A program made the translations under genes and the position numbers. A DNA stretch of 59,495 nucleotides, from the NCBI GenBank assembly GCA_032718475.1, contig JAUCBJ010008158.1:1-59495 (forward strand), in the 5' to 3' direction. Origin of the DNA: Nemertoderma westbladi. Taxonomy: Eukaryota; Animalia; Xenacoelomorpha. The notes beneath the pieces were generated by a model. It was not told the origin of the DNA. It did not search any database and worked only from the letters and a program-made list of their open reading frames with translations. Position 1 is the stretch's first letter. Each line of letters opens with the position of its first letter. Of the stretch, positions 1 through 59,495 are shown one piece after another.

Positions 1-855
1 ATAAATTTTTCGGATTATGATCAGGTCTATAGGGAATGTCATTATCAACAGGTCTATAATTACCCTTAATAGGGTTCACTATAGGAGTTTCTACTTCGCT
101 AGCAGTATATATGCGTGTAGGCTCCACACCTTGCGCATGAGATACTTCAGACCTAACAGGTTGACACATTGTTACCGAGGGTGGTGGTATACCCCTTTGT
201 GTATTTACTAATTTATCGCGTTCTAGCGCGATACTTTGCTGCACTTCTTGCAACTCTAGCCTACTTTCCCTTACTGTGCCCTTGAATTGCTGAACAGTCT
301 CCTGCATCTGCCCGAGCAGGAGATCCATCCCCCGCCGTCTCTCGTCCACCCATTCGACCGCCGAAGCGGGAGTCGCCAACGTTGTAGCGGGCGGACGAGG
401 GACAACGGGCGACAAATCATGAATATTTCGCTCGGGGTCCAGGACCTGAACTGTCTCATGGGCTGTTCTACTGGGCACAGATAGCTTAGTACTGTGCAGA
501 GGGAATTTAGAGGTAGCTTCAGGGAGCACAGGTGTGTCTATCACCGAAGGGGTGATTTCAAGAACAGGCCTAATTATTTCAGGCTCATCTAATATAGTAG
601 GGAGTCTTTCTATTTTAATTATTTGGTCTGTGGGTTCTGTACTACCTAAGTTGGTGTTATTTAGTTGCCTTCTAACAGCTGGAGGCAAATCAGGCAATTT
701 CTGACGGTGGGATGTTCTTCTACGTCTGCTTAGACGAGATCTATTTCCTTTGCCTTCAGTATCGGTGGTATCGCCTTCCTCAGATGATGTATATCCCTGT
801 CTTTTGGGAGTAGATCGATTCATCATCTGCATATTACTAGCTGTTAACTGTTTAT
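1..855 (-). pseudogene. gag: gag fragment of the deleted BEL/Pao copy
   Basis: Close reverse-complement match to the middle of the 30429-34016 ORF (e.g. TASNMQMMNRSTPKRQGY, QKLPDLPPAVRRQL); no start codon; frame disrupted. Confidence 0.85.
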
Positions 856-1261
856 TTAACAGCAATCAGACAACAGCCCAGCCTACAAATTGTCTGTACA
901 ATATGATCAGGCTTACACGCCTTCTGTTCAATACTGGCCTACAAACAAATAAAACTGACAGAAATAAGTAAGCTCCAAAAGAAACAAGGGGTGTACAGTC
1001 CCTAATCTCTTAAACAGCCTACCGGTATACAATAATCAAATCGAATAATACTAATGTACTTATACGGGAAGTACCGGTTAGGACAGTTGGGCCTACGGAC
1101 CTACAGAAGTACCGGTTCTGGCAGTTGGACCTACGGACCTACGGCAGTACCGGTTCTGGCAGTTGGGCCTACTGACCTACAGATGTACCGTTCAGGTTTA
1201 CCGGTTGACCGGTACTTTCAACTTTATTGCTTACTGCAATAAAGAAGTATATATCCGTTAT

Positions 1262-2489
1262 TGTTCGCGCTTTCAGACCTTTGGCAGTTTAACCCGCCAA
1301 ATTAGGATGTCTTTTAGATAATAAATCACTTTTAGCCTCTGACAAGAATTTGATTCACTACACTAGTCGAAACCAATCTGTGCGCGATCATTCACCCGCT
1401 GGATATACCCGGGAGATTGGGTTCGACGGCTTAATCTTATTGCTATGTAAGCCTAATGTATTATTCGACTGACAGTATTATATAATCTCTGACAATATTA
1501 TTCACCTTCGGGGAATATTAACAGTTCCTTTAGGACGTGGCGCTCTATCTATAAAAACAGAGTTATGACTTAAACTACTCACAACGATATGGCTTAGTTA
1601 CAATTCACATATATGGCGCATTCTTTAGGAAATGCTTCGTTATCAGTCTCGCTCATACACAACGCTGCACAATGCTGCACACTAATCTGCCGATCTTCAC
1701 TGATTTTAGTCACATATAACAGGAACACAGACCGACTCATGTAGGGTCTATCAAATAACATTAGATTCACTTCAAACCACTTTAACATAAGTCACAATCG
1801 TTATATGTAACCTTTCTCTCTTACCTTCGGTATATCAAGAATATTGGGTTTTCGGGGTTATTTCTCGTTATTCCAATATAATAATTCATCAACCATATTA
1901 TGAAGAACCGACAGTAAATAGCAGTATAACAATATAAAAGTATGCACAGGTATATTAGATTAGGTATGTTGCGTTGATTGAGTATGGGCCAGTTAACCAG
2001 TATTTTGGTTGGTTTGATAACGGATATATGTCCTTATAATTAAGCCTACTAGTGTTAGGCTAAAACAGAAAAGCACAAAATATTCCAAAGCCGCTCTCTC
2101 CTGGCTCAGGACAGAATGTAAACACTGCCCATAATGCATTGCGTGATTTCTAGGAAATTTCTGTACAAGAGCCATAAAAATGCTCTGATTGGCTGACTGA
2201 ACTGAGAGACGCCGTAGAACAAAGAAAATCGACAGTATGAATATCAGCTGTTAACCGTCGTCATAGTAACTACTGTTCAAGAGTAGCTATCACCTTTTGC
2301 ATCACGGAATTGCCATAGAATCATCAACTACGCCTTCCACAGTACACATACGGAGGAAATAGCTCTTAGATCCTCTAAAAAACACCGATACAGCAATAAT
2401 ACGGTCTCTTACACCTATTAAATCAACTACAGAGTATTTTAATGTAAAAATAATAAAAATAACGGGGCAATTCAGCAAAGGCTTTTACA
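1262..2489 (-). repeat. 5' LTR (~1.23 kb) of the deleted BEL/Pao copy
   Basis: Minus strand begins TGTAAAAGCC and ends AAAGCGCGAACA, matching the termini of the LTRs at 27013 and 43003; interior homologous but clearly diverged. Confidence 0.85.
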
Positions 2490-3412
2490 CCATTTACTAC
2501 ATTGGGGTGCGTTATTGGCCACATTTACTACATTGAGGTGGGTGCTTGGCTCCCATTTACTACATTGGGGTGGGTGTATGGCCCCCATTTACTACATTGG
2601 TGTAGGTGCATGGCCACATTTACTACATTGGGGTGGGTGCATGGCCCCATTTACTTCATTGGGGTGGGTGCATGGCTCCCATTTACTACATTGGGGTGGG
2701 TGCATTGCCCCATTTACTTCATTGGGGTGGGTGCATGGCTCCCATTTACTACATTGGTGTGGGTGCATGGCCCCCATTTACTACATTGGGGTGGGTGCAT
2801 GGCTCCCATTTACTACATTGGTGTGGGTGCATGGCCCCCATTTACTACATTGGGGTGGGTGCATGGCTCCCATTTACTACATTGGGGTGGGTGCATTGCC
2901 CCATTTACTACATTGGGGTGGGTGCATTGCCCCATTTACTACATTGGGGTGGGTGCATGGCCCCCATTTACTACATTGGGGTGGGTGCATGGCTCCCATT
3001 TACTACATTGGTGTGGGTGCATGGCCCCCATTTACTACATTGGGGTGGGTGCATGGCTCCCATTTACTACATTGGGGTGGGTGCATTGCCCCATTTACTA
3101 CATTGGGGTGGGTGCATGGCTCCCATTTACTACATTGGTGTGGGTGCATGGCCCCCATTTACTACATTGGGGTGGGTGCATGGCTCCCATTTACTACATT
3201 GGTGTGGGTGCATGGCCCCCATTTACTACATTGGGGTGGGTGCATGGCTCCCATTTACTACATTGGGGTGGGTGCATTGCCCCATTTACTACATTGGGGT
3301 GGGTGCATTGCCCCATTTACTACATTGGGGTGGGTGCATGGCCCCCATTTACTGCATTGGGGTGGGTGCATGGCCCCCATTTACTGCATTGGGGTGGGTG
3401 CATGGCCCCCCA
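2490..3412. repeat. G-rich minisatellite, 31-32-bp unit (ATTTACTACATTGGGGTGGGTGCATGGCYCCC), ~29 copies
   Basis: Direct tandem repeats; accounts for the repetitive ORFs at 2502-3493. Confidence 0.97.
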
Positions 3413-3650
3413 TTCTCCGCATTATGTGGATTATGTGATAGGGAGATCGAAGATTCGTTTATAGCGTTTATAATCGATTACAGGAAACTATAACTCTCTT
3501 TGGATCATATATTATATATAGATTTATATAGATTTATATCACTTTATAATGCGGTCACAGGCAGTGAATCCCTAACATCTGTTCTGATCTAATCGGTTCT
3601 GGTGGCCGTTGGCCGGTGCCTCTCTGTCTGCAAGTGGACATTAATGTCCG

Positions 3651-6600
3651 ACTACTAGTACTACTACGATCGGCATGCTGCATTGCGGCCTCATTTTTAA
3701 GAATGCTGTGCCGGCTTGTCGACAAAATTGCGCCGCCACAACTCCCTATCACCCATTACATTTGCTAGATCATCCGCATCTTCAAGGCCAGTGTCCTTTA
3801 AGATGCGTCTCAAGAAAGTCATGGGCTGTCCACCATGCTTATTCACTCCATGAGGCTGCCAAAGCACAAGATTATGCACTGGCTGGTCCTCACGGCGAAA
3901 GCAATGTCCTGCAAAGCCGAGGCGACTTTGTTCTAGTGTCAAGCTTGGGGGAACCAATGAGACACCTCCAATGTTATATAGTGTCTGGCTGGATATGTGT
4001 GCACTGTACTTGACACAATGAACCCGGCGTAGCATTCTTGTGAATGTGCCATCCAAAGATTTTTGAGCGGTTTGGTTTCCTCAGCAGTTAGAGCCCAGCA
4101 TGGACTCCCGTAGAGGAGTACTGGAACTACTGCTGCTCTGAATAATCGGACCTTAAGTTTCCGATTAATTCTCTGTGACTTCCAAATCCTGGAAAGCCTA
4201 TTCAAGGCTGCCCATGCCTTTCCCTTACGTATTCGAAGGTCCTCACCTGACTTCCGGATCCATGATCCCAGGTAACAGAAGTCGTCCACATGCTCAAGCA
4301 TACCATCCTTTGAGCTTATGCTCATCCGGTCAGAGACTTGCTGAGGACTTTCAAAGTTAACTTTGCTCTTTGTTGAGTTAATAAAAAGACCAACACTAGA
4401 AGCAGCCAGTTCTAATGAGCTGAGGAGCAGTTCGGTTCCCTCTAGTGATTCTGATAGTACTCCTAAGTCATCAGCAAAGTCTAGATCAGTTAGGTACTTG
4501 GCAGGATTTCCTCAACGTCTGGAGCCAGTAGGTGGAGTTATCATCACCCCATCATCATTATGATGACCTAAGGACATGCGTAGAACATAGTCAACCACAA
4601 TTATGAACAAGAATTGTGCAAGTGTGTCTCCCTGGAGGAAGCCCCATAACACTTCAAATGGTTCTGTGTCACCGTCAACAGTAGACACAAATGTTGTCGA
4701 TGATGATTGCTGCAATAATTTCATCAGGAATCCCATATAATGAAAGTATGCTGAGCATACGTGAGCGAGAGACTGAATCAAAGGCCTTGGAAGCCAAGAT
4801 AACAGCCAGATGCCGTCTTTCTTTTTTGATAACTCTTCAATTATCCTTCTAAGTACCAAAATGGGCTTCATGGTCCCACGACCTTTACGGAACCCATTCT
4901 GATTTCCACGGAGCAGTCTCTCAATGGGATCCCTGATGCGATTTAATAGAATTTTATTGTATAGCCTTGCAGCAATCGACATTAATGAGATTCCCCGAAA
5001 AGAACCGGTGTTAGGTTGCCCTTCTTTGGAACTGGCACCAACTTATCTGTTTTAATTTCTTGTGGGACTCTTGTTGTTCGGTACATGTCTACTATGATGG
5101 GATAGATGAGCTTTAAACACTCAGGTATTTTAAAGACCTCAGAGGGAACACCATCTACTCCACTGGCACGATTGGTCTTAATGCTCTTTGCAGCAGCCTT
5201 CACTTCTGCAAAGGAGATATCGCCAATGGGAATATCTGGGAGTACAGACTCAGACACTTTTACTTCTACAAAGTTATCAGGCAATACCCTGTCATTATTG
5301 AGGGGCTTTTCAAAGTGGGCGTTCCAACCATTGAGGCGATCGGCTGGTGATTCCGCCTTAACCTTGGTGGTTGGTTGGCTTTTACGCCCAGTAAGCAAGT
5401 TGATCGATTTCCATGCCTGGGATGCCCATTGCCCATTGATGTTCCATTGCCTGCTGTCGTCAGCATCATTGATGGCATCAACCTGTTGGTTTATTAGCTC
5501 CTGTAGATTAGCAGAGTACTGCCTGTTCTGGGACCTAGATGCAGCTTTAACTGCATTCTTGGCCGCTGTAGTCTGTTTAAGTCGGGACTCTTTCTGCGCT
5601 TTATTGAGGTCATTTTGGCACTTCTGAATTTTGTGGTCAGTCCAGGGGGGCCCTTTTCCTGTTTCGAGGGTATACAGGAACTGTTTCTGCAGCTGCTAAC
5701 TTAACTGCTTCTGTGAAGGCAGTGTGAAGGCGGTGTGAAGGCTTCTGTGCGTCTGTTTTGCCCTCGCAGTGATCTGCCGCTTCAGAGGCAAGAACCTCAT
5801 ATATTTTGCTCAACTGCAGTGTGAAGCTGGATCTCACACTTGGCTGTTGCAACAGAGAGGACCAGTCATGCCGCGGCAAGGCAGATTTCATTGTTCTGCT
5901 AGCACAATGAGGCAGTGATCACTGGAGAAGGGTCGAAGTGTAAATGCATTACAGTCTTGTATAGAGCTCCTGTATTTCCTACGAAACAGAATATGGTCTA
6001 TTTGGGACTTGTGACCACTGGGTCCACTATGAGTCCATAGCTTTCCAGTTCGCTTCTTGAACTGGGTTCCAGCCGAAAACAATCCATTTCCAGAGATAAA
6101 ATCCTGAAGATGGACAGAATTTCGGTTAACACTATCGCTATAGACTCAGGGCGATGTAGGTGATTGATGCAGACTTTCATTAAAGTCTCCCAGGAATGTT
6201 AAGAATGCATCCTGATCCACTCCAACAGTATAACTGCTTGTAGATTGTGTTATAATTTTTCCACCTCCTCTACAGGGGCAACAATAGTTGGAGAGTAGCA
6301 CACAATCAGAACCACCTTAGGAAACTTCTTAGCCAGTCTTCCAGAACAGGAGAAGTGGCAACGGATGATGCGGTTAGATGCGGTCAGGAGATAACTGACG
6401 CCTGTGAGGCCGATTGTGCCCGGTAATTCCACTGGCCTCAAGTGGCCGGACCTCCGCATTACTAATATAATCCATAGTGGGGGTTGGGGGTGCTTTTTGC
6501 CAAGTCAGCTCTCGGGGCAAATACCACACCCTGGTTTGCCATTCCACAGGGTGGGTGTCGCAGTGGAGTCAGATATGAGGCCCATCCCCCATACCTACTC

Positions 6601-6700
6601 TGACGCACATGACCCACCATTGGCTGTGCAGCTGATCTGCTGGGCCATGCCCTGTACCCCTGCTGCCAGGTGCAGGTCGCAGTGAAGTGCCATCAAAGTG
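3651..6700 (-). mobile_element. Decayed RTE-clade non-LTR retrotransposon (APE endonuclease + RT)
   Basis: Minus-strand fragments give APE motifs (LIVCYSPT, FLGDFN, SQIDHIL, SDHCL) and RT motifs (NQNGFRKGRG, QGDTLAQFLFIIVVDY, DLDFADD, FCYLGSWI), plus an RTE-type C-terminus (AGHCFRR); ends in short TAG repeats near 3651; many frameshifts. 5' boundary approximate. Confidence 0.9.
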
Positions 6701-8009
6701 GACATGAGAACACTCTACTCCTGACCAGCCATTGGTAGATCACAATCTGCCTGGCCAGGCCATATACCCCTGCAGCCAAGTATATGGGTCCTTATTCCAG
6801 AACCAAGGGCGTCCTGATCCCAGAACGAAGGGTGTCCTAGTTACAAGACCAGATTTGCCCTAGTAAGAGGGTCTATGCAGCCACTGGTGGCATCTCCTTT
6901 ATGCTGCATGGAGGTGGCAAGTTTTCTTGATCAATGACCTAGAATACCTGGCCTGACCTGACCCGATCGACACTCGAGGCATGTATGTTAAGTGTCTGCT
7001 ATTATTAATACATATTGTTATTTTCGGTTTAAATTCATGTCTTGAAGGGGGAGTGGGGTGGTTACTAACATATAGATTAATAAATTATTAATAAATTCTT
7101 ACAATAATAAACACATTAGAAAGTGTACAGTAGGATTACTTAAAAACGTTTTTTAATGTAGGCATAGGGGAAAGGGGCATGAAACAAGGGTCTAGTAGGG
7201 AAATGGGGTACTCACTGTGGCATACCGACGCCACTCCCCCCCCCCCCCCCCCCTCCCCTTCGCCTCAGGTAAATACCATATCCTTGGGTGAATAAGTATC
7301 TCGTAAAGTAACAAAATCGGTGGTCCAGTATAAGGGAGTTGTCGTGGTCTCCGAGCTCTGTCTAGACGACCTGGGGGGAAGTGAGGGGGGGGGGGGGGGG
7401 GGGGCTTCCAGGACCTGTGTTATCTTGTTTTTCCGATGTTATTTATCTCTGTATAATATAACAACATAGTTTTATTAATATTAATTATGTGTATTATATT
7501 TATTTATATTATACGGTTATTACCTGGTATGTTGTTTTCCCTATGAAATATTATTTACAATACATTATAATTATAATTTAATAAATAAATTATAAAATTT
7601 TTAGAAAATAACAAAATAGTCTGGTAATAAATATAGTTATCATCCTGACCATAATCTTGACTCGTGGCTCATTAGTGTTATGCTGTATTTTTTCCAATAA
7701 TTTATATGGTAAAATTCTTGTTAAATCTTATTAAGTATTTTATTCTATCTAAGATTGAAAAATATATTTAAATTAATCAACCCGAAACATTGATAAAATA
7801 TCAGGTTTATTCGATTTATTTAATTTTATTAATTAAACATTTCCAAACTTACCTTAATACCGAAATAAATTTCAATCATATATAATATTTTGCAGTCCAT
7901 CTTATTGGGTGCTATGATGATGAATTGCTATCTAATTGGCAGCATTGGTACCAGCGCCAGCAATGGCGGAACCCACTGGCTGCCATCTGCCGGTTATGGT
8001 TGAAAAACA

Positions 8010-11000
8010 TATATCTGAGCGCCGTCGTTATGTTTGTTATTGTTCTATATCTGATCGCCGTCGTTATGTTTGTTATTGTTCTATATCTGATCGCCGTCGT
8101 TATGTTTGTTATTGTTCTATATCTGATCGCCGTCGTTATGTTTGTTATTGTTCTATATCTGATCGCCGTCGTTATGTTTGTTATTGTTCTATATCTGATC
8201 GCCGTCGTTGTGTTTGTTATTGTTCTATATCTGGTCGCCGTCGTTATGTTTGTTATTGTTCTATATCTGATCGCCGTCGTTATGTTTGTTATTGTTCTAT
8301 ATCTGATCGCCGTCGTTATGTTTGTTATTGTTCTATATCTGAGCGCCGTCGTTATGTTTGTTATTGTTCTATATCTGATCGCCGTCGTTGTGTTTGTTAT
8401 TGTTCTATATCTGATCGCCGTCGTTATGTTTGTTATTGTTCCATATCTGATCGCCGTCGTTATGTTTGTTATTGTTCTATATCTGATCGCCGTCGTTATG
8501 TTTGTTATTGTTCTATATCTGATCGCCGTCGTTATGTTTGTTATTGTTCTATATCTGATCGCCGTCGTTATGTTTGTTATTGTTCTATATCTGATCGCCG
8601 TCGTTATGTTGGTTATTGTTCTATATCTGATCGCCGTCGTTATGTTTGTTATTGTTCAATATCTGATCGCCGTCTTTATGTTTGTTATTGTTCCATATCT
8701 GATCGCCGTCGTTATGTTTGTTATTGTTCTATAACTGATCGCCGTCGTTATATTTGTTATTGTTCCATATCTGATCGCCGTCTTTATGTTTGTTATTGTT
8801 CTATATCTGATCGCCGTCGTTATGTTTGTTATTGTTCTATATCTGATCGCCGTCGTTATGTTTGTTATTGTTCCATATCTGATCGCCGTCGTTATGTTTG
8901 TTATTGTTCTATATCTGATCGCCGTCGTTATATTTGTTATTGTTCCATATCTGATCGCCGTCGTTATGTTTGTTATTGTTCTATATCTGATCGCCGTCGT
9001 TATGTTTGTTATTGTTCTATATCTGATCGCCGTCGTTATATTTGTTATTGTTCTATATCTGAGCGCCGTCGTTATGTTTGTTATTGTTCTATATCTGATC
9101 GCCGTCGTTGTGTTTGTTATCGTTCCATATCTGATCGCCGTCGTTATATTTGTTATTGTTCCATATCTGATCGCCGTCGTTATGTTTGTTATTGTTCTAT
9201 ATCTGATCGCCGTCGTTGTTTGTTATTGTTCTATATCTGATCGCCGTCGTTATATTTGTTATTGTTCTATATCTGAGCGCCGTCGTTATGTTTGTTATTG
9301 TTCTATATCTGATCGCCGTCGTTATGTTTGTTATTGTTCTATATCTGATCGCCGTCGTTGTGTTTATTATTGTTCCATATCTGATCACCGTCGTTATGTT
9401 TGTTATTGTTCTATATCTGATCGCCGTCGTTGTGTTTGTTATTGTTCCATATCTGATCGCCGTCGTTATGTTTGTTATTGTTCCATATCTGATCGCCGTC
9501 GTTATGTTTGTTAATTGTTCTATATCTGATCGCCGTCGTTGTGTTTATTATTGTTCCATATCTGATCGCCGTCGTTATGTTTGTTATTGTTCTATATCTG
9601 ATCGCCGTCGTTGTGTTTGTTATTGTTCTATATCTGATCGCCGTCGTTATGTTTGTTATTGTTCCATATCTGATCGCCGTCGTTATGTTTGTTATTGTTC
9701 CATATCTGATCGCCGTCGTTATGTTTGTTATTGTTCTATATCTGATCGCCGTCGTTATGTTTGTTATTGTTCTATATCTGATCGCCGTCGTTATATTTGT
9801 TATTGTTCTATATCTGATCGCCGTCGTTATGTTTGTTATTGTTCTATATCTGATCGCCATCGTTATGTTTGTTATTGTTCTATATCTGATCGCCGTCGTT
9901 ATGTTTGTTATTGTTCTATATCTGATCGCCGTCGTTATGTTTGTTATTGTTCTATATCTGATCGCCATCGTTATGTTTGTTATTGTTCTATATCTGATCG
10001 CCGTCGTTATGTTTGTTATTGTTCCATATCTGATCGCCGTCGTTATATTTGTTATTGTTCCATATCTGATCGCCGTCGTTATGTTTGTTATTGTTCCATA
10101 TCTGATTGCCGTCGTTATGTTTGTTATTGTTCTATATCTGATCGCCGTCTTTATGTTTGTTATTGTTCTATATCTGAGCGCCGTCGTTATGTTTGTTATT
10201 GTTCTATATCTGATCGCCGTCGTTATGTTTGTTATTGTTCCATATCTGATCGCCGTCGTTATGTTTGTTATTGTTCTATAACTGATCGCCGTCGTTATAT
10301 TTGTTATTGTTCCATATCTGATCGCCGTCTTTATGTTTGTTATTGTTCTATATCTGATCGCCGTCGTTATGTTTGTTATTGTTCTATATCTGATCGCCGT
10401 CTTTATGTTTGTTATTGTTCCATATCTGATCGCCGTCGTTATGTTTGTTATTGTTCTATAACTGATCGCCGTCGTTATATTTGTTATTGTTCCATATCTG
10501 ATCGCCGTCTTTATGTTTGTTATTGTTCTATATCTGATCGCCGTCGTTATGTTTGTTATTGTTCTATATCTGATCGCCGTCGTTATGTTTGTTATTGTTC
10601 CATATCTGATCGCCGTCGTTATGTTTGTTATTGTTCCATATCTGATCGCCGTCGTTATGTTTGTTATTGTTCTATATCTGATCGCCGTCGTTATGTTTGT
10701 TATTGTTCTATATCTGATCGCCGTCGTTATGTTTGTTATTGTTCTATATCTGATCGCCGTCGTTATGTTTGTTATTGTTCTATATCTGATCGCCGTCGTT
10801 ATGTTGGTTATTGTTCTATATCTGATCGCCGTCGTTATGTTTGTTATTGTTCTATATCTGATCGCCGTCTTTATGTTTGTTATTGTTCCATATCTGATCG
10901 CCGTCGTTATGTTTGTTATTGTTCTATAACTGATCGCCGTCGTTATATTTGTTATTGTTCCATATCTGATCGCCGTCTTTATGTTTGTTATTGTTCTATA

Positions 11001-14000
11001 TCTGATCGCCGTCGTTATGTTTGTTATTGTTCTATATCTGATCGCCGTCTTTATGTTTGTTATTGTTCCATATCTGATCGCCGTCGTTATGTTTGTTATT
11101 GTTCTATAACTGATCGCCGTCGTTATATTTGTTATTGTTCCATATCTGATCGCCGTCTTTATGTTTGTTATTGTTCTATATCTGATCGCCGTCGTTATGT
11201 TTGTTATTGTTCTATATCTGATCGCCGTCGTTATGTTTGTTATTGTTCCATATCTGATCGCCGTCGTTATGTTTGTTATTGTTCTATATCTGATCGCCGT
11301 CGTTATATTTGTTATTGTTCCATATCTGATCGCCGTCGTTATGTTTGTTATTGTTCTATATCTGATCGCCGTCGTTGTTTGTTATTGTTCTATATCTGAT
11401 CGCCGTCGTTATATTTGTTATTGTTCTATATCTGAGCGCCGTCGTTATGTTTGTTATTGTTCTATATCTGATCGCCGTCGTTGTGTTTGTTATCGTTCCA
11501 TATCTGATCGCCGTCGTTATGTTTGTTATTGTTCCATATCTGATCGCCGTCGTTATGTTTGTTATTGTTCTATATCTGATCGCCGTCGTTGTGTTTATTA
11601 TTGTTCCATATCTGATCACCGTCGTTATGTTTGTTATTGTTCTATATCTGATCGCCGTCGTTGTGTTTGTTATTGTTCCATATCTGATCGCCGTCGTTAT
11701 GTTTGTTATTGTTCCATATCTGATCGCCGTCGTTATGTTTGTTAATTGTTCTATATCTGATCGCCGTCGTTGTGTTTATTATTGTTCCATATCTGATCGC
11801 CGTCGTTATGTTTGTTATTGTTCTATATCTGATCGCCGTCGTTATGTTTGTTATTGTTCTATATCTGATCGCCGTCGTTGTGTTTATTATTGTTCCATAT
11901 CTGATCACCGTCGTTATGTTTGTTATTGTTCTATATCTGATCGCCGTCGTTGTGTTTGTTATTGTTCCATATCTGATCGCCGTCGTTATGTTTGTTATTG
12001 TTCCATATCTGATCGCCGTCGTTATGTTTGTTAATTGTTCTATATCTGATCGCCGTCGTTGTGTTTATTATTGTTCCATATCTGATCGCCGTCGTTATGT
12101 TTGTTATTGTTCTATATCTGATCGCCGTCGTTGTGTTTGTTATTGTTCTATATCTGATCGCCGTCGTTATGTTTGTTATTGTTCCATATCTGATCGCCGT
12201 CGTTATGTTTGTTATTGTTCCATATCTGATCGCCGTCGTTATGTTTGTTATTGTTCTATATCTGATCGCCGTCGTTATGTTTGTTATTGTTCTATATCTG
12301 ATCGCCGTCGTTATATTTGTTATTGTTCTATATCTGATCGCCGTCGTTATGTTTGTTATTGTTCTATATCTGATCGCCATCGTTATGTTTGTTATTGTTC
12401 TATATCTGATCGCCGTCGTTATGTTTGTTATTGTTCTATATCTGATCGCCGTCGTTATGTTTGTTATTGTTCTATATCTGATCGCCATCGTTATGTTTGT
12501 TATTGTTCTATATCTGATCGCCGTCGTTATGTTTGTTATTGTTCCATATCTGATCGCCGTCGTTATATTTGTTATTGTTCCATATCTGATCGCCGTCGTT
12601 ATGTTTGTTATTGTTCCATATCTGATTGCCGTCGTTATGTTTGTTATTGTTCTATATCTGATCGCCGTCTTTATGTTTGTTATTGTTCTATATCTGAGCG
12701 CCGTCGTTATGTTTGTTATTGTTCTATATCTGATCGCCGTCGTTATGTTTGTTATTGTTCCATATCTGATCGCCGTCGTTATGTTTGTTATTGTTCTATA
12801 ACTGATCGCCGTCGTTATATTTGTTATTGTTCCATATCTGATCGCCGTCTTTATGTTTGTTATTTTTCTATATCTGATCGCCGTCGTTATGTTTGTTATT
12901 GTTCTATATCTGATCGCCGTCTTTATGTTTGTTATTGTTCCATATCTGATCGCCGTCGTTATGTTTGTTATTGTTCTATAACTGATCGCCGTCGTTATAT
13001 TTGTTATTGTTCCATATCTGATCGCCGTCTTTATGTTTGTTATTGTTCTATATCTGATCGCCGTCGTTATGTTTGTTATTGTTCTATATCTGATCGCCGT
13101 CGTTATGTTTGTTATTGTTCCATATCTGATCGCCGTCGTTATGTTTGTTATTGTTCCATATCTGATCGCCGTCGTTATGTTTGTTATTGTTCTATATCTG
13201 ATCGCCGTCGTTATGTTTGTTATTGTTCTATATCTGATCGCCGTCGTTATGTTTGTTATTGTTCTATATCTGATCGCCGTCGTTATGTTTGTTATTGTTC
13301 TATATCTGATCGCCGTCGTTATGTTGGTTATTGTTCTATATCTGATCGCCGTCGTTATGTTTGTTATTGTTCTATATCTGATCGCCGTCTTTATGTTTGT
13401 TATTGTTCCATATCTGATCGCCGTCGTTATGTTTGTTATTGTTCTATAACTGATCGCCGTCGTTATATTTGTTATTGTTCCATATCTGATCGCCGTCTTT
13501 ATGTTTGTTATTGTTCTATATCTGATCGCCGTCGTTATGTTTGTTATTGTTCTATATCTGATCGCCGTCTTTATGTTTGTTATTGTTCCATATCTGATCG
13601 CCGTCGTTATGTTTGTTATTGTTCTATAACTGATCGCCGTCGTTATATTTGTTATTGTTCCATATCTGATCGCCGTCTTTATGTTTGTTATTGTTCTATA
13701 TCTGATCGCCGTCGTTATGTTTGTTATTGTTCTATATCTGATCGCCGTCGTTATGTTTGTTATTGTTCCATATCTGATCGCCGTCGTTATGTTTGTTATT
13801 GTTCTATATCTGATCGCCGTCGTTATATTTGTTATTGTTCCATATCTGATCGCCGTCGTTATGTTTGTTATTGTTCTATATCTGATCGCCGTCGTTGTTT
13901 GTTATTGTTCTATATCTGATCGCCGTCGTTATATTTGTTATTGTTCTATATCTGAGCGCCGTCGTTATGTTTGTTATTGTTCTATATCTGATCGCCGTCG

Positions 14001-17000
14001 TTGTGTTTGTTATCGTTCCATATCTGATCGCCGTCGTTATGTTTGTTATTGTTCCATATCTGATCGCCGTCGTTATGTTTGTTATTGTTCTATATCTGAT
14101 CGCCGTCGTTGTGTTTATTATTGTTCCATATCTGATCACCGTCGTTATGTTTGTTATTGTTCTATATCTGATCGCCGTCGTTGTGTTTGTTATTGTTCCA
14201 TATCTGATCGCCGTCGTTATGTTTGTTATTGTTCCATATCTGATCGCCGTCGTTATGTTTGTTAATTGTTCTATATCTGATCGCCGTCGTTGTGTTTATT
14301 ATTGTTCCATATCTGATCGCCGTCGTTATGTTTGTTATTGTTCTATATCTGATCGCCGTCGTTGTGTTTGTTATTGTTCTATATCTGATCGCCGTCGTTA
14401 TGTTTGTTATTGTTCCATATCTGATCGCCGTCGTTATGTTTGTTATTGTTCCATATCTGATCGCCGTCGTTATGTTTGTTATTGTTCTATATCTGATCGC
14501 CGTCGTTATGTTTGTTATTGTTCTATATCTGATCGCCGTCGTTATATTTGTTATTGTTCTATATCTGATCGCCGTCGTTATGTTTGTTATTGTTCTATAT
14601 CTGATCGCCATCGTTATGTTTGTTATTGTTCTATATCTGATCGCCGTCGTTATGTTTGTTATTGTTCTATATCTGATCGCCGTCGTTATGTTTGTTATTG
14701 TTCTATATCTGATCGCCATCGTTATGTTTGTTATTGTTCTATATCTGATCGCCGTCGTTATGTTTGTTATTGTTCCATATCTGATCGCCGTCGTTATATT
14801 TGTTATTGTTCCATATCTGATCGCCGTCGTTATGTTTGTTATTGTTCCATATCTGATTGCCGTCGTTATGTTTGTTATTGTTCTATATCTGATCGCCGTC
14901 TTTATGTTTGTTATTGTTCTATATCTGAGCGCCGTCGTTATGTTTGTTATTGTTCTATATCTGATCGCCGTCGTTATGTTTGTTATTGTTCCATATCTGA
15001 TCGCCGTCGTTATGTTTGTTATTGTTCTATATCTGATCGCCGTCGTTGTGTTTGTTATTGTTCCATATCTGATCGCCGTCGTTATGTTTGTTATGGTTCT
15101 ATATCTGATCGCCGTCTTTATGTTTGTTATTGTTCTATATCTGAGCGCCGTCGTTATGTTTGTTATTGTTCTATATCTGATCGCCGTCGTTATGTTTGTT
15201 ATTGTTCCATATCTGATCGCCATCGTTATGTTTGTTATTGTTCTATATCTGATCGCCGTCGTTGTGTTTGTTATTGTTCCATATCTGATCGCCGTCGTTA
15301 TGTTTGTTATTGTTCTATATCTGATCGCCGTCGTTATATTTGTTATTGTTCCATATCTGATCGCCGTCGTTATGTTTGTTATTGTTCCATATCTGATTGC
15401 CGTCGTTATGTTTGTTATTGTTCTATATCTGATCGCCGTATTTATGTTTGTTATTGTTCTATATCTGAGCGCCGTCGTTATGTTTGTTATTGTTCTATAT
15501 CTGATCGTCGTCGTTATGTTAGTTATTGTTCCATATCTGATCGCCGTCGTTATGTTTGTTATTGTTCTATATCTGATCGCCGTCGTTGTGTTTGTTATTG
15601 TTCCATATCTGATCGCCGTCGTTATGTTTGTTATTGTTCCATATCTGATCGCCGTCGTTATGTTTGTTATTGTTCTATATCTGATCGCCGTCGTTGTGTT
15701 TATTATTGTTCCATATCTGATCGCCGTCGTTATGTTTGTTATTGTTCTATATCTGATCGCCGTCGTTGTGTTTGTTATTGTTCTATATCTGATCGCCGTC
15801 GTTATGTTTGTTATTGTTCCATATCTGATCGCCGTCGTTATGTTTGTTATTGTTCCATATCTGATCGCCGTCGTTATGTTTGTTATTGTTCCATATCTGA
15901 TCGCCGTCGTTATGTTTGTTATTGTTCTATATTTGATCGCCGTCGTTATATTTGTTATTGTTCTATATCTGATCGCCGTCGTTATGTTTGTTATTGTTCT
16001 ATATCTGATCGCCATCGTTATGTTTGTTATTGTTCTATATCTGATCGCCGTCGTTATGTTTGTTATTGTTCTATATCTGATCGCCGCCGTTATGTTTGTT
16101 ATTGTTCTATATCTGATCGCCGTCGTTATGTTTGTTATTGTTCCATATCTGATCGCCGTCGTTATGTTTGTTATTGTTCCATATCTGATCGCCGTCGTTA
16201 TGTTTGTTATTGTTCTATATCTGATCGCCGTCGTTATGTTTGTTATTGTTCTATATCTGATCGCCGTCGTTATATTTGTTATTGTTCTATATCTGATCGC
16301 CGTCGTTATGTTTGTTATTGTTCTATATCTGATCGCCATCGTTATGTTTGTTATTGTTCTATATCTGATCGCCGTCGTTATGTTTGTTATTGTTCTATAT
16401 CTGATCGCCGTCGTTATATTTGTTATTGTTCCATATCTGATCGCCGTCGTTATGTTTGTTATTGTTCCATATCTGATTGCCGTCGTTATGTTTGTTATTG
16501 TTCTATATCTGATCGCCGTCGTTATGTTTGTTATTGTTCTATATCTGATCGCCGTCGTTATGTTTGTTATTGTTCCATATCTGATCGCCGTCGTTATGTT
16601 TGTTATTGTTCCATATCTGATCGCCGTCGTTATGTTTGTTATTGTTCTATATCTGATCGCCGTCGTTATGTTTGTTATTGTTCTATATCTGATCGCCGTC
16701 GTTATATTTGTTATTGTTCTATATCTGATCGCCGTCGTTATGTTTGTTATTGTTCTATATCTGATCGCCATCGTTATGTTTGTTATTGTTCTATATCTGA
16801 TCGCCGTCGTTATGTTTGTTATTGTTCTATATCTGATCGCCGTCGTTATATTTGTTATTGTTCTATATCTGATCGCCGTCGTTATGTTTGTTATTGTTCT
16901 ATATCTCATCGCCGTCGTTGTGTTTGTTATTGTTCTATATCTGATCGCCGTCGTTATGTTTGTTATTGTTCTATATCTGATCGCCGTCGTTATATTTGTT

Positions 17001-17812
17001 ATTGTTCCATATCTGATCGCCGTCGTTATGTTTGTTATTGTTCCATATCTGATTGCCGTCGTTATGTTTGTTATTGTTCTATATCTGATCGCCGTCTTTA
17101 TGTTTGTTATTGTTCTATATCTGAGCGCCGTCGTTATGTTTGTTATTGTTCTATATCTGATCGCCATCGTTATGTTTGTTATTGTTCTATATCTGATCGC
17201 CGTCGTTATGTTTGTTATTGTTCTATATCTGATCGCCGTCGTTATATTTGTTATTGTTCCATATCTGATCGCCGTCGTTATGTTTTTTATTGTTCCATAT
17301 CTGATTGCCGTCGTTATGTTTGTTATTGTTCTATATCTGATCGCCGTCTTTATGTTTGTTATTGTTCTATATCTGAGCGCCGTCGTATGTTTGTTATTGT
17401 TCTATATCTGATCGCCGTCGTTGTGTTTGTTATTGTTCTATATCTGATCGCCGTCGTTATGTTTGTTATTGTTCTATATCTGATCGCCGTCGTTATGTTT
17501 GTTATTGTTCTATATCTCATCGCCGTCGTTGTGTTTGTTATTGTTCTATATCTGATCGCCGTCGTTATGTTTGTTATTGTTCTATATCTGATCGCCGTCG
17601 TTATGTTTGTTATTGTTCTATATCTCATCGCCGTCGTTGTGTTTGTTATTGTTCTATATCTGATCGCTGTCGTTGTGTTTGTTATTGTTCTATATCTGAT
17701 CGCCGTCGTTATGTTTGTTATTGTTCTATATCTGATCGCCGTCGTTATGTTTGTTATTGTTCTATATCTCATCGCCGTCGTTGTGTTTGTTATTGTTCTA
17801 TATCTGATCGCC
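8010..17812. repeat. Satellite array, 36-bp unit (ATATCTGATCGCCGTCGTTATGTTTGTTATTGTTCT), ~270 copies, with higher-order repeats
   Basis: Continuous tandem array; the variant pattern recurs at 2520 bp (9508/12028, 10513/13033, 11161/13681) and at 648 bp. Confidence 0.99.
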
Positions 17813-18342
17813 GGTGGTACAGTGTAGAGAATTAAGACCAGGTAGTGAATGGAGTTCAGAACATTCTAAGATGTGATTGGCCGTTTATCCCCAGTAATTT
17901 CTAAATAGGGTCGTTTGTCCCCCACTGGAGTAAACCTGCCTGGTTAATTCCTGTGAGAAGCTGATATTGTAACATAATTATTGTTTGTATGCTAGTTGTG
18001 AGTAACGAAGATTTATTGTTAAAGCTCAGATTTGAAAGCACCCCTTCACGAGGCCCTATACATTTAAATAAATTATAGTACTGTAGTATTCGCACAGATA
18101 CACTCTGGTGATAGTGGTATGTATGGAGGGAGTCTATGGAGTGTATGGGGTCAACCGGGCTTAATTAAGGATACATACATTATAATCCGTATATTCATAA
18201 TAATTGCTTCTTTATTCACAGTGTAAACATTTCAATGCAAACTCTAACTTAGGATATGCTATCATCTTAATTCTTAAATGCATCTCGTTTGCATTCATTG
18301 TAGTTTTTTCGAATACTGTCCAGTTTTTAGTGCACTTTGCAA

Positions 18343-20807
18343 GATTTATGGTCAACACTTCGAAATAGTCAACACTTCGAAAAACCATGTCAACACTTCG
18401 AAATAATGATATGAAGAGCATCTTTTTATCGTAAATTGTTACCCCATGTCAACACTTCAAAAGACAATGTCAACACTTCGAAAGACAATGTCAACACTTC
18501 GAAAGACAATGTCAACACTTCGAAAAGGGGCACTAAATTCCTTTCGAAGTGTTGACATGGTCACTAAATTCCTTTCGAAGTGTTGACATGGGCTCTAAAT
18601 TCCGTTCGAAGTGTTGACATGGGTACTAAATTCTTTTCGAAGTGTTGACATGGGCACTAAATTCCTTTCAAGTGTTGACATGGGCACTAAATTTCTTTCG
18701 AAGTGTTGACACGGGCACTAAATTCCTTTCGAAGTGTTGACATGAGCACTAAATTCCTTTCGAAGTGTTGACATGGGCACTAAATTCCTTTCGAAGTGTT
18801 GACATGGGCACTAAATTCCTTTCGAAGTGTTGACAAGGGCACTAAATTCCTTTCTAAGTGTTGACATGAGCACTAAATTCCTTTCGAAGTGTTGACATGG
18901 GCACTAAATTCCTTTCGAAGTGTCGACATGGGCACTAAATTCCTTTCAAAGTTTTGACATGGGCACTAAATCCCTTTCGAAGTGTTGACATGGGCACTAA
19001 ATTCCTTTTGAAGTGTCAACATGGGCACCAAATTCCTTTCGAAGTTTTGACATGGGCACTAAATTCCTTTCGAAGTGTTGACATGGGCACTAAATTCCTT
19101 TCGAAGTGTTGACATGGGCAATAAATTTCTTTCGATGTGTTGACATGGGCACTAAATTCCTTTCGAAGTGTCGACATGGGCACTAAATTCCTTTCAAAGT
19201 TTTGACATGGGCACTAAATCCCTTTCGAAGTGTTGACATGGGCACTAAATCCCTTTCGAAGTGTTGACATGGGCACTAAATTCCTTTCGAAGTGTCGACA
19301 TGGGCACTAAATTCCTTTCAAAGTTTTGACATGGGCACTAAATTCCTTTCGAAGTGTTGACATGGGCACTAAATTCCTTTCGATGTGTTGACATGGGCAC
19401 TAAATTTCTTTCGATGTGTTGACATGGGCACTAAATTCCTTTCGAAGTGTCGACATGGGCACTAAATTCCTTTCGAAGTGCTGACATGGGCACTAAATTC
19501 CTTTCGAAGTGTCGACATGGGCACTAAATTCCTTTCGAAGTGTCGACATGGGCACTAAATTCCTGTCGAAGTGTTGACATGGGCACTAAATTCCTTTCGA
19601 AGTGTTGACATGGGCACTAAATTCCTTTCGAAGTGTTGACATTGGCACTAAATTCCCTTCGAAGTGTCAACATGGGCACCAAATTCCTTTCGAAGTTTTG
19701 ACATGGGCACTAAATTCCTTTCGAAGTGTTGACATGGGCACTAAATTCCTTTCGAAGTGTTGACATGGGCACTAAATTTCTTTCGATGTGTTGACATGGG
19801 CACTAAATTCCTTTCGAAGTGTCGACATGGGCACTAAATTCCTTTCAAAGTTTTGACATGGGCACTAAATCCCTTTCGAAGTGTTGACATGGGCACTAAA
19901 TCCCTTTCGAAGTGTTGACATGGGCACTAAATTCCTTTCGAAGTGTCGACATGGGCACTAAATTCCTTTCAAAGTTTTGACATGGGCACTAAATTCCTTT
20001 CGAAGTGTTGACATGGGCACTAAATTCCTTTCGATGTGTTGACATGGGCACTAAATTTCTTTCGATGTGTTGACATGGGCACTAAATTCCTTTCGAAGTG
20101 TCGACATGGGCACTAAATTCCTTTCGAAGTGCTGACATGGGCACTAAATTCCTTTCGAAGTGTCGACATGGGCACTAAATTCCTTTCGAAGTGTCGACAT
20201 GGGCACTAAATTCCTGTCGAAGTGTTGACATGGGCACTAAATTCCTTTCGAAGTGTTGACATGGGCACTAAATTCCTTTCGAAGTGTTGACATGGGCACT
20301 AAATTCCCTTCGAAGTGTTGACATGGGCTCTAAATTCTGTTCCAAGTGTTGACATGGGCACTAAATTCCTTTCGAAGTGTCGACATGGGCACTAAATTCC
20401 TTTCGAAGTGTTGACATGGGCACTAAATTCCTTTCGAAGTGTTGACATGGGCACTAAATTCCTTTCGAAGTGTTAACATGGGCACTAAATTCCTTTCGAA
20501 GTGTTGACATGGGCTCTAAATTCTGTTCGAAGTGTTGACATGGGCACTAAATTCCTTTCGAAGTGTTGACATGGGCACTAAATTCCTTTCAAAGTTTTGA
20601 CATGGGCACTAAATTCCTTTCAAGTGTTGACATGGGCACTAAATTCCTTTCGAAGTGTCGACATGGGCACCAAATTCCTTTCGAAGTATTGACATGGGCA
20701 CTAAATTCCTTTTGAAGTGTCGATGTGCACTAAATTCCTTTCGAAGTGTCGATGTGCACTAAATTCCTTTCGAAGTGTTGACCATTTCGATGTGTTGACA
20801 CGGAATC
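18343..20807. mobile_element. Non-autonomous Mutator/Foldback-like TIR element with a 9-bp TSD
   Basis: ~40-bp imperfect TIRs: GATTTATGGTCAACACTTCGAAATAGTCAACACTTCGAAA on the left vs GATTCCGTGTCAACACATCGAAATGGTCAACACTTCGAAA (reverse complement of the right end). Flanked by ACTTTGCAA at 18334-18342 and 20808-20816. Confidence 0.8.
18527..20780. repeat. 31-bp tandem array (GGGCACTAAATTCCTTTCGAAGTGTTGACAT), ~72 copies, inside the TIR element
   Basis: Direct tandem repeats containing the TIR core TTCGAAGTGTTGAC; internal block duplication of ~650 bp (~19010 vs ~19661). Confidence 0.97.
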
Positions 20808-21034
20808 ACTTTGCAACTAGATTATCTGCATATTATTTAGCTGTAGGCCTATACATTATTGTAGTTATTGATATAACAATAGGCATATACATTTATTCTT
20901 CCTTTGCTACGAAATTGGTACCAGTGCCATACATAAAAGAGCAACTGCGCAGCCATATATATATACCAGTGCAGTGAGTGACATATTGGGCTACTATACA
21001 ATGGGGAGAGTTAGGCCCTTCTGTGTAACAGCTA

Positions 21035-21711
21035 TATGCCTCTAGCTGCTGGTTCTTGACTATCTCTTCCAAATTGCGAACTCAGTTGGAGGCTCTCCAA
21101 CGAAAATGCATTCGTTTCTGCCTGGGTATGGGGTCTCGTGATCACATCGGCCCGGTCCACTTCAAGGATATAAACTGGCTTCCATTAAGGGAAAGGTGCT
21201 ATTCTAAAATACTGTCGTATATGTATAAAGTTTTACACTTGCAAGCTCCATCATACCTCTCGGAGCTAGTTTATTTTAATCAAGGTGCAATGAATCTTCG
21301 GGGGCCACATATACGTGCGGAAATCCCACAGAGACACACCGTCCACGGCCAGTCTACATTCTCATACTACGGGCCCTCGTTGTGGAATGATCTACCAGGG
21401 TCAATAACTCGAGCGCCATCTCTTGTCGTATTCCAACACAACCTGAAGAAACATTTTTTAGATAAACTTGCATCTACGGATATCTCTGTGTTCACAATAA
21501 CATAGCGATTTTATTATGTTTCTATTACTTATAAACTTTATATTTTATCTACCTTTTATAACAGGGATCCCTATGGAAATGAGATATAATTATCTCTTAG
21601 GGCTATCCTTAGCGGCTACATTTTTTTTCTTTTTGTTAATTTCTATCGTGATTTGTATTTATTTTAATTTGTAATCCGCTAATGAACAAGTTCAAGTTCA
21701 AGTTCAAGTTC
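21035..21711 (+). mobile_element. 5'-truncated CR1/L2-group LINE (ORF2 C-terminus, 3' UTR, (AAGTTC)n tail)
   Basis: ORF 21056-21505 has LEALQRKCIR, INWLPLRER, YKVLHLQAPSYL and FSYYGPSLWNDLP, typical of the post-RT region of CR1/L2/Crack elements; tandem-repeat tail at ~21689-21711. Confidence 0.85.
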
Positions 21712-23317
21712 ATGCTTACATAAGATTAGTATTCCCATTTTTATGATTATTCATATTTTATTGTAATATACGCACATTAGGATGGGAGCTAACAGCTAAA
21801 GGGGGCCTAGGCTATGTAGGTATTTATTGTTTGATAAATCCATAAATACAAATTTATCTAAAGAATGTCATTACATTTTTAGTTAAATGATATGATTTAG
21901 CCATGAAAAGGTCGTTAGTTAGTTTGTCTCAGGGTAGTGTGGTGGATGGATGATAGTTTAACAATAAAAGGCCTGTATATGATATATTGTCTGTGATATT
22001 CATTAAGGTTGTCTATCACATGACATGTGTCAATCCGTATCCATACAAGTTTATAATTATCGTTAATAATTAATATTTGGCATTCTTGATCGAACTAAGT
22101 GCTCCCATATGTTACAATTCTAATTCTAGCATGAATTTATTTTAAGGGAAATTGACACCCGCGAGTGATTTATTGCGTTAACTTACTAATAATGTAGCTA
22201 ATAACTAGTTAGTTACTATAGTTACTAATAATGTAGCTAGCTGGTTTTCAATTGTCAATAAACTTATGAACCCGTTGCAATGAGCCGACCTGCGGGGTAC
22301 CAATCGTTCGGTGCTTGTAAAATTAAGAACAAAAGCAATTAGCATTGATGCACTATGTAGGTTATATAGTGTTATTTCATAATTTCTACAGTACAATGAT
22401 AATAATTACAATATTGCGTTTGAGTTTCAGAATCATTTACTTTCTGTGCTCAACTGCTCACTGCTTTACCGGTACGTTATTAATTGAATATAATAATTGG
22501 TATAAACCATCTTATTTGTGATGCTATTGTTTCTATTTTTGTAACCTGCATACAGGTTATGTATATAGGCATGATCTAGGCCTACAGTACAGTAGTATTG
22601 GTGGTATTCGTCACACTTGGTAAACTTTTATGTATGTTAATTTAATTTTAGTGCTTCAATTTGATGATAAATACTAAAACTCCTACGATGTCTGACATAG
22701 TATCTTCGAAACTATTGAATAAACGTTTGCGAACATTCACCCAAAGACAGAAGCATAAAGCTGTAACGAGGGAAGATTCAAAGAACGAAAAACTCACGAG
22801 TAAATCTTCTACTAACTGTGGATTTCAACCGCCAGATTTAGTTCGCCATTACAGTCTACAAAGACCTCGACTTACTTACAGCTGCCCGAAATCCTTCTCC
22901 TATAACAATATCACTCTAGCGAGGGTAATGATTGGTCTTGTCTCACCCCACCAAATATTTCAACATAGAAGTAACTTTAACGCTTGACGTCTTTTAATAA
23001 ATTGTATATTAGAATTGCACAATAGATATATATGAAAAAGTTTAATGTGCCTATCAATTGGCCTGAATTCAACCAAAAGATCATCAAATCTCCTACTCAG
23101 CCATGCCCATGACTTTGTGAATGTTCTTGCTTTAAACAATTATTTATTTTTTAAACAATATTTGGAAATTGTTTGCTACTTCTAGTTACCGAGATATAAC
23201 AATACACCAAGCTCTGGAATATATTGTCTTTATTCAGGTACAATAAAGATCACTTCCCCAAATTTTTCTACAAATTTTTCTGTTTGAAACAGAGTTAGTT
23301 TCACCTTCCCCCTCTTT

Positions 23318-24002
23318 ACTGGGGCTCCTCTGCTCATTGGAGCAGGTTGCTTCTAGTGTTGGTCTTTTTGTAAATTCCTAGAAGACAACAATTATGACAT
23401 TAAACCTTTATAGCCCTCAAGAAATGTCTGATCGTAAGGGCATAAGCTCTAGGGACGGCTTGCTTGAGCACGTGGATTTCTTCTGCGACTTGGGATCATG
23501 GATCCGAAACATGGCATGGCATGGCATGGCCATGGGCAGCGTTAAATAGTCTGTCCAGGATTTGGAAGTCCCATAGAATAAAACGGAACCTTATGGTCCG
23601 ATTATTTACGGCAGTAGTAGTAGGCCTACAGTAGTAGTACCAGTACTCTTATATGGGAGTCCATGCTATGCTCTAACTGCTGAGGATACCAAATCTCTTG
23701 ATGGCACTTTCACAAGCATGGCCGCTTTGCAGGACATTGCCTTTGCCGTGAGGACCAGCCAGTGCATAATCTTAAGCTCTGGCGGCCTCATGGAGTAAAT
23801 AAACATGGTGGACAGCCTATGACATTCTTGAGACGCATCTTAAAGGACACTGGCCTTGAAGGATGCGGATGATCTAGCAAATGTCATGGGTGATAGGGAG
23901 TTGTGGCGGCGCAATTTTGTCGACCAGCCAGCACAGCATTCTTAATATATATGTAATATATATATAATGCAGCTGTAATGCAGCATGCCGATCGAAGTAG
24001 TA
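23318..24002 (+). mobile_element. 3' fragment of the same RTE family as 3651-6700
   Basis: Matches the reverse complement of ~3660-4440, with internal deletions. Confidence 0.88.
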
Positions 24003-24354
24003 ACAACTGTAATTCTGGCAACTGTAGTTAATGGATCTTCTTTCTTCTTTGCACAACAATTTATGCACTAATTAATAATACCATCGGTTGTGATGGTATT
24101 AGTTACTTTAATTAATGTGTTTCTTATTTGAACCGAAATTCAAGAATTCTACTTGGCCATCTGTCACTATTATATTGAACTAAATTGAAGCAATTTGTAA
24201 ACAATTAATTGCCTTTCATTCCCATACCATATCCAATTTCTCACCGTATTCCTGCCTAGAAGGGTGAGATCAAGGGGAGGGGGTGGAGATTATATCGATT
24301 TCAGGTATACTCAGTTCTGCTGCACTGAGGACTGAGCTGCATATTACTTACAGT

Positions 24355-25965
24355 ACACGTTCGTGGGGCCTTCGCGCAGCACGAGGCCCAGTTATGAGAT
24401 ACAAATTAAAATTGTGCGACTGTATCACAAAATCAGGTTATGAGAGATTAACCAACACAACCAATTAATCAAAGAAAGGGGGACAGTACGTGTTCACCCC
24501 TTTTTATCTGCACCCCCCCCCCCCTCCCCCCACCCACCAATACATAACCGCGACATCTACCACTCACGGGAGGGTAGCACGAACTTATTTCAAACGCACG
24601 TTCAATATGCAAAGCCAGGTGGTTTATAGGAATATAATCAATGCAGTACTCGTCTTCATTATAAGCCTCTTTGCGTTCGACCTGTTTTGTATTAAAATAT
24701 ATTTATTAAACGCAGGCTGACGCTCTTTATAATAACAATACCTAGGGATGCCAGCTTCCAGACTTTCAATCTTTACTGCCGCGCAAACCCCGCAGAGGAA
24801 GTTTTGGTTTGAGAGATCAAGCCCATCGGCAATTGGTGTTTCAATTTCGGTCCAGGAACTCTGAGAATGGGAGCATTCAATCTTAGCTGTGGTCCATTCC
24901 TGTGGTTTCGGCTTCTTTTTCTTCGTCCCAATGACAGATTCTTCTGAAGACGTTCCATTCGCTTTCAGTTTATCGTTGGCGTTTGTGTTTTGAAGTTGTA
25001 TTCGAGTGGACAGTCGCGCCGGTTTCGAGGTAACCATACCGACCTGTGATAAGCGTTGGTTTTGTTGAGTGCCGGTATTCATCTTCTCTCACCTCTTCAA
25101 TGTCAGATGTTGCAAATACTGATAACACGAATAACGGTATATATTTCAATACTTGTCAATAGTAATATATATAATTTAGATAACTATTTTATATCTGTAC
25201 TGTTGAGCAAACTCTACATAAATTCCAACCTGTGTATCGCCGGTAGTGCTGTTGCTGTACAAGTGCCGAAGTACTAGTTGCCACCGGTCAGCCGGTACCG
25301 GTAGTAGTGTGGTACCTACGGTGCGCACTACAACGGCAGTACAGCAATACGGTGTACCGTGCCAATGACTGAATGATTAGCGGTAACTATCTAAACTATT
25401 ATATTATTATTACCGGTGCCGGTACTGGGCTAATTAGGCCTAAACTATAATCACCGCAAGGGTTGCCGGGGCCATGTTTAATTAGATTACATGATATGGC
25501 ATGTCTGCAGTGTATGGTACCGGCTGACCAGTATTGGAGTATTGACTGATTGCAGGATTCTCGATTCAGGGATTGAGTACAGCCTGACAGTACCGGTACA
25601 CATGGTACATGCAGATTGGCAGACAGCCCCAATGTATTGCAAAATTTGTCAGAAACCCAGCTGATTTATCCTACAGTAATAATAATTTAACGCATTTTAA
25701 ATTTGGATAAATAAATTTATTATAACTGCAATAACAGTTACACTGATGCTGCACGAAGGCCCCACGCAAATTCTACTTGGAAAATTTTCAAACTTTTGCC
25801 AAACAACATGTGTACTAAGTTTGGATAGATTTCATCAAGGATTGGCCGAGTTATTAACGTTTAAAATAAAATACTGAAAAAAAAAACGCGACAGAACGAC
25901 AGAACGACAGGTTGATTAATGGTACCCCTACGCTAAGGCTCACTCACTTCGTGGCTCGCCCCACA
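24355..25965 (+). mobile_element. Non-autonomous interspersed element, copy A (ACACGTTCGTGGGGCC...GGCTCGCCCCACA; HINE/DINE-like architecture, class uncertain)
   Basis: Both ends shared with copies at 53289-54343 and 55744-58090; subterminal inverted GTGGGGC/GCCCCAC, short CGACAGAA repeats, variable interior. Confidence 0.75.
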
Positions 25966-26779
25966 GTATTATCACCGGAGTGCTCAATGTGTCGGTGTGG
26001 GAACCAGAAAGACCACGAACAAACTACCTGGACTGGGGCTCCATACTTGTGGGGTGAGCCACGAAGTGTGCGAAGACTTAGCCCCTTAGCGAACTGACAC
26101 TGTTACTTGCTCAATAATGGCAAATATTTGTCATTGTCGTCGTCATCTGCGTTACCGCTTTGACATGCTAATAATAACTTTGACGGATTTAAAGCTTTCG
26201 AGTTGAAAAATTTGTAGGAATCAATAAGACCAAAAGTTGAGATTTTTTAGAGCCTTTCAGACACAATCAGTACAACAGTCTACCGCTAGATTGCTACATA
26301 TCTAAACATTAAATGTCCTCCCATTTCTTTGCTTTAAATCTGTTCAAACTGAAATTTGGCAGATTTGTACAAGACCATTAGCTGTGTGGGGCATTCAATG
26401 GTGGCAAATCCGTCTGCAGTTCTCTTGTCTGCCGCTCGATGGCAAAATGTCTCAAAGTGAAATCCTTGACCCATTCCGTCATTTATGATCTGTTTAAGCT
26501 GAAAATTGTCAGATACAGTATTTGCTAGAACACATCTTGTGTCTTTGTGGCGGGTCGGTAATCGGTCAGCAGTTGTCCGGTATACCGCTAGAGGGCGAAA
26601 TGAATGAAACTGATAATCTTCTCTCATCTTTGTAATTCGTTATCCGTATATTTGTTATATTTGTTACTGTTAACTTGGCAGAGATATACCTTAGACCTTA
26701 TACCTTCTAGACCTTAGACCATAATCCTTCGGCAGCGCTCCTGTCTACTGCCAGTGGGCTGAAATTTTAACTATTAACT

Positions 26780-26907
26780 TACTTGTGTGTAAAGTAGCAC
26801 TTTACAGCGTGATGATCCGAGTGGCTTTGTTACACGAACGTACGTTAGTGAGTGAGAGAAAATAAAGCCACGAGGATCAGAACACTGTAAAGTACTTTGC
26901 AACAAGT
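26780..26907. repeat. Long imperfect palindrome (MITE-like hairpin)
   Basis: Nested complementary arms ACTTGT/ACAAGT, ACTTTACAG/CTGTAAAGT, GATCC/GGATC, GTGGCTTT/AAAGCCAC. Confidence 0.6.
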
Positions 26908-27012
26908 ATTTGGTTTAATTCCAAACTTGTAACATTACGAAATGATTGTATATATATTATAAGTGAGAAAAACTGCACAAATTAAATTAGTTGCTGTATA
27001 AATAAATGTAAA

Positions 27013-28172
27013 TGTAAAAGCTTTTGCGTCATTAACCGGTTATTTTCCCTTAAAGTACTCTGTAGTTGGTTTACCAGGCATAAAAAGGCCGTGTCCTTGC
27101 TGTACTGGTGTTTTAGAGGACATAAACGTCATTTCTTCTGTATTTGTACTTTAGAGGACATAATCCGCAATCTCGTGACGCGATAAGCTAGATACTCTTG
27201 AAAACAGTGTCGCTACCATGACGACGGCTAGCAGCTGATATTGCCACGTCGACATTTCTTTGTTTCTTTGTTCTCTCGTTGTTCGGTTGACCAATCAGAG
27301 CGTTTTTTGTCTCTGTGTTGGAGGTGTATACAGAACTCAGTAGTTCAGTGTTATGTTTTTGCCCAGAGCCTAAGAACACCGGCTTTTGGCACCTCCGTGT
27401 TTCAGTCTTTAGTCTTACATTAGTAGGCTTAATTATAGAACGTATATCTGTTACCAAACGACTTACGACCTACTTACTTATCATACATATCTATGCAATT
27501 CATATCTTACATTACTGCTTTTGCTGTTGGTTATTCGTTATATTTGTTGATGAATTATTATATCGGAATACTGATCAATAGTCAGACACCCCACCTTCTT
27601 GATATACTAAAGGTTAGAGAGACCGGTTACAGATAAATGATTGCGACCTATGTTGAGTGGTTTGAAGTGAATCTAATGCTATTTCATATGCCCAACATAA
27701 ATTGTCTGTTGCTCTCTTTATACGTGACCAAATTTAGTGAAGGTCGGCAGATTAGTGTGCAGTATTGTGCAGCATTGTGTATGATTGTAACTGATAACAA
27801 AGCATCTCCTAAAGAATGCGCCATATACGTAAATCTATAGCCTTTTCGTTGTGTCTAGTTTAAGTCATAACTCTGTTTACATATTTAGAGCGCCACGTCC
27901 TAAAGGAACTGTTAATATTTCCCGAAAGTAAATAATATTTGTCAGAGATTATATATTACGATCAGTCAAATAATACAGTAGGCTTACACCATCAATCATT
28001 AAGCTCCGAACTCAGTCTCCCGGGTATATCCAACGGGTGAATGATTGCGCATAGACTGGCTTCGGCTAATGTAGTGTATCAAATACTCGTCATAGGCTAA
28101 AGACTATCTATCATCCAAAAGACATTCTAATTTTGGCAGGTTAAACTGTCAAAGGTCTTAAAAGCGCAAACA
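27013..28172 (+). repeat. 5' LTR (1160 bp)
   Basis: TGTAAAAGC...AAAGCGCAAACA; direct repeat of 43003-44171. Confidence 0.95.
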
Positions 28173-28183
28173 ATAACAGATAT
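28173..28183 (+). promoter_or_regulatory. Putative self-priming primer-binding site (ATAACAGATAT)
   Basis: Immediately follows the LTR-terminal CA; does not start with TGG; reverse complement occurs in the LTR (43437-43447 11/11; 27444-27453 10/11). Confidence 0.7.
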
Positions 28184-28521
28184 TTGGTTCTGATTGCGGT
28201 GTAGGCAATAAATACAGTTTAATATTGTTTTGGTAAAAACAATAACAGATATTGCTTCTGGATTGCGGTGTAAGCAATCTAGTCGAAAGTACCGGTCGAC
28301 CGGTAACCAGTAGGCCTGACTGCCTGATCATCCGGACCGGTACCTACAACAGTACAGGTACAGCAGTATTATTCGATTTGATTATTATATGCCGGTAGGT
28401 CTTAATAATTAATCGGGGACGCCTGGTTTTTATTGGGATTTTACTTAGGCCTATTTCTGTCAGTTTTATTTATTTGTAGGCCAGTATTGAGCAGAAGGCG
28501 TGTAAGCCTGCTCAGATTGTA

Positions 28522-29097
28522 CAGATAATTTGTAGGCTTGACTGTTGGCTGACTGTTGATTAGGTCTGAACGGATTGCAGTGCATGTAAAGCATCTGTCC
28601 GATAAAGAACGGTTAGGAAGTAGGGGCAGCCAAAGCTGTAAGGTAAACCCCCATCTAAAGAATAAGTCGTACTACTGGGTTAGAACGCATACTACTTAAC
28701 CATTTCGGAGTCTGCATGTCCTGTGGTTTATTTAGGCTTGATAGTAGTCTGCCATCGTTTGGTCTGTACTTTGTTTGTGTAGTCTGTACGGGTAGCGTAT
28801 AATTTTATTTAGATAATTTGTAGGCTGGATAGTTGTCTGGCTGTTGTTGGGTTTGAGGAAATTTCGGTGTGTGCAAAGCATCTGTCCGATAAAGAACGGT
28901 TAGGAAGTAGGGGCAGCCATAGCTGTAAGGTAAACCCCCATCTAAAGAATAAGTCGTACTACTGGGTTAGAACGCATACTACTTAACCATTTCGGAGTCT
29001 GCATATACCGTAGTTTGTTTAGGCTTGATAGTAGTCTGTCAGTATTTGGTCTGCATTTTGTTTGAATGGTTTGTATGCGTAGCGTAATATTTATTAT
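28522..29097 (+). repeat. Tandem duplication (~289-bp period) in the retrotransposon leader, with a conserved structured core
   Basis: AGATAATTTGTAGGC at ~28522 and 28811; near-identical ~130-nt cores at ~28588-28717 and ~28876-29004. Confidence 0.85.
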
Positions 29098-30428
29098 TCA
29101 GAGTTTATGCGATTATTCGCAACATTCATATCCCCAAGTTTATTCCTACAGTAATTGTGTTTGTTATACATACCATTATAGTTAAACTAACCCCGGTACT
29201 ACATCAGGGTTGCTCGGCGTAGGTAAAGACTGGAGATTTTGTGCTTTGGTCACTCCGGCAGATACCGTGGTTCTTTTAGCTGTTCAAGTATTTTTAACTA
29301 CTAATTATTTGTTATACAAGTACTTGTACCTAATTTAGGGTTTAGTGTACAGTGCTTTCCGAAAGCAATTAGTGTGTAGGCAGTGTATTTGTGTTGTAAA
29401 GTGGTTAATAGGCACGTTGGTTCTGGTAGACCGCGGTAATTAACTTCTAGGTAGGGACACTCCGTGATACATAACGTAGTACCTATAGCGATACGGTTAT
29501 AGGTCGTCAGGCGGTGGTATTTTCCTATCTGGACAACACAGTATATTTACTACTACTTATTATTTTCAAATACCGTAGTAACCTGTCCGTTGTAATAACC
29601 AGATATTCTAACCCTTTGTTAGGCTGGTTAGTAGACTTCTTGTAAAATTACCCTAAAAATTTGTATTTGTGTATTTGTAATTAAGTTTTTGTGTTTATTT
29701 AGAGATTGTAATCTCAACCCGAATTGTACGTAATTTGTAGTATTAAGTAACTTAGTTAAATTAGAATTATTTGTTTTAGTGTCTAACAAGTAGCACTCCA
29801 CTGAGAGCGCACAGCTTATGTGTAGTGACTCCCCCAGAAATAATAACATTTATTTCAACATTGACAAAACCCATTAAAAGGGTATATATATATTATAAAT
29901 CAACTCAAACGATTTATAAATAGTAGGCCTGCCATACAACAATTAGGTCTCAATATCAGTTGGACTACTGCTTAAATAACGGTAATAAAGTAAGTTAAAG
30001 TAACCAAGTAACCATTAAAATTCAGAAATTCAATTATTTAAAATAATTGATATACCGGTATTTACAATAGGCTTATTATATTTATTTCTATAAATTTTAG
30101 GTTGAAATCATACCGGTATTCTGTAATTAATTCTAGTCTATAATTATACTTATATATACTATAAGTGTAAACTGCATACCGGTATCCACGATAGGCCTAT
30201 TATATATTTATATATATTTGTGCTAAAATTATATACCGGTTTCTGTGAAAAACCTAGTCTGTAATAATACTTATATATACCATAAGTATACCGGTATTCT
30301 AATATTATATATCACGCTACACTGAGTAGCAGTATCGGTAATTAATTACTAGGCTAGCAGTTAACACTGAATTCCTAGACTTGCTTAGACTGTAATATAG
30401 CAGTAGACATTCAACTGTGTAAACAAAC

Positions 30429-33400
30429 ATGTCTGATACTAAGCAGAACCTGTCAGACAGTTTATTAGATGTAACTATCTGCGACTCAGATAAGGGTGTA
30501 GAACCGTCTAGTCCTAAGTTCAGTTCACCTCCCACTGTGAGGAAGGTCATCCCTCCAGTAGTAATAACAGAACCGAGGCTGGTCCAACATCGTAGGTCTA
30601 TCATAGGCACTCGAGCTCAGGTCAAGCGGGACCAAGAAGCAGCGGAACAGCAACAACCCGCGAGCCAAGAACTTATTTCTCAGCGGCCCAACAGCTCCAG
30701 TAGTGAGGATACTGTAGAGCTGACACCCGAGCGCGGAGCAAGGATGACGGATGCGGTTTATTCGGATCCCCTTCTCATCCTTCCTGCAGCCGTACTCACC
30801 AGGTTATTGATCGCTGAGGAAGAACACCAGATCGATTGGGCGAGAAGTAAGCGATCAACTAAAGATAGTTATGAGGGATACACAAGGGAAGAACTGAAGT
30901 CTATGGTCGAGTCGCAATGGAACTTCCCCGGACCCGGACTCCCGTTTTATTTATCAGAAGCTGCCTGGGAAGACATACACCGGATGGGAGTAGTCAAGGA
31001 AACCATCGATCCAGCTGTGTGGAAGAGGTCCGCAGCCGGATATGCACAGGGATTCTTCAGCTCTATGGAGCGAGTAGAAAAACAACTGTTTCAACAACCT
31101 CAAGGACCTCAAGAGCAGGGACAACTGCTTTATCAAGTTAGAGAAAGAATTCTGCGAATCAGGCTAATATTATCAGCCTTTGAAGAGGCTTCTAAAAGAA
31201 GACAAGACACGTCGTTGCAAGTTGCCGTAAAGACTTGGTTTCAACGGGTGAGTCGCCAGGTTCAAGGAACAGTTCAGTGGAAAGCTCAGCTGGAGGAGCG
31301 CTCAACCCATGGAGAATCAACAGACGCTACTTTTTCCCAAGTGGAAAGTGAAGCGACGGCAGAGAAACCGCATAAGAGGGATGCCATTGACATCTATCTG
31401 TCAGACTATCAACGTTTTTTGGGAGATGAAGAGTTGAGGAGAAGGCTAGATGGACTTAGCCCTAATAGTGAAGGAGCACAGCGTGTGCTTGACGCCATCA
31501 ACGTGGATAGGTTAGCGGCTAACCAAGCTAAATTCGATGAACAACTCCGCATCGCTAAGGTTCAAGAAGAACAAATAAAGAAAAAACGTATAGAAGACAG
31601 AAAGATAGCAGCAGTGGCAGAGGCAGAAAGAAAAGTGACCTTGGCAGAGGCAAAAGCGGCAGCGGCAGAAGCAAAAGCGGCAGCGGCAGAGGCAAAAGCG
31701 GCAGCGGTGGCGGAAGCAGAACGGAGAGCGGCTGAAGAGATCGCCCAACTAGAGTTGGAAAATCTTCAAGAGAAGCAAGACGACTTCAGTAAACAGTTAA
31801 CAGCTAGTAATATGCAGATGATGAATCGATCTACTCCCAAAAGACAGGGTTATACATCATCTGAGGAAGGCGATACCACTGATCCTGAAGGAGGAGGAAA
31901 ACGATCTCGCCTAAGCAGACGTAAAAGAACATCCCACCGTCAGAAATTGCCTGATTTGCCTCCAGCTGTTAGAAGGCAACTAAATAACACCAACTTAGGT
32001 AGTACAGAACCCACAGACCATATAATTACAATAGAGAGACTCCCTACTATAGCAGATGAGCCTGAAATAATTAGGCCTGTTCCCGAAGCCACCCTTTCGG
32101 TGGTAGAGACACCTGTACACCTGACACACCTGTTACCTGTGCCCAGAGGAACAGCCCTTGAAACCGTGTCGGTCCTGGACTCCGAGCGAAATATAAAGGA
32201 TATATCGCCCGTAGTCCCTCGTCTGCCCGCTACTACGTTGGCGGATCCCGCTTCGGCGGTTGATTGGGTGGACGAGAGACGGCGGGGGATGGACATTCTC
32301 CTCGGAAAGATGGAGGAGAATCAAATGCGCTCCTCCCAACAGGTCCGAGAGTTAGAAGGAACTGTTCAACAGTTAAAGGGAACCGTAAAGGAAAGTAGGT
32401 TAGAGTTGCAAGAAGTGCAGCAAAATATCGCGCTAGAACGTGATAAATTAGTAAATTTACAAAGGGGTATACCACCACCCCCTGTAACAATGTGTCAACC
32501 TGTTAGGTCTGAAGTATCTCATGCGCAAGGTGTGGAGCCTACACGCATCTATACTGCTAGCGAAGTAGAAACTCCTATAGTGAACCCTATTAAGGGTAAT
32601 TATAGACCTGTTGATAATGATATTCCCTATAGACCGGATCATAATCCGAGAAATTTATATACCGATAACTCGATATTAAATAACACGATGGCCCAAGAAA
32701 GTTTTACGCGTCAAATGGCTAGAACCGAAGCCCAGCAAGCAGTAAAGGTGGGAGAGATCGTCAAGTTCAATGGAGATGAGATGAAATGGTTACCTTTTAA
32801 TGAATATTACAAAGATAACATACAGAACTCTGTGCTATCTAATGGAGAGAAACTTAGATTCCTCATCGAGTGCTTGGAAGGATCTCCCAAGTTAATGGCG
32901 TTAAAGTTTATTGGACATCCTGACGGATTAAGACAAGTTTGGGATACAATAAACATCAGGTATGGTAATAGGAATAACATAGCTGGGTATTTGTATGCAA
33001 AGTTGGTAGTGCCCCGAAAGTTTATTAGCAGCGGAATTATAGAGTTTTCCGATGAGATTCAGGAGATCTGCAGACAATTAGATTGGCTAGGTAAGTCTCA
33101 TGAGTATCAGAATACTATGGTTATTAGAGCAGTGGCTTCTACTTTACCGAAGGGTGGAGTAGGTACACGCTGGGATAAGAAAGTGTTATATATGATGGAA
33201 CAACAACGACGAGACCCTACCATGGCTGATCTCATGTCATTCCTAGATGGAGAAGTGAAATTACAGCTCCTGAAACTGTCCAGAGAGAAGACACCGGAAA
33301 ACAAGGTAAGTGAAAAACCCGTCTCTAGGAGAAAGGTAACACCAGTGTGTTATACAGACGACGGCGAAAGCCAGACTTCTCAAGGAGAAGATAGCGGGAA

Positions 33401-34016
33401 AGACACTGATAGATCTTATTACGTAAATAAAATGCCTAAAGATCACGTAAGTAAATTCAAGTCTCGAACAAATGACAGGAGAGAACAGGTAAGAAAAACT
33501 CCTCCTACGTCTCCCAAGAGAATTCAGGTGAGAAAGCCCGAAGAAAAAGCAAGTGTACACAATGTTACTCAGAGTAAGGTAAGTAACATCAAACCGAAAT
33601 GTGCGCTATGTGATGGGACCCATCGCTTAAATATGTGTGATGAATTTCTAAAGAAATCATTAACTGAGAGACGTGAAGTCATGTGGGACAAGCGGTTGTG
33701 CTATAATTGCCTCAGACAAGGACACCAACGGAGAACCTGTTACTCTGACACAAGATGTGCCAAGTGCGGTGCGAAACATCATATCTTGTTGCACACTGAA
33801 TTCGAGCGAAATAGTCCGAGTCAGGTAAGTGATTCAGAATTACATGTCCAATTCAGTGATGTGAACGACACTGATCAATCTGAGATGGAAGGATTCTATA
33901 CGGACGAGTTCTCCGACGAAAACGAATCCTGTTACATGATAAATACCACAGTGTATCGAGCACTCATTTATGAAAAAGATACAGACATTGACCTCGCTCT
34001 AACTACTTCTGATTGA
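30429..34016 (+). CDS. gag: BEL/Pao Gag (1195 aa)
   Basis: Long N-terminal coiled-coil region with AEAKAAA repeats; DUF1759-like KFNGDEMKW...EKLRFLIECLEG; knuckles CALCDGTHRLNMC, CYNCLRQGHQRRTC, CAKCGAKHHILLH. Confidence 0.95.
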   Translation: MSDTKQNLSDSLLDVTICDSDKGVEPSSPKFSSPPTVRKVIPPVVITEPRLVQHRRSIIGTRAQVKRDQEAAEQQQPASQELISQRPNSSSSEDTVELTPERGARMTDAVYSDPLLILPAAVLTRLLIAEEEHQIDWARSKRSTKDSYEGYTREELKSMVESQWNFPGPGLPFYLSEAAWEDIHRMGVVKETIDPAVWKRSAAGYAQGFFSSMERVEKQLFQQPQGPQEQGQLLYQVRERILRIRLILSAFEEASKRRQDTSLQVAVKTWFQRVSRQVQGTVQWKAQLEERSTHGESTDATFSQVESEATAEKPHKRDAIDIYLSDYQRFLGDEELRRRLDGLSPNSEGAQRVLDAINVDRLAANQAKFDEQLRIAKVQEEQIKKKRIEDRKIAAVAEAERKVTLAEAKAAAAEAKAAAAEAKAAAVAEAERRAAEEIAQLELENLQEKQDDFSKQLTASNMQMMNRSTPKRQGYTSSEEGDTTDPEGGGKRSRLSRRKRTSHRQKLPDLPPAVRRQLNNTNLGSTEPTDHIITIERLPTIADEPEIIRPVPEATLSVVETPVHLTHLLPVPRGTALETVSVLDSERNIKDISPVVPRLPATTLADPASAVDWVDERRRGMDILLGKMEENQMRSSQQVRELEGTVQQLKGTVKESRLELQEVQQNIALERDKLVNLQRGIPPPPVTMCQPVRSEVSHAQGVEPTRIYTASEVETPIVNPIKGNYRPVDNDIPYRPDHNPRNLYTDNSILNNTMAQESFTRQMARTEAQQAVKVGEIVKFNGDEMKWLPFNEYYKDNIQNSVLSNGEKLRFLIECLEGSPKLMALKFIGHPDGLRQVWDTINIRYGNRNNIAGYLYAKLVVPRKFISSGIIEFSDEIQEICRQLDWLGKSHEYQNTMVIRAVASTLPKGGVGTRWDKKVLYMMEQQRRDPTMADLMSFLDGEVKLQLLKLSREKTPENKVSEKPVSRRKVTPVCYTDDGESQTSQGEDSGKDTDRSYYVNKMPKDHVSKFKSRTNDRREQVRKTPPTSPKRIQVRKPEEKASVHNVTQSKVSNIKPKCALCDGTHRLNMCDEFLKKSLTERREVMWDKRLCYNCLRQGHQRRTCYSDTRCAKCGAKHHILLHTEFERNSPSQVSDSELHVQFSDVNDTDQSEMEGFYTDEFSDENESCYMINTTVYRALIYEKDTDIDLALTTSD

Positions 34017-37000
34017 CAACCATCTTGGAAAGCGCCAACTTCCAATGTAGGGATTAGAGAATTTCCTGTGGTACAGGTAAGGGTCCACGGACCAAACAGG
34101 AGTTATGTAGTGAACGCCCTCCTTGACTCCGGTAGTACAGGAACATTCATCGACAAAGAGCTAGCCGAAGACATATTCGCTGGACAACCCAAGTTCCGAA
34201 CTAAGCTAAACATGTCAGGAATTATGCAAGTTTGGAAATCCACAGTAACCGCGGATTATTATGTAGGTGCGTTGTCCACCCCCCAGGACGAACTAGGAGA
34301 ACATAGTATAAGGTCAGTGAAAATGGTGGCTATAAAGAACTTCGCTACTACTCAAGCAGACCTTTATAATTGGGACGAGGATGAGAGCATCCAACATCTT
34401 AAGATACCTCGATTCCAGACTGATTATCCTGGAGTGCAAATACTTATCGGCCAAAACGCGCATGAGGCGCTTGAGACATTGGAGAAACGACCTGCTCAGC
34501 CGCAACCTCTACAAGTTTATGCGGGAAGAACTAGAGTAGGTTGGTACTTTACTGGCCCTTCCTGTAGAACTCTCATGGAAAGATTACCGAAAGATCAGGT
34601 ATATCAAGTGCGAGAATGGGAAGTTGAGAACAGTGAGTTCGACGATCCAACTGAGGGAACTCCATACTCCTCAGACAACGACGATATACATCAACTCTTC
34701 GATGAGGAGAATGCCATCGATCTCCTTGAAGAAAGCGAGACTTGGCAAAATCAAGTGAACTTATGTCAACTCCTTCTCCCATCCGAGCGAGACGACTATA
34801 ACGACGAGCTTAATGACGTCATTGAACGTTATAATGCCAAGACTCGGGATGAACACGCCGTGAGATTCTTTACTCAAGAGGTCGTAGAGCCCAACTCCTA
34901 CGATAAGGCCCTATCGGTGGAGGAAGAAAGAGCCAAGCAGATCCAAGCGACAACTACTCGTTTTCTTAAAGATCAAGGTAGATATGAGATCGGTCTTCCT
35001 TTCCGAAAGCGAGAACCAAAGTTCATTAACAACAGACCTTTGGCAGAGAAAAGAATTGCTCAACTACATCGACGCCTTACGGCCAATTCTTCAGCTAAAG
35101 AAATGTATCAAACACAGTTGAAGAAGTTTATTAGCAAGGGATATGCGGAGCTAGTACCGGAAGAAACACCTATAACTGAGAGAACGTATTACTTAACTCA
35201 CCATTACGTTCCCAAACCCGGTAAACCCCATGAAGTACGAGTGGTGTTTGACGGTTCCGCCCTTTATATGGGCCAATCTCTTAATTCTGAATTGTTACCC
35301 GGACCCAACTTACTCCAATCCTTGTTGGGAATATTATTAAGATTAAGACAATACTCCATTGCTTTCGCCTCAGATATAGAAGGCATGTTCTTACAAGTCA
35401 AAGCGCTGGATAGGGATCGAGATAGCCTACGATTTTTGTGGTGGCCTGAAGGAGACCTCAATAAGAAACCTGTGGAGTACTGGATGACCATCCAAGCTTT
35501 TGGGATAATCTCGAGCCCTTCAAACGCCTGTTCCGTGGTGCGCACCACTGCGGATGACAACCGAGACGCCTTCTCTAAAGAAGTGATCGACAATATCAAA
35601 CGAGACATCTACATGGACGATAATCTAAAGTCCCTTCCATCAGTCGAAGAAGCCATTGACGTCACTAAAGGAACGGTAGAGTGCTTAAAAAGAGGTGGAT
35701 TTCGATTAACTAAATTCACCAGCAACTCCCGTGAGTTTCTGGAGTCGATCCCGGTAGAAGATCAAGGAGCAAAAGACCTAGATCTAATAAAGGATGATCT
35801 CCCAGAAACTAAGACCCTTGGTTTGAAATGGGACACAGAAAGAGACATCCTGTTTTTCCAATTAAAACAGCGAGATAATCCAGTTCGGACTAAACGGATT
35901 TGTTTAAGTATCCTGAGCACTTATTTCGATCCATTGGGATTTATTAGCCCAGTTATATTGATTGCTCGGAGTTTAGTACAACAAATGTGGCTTGAAAACC
36001 ACTCATGGGACGATCCACTTAAGGGAGAATTATTAAAGAAGTGGATGAAATGGGAAGATTCTCTACCAGCCATCGAAAACTTCATAATTTCCCGTTCATA
36101 TTTTGGTCATGTTCTCCCTACGTATTCATATCAACTCCATGTGTTTGGAGACGCCAGCGATATGGGAATAGGTATAGTAGCCTACCTAAGGGTGGAAACT
36201 CCGGACGGAATTAAAGTCGCCTTGGTTACCTCTAAGGCATTAATAAACAACAAGTTGAAAGTTCCTCGAGCGGAGTTAAAAGCGGCTCTATACGCTACAG
36301 CCATCGGCCGGAATGTAACAGAACAGATCGACTATCCTCTGGAGAAAACTGTCTATTGGACCGACGCTTTACTCGTGTTGGAGTATATAACCAATGAAGT
36401 CTGTCAGTTCAGCGTCTTCGTTACCAACAGAGTAGCTATTATACTCAGTCGCACGACGATGGATCAATGGAGACATTGCCCCGGAACGATTAATCCAGCG
36501 GACATCGCTTCCCGGGGAGCAACCCCACAAGAACTGGTAGATACTCCAGACTGGTTAGGTGGACCCGACTTCCTCTACAAAGAAGAAGAAGAATGGCCTC
36601 CTCATCTTACTACAGCAGAAATTAGACAGGCCAAGGGAGCGGAGAAAGTCAAACCTAAAACTCAGGCGAGTAAATCGAAGTTATTCAAACCCACAGTAGA
36701 TCTGTCTGTACTACATACTTCTGGAGACGAAGCTTTGGATCAGAAACCCACAGCCACAAATAAACTCGTTGTGGAAATCCGTGATAAGGATTGGAAATCT
36801 GGTATACCTGACATCTCGCAAGGACTCTCACCTCTTCTGCAGAGAGCGATACATCACTACAGTTCTTGGAATCGGCTTTGTAAGGCCGTTACATATTTAA
36901 AGAGATGTTTTCACCATCACTACTCTGGGATGAAAACAAAGGGTGATACCGCTCCAATCACATCAGTGCAGGTCCATGTTATTAAAGACATTCCCAAATA

Positions 37001-38495
37001 TAAGGTACCCGACAAGTTTCTGAAGGAAAAGATCAGTTATCAGGAGCATGAAGAAACCAACAAACAGATGCTGAGACTCTTACAATGCTATGAAGATTCC
37101 GATAAGTATTTCCTGTTGTTGAGAAATCCACAGATGCGCTTAAGGGATCGTTTCTCTAGCACAATGATAGATGGGTTGATACGTGTTGGAGGAAGGTTAA
37201 CGAATGCCCCATTATCCTTTGATACTAAGTTCCCCATACTCATTAGAAATCTTGAAATACAAGTCAAGATGATTGTAGATGTTCACAGCAAACTTTATCA
37301 TGCTGGTAGAGAACGAGTTCTTAGCGAAATTCGAACTCGCTATTATTTTTATAAACCCCGTAGAGCTCTGAACCAAGTTCTTAGGAACTGTATACCCTGT
37401 AGGAAAGCATTCAGTAGGCCTTTAACACAGAGAGAGGCAGAATTACCTAGGGAACGAGTAAGCTTTTATGAACCACCCTTTACTAATACCGGTGTGGATT
37501 TATTTGGCCCTATTGAAGTATATCGTGCTAGGACTATAGTCAAGAGATGGTGTGTAATCTTTGTTTGTATGACTTGTAGAGCCATCCATCTCGATATGGT
37601 GAACGATTTATCTACCAACAGCTTTCTATTAAGCTTACGACGACAAATCGCTCGCTTTGGCACTAGTAACACGATGAGATCTGATAAGGGAACAAACTTC
37701 ATTGGTGCCAGCAATGAAATCAAAGCTTACGTCAAAGATTGGAACCAAAGACAGGTGGACGACCAACTACGAGTAACAGCGTCTAGTTGGACCTTCAACG
37801 CCGCCGACGCCCCTTGGTGGGGAGGAAGTTGGGAGAGATTAATAAGAAGCGTGAAGACAGCATTTCATTTTATAGTGCCTTGCCGCGCTTATCTCACCGA
37901 CGAACTTTTGCGGACGTTAATGGAAGAAATCGCCGCCTATCTCAACGAGAGACCGCTTATGCCAGTCTCATCGAGTCCCGATTCCCTGGAAGCGCTAACA
38001 CCCGCGCACTTCCTACTGAAGAAACCTGTAGCCATGCTCCCACAATCGGAAATCACAGACGGAGACGAATACTGCCGACAAACTTGGCAACTCATGCAGT
38101 TGTTATCCCGTCGTTTCGCTGACCATTTCGAAAAACATTATCTGCCCACGCTACAACTTCGAACTAAGTGGTTTGCGCAGCAAGAAAACGTCAGCGCTGG
38201 AGACATGGTGCTTATTGTGGATGTGGATCTTCCACGTAAGCGGTGGCAGACAGGTCGTATAATCGAGACGCATATCTCGGATGACGGTTTGGTGCGATCG
38301 GTAGAACTCGTCGTCATGCGACGTAACTTCAAGAAACCGGGAATTGTCTTCGAGACGCAGCAGCTCAATCGCCCGGTGGGACGTTTATGTTTACTGGAAA
38401 GAGACAGAGAACTCTCCGGAAACTATGGGAGACAAGATACTCTTCCCACGACCACCTCCCTAATCCAACAAACATCTAGGGACTCCCCAACTTAA
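34017..38495 (+). CDS. pol: BEL/Pao Pol (protease, RT, RNase H, integrase); same frame as gag, probably made by TGA readthrough
   Basis: LLDSGS (PR); RVVFDGS, ASDIEGMFLQV, YMDD (RT); FGDAS, PRAEL, WTDA, NPADIASRG (RH); HHCC, GVDLFGP, SDKGTNF, WERL (IN). The frame is open from 34017, directly after the gag TGA. Confidence 0.96.
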   Translation, partial: QPSWKAPTSNVGIREFPVVQVRVHGPNRSYVVNALLDSGSTGTFIDKELAEDIFAGQPKFRTKLNMSGIMQVWKSTVTADYYVGALSTPQDELGEHSIRSVKMVAIKNFATTQADLYNWDEDESIQHLKIPRFQTDYPGVQILIGQNAHEALETLEKRPAQPQPLQVYAGRTRVGWYFTGPSCRTLMERLPKDQVYQVREWEVENSEFDDPTEGTPYSSDNDDIHQLFDEENAIDLLEESETWQNQVNLCQLLLPSERDDYNDELNDVIERYNAKTRDEHAVRFFTQEVVEPNSYDKALSVEEERAKQIQATTTRFLKDQGRYEIGLPFRKREPKFINNRPLAEKRIAQLHRRLTANSSAKEMYQTQLKKFISKGYAELVPEETPITERTYYLTHHYVPKPGKPHEVRVVFDGSALYMGQSLNSELLPGPNLLQSLLGILLRLRQYSIAFASDIEGMFLQVKALDRDRDSLRFLWWPEGDLNKKPVEYWMTIQAFGIISSPSNACSVVRTTADDNRDAFSKEVIDNIKRDIYMDDNLKSLPSVEEAIDVTKGTVECLKRGGFRLTKFTSNSREFLESIPVEDQGAKDLDLIKDDLPETKTLGLKWDTERDILFFQLKQRDNPVRTKRICLSILSTYFDPLGFISPVILIARSLVQQMWLENHSWDDPLKGELLKKWMKWEDSLPAIENFIISRSYFGHVLPTYSYQLHVFGDASDMGIGIVAYLRVETPDGIKVALVTSKALINNKLKVPRAELKAALYATAIGRNVTEQIDYPLEKTVYWTDALLVLEYITNEVCQFSVFVTNRVAIILSRTTMDQWRHCPGTINPADIASRGATPQELVDTPDWLGGPDFLYKEEEEWPPHLTTAEIRQAKGAEKVKPKTQASKSKLFKPTVDLSVLHTSGDEALDQKPTATNKLVVEIRDKDWKSGIPDISQGLSPLLQRAIHHYSSWNRLCKAVTYLKRCFHHHYSGMKTKGDTAPITSVQVHVIKDIPKYKVPDKFLKEKISYQEHEETNKQMLRLLQCYEDSDKYFLLLRNPQMRLRDRFSSTMIDGLIRVGGRLTNAPLSFDTKFPILIRNLEIQVKMIVDVHSKLYHAGRERVLSEIRTRYYFYKPRRALNQVLRNCIPCRKAFSRPLTQREAELPRERVSFYEPPFTNTGVDLFGPIEVYRARTIVKRWCVIFVCMTCRAIHLDMVNDLSTNSFLLSLRRQIARFGTSNTMRSDKGTNFIGASNEIKAYVKDWNQRQVDDQLRVTASSWTFNAADAPWWGGSWERLIRSVKTAFHFIVPCRAYLTDELLRTLMEEIAAYLNERPLMPVSSSPDSLEALTPAHFLLKKPVAMLPQSEITDGDEYCRQTWQLMQLLSRRFADHFEKHYLPTLQLRTKWFAQQENVSAGDMVLIVDVDLPRKRWQTGRIIETHISDDGLVRSVELVVMRRNFKKPGIVFETQQLNRPVGRLCLLERDRELSGNYGRQDTLPTTTSLIQQTSRDSPT

Positions 38496-40138
38496 CAACG
38501 GCTGGAGTGGGCGTGTGACCATATTATTTTATATTTGTATTTGTTTTATTTTTATATTTATGTATGTATTATTATGTAATTTTATTTTAATCGTTTTATT
38601 TAATTTTATTTAGTAGTATGTATTTTAGAGATTATTTAGTAGATTAGTGCAATATATATTCGCGTTTATTATTTAATTACGTATATTATATATTTAGTGC
38701 GACGGCGAGAAATAATTCTTTTTCTCTTTCCTTACTGCCCGTATTACATTATCAATACGTGATTACAGTAAGATGAAATATCCGTACTTATTAAAGTACA
38801 ATAAAGCCACTACTATATTCAAGTATTATTGGTAGGCAGAGTATTAGGAATGCAAAGTTCAGATCCTCGTGTCTCGGCTAAACCAAGCTCTGGGTAGACC
38901 TTGGAAACGACTTGCCTCTTCACACTGACATTGCTTCGTGCGATATTGCTCTCATACCGTATATTAAATAATACATATAGTAGCGTGATGTCCCTTTAAC
39001 AGTAGCGTATAACGCAAAATAAATCTGTTAAACCCTTTGACCATCTGTAATTCTAGTCGATTAAGATATCGCGGCACCCACCGATATACTTGAAAGACAA
39101 ATTTCTAGAATCAGTGGTTAACGTCCCCAGACAAGTTCTGGAATAAACTGGTGCCCATCCTAAATATTAATTATTAATATTTACAAAAATCTGTCAAATA
39201 TCAGATCCTTTAAAATTCTAGTCGATTAAGATATCGTAGCACTTACCGATACTCTTAAAAGGACAATTTTCCTAGAATCAAGGATCCCATGTCCCCAGAC
39301 ACTGCTCTGGAATCAAATTGTGTCTATTTTAACATCAAATAATAAAATTCACGGGAATAAATTTAAATTCATACTTTCAATGAATTTAATAAATTGTCAT
39401 TTTGTACAATTTATAACATTCCCAAAATTCCATTAATTAATAGATCATGGGAGCGGAGATTCACTCTATTAAGTGTATTTGTGTGCGAGAATCTCCAATG
39501 TATAGTCAATAGCCGATAAAATTCATAGAATCATGTATAAAGGGGATATTGACCATTAAAGAATTACTATTAAATAGCATCCCAGATCTGTATGCATGAG
39601 AATTACCCTAATTCTACCGCTAGCTTTCCATAATGTCACCATGGCAACAACCACGCTAGAATTAGAAGTGAGTTAAAAGAACAATAGAAAGCATGCCCCA
39701 TTGAATAGCATAGGGAATAAATAGCGCACTGCTAGTATCCAAGGATACATAATAAATACAGTGACATTCTGGAAGGTACTGACTAACGGACAAATGGCCC
39801 GAATGTGTGCAGTTTGTTGCAGTTGTGTTGAATTTGTGCGTTTGTAGGTGAATGTTACTACTAAGGTGTGTTTACAGTAGCGAGTCGCAATTGTGAAAGT
39901 AACCCTAACTCTCCAAGAAGAACCTGCAGTACATCTAAGCCTTTGGGACGGACAGTGAAGTGACTTGTGCCGGTTATCGTTGTCGTTGTGTAGCTACATC
40001 GTTGGCGAAAGCACAGCGACGACGGTACATCGGCGCTGAGGATCTTACACTGTCCGGGGGCAAAAGAGGGGTAGGCAGCGACGCCCGCTAGCCTAATATA
40101 TATAAACTCATTATAATATTGATAAACTCATAGCAGAT

Positions 40139-42924
40139 ATGACTGAGTTGATAGAAGATGATCTTGGCATCAGGGAGCGATATACTCTACCTTTACAAGC
40201 GTTTGTCGATAGCTTGATACGCGGCGACGCTGGTCCAACTACTACGGAGGATGATGGTCGTTATATCGAACCGCCAATGTCCCCGGAGCAACTTACGCGT
40301 GAATTGGACTATAGAAAGTTCACCGCTCGCTATACGCATCGTAATGGTACGTATATGGACTTCTTAACTACCGGCCACCCTATCGATTTACACGATACGG
40401 ACGATGTGGATACCGAAAGGGAAATGGTTTTATTTAAATATCATACCCAACGGAATCGGAACGATAAGCCAAGAATAGAACACGAGAACTCTATTCGAAA
40501 CCGACTCGAAAGAGAAGACGTTGAAGAACCGGATAAACGCAACGACTTCAACGATTATCTGGAATTCTTGAGAGAAACATACCTCCGTATAATCTTGATG
40601 GATTCATCAAAACTCGTTTAGTGCACTGGAATCTTGATGTGTTATTCGAGGAGGAAAGAATACAACGATATGGAGATGTGGAAACATATACCACACAATA
40701 TTTAAAGTATAAAGACCTGCCTAATGCTAGCGAATGTGCTACCTTGTGGCATCCTATGGGAATGACACTCGAAAACGCCACTAAAGAGTGGAACAAAACT
40801 CTTAACGTTATCGAGATGTATGGAGTTGTCACTTACGATAACGAAGGTAGCGTTCCGGTTGGATAACTTGGAACTACGCGGATGATACACATACGAGGAC
40901 TCGCTGGTTCTACCCACGTATTTACTCGAGCGTGTTCCGACGTTATTGATTATTCTTTTGAAACTCTTACTGAGACACAAAAGAAACTCCGACATGGACA
41001 ATTTGAGCTCGCGCAGCGTTACGTCACCGACACCGAGCGCAAACCGGCCATGGGTATCGATGGATCGATGTTACCCCAACCCGTGCTCGAGATGTTGTTT
41101 AACGAAGGAATCCTTAAAATCGGCTCAGCTGTTTATGGAGACCTACAGAACGACTTTCGGAATATGGAGAACATTCCATACCCCTTCGTTGATACTCAGC
41201 TGATTGCTCCTTGGGCAGAAGGCCGAGGTTTCTTCCGCACTATGTATGCCAATACTAAAGTACAACGAACCTCCATCGGACATCTTGCCTTTCAAGAATA
41301 CGGATGGAATTTCAAGGTTGGAAATCCTATAAATTACCAACAAGTATACGGAGATCATTATTCTCGTTTATACTTTGATGGACCGTTGACCGCACCTGGC
41401 GCCGTGTATAGCTTTATGAGTGTTCCACTTCGTCCCTCCTTAGCTATATACACGATCTTTGAAAACGCAGCACTTGCCGGTTGGCTAGCCGATGTGTGCA
41501 GTCGTACCATACGCGCCCATCCCTTAATACTTGGAACCAAACTCGCCAAGTTAGATGAACACAATAAATTCATCCGCTTTGAATGTTTCAGGCGCTTTCT
41601 GACTCCGTTCCGTAACGTTGATAGTCAGTTCAAGGACCGCGCTCTGACCAAACTCAGCCTGAGAGACTCAGCGGCGGAGAAGCTAAACAGCGCGGGATTT
41701 GCCCTTTTTCAGGACGTTTGTATACAGAACTTGCACTCATCTGTTATACAAAGACCCCGAATACCCACAGGTTATTCTGTCGTCGAAGTTCAGACAGTGG
41801 GTCCGCTTGCGGAGACAGCCGCACCTACCTCAGCTATGCAATTGGAAGACGAACCAATATGCTTAGAAGCTGAAGCGATTCAGCCTACAGCGCCCCGGAG
41901 CAGCGATAACGACTACGTCTTAGAGTGGTATCAAGGTCCACAATGTCTCACCGCATACGATTATCGACACGCTAACTATGTTTCTCGAAAACGTTGTCGA
42001 TTATGCGCATCGAGAGACCATTTCAATCCTATGGACTCAGACGTTCCCTGTTCCTATTTCCACGAACAACCAATGATGGAGATATATTGTGCGTATTGCA
42101 GACTTAATAACTCTCATATTTTTGCAGTCTGCCCCCAATTTATGACTCAATGCCACCACTGTCAACTTAAAGGACATGCCAGTTATAATTGCCCCTTTAA
42201 TCACGATTTAGAGAGCGTAGATGAAATGATTACCCTGCGCTACATCCGAGCTTGGGAAGCTAACGCGGATTTACACTGTGAGTCCCGTCATCGATACTAC
42301 CCTGGACGCTCTTACGAGGGAGTTTACGCGTTCCATCCTTATTTATTAGCGTCTGTGGAACAAAAAACACGCATACCGAGTTACGAGCTAATGAAGCGTG
42401 TTGGTGAGTGTATTTCCACTAAATTTGTTAGAAGATACCTTAGGAACGTCAATCCTAACGATATTACTTCATACCATTTGATCAATTATATCCGTCAAGA
42501 CCCTGAGTATGGCGATTTATTTATCAACTCGCACCCGGAGTTACAGGAAGTATCTCGACGGCCCTACGAATATCGAGCCCGAGAACGCGAGCTGGAAAGA
42601 ACTATTAAACCAAGGAAGTTTCTCACCACTCACGGTCCGCCTACCGCCATTGCCCAGACAACCCGTCAAGGACCCGTAGGAGCTGCTGTCCTGAGGCGCG
42701 CCCTAAAGGCTGTTAGACCTCACTCCACGGAAGTTGATATCGATCAACCAGGTACCTCGACCGGCGGATACACCGATCGCAATCCGAAACCTTCTGATGC
42801 AATTGTATTGCACCCTTCACCCAGGAGTTACAGCCCTCCTAGTAAAGTGGTTCGCCCCAAAGAGAAAAGGACTCTTGCTAGCCTCAAAAAACTGCGTAAA
42901 CGCCGTCCGCGTAAGAAAGACTAA
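40139..42924 (+). pseudogene. Retrotransposon ORF3: DEDDy 3'-5' exonuclease-like domain + CCHC zinc knuckles + basic tail (~928 aa reconstructed; 1 frameshift, 1 in-frame stop)
   Basis: ORFs 40139-40621, 40621-40866 and 40882-42924 join through a -1 shift near 40575 and an in-frame TAA at 40864-40866. Motifs VVTYDNEG, LPQPVLEMLFNEGILKIGSAVYGD, FVDTQ, SIGHLAFQEYG, GPLTAPGAVY; knuckles CAYCRLNNSHIFAVC and CHHCQLKGHASYNC. Confidence 0.8.
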
Positions 42925-42994
42925 CTGTTTAGAGTATTTTTATATTTTAGAAACTGTGATTTGTTATATTTTATAGACTTAAATCCCATTTTCT

Positions 42995-43002
42995 GGGAGC
43001 GG
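42995..43002 (+). promoter_or_regulatory. Polypurine tract
   Basis: GGGAGCGG directly before the TGT of the 3' LTR. Confidence 0.7.
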
Positions 43003-44171
43003 TGTAAAAGCTTTTGCGTAATTAGCCGGTTATTTTCCCCGTAAAGTACTCTGTAGTTGGTTTACTGGGCATAAAAAGGCCGTGTCCTTACTGTACTGGT
43101 GTTTTAGAGGACATAAAAGCCATTTCTTCTGTATTTGTACTTTAGAGGACATAATCCGCAATTTCGGGACGCAATAAGCTCGATACTCTTGAAAACAGTG
43201 TCGCTACCATGACGACGGCTAACAGCTGATATTGCCACGTCGACATTTCTTTGTTTCTTTGTTCTCTCGTTGTTCGGTCGACCAATCAGAGCGTTTTTTG
43301 TCTCTGTGTTGGAGGTGGATACAGAAACTCAGGAATTCAGTGTTATGTTTTTGCCCAGAGCCTAAGAACACCGGCTTTTGGCACCTCCGTGTTTCAGTCT
43401 TTAGTCTTACAATTAGTAGGCTTAATTATAGAACGTATATCTGTTATCTACCTACTTACTTACTCACTCACTATCCATAAACTATTAATCTTACAAATCT
43501 TACTAATATTACTGCTTTTACTGTCGGTTATTCGTTATATTTGTTGATGAAATATTATATCGGAATACTGATCAATAGTCAGACACCCCACCTTCTTGAT
43601 ATACTAAAGGTTAGAGAGACCGGTTACAGATAAACGATTGCGACCTATGTTAAGTGGTTTGGAGTGAATCTAATGCTATTTCATAGGCCCGACATAAATT
43701 GTCTGTTGCTCTCTTTATACGTGACTAAATTTAGTGAAGGTCGGCAGGTTAGTGTGCAGTATTGTGCAGCATTGTGTATGAGTGTAACTGATAACAAAGC
43801 ATCTCCTAAAGAATGCGCCATATACGTGAATCTATAGCCTTTTCGTTGTGTCTAGTTTAAGTCATAACTCTGTTTACATATTTAGAGCGCCACGTCCTAA
43901 AGGAACTGTTAATATTTCCCGAAAGTGAATAATATTTGTCAGAGATTATATATTACGATCAGTCGAATAATACAGTAGGCTTACACCATCAATCATTAAG
44001 CTTCCGAATTCAGTCTCCCGGGTATATCCAGCGGGTGAATGATTGCGCATAGACTGGCTTCGGCTAATGTAGTGTATCAAATACTCGTCATAGGCTAAAG
44101 ACTATCTATCATCCAAAAGACATTCTAATTTTGGCAGGTTAAACTGTCAAAGGTCTTCAAAAGCGCAAACA
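43003..44171 (+). repeat. 3' LTR (1169 bp)
   Basis: Direct repeat of 27013-28172, roughly 95% identical by eye outside a divergent block at ~43448-43510. Confidence 0.95.
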
Positions 44172-44247
44172 CCTTGTAAAGTAGCGCTGCGTATTGATAT
44201 TATATTAATTGATATTATTATATTGATATTAATTGATATTATATTAC

Positions 44248-44367
44248 CTTGATATTGAGTTGTCAGGTAGTATCGAATCTCCCCAACTATTCGCATTCGG
44301 AAAATTTTCTGGAGTAGATATCCTCAATTGGGCATCAGTGTAGGAATCACCATCATAGATTAACCAC
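44248..44367 (-). CDS. beta/gamma-crystallin multi-domain gene, exon 7 of those seen
   Basis: AG/GT bounded; encodes WLIYDGDSYTDAQLRISTPENFPNANSWGDSILPDNSIS; phase matches the preceding exon. The 3' boundary could instead be a stop (AGG TAA). Confidence 0.85.
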
Positions 44368-45608
44368 CTTAAAGTTAGGCAATATAATTTTATAAAAAAA
44401 GTTAAACAATATAATCTTATTAGTTATCCTTAAACAATATAATTTTATAAAAAAAGTTAAACAATATAATCTTATTAGTTATCATTAAGCAATATAATTT
44501 TATTATGACTGTTATTATCCTATTACAATTCAGGTTCTAAAATTACCTACTATATTATAAGTACAGTATGAGTGTTGCTTGATAAACCATCTCCTAGAAT
44601 CTGCAACTACGATATTGTGTGAAATTTGGAACAGGTGCCTCTGTCGATATTGCACTATTAGCTCTGTTGTTATTTTTAAATCTTACAGTGGTTTGAGACA
44701 ACTTGATTAAAAACATAACTATAAAAAATAAAATAATATACAAATAATAATGTGAGTAGTAGAACATGTAGCCAGTTTCAGCATTTTAATAATACCAGTA
44801 CCTGAGGCCGGTTGCATTGGATTACACTATAGTACTACAATCTTAGGGACTCTTAAACTTTACCGTGCCATTATAGCCATATTAACAGAACAAAAAATAT
44901 TTGTTCTAGAACAAAATTTTTATATTAAATGTATAGATAATATGTTCTAGAACAATAAAAAAAATCAACAAAAAATAGCTAGTATATAAAATTCATACAA
45001 AGATAACATAGAATAAAAAATTAACAAATTAGCTAGTGCTTTGTATTTTTTGTTCTAGAACAAAAAATATTTTTTCTAGAACAACATTTTTATATGAAAT
45101 GGATTGAAAATGTTCTAGAACATTTAAAAAACAAGAAACAAAAACTAGCTAGCTTGCCATTTTGCAATTTTTTGATAAATTAAAATGATAGTTTTTAATC
45201 TATCATATCATAATTAGGGAAACTAGAAGGAAGTGAAGGAAGTGTACCCGGTTTAGTAACAAACAATAAAAACATCAGCTACACAAAACGTAACAAAATG
45301 TAATTGTACGTAAAGTAAATTACGGTATCACTTGCGTAAAAATATATTATATAATTATAACAATTATATTTTTTTGAATTATATTGAATATATAGGTGGC
45401 ACGGCAAACTGTAAGAGTGCCCCATCTTATATATCTATGTTGCACAAATCATAGCTTACTTGTGAACATCATAAATAGCTGGACGGACTATCTAAACATT
45501 ACTCCAGCATCATCGATGCCATCTGATCCTAAAAAAGGCCATACAACAACAGGTAGTCATGTTGTCGTTGCAGCTTTTTCTGCACAAAGGCCCTACTCGT
45601 GTACTTAC

Positions 45609-45772
45609 TGCCCACAAATGACTTTCATTGAGGATATATCATTTTGTTGATCGTTGTTAAGTAACTGACTTGCTACGATACTCCCACTTGTCTTGTAAAT
45701 CTCTCCGCCGTAGTTCTCTTCAGTGTAGAATTCAATTAGTGGAGCAGAACATGATCCAGGTGGCCCAGGGAC
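45609..45772 (-). CDS. beta/gamma-crystallin multi-domain gene, exon 6
   Basis: AG/GTAAGT bounded; VPGPPGSCSAPLIEFYTEENYGGEIYKTSGSIVASQLLNNDQQNDISSMKVICG(Q). Confidence 0.88.
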
Positions 45773-46100
45773 CTAATTACAAAAGCAAAATTTTTGCAAA
45801 ATTATATTATTCAAATTAAAATTATCACAAAAGTTTGTAATTTTATGTAATGCATGTGCGGAAAACTACTGATATATCTTTGACAGTCCTACAGTATACA
45901 ATAAACTTTGCTATGCACTGAATTTTTCTGGTGTTGTTGTTAATTTATAATTTAAGGGGAACGTTACAATTTTGAGACAATATATTTAATTGTATTTTTC
46001 TTAAAATCTATTATCATTGGTAGTTTGAAATTTTGACATTCTCTCAGGCATATTTATAGTTTATTTAAAAAAAAAATTGGATATATAAAACCAAAGAATC

Positions 46101-46228
46101 GGTGACTTCCAAATCCTGGAAAGCTTATTCAAGGCTGTCCATGCGTTTCCCTTACGTATTCGAAGGTCCTCACCTGACTTCCGGATCCATGATCCCAGGT
46201 AACAGAAGTCGTCCACATGCTCAAGCAT
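46101..46228 (-). mobile_element. Short RTE fragment
   Basis: Near-identical to ~4175-4301. Confidence 0.85.
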
Positions 46229-46416
46229 AAGGAGAGAGAGAATGACTCTAATGGTTCTCGAATGACTCGGGCCTTTCTGGCCATAAGGTTAGTCCATGAT
46301 ATTAAATATAAATAATTGCCAATCAACATAATTTTTCTAGGTCCATGTAGCGAGACCGCTAGTATTCACTCCCTTGTTGTTAATTTTCAGTTGGGTTTTA
46401 TTTTTATATCTTCATA

Positions 46417-46722
46417 GGGCGCAGTGGCGACATTGGTAGAGCGTGGGACTTGGAATCTATCTCTATGTATCTCTTGGTACCGAGTTCGATCCGACTTCCA
46501 GTGAATTTTTTTTGCTAGTAAGATTGGTAGTAAGCCATTCAAAGGAGACAGTTCATGCGTTAGTAGACGCAGACCCTTGCGCGATTACGCGCTTATTATG
46601 TATAAATTCAGTTCCTTTTCCCCTCTCTATTTGGCCATTAGCGAGGCCGTATGTTAACATGATACATTTGTGAGCAATGTTTCACTTTATTGTATGCCTA
46701 ACAAATAAAGTTCAATCAATAA
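46417..46722 (+). mobile_element. tRNA-derived SINE-like element
   Basis: A-box-like TGGCGACATTGG, B-box GAGTTCGATCC, unrelated body, AATAAA and a short AAT tail; no complete cloverleaf. Confidence 0.55.
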
Positions 46723-48235
46723 TAACATTAGCCGAGGTAACAAAAACTTTCCTTATTAACATGATATTCTTACCACTAACTAGAAAGGCATTTCCTATAG
46801 GAAATGCAACCACGAAGCTAAGGAAAATTAAACAAATGGCCACACTTTGGTTCGTTGCTTAAAAGCCTAGTTTAGTAGCAATTGCCAATAATTAACTTAT
46901 ATTCCCATGGAAACTAGAGTTCTCTGGAACTGTTGGTTTAACCGTTCAAAAAAAGAGTCAGTCCAGATTGTGGTTCAGATAACACATACCGAGTTTCAGA
47001 AATTATTCTAGTTTGCGTCCAAATTACTGATTTTCTATCAAAATGCATCTGTGCGTAGTGGTTGTCATGGAAACTGAAAAATATAACAATGTAATTTGGA
47101 TGCAGAATAAGCCATATAGTGGGACTAGGTGTTGGTCCCAAGTCATCAAGTAACTATATATTTCTGGAATGATTTGAGTTTCACTAAAAGTTCCAACTAG
47201 TGGTCCAGATAACACAATACCCAGTTTCATAAAATTTTATCGCAAATGTCCAAATGAGTAATTTTTGTATGAAAACATCTGTTTTCAGCGGTTGTCATGG
47301 TAACTGTAAAATATAACAATGAAATTCGAATGCAGAAAAAGTTATATAGTGGGGGTAAGGGTTGGTCCCAAGTCATAACGCCTTGTCCTTAGGCTTCAAA
47401 TTAACATTTCATAAATTTTAACATTTTAACCGGTTGCCATGGTAACTGGATTTTCTATTTAACCTCAATCGGCTCTGCTATGGACCTTATAGTTGTGTTG
47501 AGAAACCCCAAGTTTATATATATTATAGTTTTCCTACAAATAGAGTTATAAATATTGACTTGAAATACATGACCTGACGTTACCTGACGCTAAGTGTAGA
47601 CACCCGAGCACCTGTAAAATAAAAGCTCGCGATTGGTTGGAAGGAGTAGAGAGGAAGTTCGTTGGGTGACTAATAACGCCTCTAGCGGAATATGCGGGAA
47701 CTTGAGAAGTTACCATGGTTACGGTTGAAATGCTGACATCTGATTGGTTGAAATAATAACGACCACTGGTAACGGTTGAAATGGTGGCTTGTGATTGGAT
47801 GCAGTACTAGAAATGGATGCTAATGCTGGGCTATGGGTGACTCCTTTTTTCTTTGATTATCCCTGCATGTCATAGTCATACTGGTGTGCAGATACTGGTA
47901 TAGGCCTATCCAATCCACTTCTTGCCTACCGACCGGTATGTACGCCGTGACCACGGGTTTAATCCCGTCGTCAGCGCTACCCTATCGCCTACACTATCTC
48001 TCCCAACATGGCCTATAGTATGTGAAGTAAGGCCAACAGTATGTCCTGCAGTCTGCCTGTGTCCTTCTGGACTGAAGCTAATCTTCTCGAGTATTCCAAG
48101 AAGTTCTCCCTGCGACTACCATATTCTCGATTGGCAGCTATGTTCTGACGGGAAGTTTCTCTCTGGTCCCCTCTCCTGTCTTCATCCTCATACCGGTACA
48201 CTCTGTGCCCCTCTCCCGGTGTGTGGTATAATGAT

Positions 48236-48407
48236 GCGATCAGCTGGTGATTCAGCCTTAGCCATGGTGGTTGGTTGGCTTTTCTGCCCAGTAAGCAAGT
48301 TGATTGATTTCCATGCCTGGGATGATTGCCTGCTGTCATCAGCAGCATTGATGTTATCAACCTGTTGGTTTATTAGCTCCTGTAGATTAACAGAGTACTG
48401 CCTGCCG
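48236..48407 (-). mobile_element. RTE fragment
   Basis: Matches ~5335-5525 with a short deletion. Confidence 0.85.
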
Positions 48408-51400
48408 TGACGTCTTCGCCTCGTCTGATTCCAGTGTAGTGTTCTCCCTCATGAGATCTCGCTTCCACCTCCCAGATAAACTCCACTGTTCTTCTTCCGT
48501 CTTCTGAATGGGCTCGACGAATGGGCTCACGGCGCCAATGTCTCTCCCTCTGCCTGGTTGGACGGCCCTGGGGATATTTGCAGTTCCCCTACTATCCTCT
48601 GACGTCGGGTGCCACGGCTCACTTAGTTCACCACACGCATTGCCCGCCGACGCTCGTGGGACATTCTCTGCCCCCCCCCCCCCCTCTCGCCCGCCATCGG
48701 GTGCCACGGTTCACTCAACTCACCACGCACATTACCCGTCGACGATTGTGGGACATTCTCTGCCCCCCACCCCCCCCCCCCCCCACCCTCTCGTCCGCCG
48801 TCGGGTGCCACGGTCTCCTCAACTCACTGCGCACATTACCCGTCGACGCTTGTGGGACATTCTCTGCCACACCACTCGTTAATTGTTTGTGGTGGGGTGC
48901 CCGTAGCCCCCCCCCCCCCCCATCCGTCACCTCTTACTTCGCCCCCACGCTCTCCTCTAGTCGATGCATTATCTCTACCCTCGCTGGGTTTATTCACTCC
49001 TCCCAGCACAACTGCATGGCCTTGTAGGCTCTCATTGGGCATATCGCTTGTTCCCCCTACGTTCGTATTAATTGCACCGTTAATAGTTTTGCCCTGGTTT
49101 GTTACATCATTAATCATATTATTTTGATGATCTCCTCCAGCGTTATTTATTGTATTATTATTTGAATTATTACTATTTAAATTATTTGAATTATTAATAT
49201 TTAAATTATTTGAATTATTACTATTTAAATTATTTGAATTATTCTGCCCTACATTATTTATATTATTATTTAAATTATTTTATACATCAACATTAGGATT
49301 ATTACTACCGGGTAAAATATTATTTCCTGCAAGAAAGGTTTGATTAGTATTAGTGTTATCTATTACGGTACTATTAATATTAACTTCAATGAACGTATTA
49401 TTATTATTACCCCCCGCCCGCCCATACTGTCGCACCAGTCTTGGGTCTGTCGTCCCGTACCTGTAAGTGGGGTATTAACAAAGGTTTCCAACACCTCTGG
49501 TTCCTCATAAATACTACCCAAACCAGCCTCAGTCTCCGATAAACCCATTTTTGCCAGTTCTAACCGGCGCTTTTGCTTCGCTTGGTACTGCATTAACCCC
49601 CTCTGCCGGGTATGTATATCATCCCGCAAGCATTTGCCCGCCCTCTCTCTCTATCCTCCGCCATACTCTGGTCGGCCAATTCTGCCTCCCTCGCCTCCCG
49701 CTCTCTACGCTCGTTCACCTCTCTCACCTCCCGCTCTTTGTGCTCATTTATCTCTCTCTCCTCCCACTCCCTATAGTTCCTCGCCACCCTCTCGGCCCTC
49801 TCTTTACACTCTCTCGCTAATTCTCTCTCCCTCTCTAGCAACGCGGTTCCCTCGTCCAACTGCCTTTCTAGTTCCTTTTGATCCAGCGCAACAGTGTCTA
49901 GTTGACACGCCAGATCTATCTCTAACACCCGTCTTGCTTTCACGGAGGATGTAGCGTACTTTTCGGTTGCGACGGACTCTCGTCGCCTGTCTGTCCTACT
50001 AATTTTCCCCCATTTGCTGGAGTTCCTACTAAACGACGACACCGAATCCTCGGGATTAACCTCGGATTTGCCGTCATGGGGGTCCACCCATCCCACTAAC
50101 TTAATCCCCCTCGCATCCACTAAGTAAGGCCCTACGTACACCACGTCTGCCTCCACCACCTTGGAGGATCGCCACAATTCAAACAGTTCTGTGGTGACCC
50201 CCCTTGCCCTCTCACTCGCCAATTCCCCCTGTCCAAATTGGACTAAGTAGCGGAAATGTCTGTTGCACTCACCTAGCCTCTGATATAGTTTGGGCTGGTC
50301 TACCTTGATCCCTTCCTTAGCGTCCTTTAGCATCCTCTTCATGGTGTTGTAAGCCCGTCGCAGGCGATCACTCGTCCCGACGTCCTCCTCGTTGACTCCA
50401 CCTTCCCTCTTCGTCCGGAGCTGTACCGTCGGCCCCACTGTCGCCATTCCGGTGGGCCGTTCGTCGCCCTCGGCCTGTGGTTGGCCGGCGACTTCAGTAC
50501 TTCGACCGCCGTCGGCATCTCGCGTCGACTCGTCACTTCTCCCTCCTCATTGTCGGCTGCCCTCCGCTTGGGTATCCGGATCGTCCCTCATTGGCGAGTC
50601 CGGGGTGGCAGGCCGGTATCGCCCCATTGCGGCCTCCTGGATCGTCTGGTCCGTATCGCTCGGGATCCGCAGCGGCATTCTTTCTCCTTCCGAGATCTGG
50701 GGCGTATCTCGCTGTTGTTCGCTCATCTTCTCGCTCATCTTGTCCACAGGTTGTGGTCACAGTTTGTTGTATGTCTTGACTCCCTGGATATTTTTGACTG
50801 TGACGGGACTGGTGGAGTTGACAGTCTCAGTCCCGACTGGTGAAGGTTGTATGCGTCGTCGCGTTCGTAAGCTGTTGGGTATGTTAGGCCGAAGGCCGTT
50901 GAAAATAAGAGTTAAATTCTCAGTGTTGTTAATCACGCAGTTAATAACAGCACAGTCTGAATATGATGATATGCAGTGCACAATAACAGTAACAACGATA
51001 CAGTAATGATCTAATAACGACGACGGTCAAAACTAATCTTATTCTATTCTCTATTCTCTATTCTACACTATTCAAAATATTATTATGGTCTCACAACCAT
51101 AACGGAATTAACTAACTCAACTGAACTAATAATGAGTGATCACAAGAGTTATACCATTGACACATATTGGTTTTAGCCCTACACCACTGGGCGGCCTCTA
51201 ATACCCAATGGATGCGTTCTTGTCCTCCCCAACGTGCTTCCCTGCCCGCTATTGGCTTATATACTAATTGTCACTTCGCCACTCCCTGTTGGTGTTTCCC
51301 ACTGGTGCTAGCCTCACTAGCTGGTTTCTCCCTCTGAGGTGGTTTGACCTCTCACCTCTCTCTGTGGCTTACGGCGTGTATCGCCCTCCCCCCCCCCCCC

Positions 51401-51513
51401 CAGTTGGTTATGAGGTGAGATTATTATTGGTAATCTCACATCGCCAACTATATTGGTAAAATGCCACTGGTCCCATTTTCGGTGGGTAATGCAGGGAATT
51501 GAATCCGCTTACA
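48408..51513 (-). mobile_element. Truncated LTR retrotransposon (probably BEL/Pao): putative 5' LTR 50882-51513 plus degenerate gag
   Basis: Minus strand TGTAAGCGG...GGCCTAACA with a TATA box; followed by frameshifted ORFs (50547-50747, 49593-50447, 49363-49629, 48387-48707) with Ser/Arg-rich and coiled-coil character and ~95-bp coding repeats; cut off at an RTE fragment. No second LTR or pol to confirm. Confidence 0.55.
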
Positions 51514-52040
51514 ACTACTGTAGTTCCTAGAAGGTACTAGGCCAGGCACTGTAAATATTCTGCAGGCTTACCATTACATTACAACCCTGCATGCATTCAA
51601 CTGTGTGCATTTACTGACTAAACTTTTACAAATGTGAAGTACTGACGGTACAGTTTTCACATCTACCTGTACAGCAGCACCAGTAGGCCTACCAATCATG
51701 CAACTACTAATAAATGGTGTTTGAATTTCCCACTACACTGAGATTGAAATAAATGTGAGACATTTTGAATTAGGTCTTCTGTAAAATTATGGTTATGAAA
51801 ATTTGTACATCTTTGGATAAATTTCCACATTTACTGCAAACATATAAAATAAAGTAACATAAAATAAAGTCATTACTCAGGAACTAAACATTGTCTTTTA
51901 AAATGGTTTAGATATTCTGAAAGGCCATAAAATTCTGTATCAAAAATGGAAGAAAAAAAATTTGCATTTTTTTCAAACCAAAATCGTAACGCTCCCCTTA
52001 AAACAAACTTTATTTTATTTTTCAAAATACTGATACTAAC

Positions 52041-52167
52041 ATAATCATTTACACGTTTGAAGGATGTTAAAGAATTGTCAAGTAGCGGTAAAAACCTATC
52101 CCAATGAGGATAATATCCGGGATTTAGAACTGTGCTTCTACCTGGATCTAATGCAGTATAGGAGTGC
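52041..52167 (-). CDS. beta/gamma-crystallin multi-domain gene, exon 5
   Basis: AG/GT bounded; (Q)HSYTALDPGRSTVLNPGYYPHWDRFLPLLDNSLTSFKRVNDY. Confidence 0.88.
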
Positions 52168-52515
52168 CTAAAATAGAAAATAAAATTATTCATACCTGTA
52201 TTTTACATTTTCAACTGTTTATCGTTTATTATTTGGTAACATAATAAGTGGGGATAATAAGAAAAGATATCAAAAATAAATGAAATTCATAATTTTTAAA
52301 AAATTTTTAAAAATGTTGCATACTGGTAATTCTAACATCCATTCTAAAATTCCATCATAATTCTAAAATGTAACAACTATCCAAACTTAGTTTTCTAAGT
52401 AAATGATCACAGATCATTGAGTTAAAATTTCAGAATAGTGGCTTTAGAATGAAAAAATAAATAGATTTGTGGTAATGGACCCCATCCCATTAATCTTGAT
52501 TGATGTAATACTAAC

Positions 52516-52658
52516 TGATATAGAACCCACTGTCCACCAGTCACGATAGCTGAGGACATGACTTCTGGATACCCAAATGTTTGTATGTTCGGTAAGGATG
52601 TGGTTGACCTCACTATACGCAAACCATAACTATCTGTTTCAAATATCGAGATACCATC
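52516..52658 (-). CDS. beta/gamma-crystallin multi-domain gene, exon 4
   Basis: AG/GT bounded; DGISIFETDSYGLRIVRSTTSLPNIQTFGYPEVMSSAIVTGGQWVLY. Confidence 0.88.
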
Positions 52659-53288
52659 CTGAAATAAATATAGAAATATAAACAAATTACCTATTCAGAT
52701 ATTCTATGTGAGAGGCCTATCACAACCTCGAATACCTCATACGCCCATAGAGCGATTGTGTAGTCAAACAAAATCAACCCAACTCCGTATCCGGCACATC
52801 ACGCATCGTCTCCTTGTAATAAAGATGCGCCAAAAGTGCAACCATTGACATCACCACAGACAAACACGAGCGCCACACCAACACGTCGAAAACCGCCACA
52901 AACATAATGGGTATATACAGTTTTTTCTTCAGCCGATATGGCAGGGATTAAGCACAAATTCTGATGACTTATTTCCAGTGTGACATTTTGTGAAGTTCAG
53001 AGTTCAATAGGAGTTCAGAGTTCAGGTGTTATGAATTCAATGCCACTAGACCAAGTTGGGGCTGATTGATTAACTGCTACTCGATATATTTATATCTGCA
53101 TAGTATGTTCACATGTATTCAGTTTGATTTACTGATTGATTGTTTTTACGCCATAGATATAGCATACTGTAGATTCAAATTACATAATAACAAAATACAT
53201 ATTAATCTCAACATCATAGCCTTATCTACAGTTGAGAGATTATGGAAACAGGTAATTCTCCCGGTGTCGACTTATGGATGCAGTGTCT

Positions 53289-54343
53289 ACACGTTCGTGG
53301 GGCCTTCGCGCAGCACGAGGCCCAGTTATGAGATACAAATAAAAATTAAAAATCACAAAATCAGGTTTTGAGAAATTTACCCACACCACCAATCAATCAA
53401 AGAAAGGGGATCAATACGTGTTCACCCCTTTTAATCTGCACCCCCCCCCCCCCACACTTCCCACCCACGAGTACATAACCATCGCACGTTCAATATGCAA
53501 AGCCGGGTGGTTTATAGGAATATAATAAATGCAGTACTCGACGTCTTCATTATACGCCTTGTTACGTTCGTCCTGTTTTGTATTTAAATATATTTCTTAA
53601 ACGCAAGCTGACGATCTTTATAATAATATTAACTAGGGATATGATCAATATGTGAAGCCAGGTTGTTTATATAATAATAAAGTAATACAACATTTATAGT
53701 ATAGAGTCAATAGGAATTGAAATACAGGCAGTGTGGTTGGAGTTATATCTGGGTTGCTATAGCAATACAGCAATACTACTAGCTGCCTATTACAGTACAA
53801 TTCCCCACTGGTAAGGCTACACCAACATCTCCCAGCCAGCTAGCAGCTCTACACCCCCGCAGAGACTATGTTTACCAATAATGGGCAGGATTAAATTTGT
53901 ACTCAACAATTGTGCCGCTTTAATTACGTTTAGATCAATTAAAGACACATTTATTAAAGCAATTCACTTGAACTAATTAAAAACTATAATAGAATGGGGT
54001 ATGTGGATTACATCTGTATAATTTTTAAGTACAATTATTTAAATCTTATACTGTAAAATAATTAATTTCCTTTAACAGGCAGGTTGAAAATGCAGTTTTT
54101 ACCGTAATCAACTTAATTAACTAATTAACTGCTATTATCTTAGCTTCTCGAAGGCCACACGGAAATTCAACTTGGAAAATTTCTAAACTTTTGCCCAACA
54201 ACATGTGTACCAAGTTTGGATAGATAAATTAAACATTGAAGATAAATTGAACACTGCAAAAAAAAGGGACAGATCAACAGAACGACAGGTTGATTAATGG
54301 TACCCCTACGCTAAGGCTCACTCACTTCGTGGCTCGCCCCACA
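53289..54343 (+). mobile_element. Non-autonomous ACA-bounded element, copy B
   Basis: Same termini as 24355-25965, with a shorter and different interior. Confidence 0.75.
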
Positions 54344-55322
54344 GTGTGGAGGCAGAGGATGTCAGCTGTCTACCACATGTACAATTAGTACTAGCCACGT
54401 CAGTACTGGGGACGCTGCACTGGACCATGCCTAAATGTTTCAATATCCTACTTAACTTATCCCAGTATACTTGGGTCTTGTCTATCTATTTATTATTTTA
54501 TGTGGTCTGATATGTGTTCTTTATGATACCTTAACCCATGGTTGTAAAATAAACGTCCTTATTTCAAAATACATATTAATACTTTACATAATTGGACAGA
54601 CGTTAATATATGGATATATTATAATTTCATGTAAATTTCATGTTTTCTGTAAGCAATGAACGCTACGTACAAATACATAATTTCTTTCCCAGATTACATA
54701 CTTTTCGCACCAAATTATTTAAATTCGTCCCAAAGTATTTTATATAGTATCTTTAAAATCGTAAAAATTAATGGCATCAAGTACAGTTACATATTAAAAC
54801 TGAAATTATTAAAGTTATTGCTGGATATACCGTATTTACTGGATTTTACTGGATTTACTGGATGGAGGATGGATCGATGAAGCAAGCTCAGAGGTATCTT
54901 TCTCTATGTTAAAAGTTATGTCTTTCAGCTGACCAATCTCACGGCTTTTGTTCTGAGCGTTGTCAGCAGCGCAGCAGCCACAGAGAAAGTCTACCTTTCC
55001 AAAGTTCGTGTCAAGGGGAGCAATGCAGATCATAAATTTGTCACATTTTGACCCGCTACATCCGGAATCGACCTCACTACAGCCATATCTGCCTACACAC
55101 GACCACCTGTGGTACACACGACCATATCTTCCTATTGGAGTATTGATAATTTCAATATTGAATATACAGTTATATTCATTAAAAATCGCCCGCTTTGAGG
55201 ATATTTTCATATTCGTAAAGTACTACCTAATCGCAAGTTGTTACTGATAAGCGGACTAAAATTTCATTATTTAATTTGCTTTGATTTCTACTATTCCGAA
55301 AACAAACTACTAATCTACTTAC

Positions 55323-55449
55323 CATTTGTACAGCTCTGAGAGAGGAGATGGACAGTTCGTTACTCCACTTATCCTGATTCTCGTATTCTCCAACACCGAG
55401 GATCTCTTCATTGTCTTGGTATGAGAAATAGCCATCAAACAAAATCCAT
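55323..55449 (-). CDS. beta/gamma-crystallin multi-domain gene, exon 3
   Basis: CAG/GTAAGT bounded; (E)WILFDGYFSYQDNEEILGVGEYENQDKWSNELSISSLRAVQM. Confidence 0.88.
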
Positions 55450-55743
55450 CTGTGGAAGATATATTATATTTTATTTTAATTGTTTATTTATTATCATATA
55501 GCTATATCTGCAACCTAGAACAGTAAAACCGTAAAACGTAGCCAACCACCTGAATCTGCAACACAAGACTCACAAATATGTTTAGTTTGTATATTTTGTA
55601 TAATGCGTTGGAAAATTGTAAACGAAAATTTGAAAACTTCTTAGTGTTGTCAATTGGGGTTACGTGCATCAATTATATCGTTAATTATTGTTCTGTCTGT
55701 ATTCACTCAGTTAGTGAAATGTTAAGCAGTACATCATTTATAT

Positions 55744-58090
55744 TGTGGGGCGAGCCACGAAGTGAGTGAGCCTTAGCGTAGTGGTACCATTAATCAACCT
55801 GTGGGGCGAGCCACGAAGTGAGTGAGCCTTAGCTTAGGGGTACCGTTAATCAACCTGTCGTTCTGTCGTTCTGTCGCTTTTTTTGCAGTGTTCAATTTTG
55901 AACGTTAATAACTCGATCAATCCTCGATGAAATGTAACCAAACTTGGTAGACAAATAGTCTGTCAAAAGTTTAGAAATTTTCCAAGTTGAATTTGTTAGG
56001 GCCTTCGTGCAGCACCAGTGTAACTGTCTTACAGTTATAATAAATTGATTTATCCAAAATTATAACGCTGACATCAGCGGGTTGCTAGGAGACTAAATCA
56101 GCTGGGTTTCTGGCAAATTACGAAATTACAGTAATACCATTGTGGCCTGTCTGCCTGTACCGCAGTACCGGTACTATACTCAATCCCTGAATCCAGGAAT
56201 CCTGCAATCAGACAATACTGCAATACCATACTGTGTTCGGTGTTTTACGGTACTGGCTGACTGGTACCTGCGGTACCGGTGCAGTGATTATAGATCACGT
56301 ATACTGGTACAGGACTGGTACCGCGGTACCGGCAGACCGGTGCAGTGATTATACATTATAGATCACATACAGACGTATACCAGTATACTGGTACAGGACA
56401 GGCCTAATTTTGTAGACCCTCATTCAGTAATTAGCCATGCTTAGATAGAGGGTCCGTTGGCGCCGTCCGCCGTACCGCCCTACCTGCCTACTACTGTCAG
56501 ACTGTAGAACCGGACTGGTAGCAATTGCCAACTACAGATCTAGATGTACCGGTACATACCAATCTGCCAATATAACAATAGCAATACAGCAATAGGCCTA
56601 CCCCTGTACCCCTCCACCCTCCTACCAACCATCCTACGACTCTGGACTCGGCAACCAGGCAACTGCAACCATGGAAGTTATGCGGACTAACCAGCTGACT
56701 GGTATTCTTAGTTCAGGTACCCACTACCACCAGAGTCTACCAGTCTACCCAGCTGCCCAGAAAAGTGTTGGAATTGAAATCAAACAACTCACCACCAAGG
56801 CCGCCGCTGTCTGTTACCTCGACTTTCGGTATCGCTGCCGCTACGGGCAAACTGGACTAACCGTAACCGAGGATGAAATAATTCGGTTTTTTAATCTCAC
56901 TCTGCCATCACCCAGTGCCCGGCGGTATTGAAATTGACACGCATTGTACAAGCAGTAGGCCTATTGCTCCGAGTTTCCGGCTGGTTGGGTGCAACTGCTG
57001 CATCTACATTGCCCTGTTGCCACACTATAACTCGGGCTCATGAGGACGAGTGCTGCGTAGACTATTCCTATAAACCAAAACCATACCTGGCTTCGCCTAT
57101 TGAACGCATCGGTAGTTATAAAGATCGTCAGTCTTCGTTTAGGAAAGATATTCAAATACAAAACAGGACGAGCACAACGAGACTTATAATGAAGACGAGT
57201 ACTGCGTTGACTATATTATTATATAAACCACCTGGCTTCACATATTGAACGCATCCCTTGTTATTATTATTATAAAGATCGTCAGCCTGCGTTTAAGAAA
57301 TATATTTAAATACAAAACAGGACGAACTCAACGTGGCTTATAATGAAGACGAGTACTGCGTTTATTATATTCTATAAACCACATGGCTTCGCATATTGAA
57401 CGTGCGATTAGAAATAAGTTTGTGCTACCCTTCCGCCCCGTGGGTGGTAGATGTCGCGGTTATGTATTGGTTGGTAGGAAGGGGGGGGGGGGGGGGGTGT
57501 GCAGATTAAAAGGGCTGAACACGTACTGTCCCCCTTTCTTTGATTGATTAGCGGTGTGGTTGAATTTCTCAAATACTGATTTTGTGATACAGTCGCTCAA
57601 TTTTAATTTGCATCTCATAACTGTGCCTCGTGCTGCGCGAAGGCCCCACGAACGTGTCGTTCTGTCGTTCTGTCGCTTTTTTTGCAGTGGTCAATTTTAA
57701 ACGTTAATAACTCGGCCAATCTTCGATGAAATCTATCCAAACTTGGTACACATGTTGTTTGGCAAAAGTTTAGAAATTTTCCAAGTTGAATTATCGTGTG
57801 GCCTTCGAGAAGCTAAGATAATAGCAGTTAATTAGTTAATTAAATTGATTACGGTAAAAACAGCACTTTCAACCAGCCTGTTAAAGGAAATTAATTATTT
57901 TACAGTATAAGACTTCAATAATTATACTTAAAAATTATACAGATGTAATCCACATACCGGTACCCCATTCTATTATAGTTTTTAATTAGTTCAAGTGATT
58001 TGCTTTACTAATTGTGTCTTTAATTAATTGATCTAAAGTAATTAAAACGGCATAAAAAATTGATTCTGATTAAATACTGCTCATTTATTG
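55744..58090 (-). mobile_element. Nested pair of ACA-bounded elements: copy C (55800-57657) inserted in copy D (55744-55799 + 57658-~58090)
   Basis: The terminal 56 bp appears twice; removing C restores D's AATCAACCTGTCGTTCTG; D matches copy B and C resembles copy A. Confidence 0.75.
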
Positions 58091-58596
58091 GTTAACATCC
58101 AAGTTGGCTCGGTGCTGGTACATAGAATGGGAAGGATGTGTGTGTAGAACAGCCAGCTGCTGTTCAATGGGAATGCGAATGTAAGTAGTAACCACATGTG
58201 TATAGGCAGGTAGACAGATTGGCCATAGCTAGCTAACGAGATGGAAATCTGAATTCCCTACTATTCAGTCTATTATCGTGTGTCTTGTCATTATTATAGT
58301 CCTCTGTTCTGCAACTGAGTTTTCTTCTTACTGGTAGATATTTATTATTAGCAATGTATCTTGGTCAGCCTCCAGCAAGTTATGATCTTAGCTAGTCATT
58401 TTCTCACCTTAGCACATAACATAAACAATACTCTAATATACAATGTGCAATACTGTTTATATCACATGCATTCATATATATATATATATCACATTATCTT
58501 CAGATATAAATCTCTATTTAACATGCGTGGACAATTAAAATTAATTTTATAATATTAATATATTCATAGAAAAATCATGACCCTTTTTTTACTTAC

Positions 58597-58694
58597 TCTC
58601 CACAGGTTATTTTGATGCTCTTCACGTTATCCTCCATTTCCCTTAATCTCAATGATAACGAGTATGCGTCGCCATTTGTGTGGAAAGTTCGTCC
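58597..58694 (-). CDS. beta/gamma-crystallin multi-domain gene, exon 2
   Basis: AG/GTAAGT bounded; GRTFHTNGDAYSLSLRLREMEDNVKSIKITCG. Confidence 0.88.
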
Positions 58695-58920
58695 CTTTAA
58701 TTAAAAATGTAAGATAGTGTAAGATAATGTAAGATAAATGTAAGATAATTTAATATTAATATTGCATCTAGTATGGTATATAACAGAGCTAAAACAGATT
58801 CAAGATTAAATAAATGTCAGGGGGGGGGGGGGGGGGGGGTCACGAAATTGGAAAATTCAACTTATCTTGGATTTTAGGTCATGGTGTAATACAACTCAAT
58901 ACTCTAAATTTTCAGAATAC

Positions 58921-59101
58921 CTGGAAGTCATCTTCAGAATAAAGTGTTATGTCATTGACGTGACATCCTGGATCAACTGTTTGTTGGAGTCGTTTTAAAG
59001 ACGTCACTGTATCATGACTAGCTGGTGCATGAGCATACCAATCGAGATAGGGATAGTAACCAGGATACAGATCTATGTATCTTCCTTTGTAGTATGCATC
59101 C
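58921..59101 (-). CDS. beta/gamma-crystallin multi-domain gene, exon 1 of those seen (gene starts beyond the window end)
   Basis: AG/GT bounded; DAYYKGRYIDLYPGYYPYLDWYAHAPASHDTVTSLKRLQQTVDPGCHVNDITLYSEDDFQ; Greek-key signature. Confidence 0.88.
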
Positions 59102-59495
59102 CTACAGACAAGAGATATAAGATGTTATATTTACATTTATATTTGATAGACTTGATTTGATAAATTAAAAGACTGCATTCATCGAACATAGTAAATATAA
59201 TAGAATAATGCAATACAGGATTGGGTAGCTTGGGTAGATTGGGTTAATGTTCCATAAAGGTTCACCTAAGGTTCCAGTTCATATAATCCGCAAACTAGAA
59301 TAAAGTTTCAAATTAGCCAAAAATTTTGTAGCACTACAATGGAAATTCATTTTAGTACCAGCTTGTGTATAGGCCTATGGTAGGCCTATAGGAAGGTAGA
59401 AAAATATGTAGTCTACACCAGTACACGTTTAGACGTTACACGAAGTGGGGCCTTCGCGCAGCACGTGACTTAAATTTAATTTAAGTACTAATTCG

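Follow-up and report, generated by a model that had tools for sequence, protein, structure and literature searches.

The LTR retrotransposon that begins at position 27013 raises the question of how a BEL/Pao element would prime its reverse transcription when the bases following its 5' LTR do not resemble a tRNA-type primer-binding site (PBS). The first-pass annotation had proposed that this lineage primes with its own RNA, pointing to a complement of the PBS within the LTR. Here, the layout and coding content of the element, the complementarity and its chance level, and the sequence and predicted structure around both sites were analyzed, and the resulting readings of the primer were compared with known priming systems.

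Element A and sister copy B

The window analyzed is a stretch of 59,495 nt containing one full element (A) and a partial sister copy (B). Element A occupies 27013-44171 (17.2 kb) on the plus strand and is bounded by a 5' LTR of 1,160 nt (27013-28172) and a 3' LTR of 1,169 nt (43003-44171), which both have TG..CA ends and are 94.5% identical. The last base of the 3' LTR is the homologue of 28172, so that the LTR end of A is fixed and a longer LTR is ruled out; the LTR does not, as the first-pass annotation had allowed for, end further downstream beside a TGG-starting PBS, since both A LTRs end at the same base. Copy B lies on the minus strand and consists of a 1,228-nt 5' LTR (1262-2489), sharing 73 to 74% identity with the A LTRs, and of a leader and gag fragment (1-1248) that has an internal deletion of ~3.2 kb with respect to A and continues beyond the edge of the window. 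At the junction of this deletion (860-854, minus strand), where ~3.2 kb of the leader and the start of gag are gone compared with A, no clear GT-AG is present. The LTR of copy B abuts a 32-nt satellite array (2490-3410, 29 copies), and further satellite arrays are located at 8010-17813 (36 nt, 272 copies) and 18528-20782 (31 nt, 73 copies). Broken non-LTR-type reverse transcriptase (RT) fragments (RVT_1 and DUF6451) were identified at 3939-5042 on the minus strand, with an inverted partial copy near 23400-23950.

Element A harbors a gag-like frame (30423-34016, plus strand) with DUF1759 and zinc knuckles, which ends in a TGA in frame with pol, and a pol frame (34017-38495, plus strand) encoding a protease, an RT (YMDD), an RNase H region (Pfam Peptidase_A17), an integrase, and DUF5641. 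The order protease-RT-RNase H-integrase is that found in BEL/Pao, and the matches to Peptidase_A17 (E value of 4e-36), DUF1759 (8e-10), and DUF5641 (2e-19) all pass the Pfam cutoffs. PF05380 was present in 34 of 41 RT/RNase H homologues, the best of which are 39 to 42% identical, and the named closest proteins come from a sea anemone, a coral, a ribbon worm, and a crinoid. The RNase H region retains the residues D-E-D-D, which we take to be the RNase H motif, and Pfam gave no chromodomain match in the element A proteins. Judged by its predicted proteins, element A is of the BEL/Pao type, and the earlier assignment is borne out by the Pfam domains. Scans of viral contigs and prokaryote genomes at the protein level yielded no relative; a metagenome scan with a 20-nt U5 motif returned two matches, both rejected as bacterial-looking coding DNA without a blastn match to the window.

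The gag and pol frames are split by a single TGA followed by CAACCA (34014-34022), a context that presumably resembles known stop read-through signals; in this one copy, read-through and mutation are both possible. An extra Cys/His-rich coding region of about 930 codons lies on the sense strand between pol and the 3' LTR and is made up of three pieces (40106-42924, plus strand, comprising 40106-40618, 40537-40863, and 40867-42924). The two pieces scanned had no Pfam match, the region is not env-like by any match, and among 7,993 scored candidates no homologue of the extra open reading frame was identified, the one lead being a sub-threshold CCHC (0.82). A purine-rich tract (42995-43002, plus strand) abuts the 3' LTR and is the candidate PPT. 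A second copy of this 8-nt tract lies at 39449-39456, 3.5 kb upstream of the 3' LTR, and is a possible internal plus-strand priming site; a third is found in pol at 36635. The 2.2-kb leader (28173-30430) contains internal duplications of 290 nt and 120 nt as well as the motifs GTAGGC (n = 7) and TACCGGT (n = 6), both far above background.

The PBS, its complement in the LTR, and the surrounding sequence

The PBS of A (28173-28183, plus strand) directly follows the LTR end and is of a non-tRNA type. No TGG primer site is present within 12 nt of the A LTR end or in the first 30 nt of B, in agreement with the first-pass annotation, which had stated that the 11 bases after the LTR are not a TGG-starting PBS. 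A TGG at +13 in A was rejected as a tRNA site, as it is absent from the equivalent place of a second PBS copy in A and from B. The PBS is the exact reverse complement (11/11) of 43437-43447 in the 3' LTR (plus strand, LTR position 435). The equivalent candidate self-primer of the 5' LTR (27444-27454, plus strand, LTR position 432) is complementary at 10 of 11 bases, with 27444-27453 pairing with the PBS and base 27454 left unpaired. In copy B, the PBS (1249-1261, minus strand) and the candidate self-primer (2017-2029, minus strand) pair at 13 of 13 bases when 1261-1249 is set against 2029-2017, and the PBS carries a G matching a C in the B LTR site, such that one A-T to G-C change relative to A is seen on both sides. 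In crossed combinations (A LTR with B PBS, and B LTR with A PBS) just 6 to 7 bases match. The coordinates and pairing counts first reported for both copies, including the compensatory change, were thus reproduced. In both lineages the helix stops exactly at the LTR end (offset 0), and at the sequence level both helices start at a pyrimidine-A step, where transcription starts often fall.

To gauge how readily such complementarity arises, dinucleotide shuffles were performed, in which a match at offset 0 was obtained in 9 of 5,000 cases for the 3' LTR of A (11 bases), in 31 of 5,000 for the 5' LTR of A (10 bases), and in none of 5,000 for the LTR of copy B (13 bases). In an anchored test, the PBS columns were held fixed, the LTR columns were shuffled in blocks of 1 to 3, and a match was required in both copies; this occurred in 2 to 9 of 20,000 shuffles using the 5' LTR of A with B and in 1 to 2 of 20,000 using the 3' LTR of A with B. 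The PBS-LTR helix also ranks first among 33 helices that are open to both copies and include one or more two-sided changes. When the position was left free, a helix of at least 10 pairs (G-U allowed) with a double change appeared somewhere in 21 of 60 shuffles. As unanchored helices with a double change are common in shuffles, the significance comes down to the precise register at the end of the LTR, the place that a primer has to occupy, to which the case adds one matched change. The covariation itself is one event between two lineages, and a matched pair would be expected by chance in ~5% of cases given one change per side (a rough estimate).

Immediately after the LTR site of A lies a hypervariable, G-poor segment (27455-27511, plus strand) that is predicted to be unstructured in A. 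The claim that LTR conservation collapses immediately 3' of the site was confirmed by column counts, with one extra shared base, as the C right after the site is also common to all three LTRs. Between the 5' and 3' LTRs of A, 414 of 434 columns match upstream of the site, 36 of 64 within the variable segment, and 645 of 663 downstream. Put the other way, 28 of 64 columns differ in the segment against 39 of 1,108 elsewhere (Fisher P of about 1e-20), i.e., 44% inside and 3.5% outside. The length of the segment in the three LTRs is 57, 64, and 96 nt; it is rich in pyrimidines and CA and is followed by a U/G-rich stretch. Just upstream of the site, a 17-nt block (27421-27437, plus strand) is identical in all three LTRs. 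It contains a TATA (27434-27437) and an ATTATA hexamer (27432, 17 nt before the site end), the latter of which we take to be a poly(A)-signal variant, and represents a candidate promoter or poly(A) signal.

Public contigs from three DNA runs (at most two samples) indicate that the family is high copy and varied. These contigs diverge from the reference at 27453 and rejoin it at 27511 or 27520; in a different sample, the site is retained in two contigs, which have 20 letters rather than 65 ahead of 27520. All are short and cannot phase the LTR site with the PBS. No sequence variants at 27444-27454 or 28173-28183 were seen among the 40 of 358 entries listed, a result that carries no weight.

The PBS is flanked by two predicted hairpins. 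A U5 hairpin of 8 pairs (28132-28153, plus strand) ends 19 nt before the PBS and keeps its 8 pairs in copy B through two one-sided changes, and a leader hairpin of 9 pairs (28258-28282, plus strand) follows the second PBS and has a counterpart in B at 1244-1222. The leader hairpin shows two two-sided changes relative to copy B, with 24 of 26 cells paired, a covariation that falls short of significance in a three-row alignment, being matched by 101 of 500 shuffles. Local fold z scores of -2.1 to -2.7 were obtained alongside these hairpins. A separate hairpin within the LTR (28007-28066) carries two two-sided changes in a three-row consensus fold, and pairing of its loop with the end of the LTR, in a pseudoknot-like arrangement, is conceivable but does not exceed chance. 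A six-pair helix at the LTR end with a double change (28045-28050 with 28164-28169) is likewise within chance, 33 such six-pair helices being observed against a null mean of 31.6; with the helix count at chance level, a Tf1-type pretzel duplex at the LTR end is not claimed.

Folding of transcripts with different starts gave different outcomes for the two copies. For B, the central pair probability was 0.96 to 1.0 in 7 of 12 starts (from 4 nt inside to 14 nt upstream of the site) and 0.0 in the other 5, all at least 17 nt upstream of it. For A, the PBS beside the LTR gave 0.0 in all 9 starts, and pairing was predicted for the second PBS only (0.13 to 0.84, with starts 0 to 16 nt upstream of the site). 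The folds depend on the 3' end chosen (B with a start 16 nt upstream fell to 0.16 with another end), and long-range folds are unreliable and constitute weak evidence. Within these bounds, the folding models suggest that transcription starts no more than about 15 nt ahead of the site.

Copy A has several irregularities. The LTR end plus PBS is tandemly doubled across 28168-28278, with the second copy at 28237-28278 (plus strand) and its PBS at 28242-28252, 69 nt downstream. One public contig also has a doubled PBS, with a different and shorter 12-letter spacer whose fold-back would cover the second PBS, and the two cases suggest a recurrent replication error. No target site duplication was found for A (27003-27012 compared with 44172-44181), and the 11/11 match may therefore join two different insertions; A could have arisen by recombination between two insertions or by a join made during assembly. 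With no target site duplication, a doubled PBS, and an unpaired last base in the 5' LTR site, A is thus an imperfect and possibly recombinant copy.

Candidate origins of the primer

On the strength of the sequence, the BEL/Pao family represented by A and B probably self-primes, using a primer that is ready made and needs no splicing. Self-priming in some form, with all variants taken together, appears likely; that it follows a Tf1-like route, in which the first 11 to 13 bases of the element's own RNA would pair with the PBS and be cut by RNase H, is the version we favor, with somewhat less assurance. Under the Tf1-like route, transcription would begin at the LTR site itself or no more than about 15 nt before it, and the first 11 to 13 bases would fold across the ~720-nt R-U5 region onto the PBS. 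The RNase H of the element would then cut at the 3' edge of the helix, creating a 3'-OH that faces the last U5 base. Strong-stop DNA would end at this cut and transfer there, turning the following bases into an error hot spot, and plus-strand synthesis would copy the primer back into the PBS, coupling both sequences. Strand transfer junctions are error prone, and no paper was located for such hot spots; an error hot spot at the strong-stop transfer point would explain the variable segment. Recopying of the primer into the PBS in each cycle would explain the covariation and the doubled PBS copies and would limit the PBS to the length of the primer. The primer of Tf1 is reportedly retained, and Tf1 self-priming is said to require the U5-IR. 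In a variant of self-priming, the primer could derive from the 3' LTR copy of the site rather than from the RNA 5' end.

Self-priming is supported by the offset-0 complement in both lineages, the matched change, the lack of a TGG, the flanking hairpins, and the variable segment at the edge of the site. Against it stand the single covariation event, the unpaired last base of the A 5' LTR site, and the A PBS beside the LTR, which folds at 0.0. The TATA at 27434-27437, if a true TATA box, would place the start downstream of the site, which argues against self-priming as well. Of the proposal in the first-pass annotation that this BEL lineage self-primes, the registered and covarying complementarity stood, joined by the hairpins and the variable segment, and self-priming itself is what we infer from them.

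Alternatively, the helix could be a real RNA structure, such as a switch, a packaging stem, or a PBS-masking stem, with priming carried out by a host RNA, be it a fragment from inside a tRNA or some other small RNA. The presence of other conserved helices in the region is consistent with this reading, which we nonetheless regard as rather unlikely. A host-primed PBS is rewritten from its primer at every replication cycle and, being reset in this way, should not covary with an LTR site; in addition, 9 of the 11 bases of the A PBS are A/T, and the helix terminates precisely at the LTR end in each lineage. No tRNA gene was found in the 59,495-nt window, and Rfam gave no match in 27000-30500 at E values up to 1, a result that excludes an element-borne tRNA only. 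Half-tRNA primers do exist in Copia lineages, according to the available portion of PMC6317226.

Self-priming from another copy of the site is unlikely. In this reading, the site would fall at the R terminus close to the poly(A) site, and either the 3' R copy carried by the genomic RNA or a short transcript terminating within the 5' LTR would serve as primer after being trimmed to the edge of the helix. Such a primer would suit the shared ATTATA upstream of the site, the U/G-rich stretch after the variable segment, and the lack of AATAAA in any of the three LTRs, and a CCAAT box common to the LTRs (LTR position 279-298) would suit an earlier start. However, ATTATA is one of six poly(A)-signal-like hexamers common to all three LTRs, the five others being equally shared, and the site is followed by G-poor sequence, which does not resemble a downstream element. 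Starts at least 17 nt upstream abolish the predicted helix, and a PBS of 11 to 13 bases suits a primer that begins at the site. Furthermore, with A as its first base, the PBS is unable to pair with a poly(A) tail. Were the BEL/Pao primer cut at its own R/U5 (poly(A)) site, this would constitute a third independent origin of self-priming, unlike the Tf1 route, with each cycle leaving scars in the form of an expanding G-poor segment and a doubled PBS, a scenario that we consider just as doubtful.

A further reading places the site in the core promoter region of U3, absent from the 5' transcript, in which case the variable segment would reflect conventional capped initiation and the PBS match would be coincidental or a relic. 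Both sequences are A/T rich, and the TATA lies about 25 to 30 nt upstream of the pyrimidine- and CA-rich variable segment. This is nevertheless quite improbable, as just 1 to 9 of 20,000 anchored shuffles reproduced the match, the element would be left without any primer site, and the matched change in copy B would go unexplained. Very unlikely as well is a primer assembled by splicing out an LTR intron: across the GT-AG junctions of the three LTRs, complementarity never exceeds 8 bases, and it stays below 8 in B, compared with 10 to 13 for the contiguous site.

Comparison with known priming systems

The ICTV profile of Belpaoviridae gives an 18-nt PBS for tRNA-Arg or tRNA-Gly, a genome of 4.2 to 10 kb, LTRs of 0.2 to 1.2 kb, and a PPT (PMC8742986). 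Element A resembles members of this family (Bel, Pao, Tas, Sinbad, Suzu, Dan, and Flow) in the content and order of its domains, in its TG..CA LTRs of about 1.2 kb, and in its PPT; the LTR lengths of 1,160 to 1,228 nt and the purine tract at 42995-43002 agree with the profile. It differs from the profile in its length of 17.2 kb and its extra 3' Cys/His-rich coding region, and both A and B are without a tRNA-type PBS. The words primer, tRNA, and priming are absent from a survey of BEL/Pao (PMC3118150), as are PBS and tRNA from the paper on Sinbad (PMC554778); neither supports nor excludes the proposed mechanism. No literature report of self-priming in BEL/Pao was found in a search that had subscription papers, repeat database entries, and supplementary tables outside its scope. 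The statement that it is undescribed for this superfamily accordingly holds as far as the search reached, though there are precedents in Ty3/gypsy, where self-priming was shown, and in Copia, where it was predicted. Further context is available in portions of PMC3601003, PMC3587641, and PMC8220671.

If the proposed mechanism is correct, its significance lies in the position of BEL/Pao as the third large LTR superfamily of animals, for which the reference description assumes a host tRNA primer (PMC8742986). Priming without tRNA would then occur in all three superfamilies, and RNase H cleavage of an RNA duplex would be recurrent rather than a chromovirus speciality. Such elements may be freed from the tRNA supply and from silencing by tRNA fragments directed at the PBS, and the mechanism would explain why PBS-based annotation misses them.

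Other elements without a tRNA PBS offer partial parallels. The fungal GalEa Copia elements and biv-TRIM are like A and B in lacking a tRNA PBS and in having a conserved hairpin near the expected PBS; in GalEa, the original study detected no complement of the site within the LTR, as far as the available portions of the two papers go (PMC5445492 and PMC6934838), whereas the A and B family has one. In the TAR lineage of Ty1/copia (Houba and Osr-1), self-priming was predicted from at least 10 complementary bases starting 0 to 5 nt after the LTR, as described in the accessible part of PMC6317226. Both A and B show such complementarity (11/11 and 10/11 in A and 13/13 in B). The TAR lineage belongs to a different superfamily and a different host kingdom.

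According to the available portion of PMC6317226, self-priming has been described in the Tf1/sushi group of Ty3/gypsy and predicted for Tcn1 and the Copia TAR lineage. The Tf1 primer is 11 bases long, as is the helix of A, with the RNase H cut falling between bases 11 and 12 (PMC7175516, in the portion available). Tf1/Tf2 from Schizosaccharomyces pombe, Tj1, Tosmo/Tcry, and the Tf1/sushi and Tcn1 Ty3/gypsy chromoviruses share with A and B a PBS complementary to an LTR self-primer (of 11 bases in those elements), the lack of a tRNA site, and a U5 stem-loop by the PBS (accessible parts of PMC7175516, PMC10085805, and PMC4600332). Element A is not a member of the Tf1/sushi group, as it has a BEL/Pao Pol and no chromodomain match. 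It also differs in the loop of about 720 nt between primer and PBS and in the hypervariable segment after the primer, and the arrangement is known here from sequence alone. By analogy, the mechanism proposed for A and B is one that would work like that of Tf1/sushi and that has precedents in two other superfamilies.

What the first reader, a model, noticed from the sequence alone, without database searches (positions are those of the whole stretch)
40139..42924. Extra ORF in the env slot encodes a DEDDy 3'-5' exonuclease fused to zinc knuckles
Seen: three listed ORFs form one ~928-codon gene (one missing base near 40575, one in-frame TAA at 40864), lying inside the LTRs with no signal peptide or TM segment. 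It has ExoI (YDNEG, 40834-40848), ExoII (LKIGSAVYGD), FVDTQ and a PLT...Y segment, spaced as in WRN/EXD/RNase D/Mut-7 exonucleases. The ExoIII Asp seems replaced (YSFMSV). Three Cys/His clusters (~41995-42192) and a K/R-rich tail follow. Established: this fold includes small-RNA pathway proteins (Mut-7/Nibbler, EXD1, Egalitarian). From memory and unverified, a nematode Cer element was reported with an RNase D-like domain, so novelty needs checking. Inference: an accessory RNA-binding nuclease or pseudonuclease that may counter piRNA silencing, or trim the RNA to make the self-primer 3' end.
Basis: partly seen in the sequence, partly recalled or inferred. Interest (0 to 1): 0.86.

Follow-up and report, generated by a model that had tools for sequence, protein, structure and literature searches.

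The report
Retrotransposon carrying its own RNA exonuclease
A 17-kb BEL/Pao-type jumping gene carries, where some relatives have an envelope gene, an extra gene that is conserved as protein across many copies and likely encodes an RNA-trimming enzyme joined to zinc fingers, which would possibly help the element resist the host's RNA silencing; similar extra genes are already described in unrelated rotifer elements.

Summary
Real, with two corrections. The ORF lies between pol and the 3' LTR of a 17.2-kb BEL/Pao-type element (LTRs 94.5% identical). It is a family feature: thousands of contigs from several runs lie on it, and the listed differences are mostly synonymous (29 of 38; about 34% expected). 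A DEDDy/RNase D-like domain is supported by several weak but convergent tests (NCBIfam RNase D as the only hits, ESM Atlas, a WRN-like profile) and by one distant relative (30% identity) with the same exonuclease + three CCHC knuckles + basic tail layout; no fold match was significant. Correction 1: ExoIII is most likely PLRPSLAIYTIFEN (41425-41466), not YSFMSV, so the acidic set is D-E-D-E plus Tyr, kept in the relative; this favours an active enzyme over a pseudonuclease. Correction 2: the 5' break is a larger junction, not one missing base, so 928 codons is not the true length. DEDDy ORF3s are in print for bdelloid LTR and Penelope-like elements; my searches found none for BEL/Pao or fused to knuckles in a retroelement. 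The element also looks self-primed (Tf1-like). Target RNA untested. New variant of a known kind; interest 0.55.

The parts
27013..28172 (+). 5' LTR (TG...CA, 1160 nt)
   Evidence: blastn 94.5% to the 3' LTR; ends
27444..27454 (+). candidate self-primer segment in the 5' LTR (10 of 11 bases complementary to the PBS in this LTR copy)
28173..28183 (+). primer-binding site abutting the LTR, complementary to an LTR segment rather than starting with TGG
   Evidence: 11-nt complement in the 3' LTR, 3 of 3000 Markov controls; 13-nt complement with a compensatory change in the relative, 0 of 3000
30429..34016 (+). gag (DUF1759, BEL-type knuckles), ends in TGA in frame with pol
34017..38495 (+). pol: protease, RT (YMDD), RNase H, integrase; Peptidase_A17, Integrase_H2C2, DUF5641
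   Evidence: best relatives 33-44% identical, all carrying PF05380
40139..40585 (+). ORF3 N-terminal piece, no family hit; coding (8 of 9 listed differences synonymous)
40579..40585 (+). junction where this copy lacks sequence present in other copies (frame break)
   Evidence: loose contig ends on both sides
40834..40848 (+). ExoI motif YDNEG (Asp101, Glu103 of the read-through P0001)
   Evidence: placed by the block test; aligns with IDVER of P0122
40864..40866 (+). in-frame stop private to this copy
   Evidence: all covering contigs differ at the site: 31, 26, 5 and 3 contigs in X1, X3, X4, X5
41113..41142 (+). ExoII motif LKIGSAVYGD (Asp202)
   Evidence: zone hit by NCBIfam RNase D and the WRN-like profile; Asp codon differs only synonymously among copies
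41425..41466 (+). revised ExoIII segment PLRPSLAIYTIFEN (Tyr304 at 41446, Glu308 at 41458)
   Evidence: aligns with PLCHDQLYYIYCEN of P0122; Leu and Tyr invariant in A3; on the long C-terminal helix of the model
41995..42192 (+). three Cys/His clusters (zinc knuckles; third canonical CCHC)
   Evidence: Pfam zf-CCHC_3 E 0.15; Atlas leads 0.77-0.87; same three clusters in P0122, which hits nucleocapsid knuckles at E 1e-4
42805..42924 (+). K/R-rich tail and stop of ORF3
   Evidence: P0122 also ends in a basic stretch
42995..43002 (+). short purine-rich tract before the 3' LTR (PPT-like)
   Evidence: sequence
43003..44171 (+). 3' LTR; holds the perfect 11-nt PBS complement at 43437-43447; no target-site duplication

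Best explanation
ORF3 is an accessory gene of a multicopy BEL/Pao-type retrotransposon family, broken in this copy but conserved as protein in others, that likely encodes an active RNase D/WRN-type 3'-to-5' exonuclease (acidic set D-E-D-E plus Tyr) joined to three zinc knuckles. By analogy with trypanosome RNase D, the knuckles would hold single-stranded RNA and feed its 3' end into the nuclease (inferred). The most likely beneficiary step is defence against the host: shortening or destroying small silencing RNAs or their precursors so that the element's transcripts survive (inferred, untested). It is not an envelope protein.
For: Shown: position inside the LTRs; many diverged copies in runs of three studies of organism A and one of organism B; synonymous excess 29 of 38 and 20 of 24 in the exonuclease zone; stop private to this copy. 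Fold: only 2 hits among 18950 NCBIfam models, both RNase D, E 0.013 and 0.03; Atlas top three clusters all PF01612, 0.89-0.90; first of 1122 targets with a 128-sequence WRN-like profile, hhalign 0 of 150 shuffles; block chain 0 of 500; relative P0122 (E 1e-8, 30%) keeps D62, E64, the ExoII Asp, Y229 and E233 and the knuckles. Analogy: TbRND couples a DEDD domain to CCHC fingers that bind the RNA and raise cleavage (PMC7797062 passages). For the target: DEDDy ORFs recur in retroelements with very different replication modes (PMC5408684), which points to a host-facing role; EXD1 shows this fold acts in piRNA biology (PMC4712191 passages).
Against: No Pfam, PHROGs or PDB sequence hit for the domain; every single fold test is weak and mostly confined to the ExoII zone; ExoI and ExoIII blocks alone do not beat shuffles (77 and 277 of 500); a mixed bacterial profile gave nothing. 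The model is poor (pLDDT 54, built with bacterial rows) and Foldseek gave no match under E 0.2. The fourth acid is Glu, not Asp. Egalitarian keeps all five residues yet does not need them. Bdelloid elements with ORF3 are still covered by small RNAs and show no clear copy-number gain (PMC5408684). Nothing here identifies the substrate.
Confidence: 0.35

Rival explanations
1. The enzyme works on the element's own RNA: after a cut downstream, it would trim the 5' fragment of the transcript back to the 11-13-bp duplex with the PBS, making the self-primer's 3' end, or process other RNA or cDNA 3' ends in the particle.
For: The PBS is complementary to an LTR segment with a compensatory change in a related element; that pairing closes the predicted fold of the relative's leader, z -4.8 on 20 shuffles; knuckles resemble nucleocapsid; Rodriguez et al. 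propose 3'-end processing.
Against: Tf1 self-priming is attributed to the RNase H of RT (title in the reference list of PMC4600332), and pol here keeps its RNase H motifs; the transcript start is unknown; co-occurrence of ORF3 and self-priming could be seen in one family only; the window's own 5' leader does not form the pairing.
Confidence: 0.22
2. The domain is a catalytically idle RNA-binding adaptor (EXD1- or Egalitarian-like) that binds, transports or shields the element's RNA or sequesters piRNA factors.
For: Glu in place of the last Asp; long insertions in the core; Egalitarian keeps its catalytic residues without needing them; EXD1 is inactive and binds RNA.
Against: All four acidic positions and the Tyr are kept between two proteins only 30% identical, whereas EXD1 orthologues have lost them.
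Confidence: 0.25
3. The domain is not of the DEDD fold; the motif matches are chance.
For: No significant Pfam, PDB or Foldseek match; Atlas scores of 0.9 occur in 4-10% of shuffles and the shared-feature count (145) is low.
Against: Independent tools name the same family for ORF3 and for P0122.
Confidence: 0.07
4. ORF3 is a one-off captured host gene or nested insertion with no role for the element.
For: The window copy is broken in three places and lacks a target-site duplication.
Against: Present across runs and diverged copies with a strong synonymous excess; contigs run across the ORF3 ends into element sequence; no own termini or duplication; no close cellular homologue among 1.84 billion representatives.
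Confidence: 0.04

Closest known systems
DEDDy ORF3 of bdelloid rotifer Juno and Vesta LTR retrotransposons and Athena/Terminon elements (PMC5408684)
   Same: RNase D-like DEDDy exonuclease in the ORF3 slot after pol, no TM or coiled-coil env features, function untested, altered tetrad.
   Different: Host element here is BEL/Pao-type; tetrad is D-E-D-E (paper: DEED); three C-terminal CCHC knuckles and a long N-terminal region; common descent not tested (no rotifer ORF3 came up).
Trypanosoma brucei RNase D, TbRND (PMC7797062; PDB 7c42/7c45)
   Same: DEDDy domain followed by CCHC fingers that bind the RNA substrate.
   Different: Cellular, four fingers, canonical DEDD, trims guide-RNA U-tails; no sequence link shown, so an analogy.
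WRN/EXD2/Mut-7 (Nibbler) exonuclease domains, Pfam PF01612
   Same: Motif order and ExoII and ExoIII spacing.
   Different: About 15-26% identity in forced alignments to bacterial members, below Pfam detection; long insertions; last Asp is Glu.
EXD1 and Egalitarian
   Same: DEDDy fold used for RNA binding in germline RNA pathways.
   Different: EXD1 lacks the acidic residues; neither is element-encoded nor carries these knuckles as far as the passages read show.
Belpaoviridae (BEL/Pao), ICTV profile PMC8742986
   Same: LTRs, gag, pol order PR-RT-RH-IN, Pao-specific Pfam domains.
   Different: 17.2 kb against 4.2-10 kb; no tRNA-type PBS; third gene is a nuclease, not env-like.
Tf1/Sushi self-priming retrotransposons
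   Same: PBS abutting the LTR and complementary to an LTR segment.
   Different: Those are Ty3/gypsy (and some copia) lineages (PMC6317226 passages); start site and cleavage not shown here.

Membership tests
DEDDy 3'-5' exonuclease | ExoI Asp-x-Glu after the first core strand | tested here: met
   YDNEG, kept as IDVER in P0122
DEDDy 3'-5' exonuclease | ExoII Asp | tested here: met
   Asp202; synonymous change only among listed copy differences
DEDDy 3'-5' exonuclease | ExoIII Tyr | tested here: met
   Tyr304 invariant in A3, Y229 in P0122
DEDDy 3'-5' exonuclease | ExoIII Asp four residues after the Tyr | tested here: not met
   Glu in ORF3 and in P0122; hence filed as DEDDy-like (D-E-D-E variant), not as a canonical member
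DEDDy 3'-5' exonuclease | RNase H-like alpha/beta fold | tested here: inconclusive
   single-sequence model pLDDT 31; alignment-guided model pLDDT 54 with the expected strand/helix order, Foldseek ranks 1-13 all DEDDy but E >= 0.24 and biased by the bacterial rows
DEDDy 3'-5' exonuclease | metal-dependent 3'-5' nuclease activity | not testable with these tools
   needs biochemistry
CCHC zinc knuckle | C-x2-C-x4-H-x4-C | tested here: met
   third cluster exact, first two variant; conserved in P0122
env-like ORF3 | signal peptide and transmembrane anchor | tested here: not met
   maximum 19-residue hydropathy 1.2; the part missing at 40579-40585 could not be examined
BEL/Pao (Belpaoviridae) | gag-pol with PR-RT-RH-IN order and Pao-type domains between LTRs | tested here: met
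BEL/Pao (Belpaoviridae) | RT phylogeny inside the family | not tested
   no tree built; all 120 listed Pol relatives carry PF05380
BEL/Pao (Belpaoviridae) | tRNA-Arg/Gly PBS and 4.2-10 kb length (ICTV profile) | tested here: not met
   17.2 kb; PBS matches the LTR; hence 'BEL/Pao-type', departing from the profile
Tf1-type self-priming | PBS complementary to an upstream LTR segment | tested here: met
   with a compensatory change
Tf1-type self-priming | that segment is the transcript's 5' end and is cleaved to prime | not testable with these tools
   only contigs, no raw RNA reads

The most novel reading that the evidence does not exclude
A distinct, very large BEL/Pao lineage has dropped tRNA priming for self-priming and carries a dedicated, ancient D-E-D-E exonuclease with zinc knuckles, a retroelement-specific protein family (30% identical relative elsewhere), which either makes the primer's 3' end or destroys host piRNAs: a transposon-encoded nuclease suppressor of silencing or a new primer-maturation route.
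Probability: 0.3. Interest if true: 0.85.

Novelty: new variant of a known kind. Interest (0 to 1): 0.55.

Why it matters
Whether animal retrotransposons encode their own enzymes against piRNA silencing is open, and the DEDDy ORF3s of rotifer elements were left untested in the papers read. This adds an independent case in another superfamily, with selection evidence, a conserved active-site set and an RNA-binding module, so the question becomes testable on a single protein. The accompanying self-priming signature would extend that mechanism to BEL/Pao elements.

Tried and rejected
No whole genome was held. Word-seeded homologue searches found nothing for ORF3, nor did scans of metagenome contigs, plasmids, PDB sequences or PHROGs (one unknown family, E 0.32). 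A mixed profile of 36 bacterial exonucleases did not score ORF3; a 10-sequence profile was marginal (20 of 1000 shuffles as high). Plain MAFFT without P0122 put ExoI on TDTER; rejected because it deletes two core strands and P0122 lacks the motif there. Rival ExoIII segments: YSFMSV (scores -23.7 in P0122, partly deleted there) and W257..D273 (Asp is Pro in P0122); the position-specific scores alone do not separate the candidates in ORF3. Single-sequence AlphaFold failed; the wide structural search was busy twice and never ran. No RNA holder was listed; X5 is only guessed to be RNA, so nothing is said on expression. Context of P0122 not found (singleton, 9449-nt ENA contig), so it is not known to be element-borne. 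No tRNA genes or Rfam families. Earlier findings: four look-ups, all empty. The paper recalled for a Cer RNase D domain was not held, and two Cer searches did not show the claim. No phylogeny against host EXD1/EXD2/Mut-7 was made: no such sequences were on hand.

Full report
1. The element. Self-comparison gives two LTRs, 27013-28172 and 43003-44171, 94.5% identical, with TG...CA ends and no target-site duplication. [quoted passage not shown] The 120 listed Pol relatives are 33-44% identical and all carry the Pao domain PF05380. So it is a BEL/Pao-type element of a lineage without close relatives in that database. At 17.2 kb it exceeds the 4.2-10 kb of the ICTV profile (PMC8742986, whole text read).

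2. The observation. Laying public contigs on 39900-43100 gave 19552, 6533, 325 and 108 contigs in runs X1, X3, X4 (organism A, three studies; X1 may be the window's source) and X5 (organism B); these are counts of contigs, not copy numbers. At the stop, every covering contig differs from the window (31, 26, 5, 3), so the stop is private to this copy. At 40579-40585 contigs from the left and from the right both stop fitting and carry other sequence (one has 285 unfitted letters; the joint table lists none across the place), so this copy lacks a longer piece or is a junction; the 928-codon figure is not the family's length. X4 and X5 contigs also hold 15 more letters at 41252.

3. Selection. Of the 40 best-supported differences listed (785 more not shown), I dropped one outside the ORF and the stop site; 29 of 38 are synonymous against 33-34% expected for random transitions (p 5e-7), in all three parts of the gene (8 of 9, 14 of 19, 7 of 10). 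Of the 40 listed (154 not shown), 29 of 39 are synonymous, 20 of 24 in the exonuclease zone. The two lists overlap and are a selected subset, so this is not a formal dN/dS. A search for termini or a duplication around ORF3 found only an A/T-rich 13-mer.

4. The fold. Pfam, PHROGs and PDB sequence searches did not find the domain. A blind NCBIfam scan gave 2 hits among 18950 models, both ribonuclease D (E 0.013, 0.03), on the ExoII zone. The ESM Atlas returned PF01612 clusters as the top three (0.90, 0.89, 0.89), from a query lacking ExoI; by the tool's own figures this is borderline. A profile of 128 bacterial WRN/EXD2-like proteins, whose best PDB hits are WRN, EXD2 and Mut-7 (seed alignment), ranked ORF3 first of 1122 targets, and hhalign beat 150 of 150 shuffles; two smaller profiles were null or marginal. 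An ordered seven-block test scored 41.4 against 4.9 +/- 4.8 (0 of 500 shuffles, 0 of 120 Pol proteins) and put ExoI on YDNEG, but the ExoI and ExoIII blocks alone were not significant. The search of 1.84 billion representatives gave one hit, P0122 (648 aa, E 1e-8, 30%), with the same layout; its only Pfam leads are zf-CCHC (E 0.046) and PF01612 (E 0.2), and its knuckles match retroviral nucleocapsid (E 1e-4). Together these make a DEDDy-type fold very likely (about 0.9, my judgement), though no single test is strong. A model guided by alignment A3 reached only pLDDT 54; it shows the expected order of strands and helices, and Foldseek ranks 1-13 are all DEDDy nucleases, but at E >= 0.24 and with bias from the bacterial rows.

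5. The active site, revised. Pairwise alignment with P0122 pairs YDNEG with IDVER, the ExoII Asp with an Asp, and PLRPSLAIYTIFEN with PLCHDQLYYIYCEN, which has the spacing of WRN's PLTEDQKLYAATDA. In A3 the Leu and Tyr of this segment fall in invariant columns, and in the model it sits on the long final helix while YSFMSV does not. The acidic set is thus D-E-D-E with Tyr, kept at 30% identity. That favours metal binding and activity; EXD1 pseudonucleases have lost these residues (PMC4712191 passages), but Egalitarian keeps them without needing them (bioRxiv 10.1101/2025.08.03.668247 passages). The assignment rests on one relative.

6. Priming. The 11 bases after the 5' LTR are complementary to LTR position 435 in the 3' LTR (3 of 3000 Markov controls; 10 of 11 in the 5' LTR). 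A related element on the minus strand has a 13-base complement at the homologous place with a compensatory change (0 of 3000) and no TGG; its leader folds with this pairing (z -4.8, 20 shuffles, start chosen by me), whereas the window element's leader does not. This is the Tf1-type signature (PMC4600332, PMC6317226 passages). It bears on the primer-trimming idea but does not prove it.

7. Mechanism. Shown: a maintained accessory gene with DEDDy-like motifs and knuckles. Inferred: knuckles bind single-stranded RNA and serve the nuclease, as in TbRND (PMC7797062 passages). Inferred and weak: the substrate. I rank host small silencing RNAs first (0.35), because such ORFs recur in retroelements that replicate differently; an idle RNA adaptor 0.25; processing of the element's own primer or ends 0.22; not DEDD 0.07; passenger 0.04.

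8. What is known. Rodriguez et al. 2017 (PMC5408684, parts 1-3 of 5 read: main text) describe RNase D-like DEDDy ORF3s in bdelloid Juno and Vesta LTR elements and Athena elements, with a DEED variant and untested function; reviews repeat this (PMC5718144, PMC6431247, PMC6338049 passages). The BEL/Pao survey PMC3118150 has no occurrence of 'exonuclease' in its main text (supplements with element sequences not opened). Nine searches listed no paper on a BEL/Pao exonuclease ORF, on an exonuclease-knuckle fusion in a retroelement, or on BEL/Pao self-priming; the library lacks most subscription papers and Repbase. I also recall an RNase D-like domain reported in a nematode Cer element; unverified, and if right it lowers novelty further.

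9. Verdict. A real, selected accessory gene; DEDDy-like with a D-E-D-E set and three knuckles; new variant of a known kind. Interest 0.55; 0.85 if the nuclease proves to be a silencing suppressor or a primer-making enzyme.

Noticed in passing
window 28173-28183 with 43437-43447; relative 1249-1261 with 2017-2029 (minus): Tf1-like self-priming signature in a BEL/Pao-type element, with a compensatory change between two subfamilies; my two searches listed no paper on this for BEL/Pao. Possibly as interesting as ORF3.
   Followed up: partly
window 34014-34022: gag and pol are in one frame, separated by TGA followed by CAA CCA, which fits the stop-CARYYA readthrough context (motif recalled, not from a call).
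   Followed up: no
window 1-2489 (minus): Internally deleted relative: LTR 74% identical, short leader, then a jump into mid-gag at about 860; runs off the window.
   Followed up: partly
window 27013-28172 versus 43003-44171: 30 of 67 LTR differences fall in LTR positions 400-499, right after the self-primer segment, and there is no target-site duplication: likely a recombinant of two copies.
   Followed up: partly
window 40114-40541 and 42789-43002: Summed contig depth is several times higher at both ends of ORF3 than in its middle, and one deep contig skips 40507-41844: abundant deleted derivatives are likely.
   Followed up: no
window 28173-30428 and 38496-40138: 2.25-kb leader with a 290-nt duplication (28523/28811) and a second PBS-like copy at about 28238; 1.64-kb non-coding gap before ORF3 with a 140-nt duplication (39049/39214).
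   Followed up: no
window 8010-17813 and 18528-20782: Satellites of 36 nt (272 copies) and 31 nt (73 copies); a 32-nt array at 2490-3410 abuts the relative's LTR.
   Followed up: no
window 3942-5695 (minus): Broken frames that look like a non-LTR reverse transcriptase remnant (by eye, YLTDLDFADD).
   Followed up: no
protein P0122: Unnamed 648-aa ENA singleton with the same exonuclease + three knuckles + basic tail layout; context unknown.
   Followed up: partly
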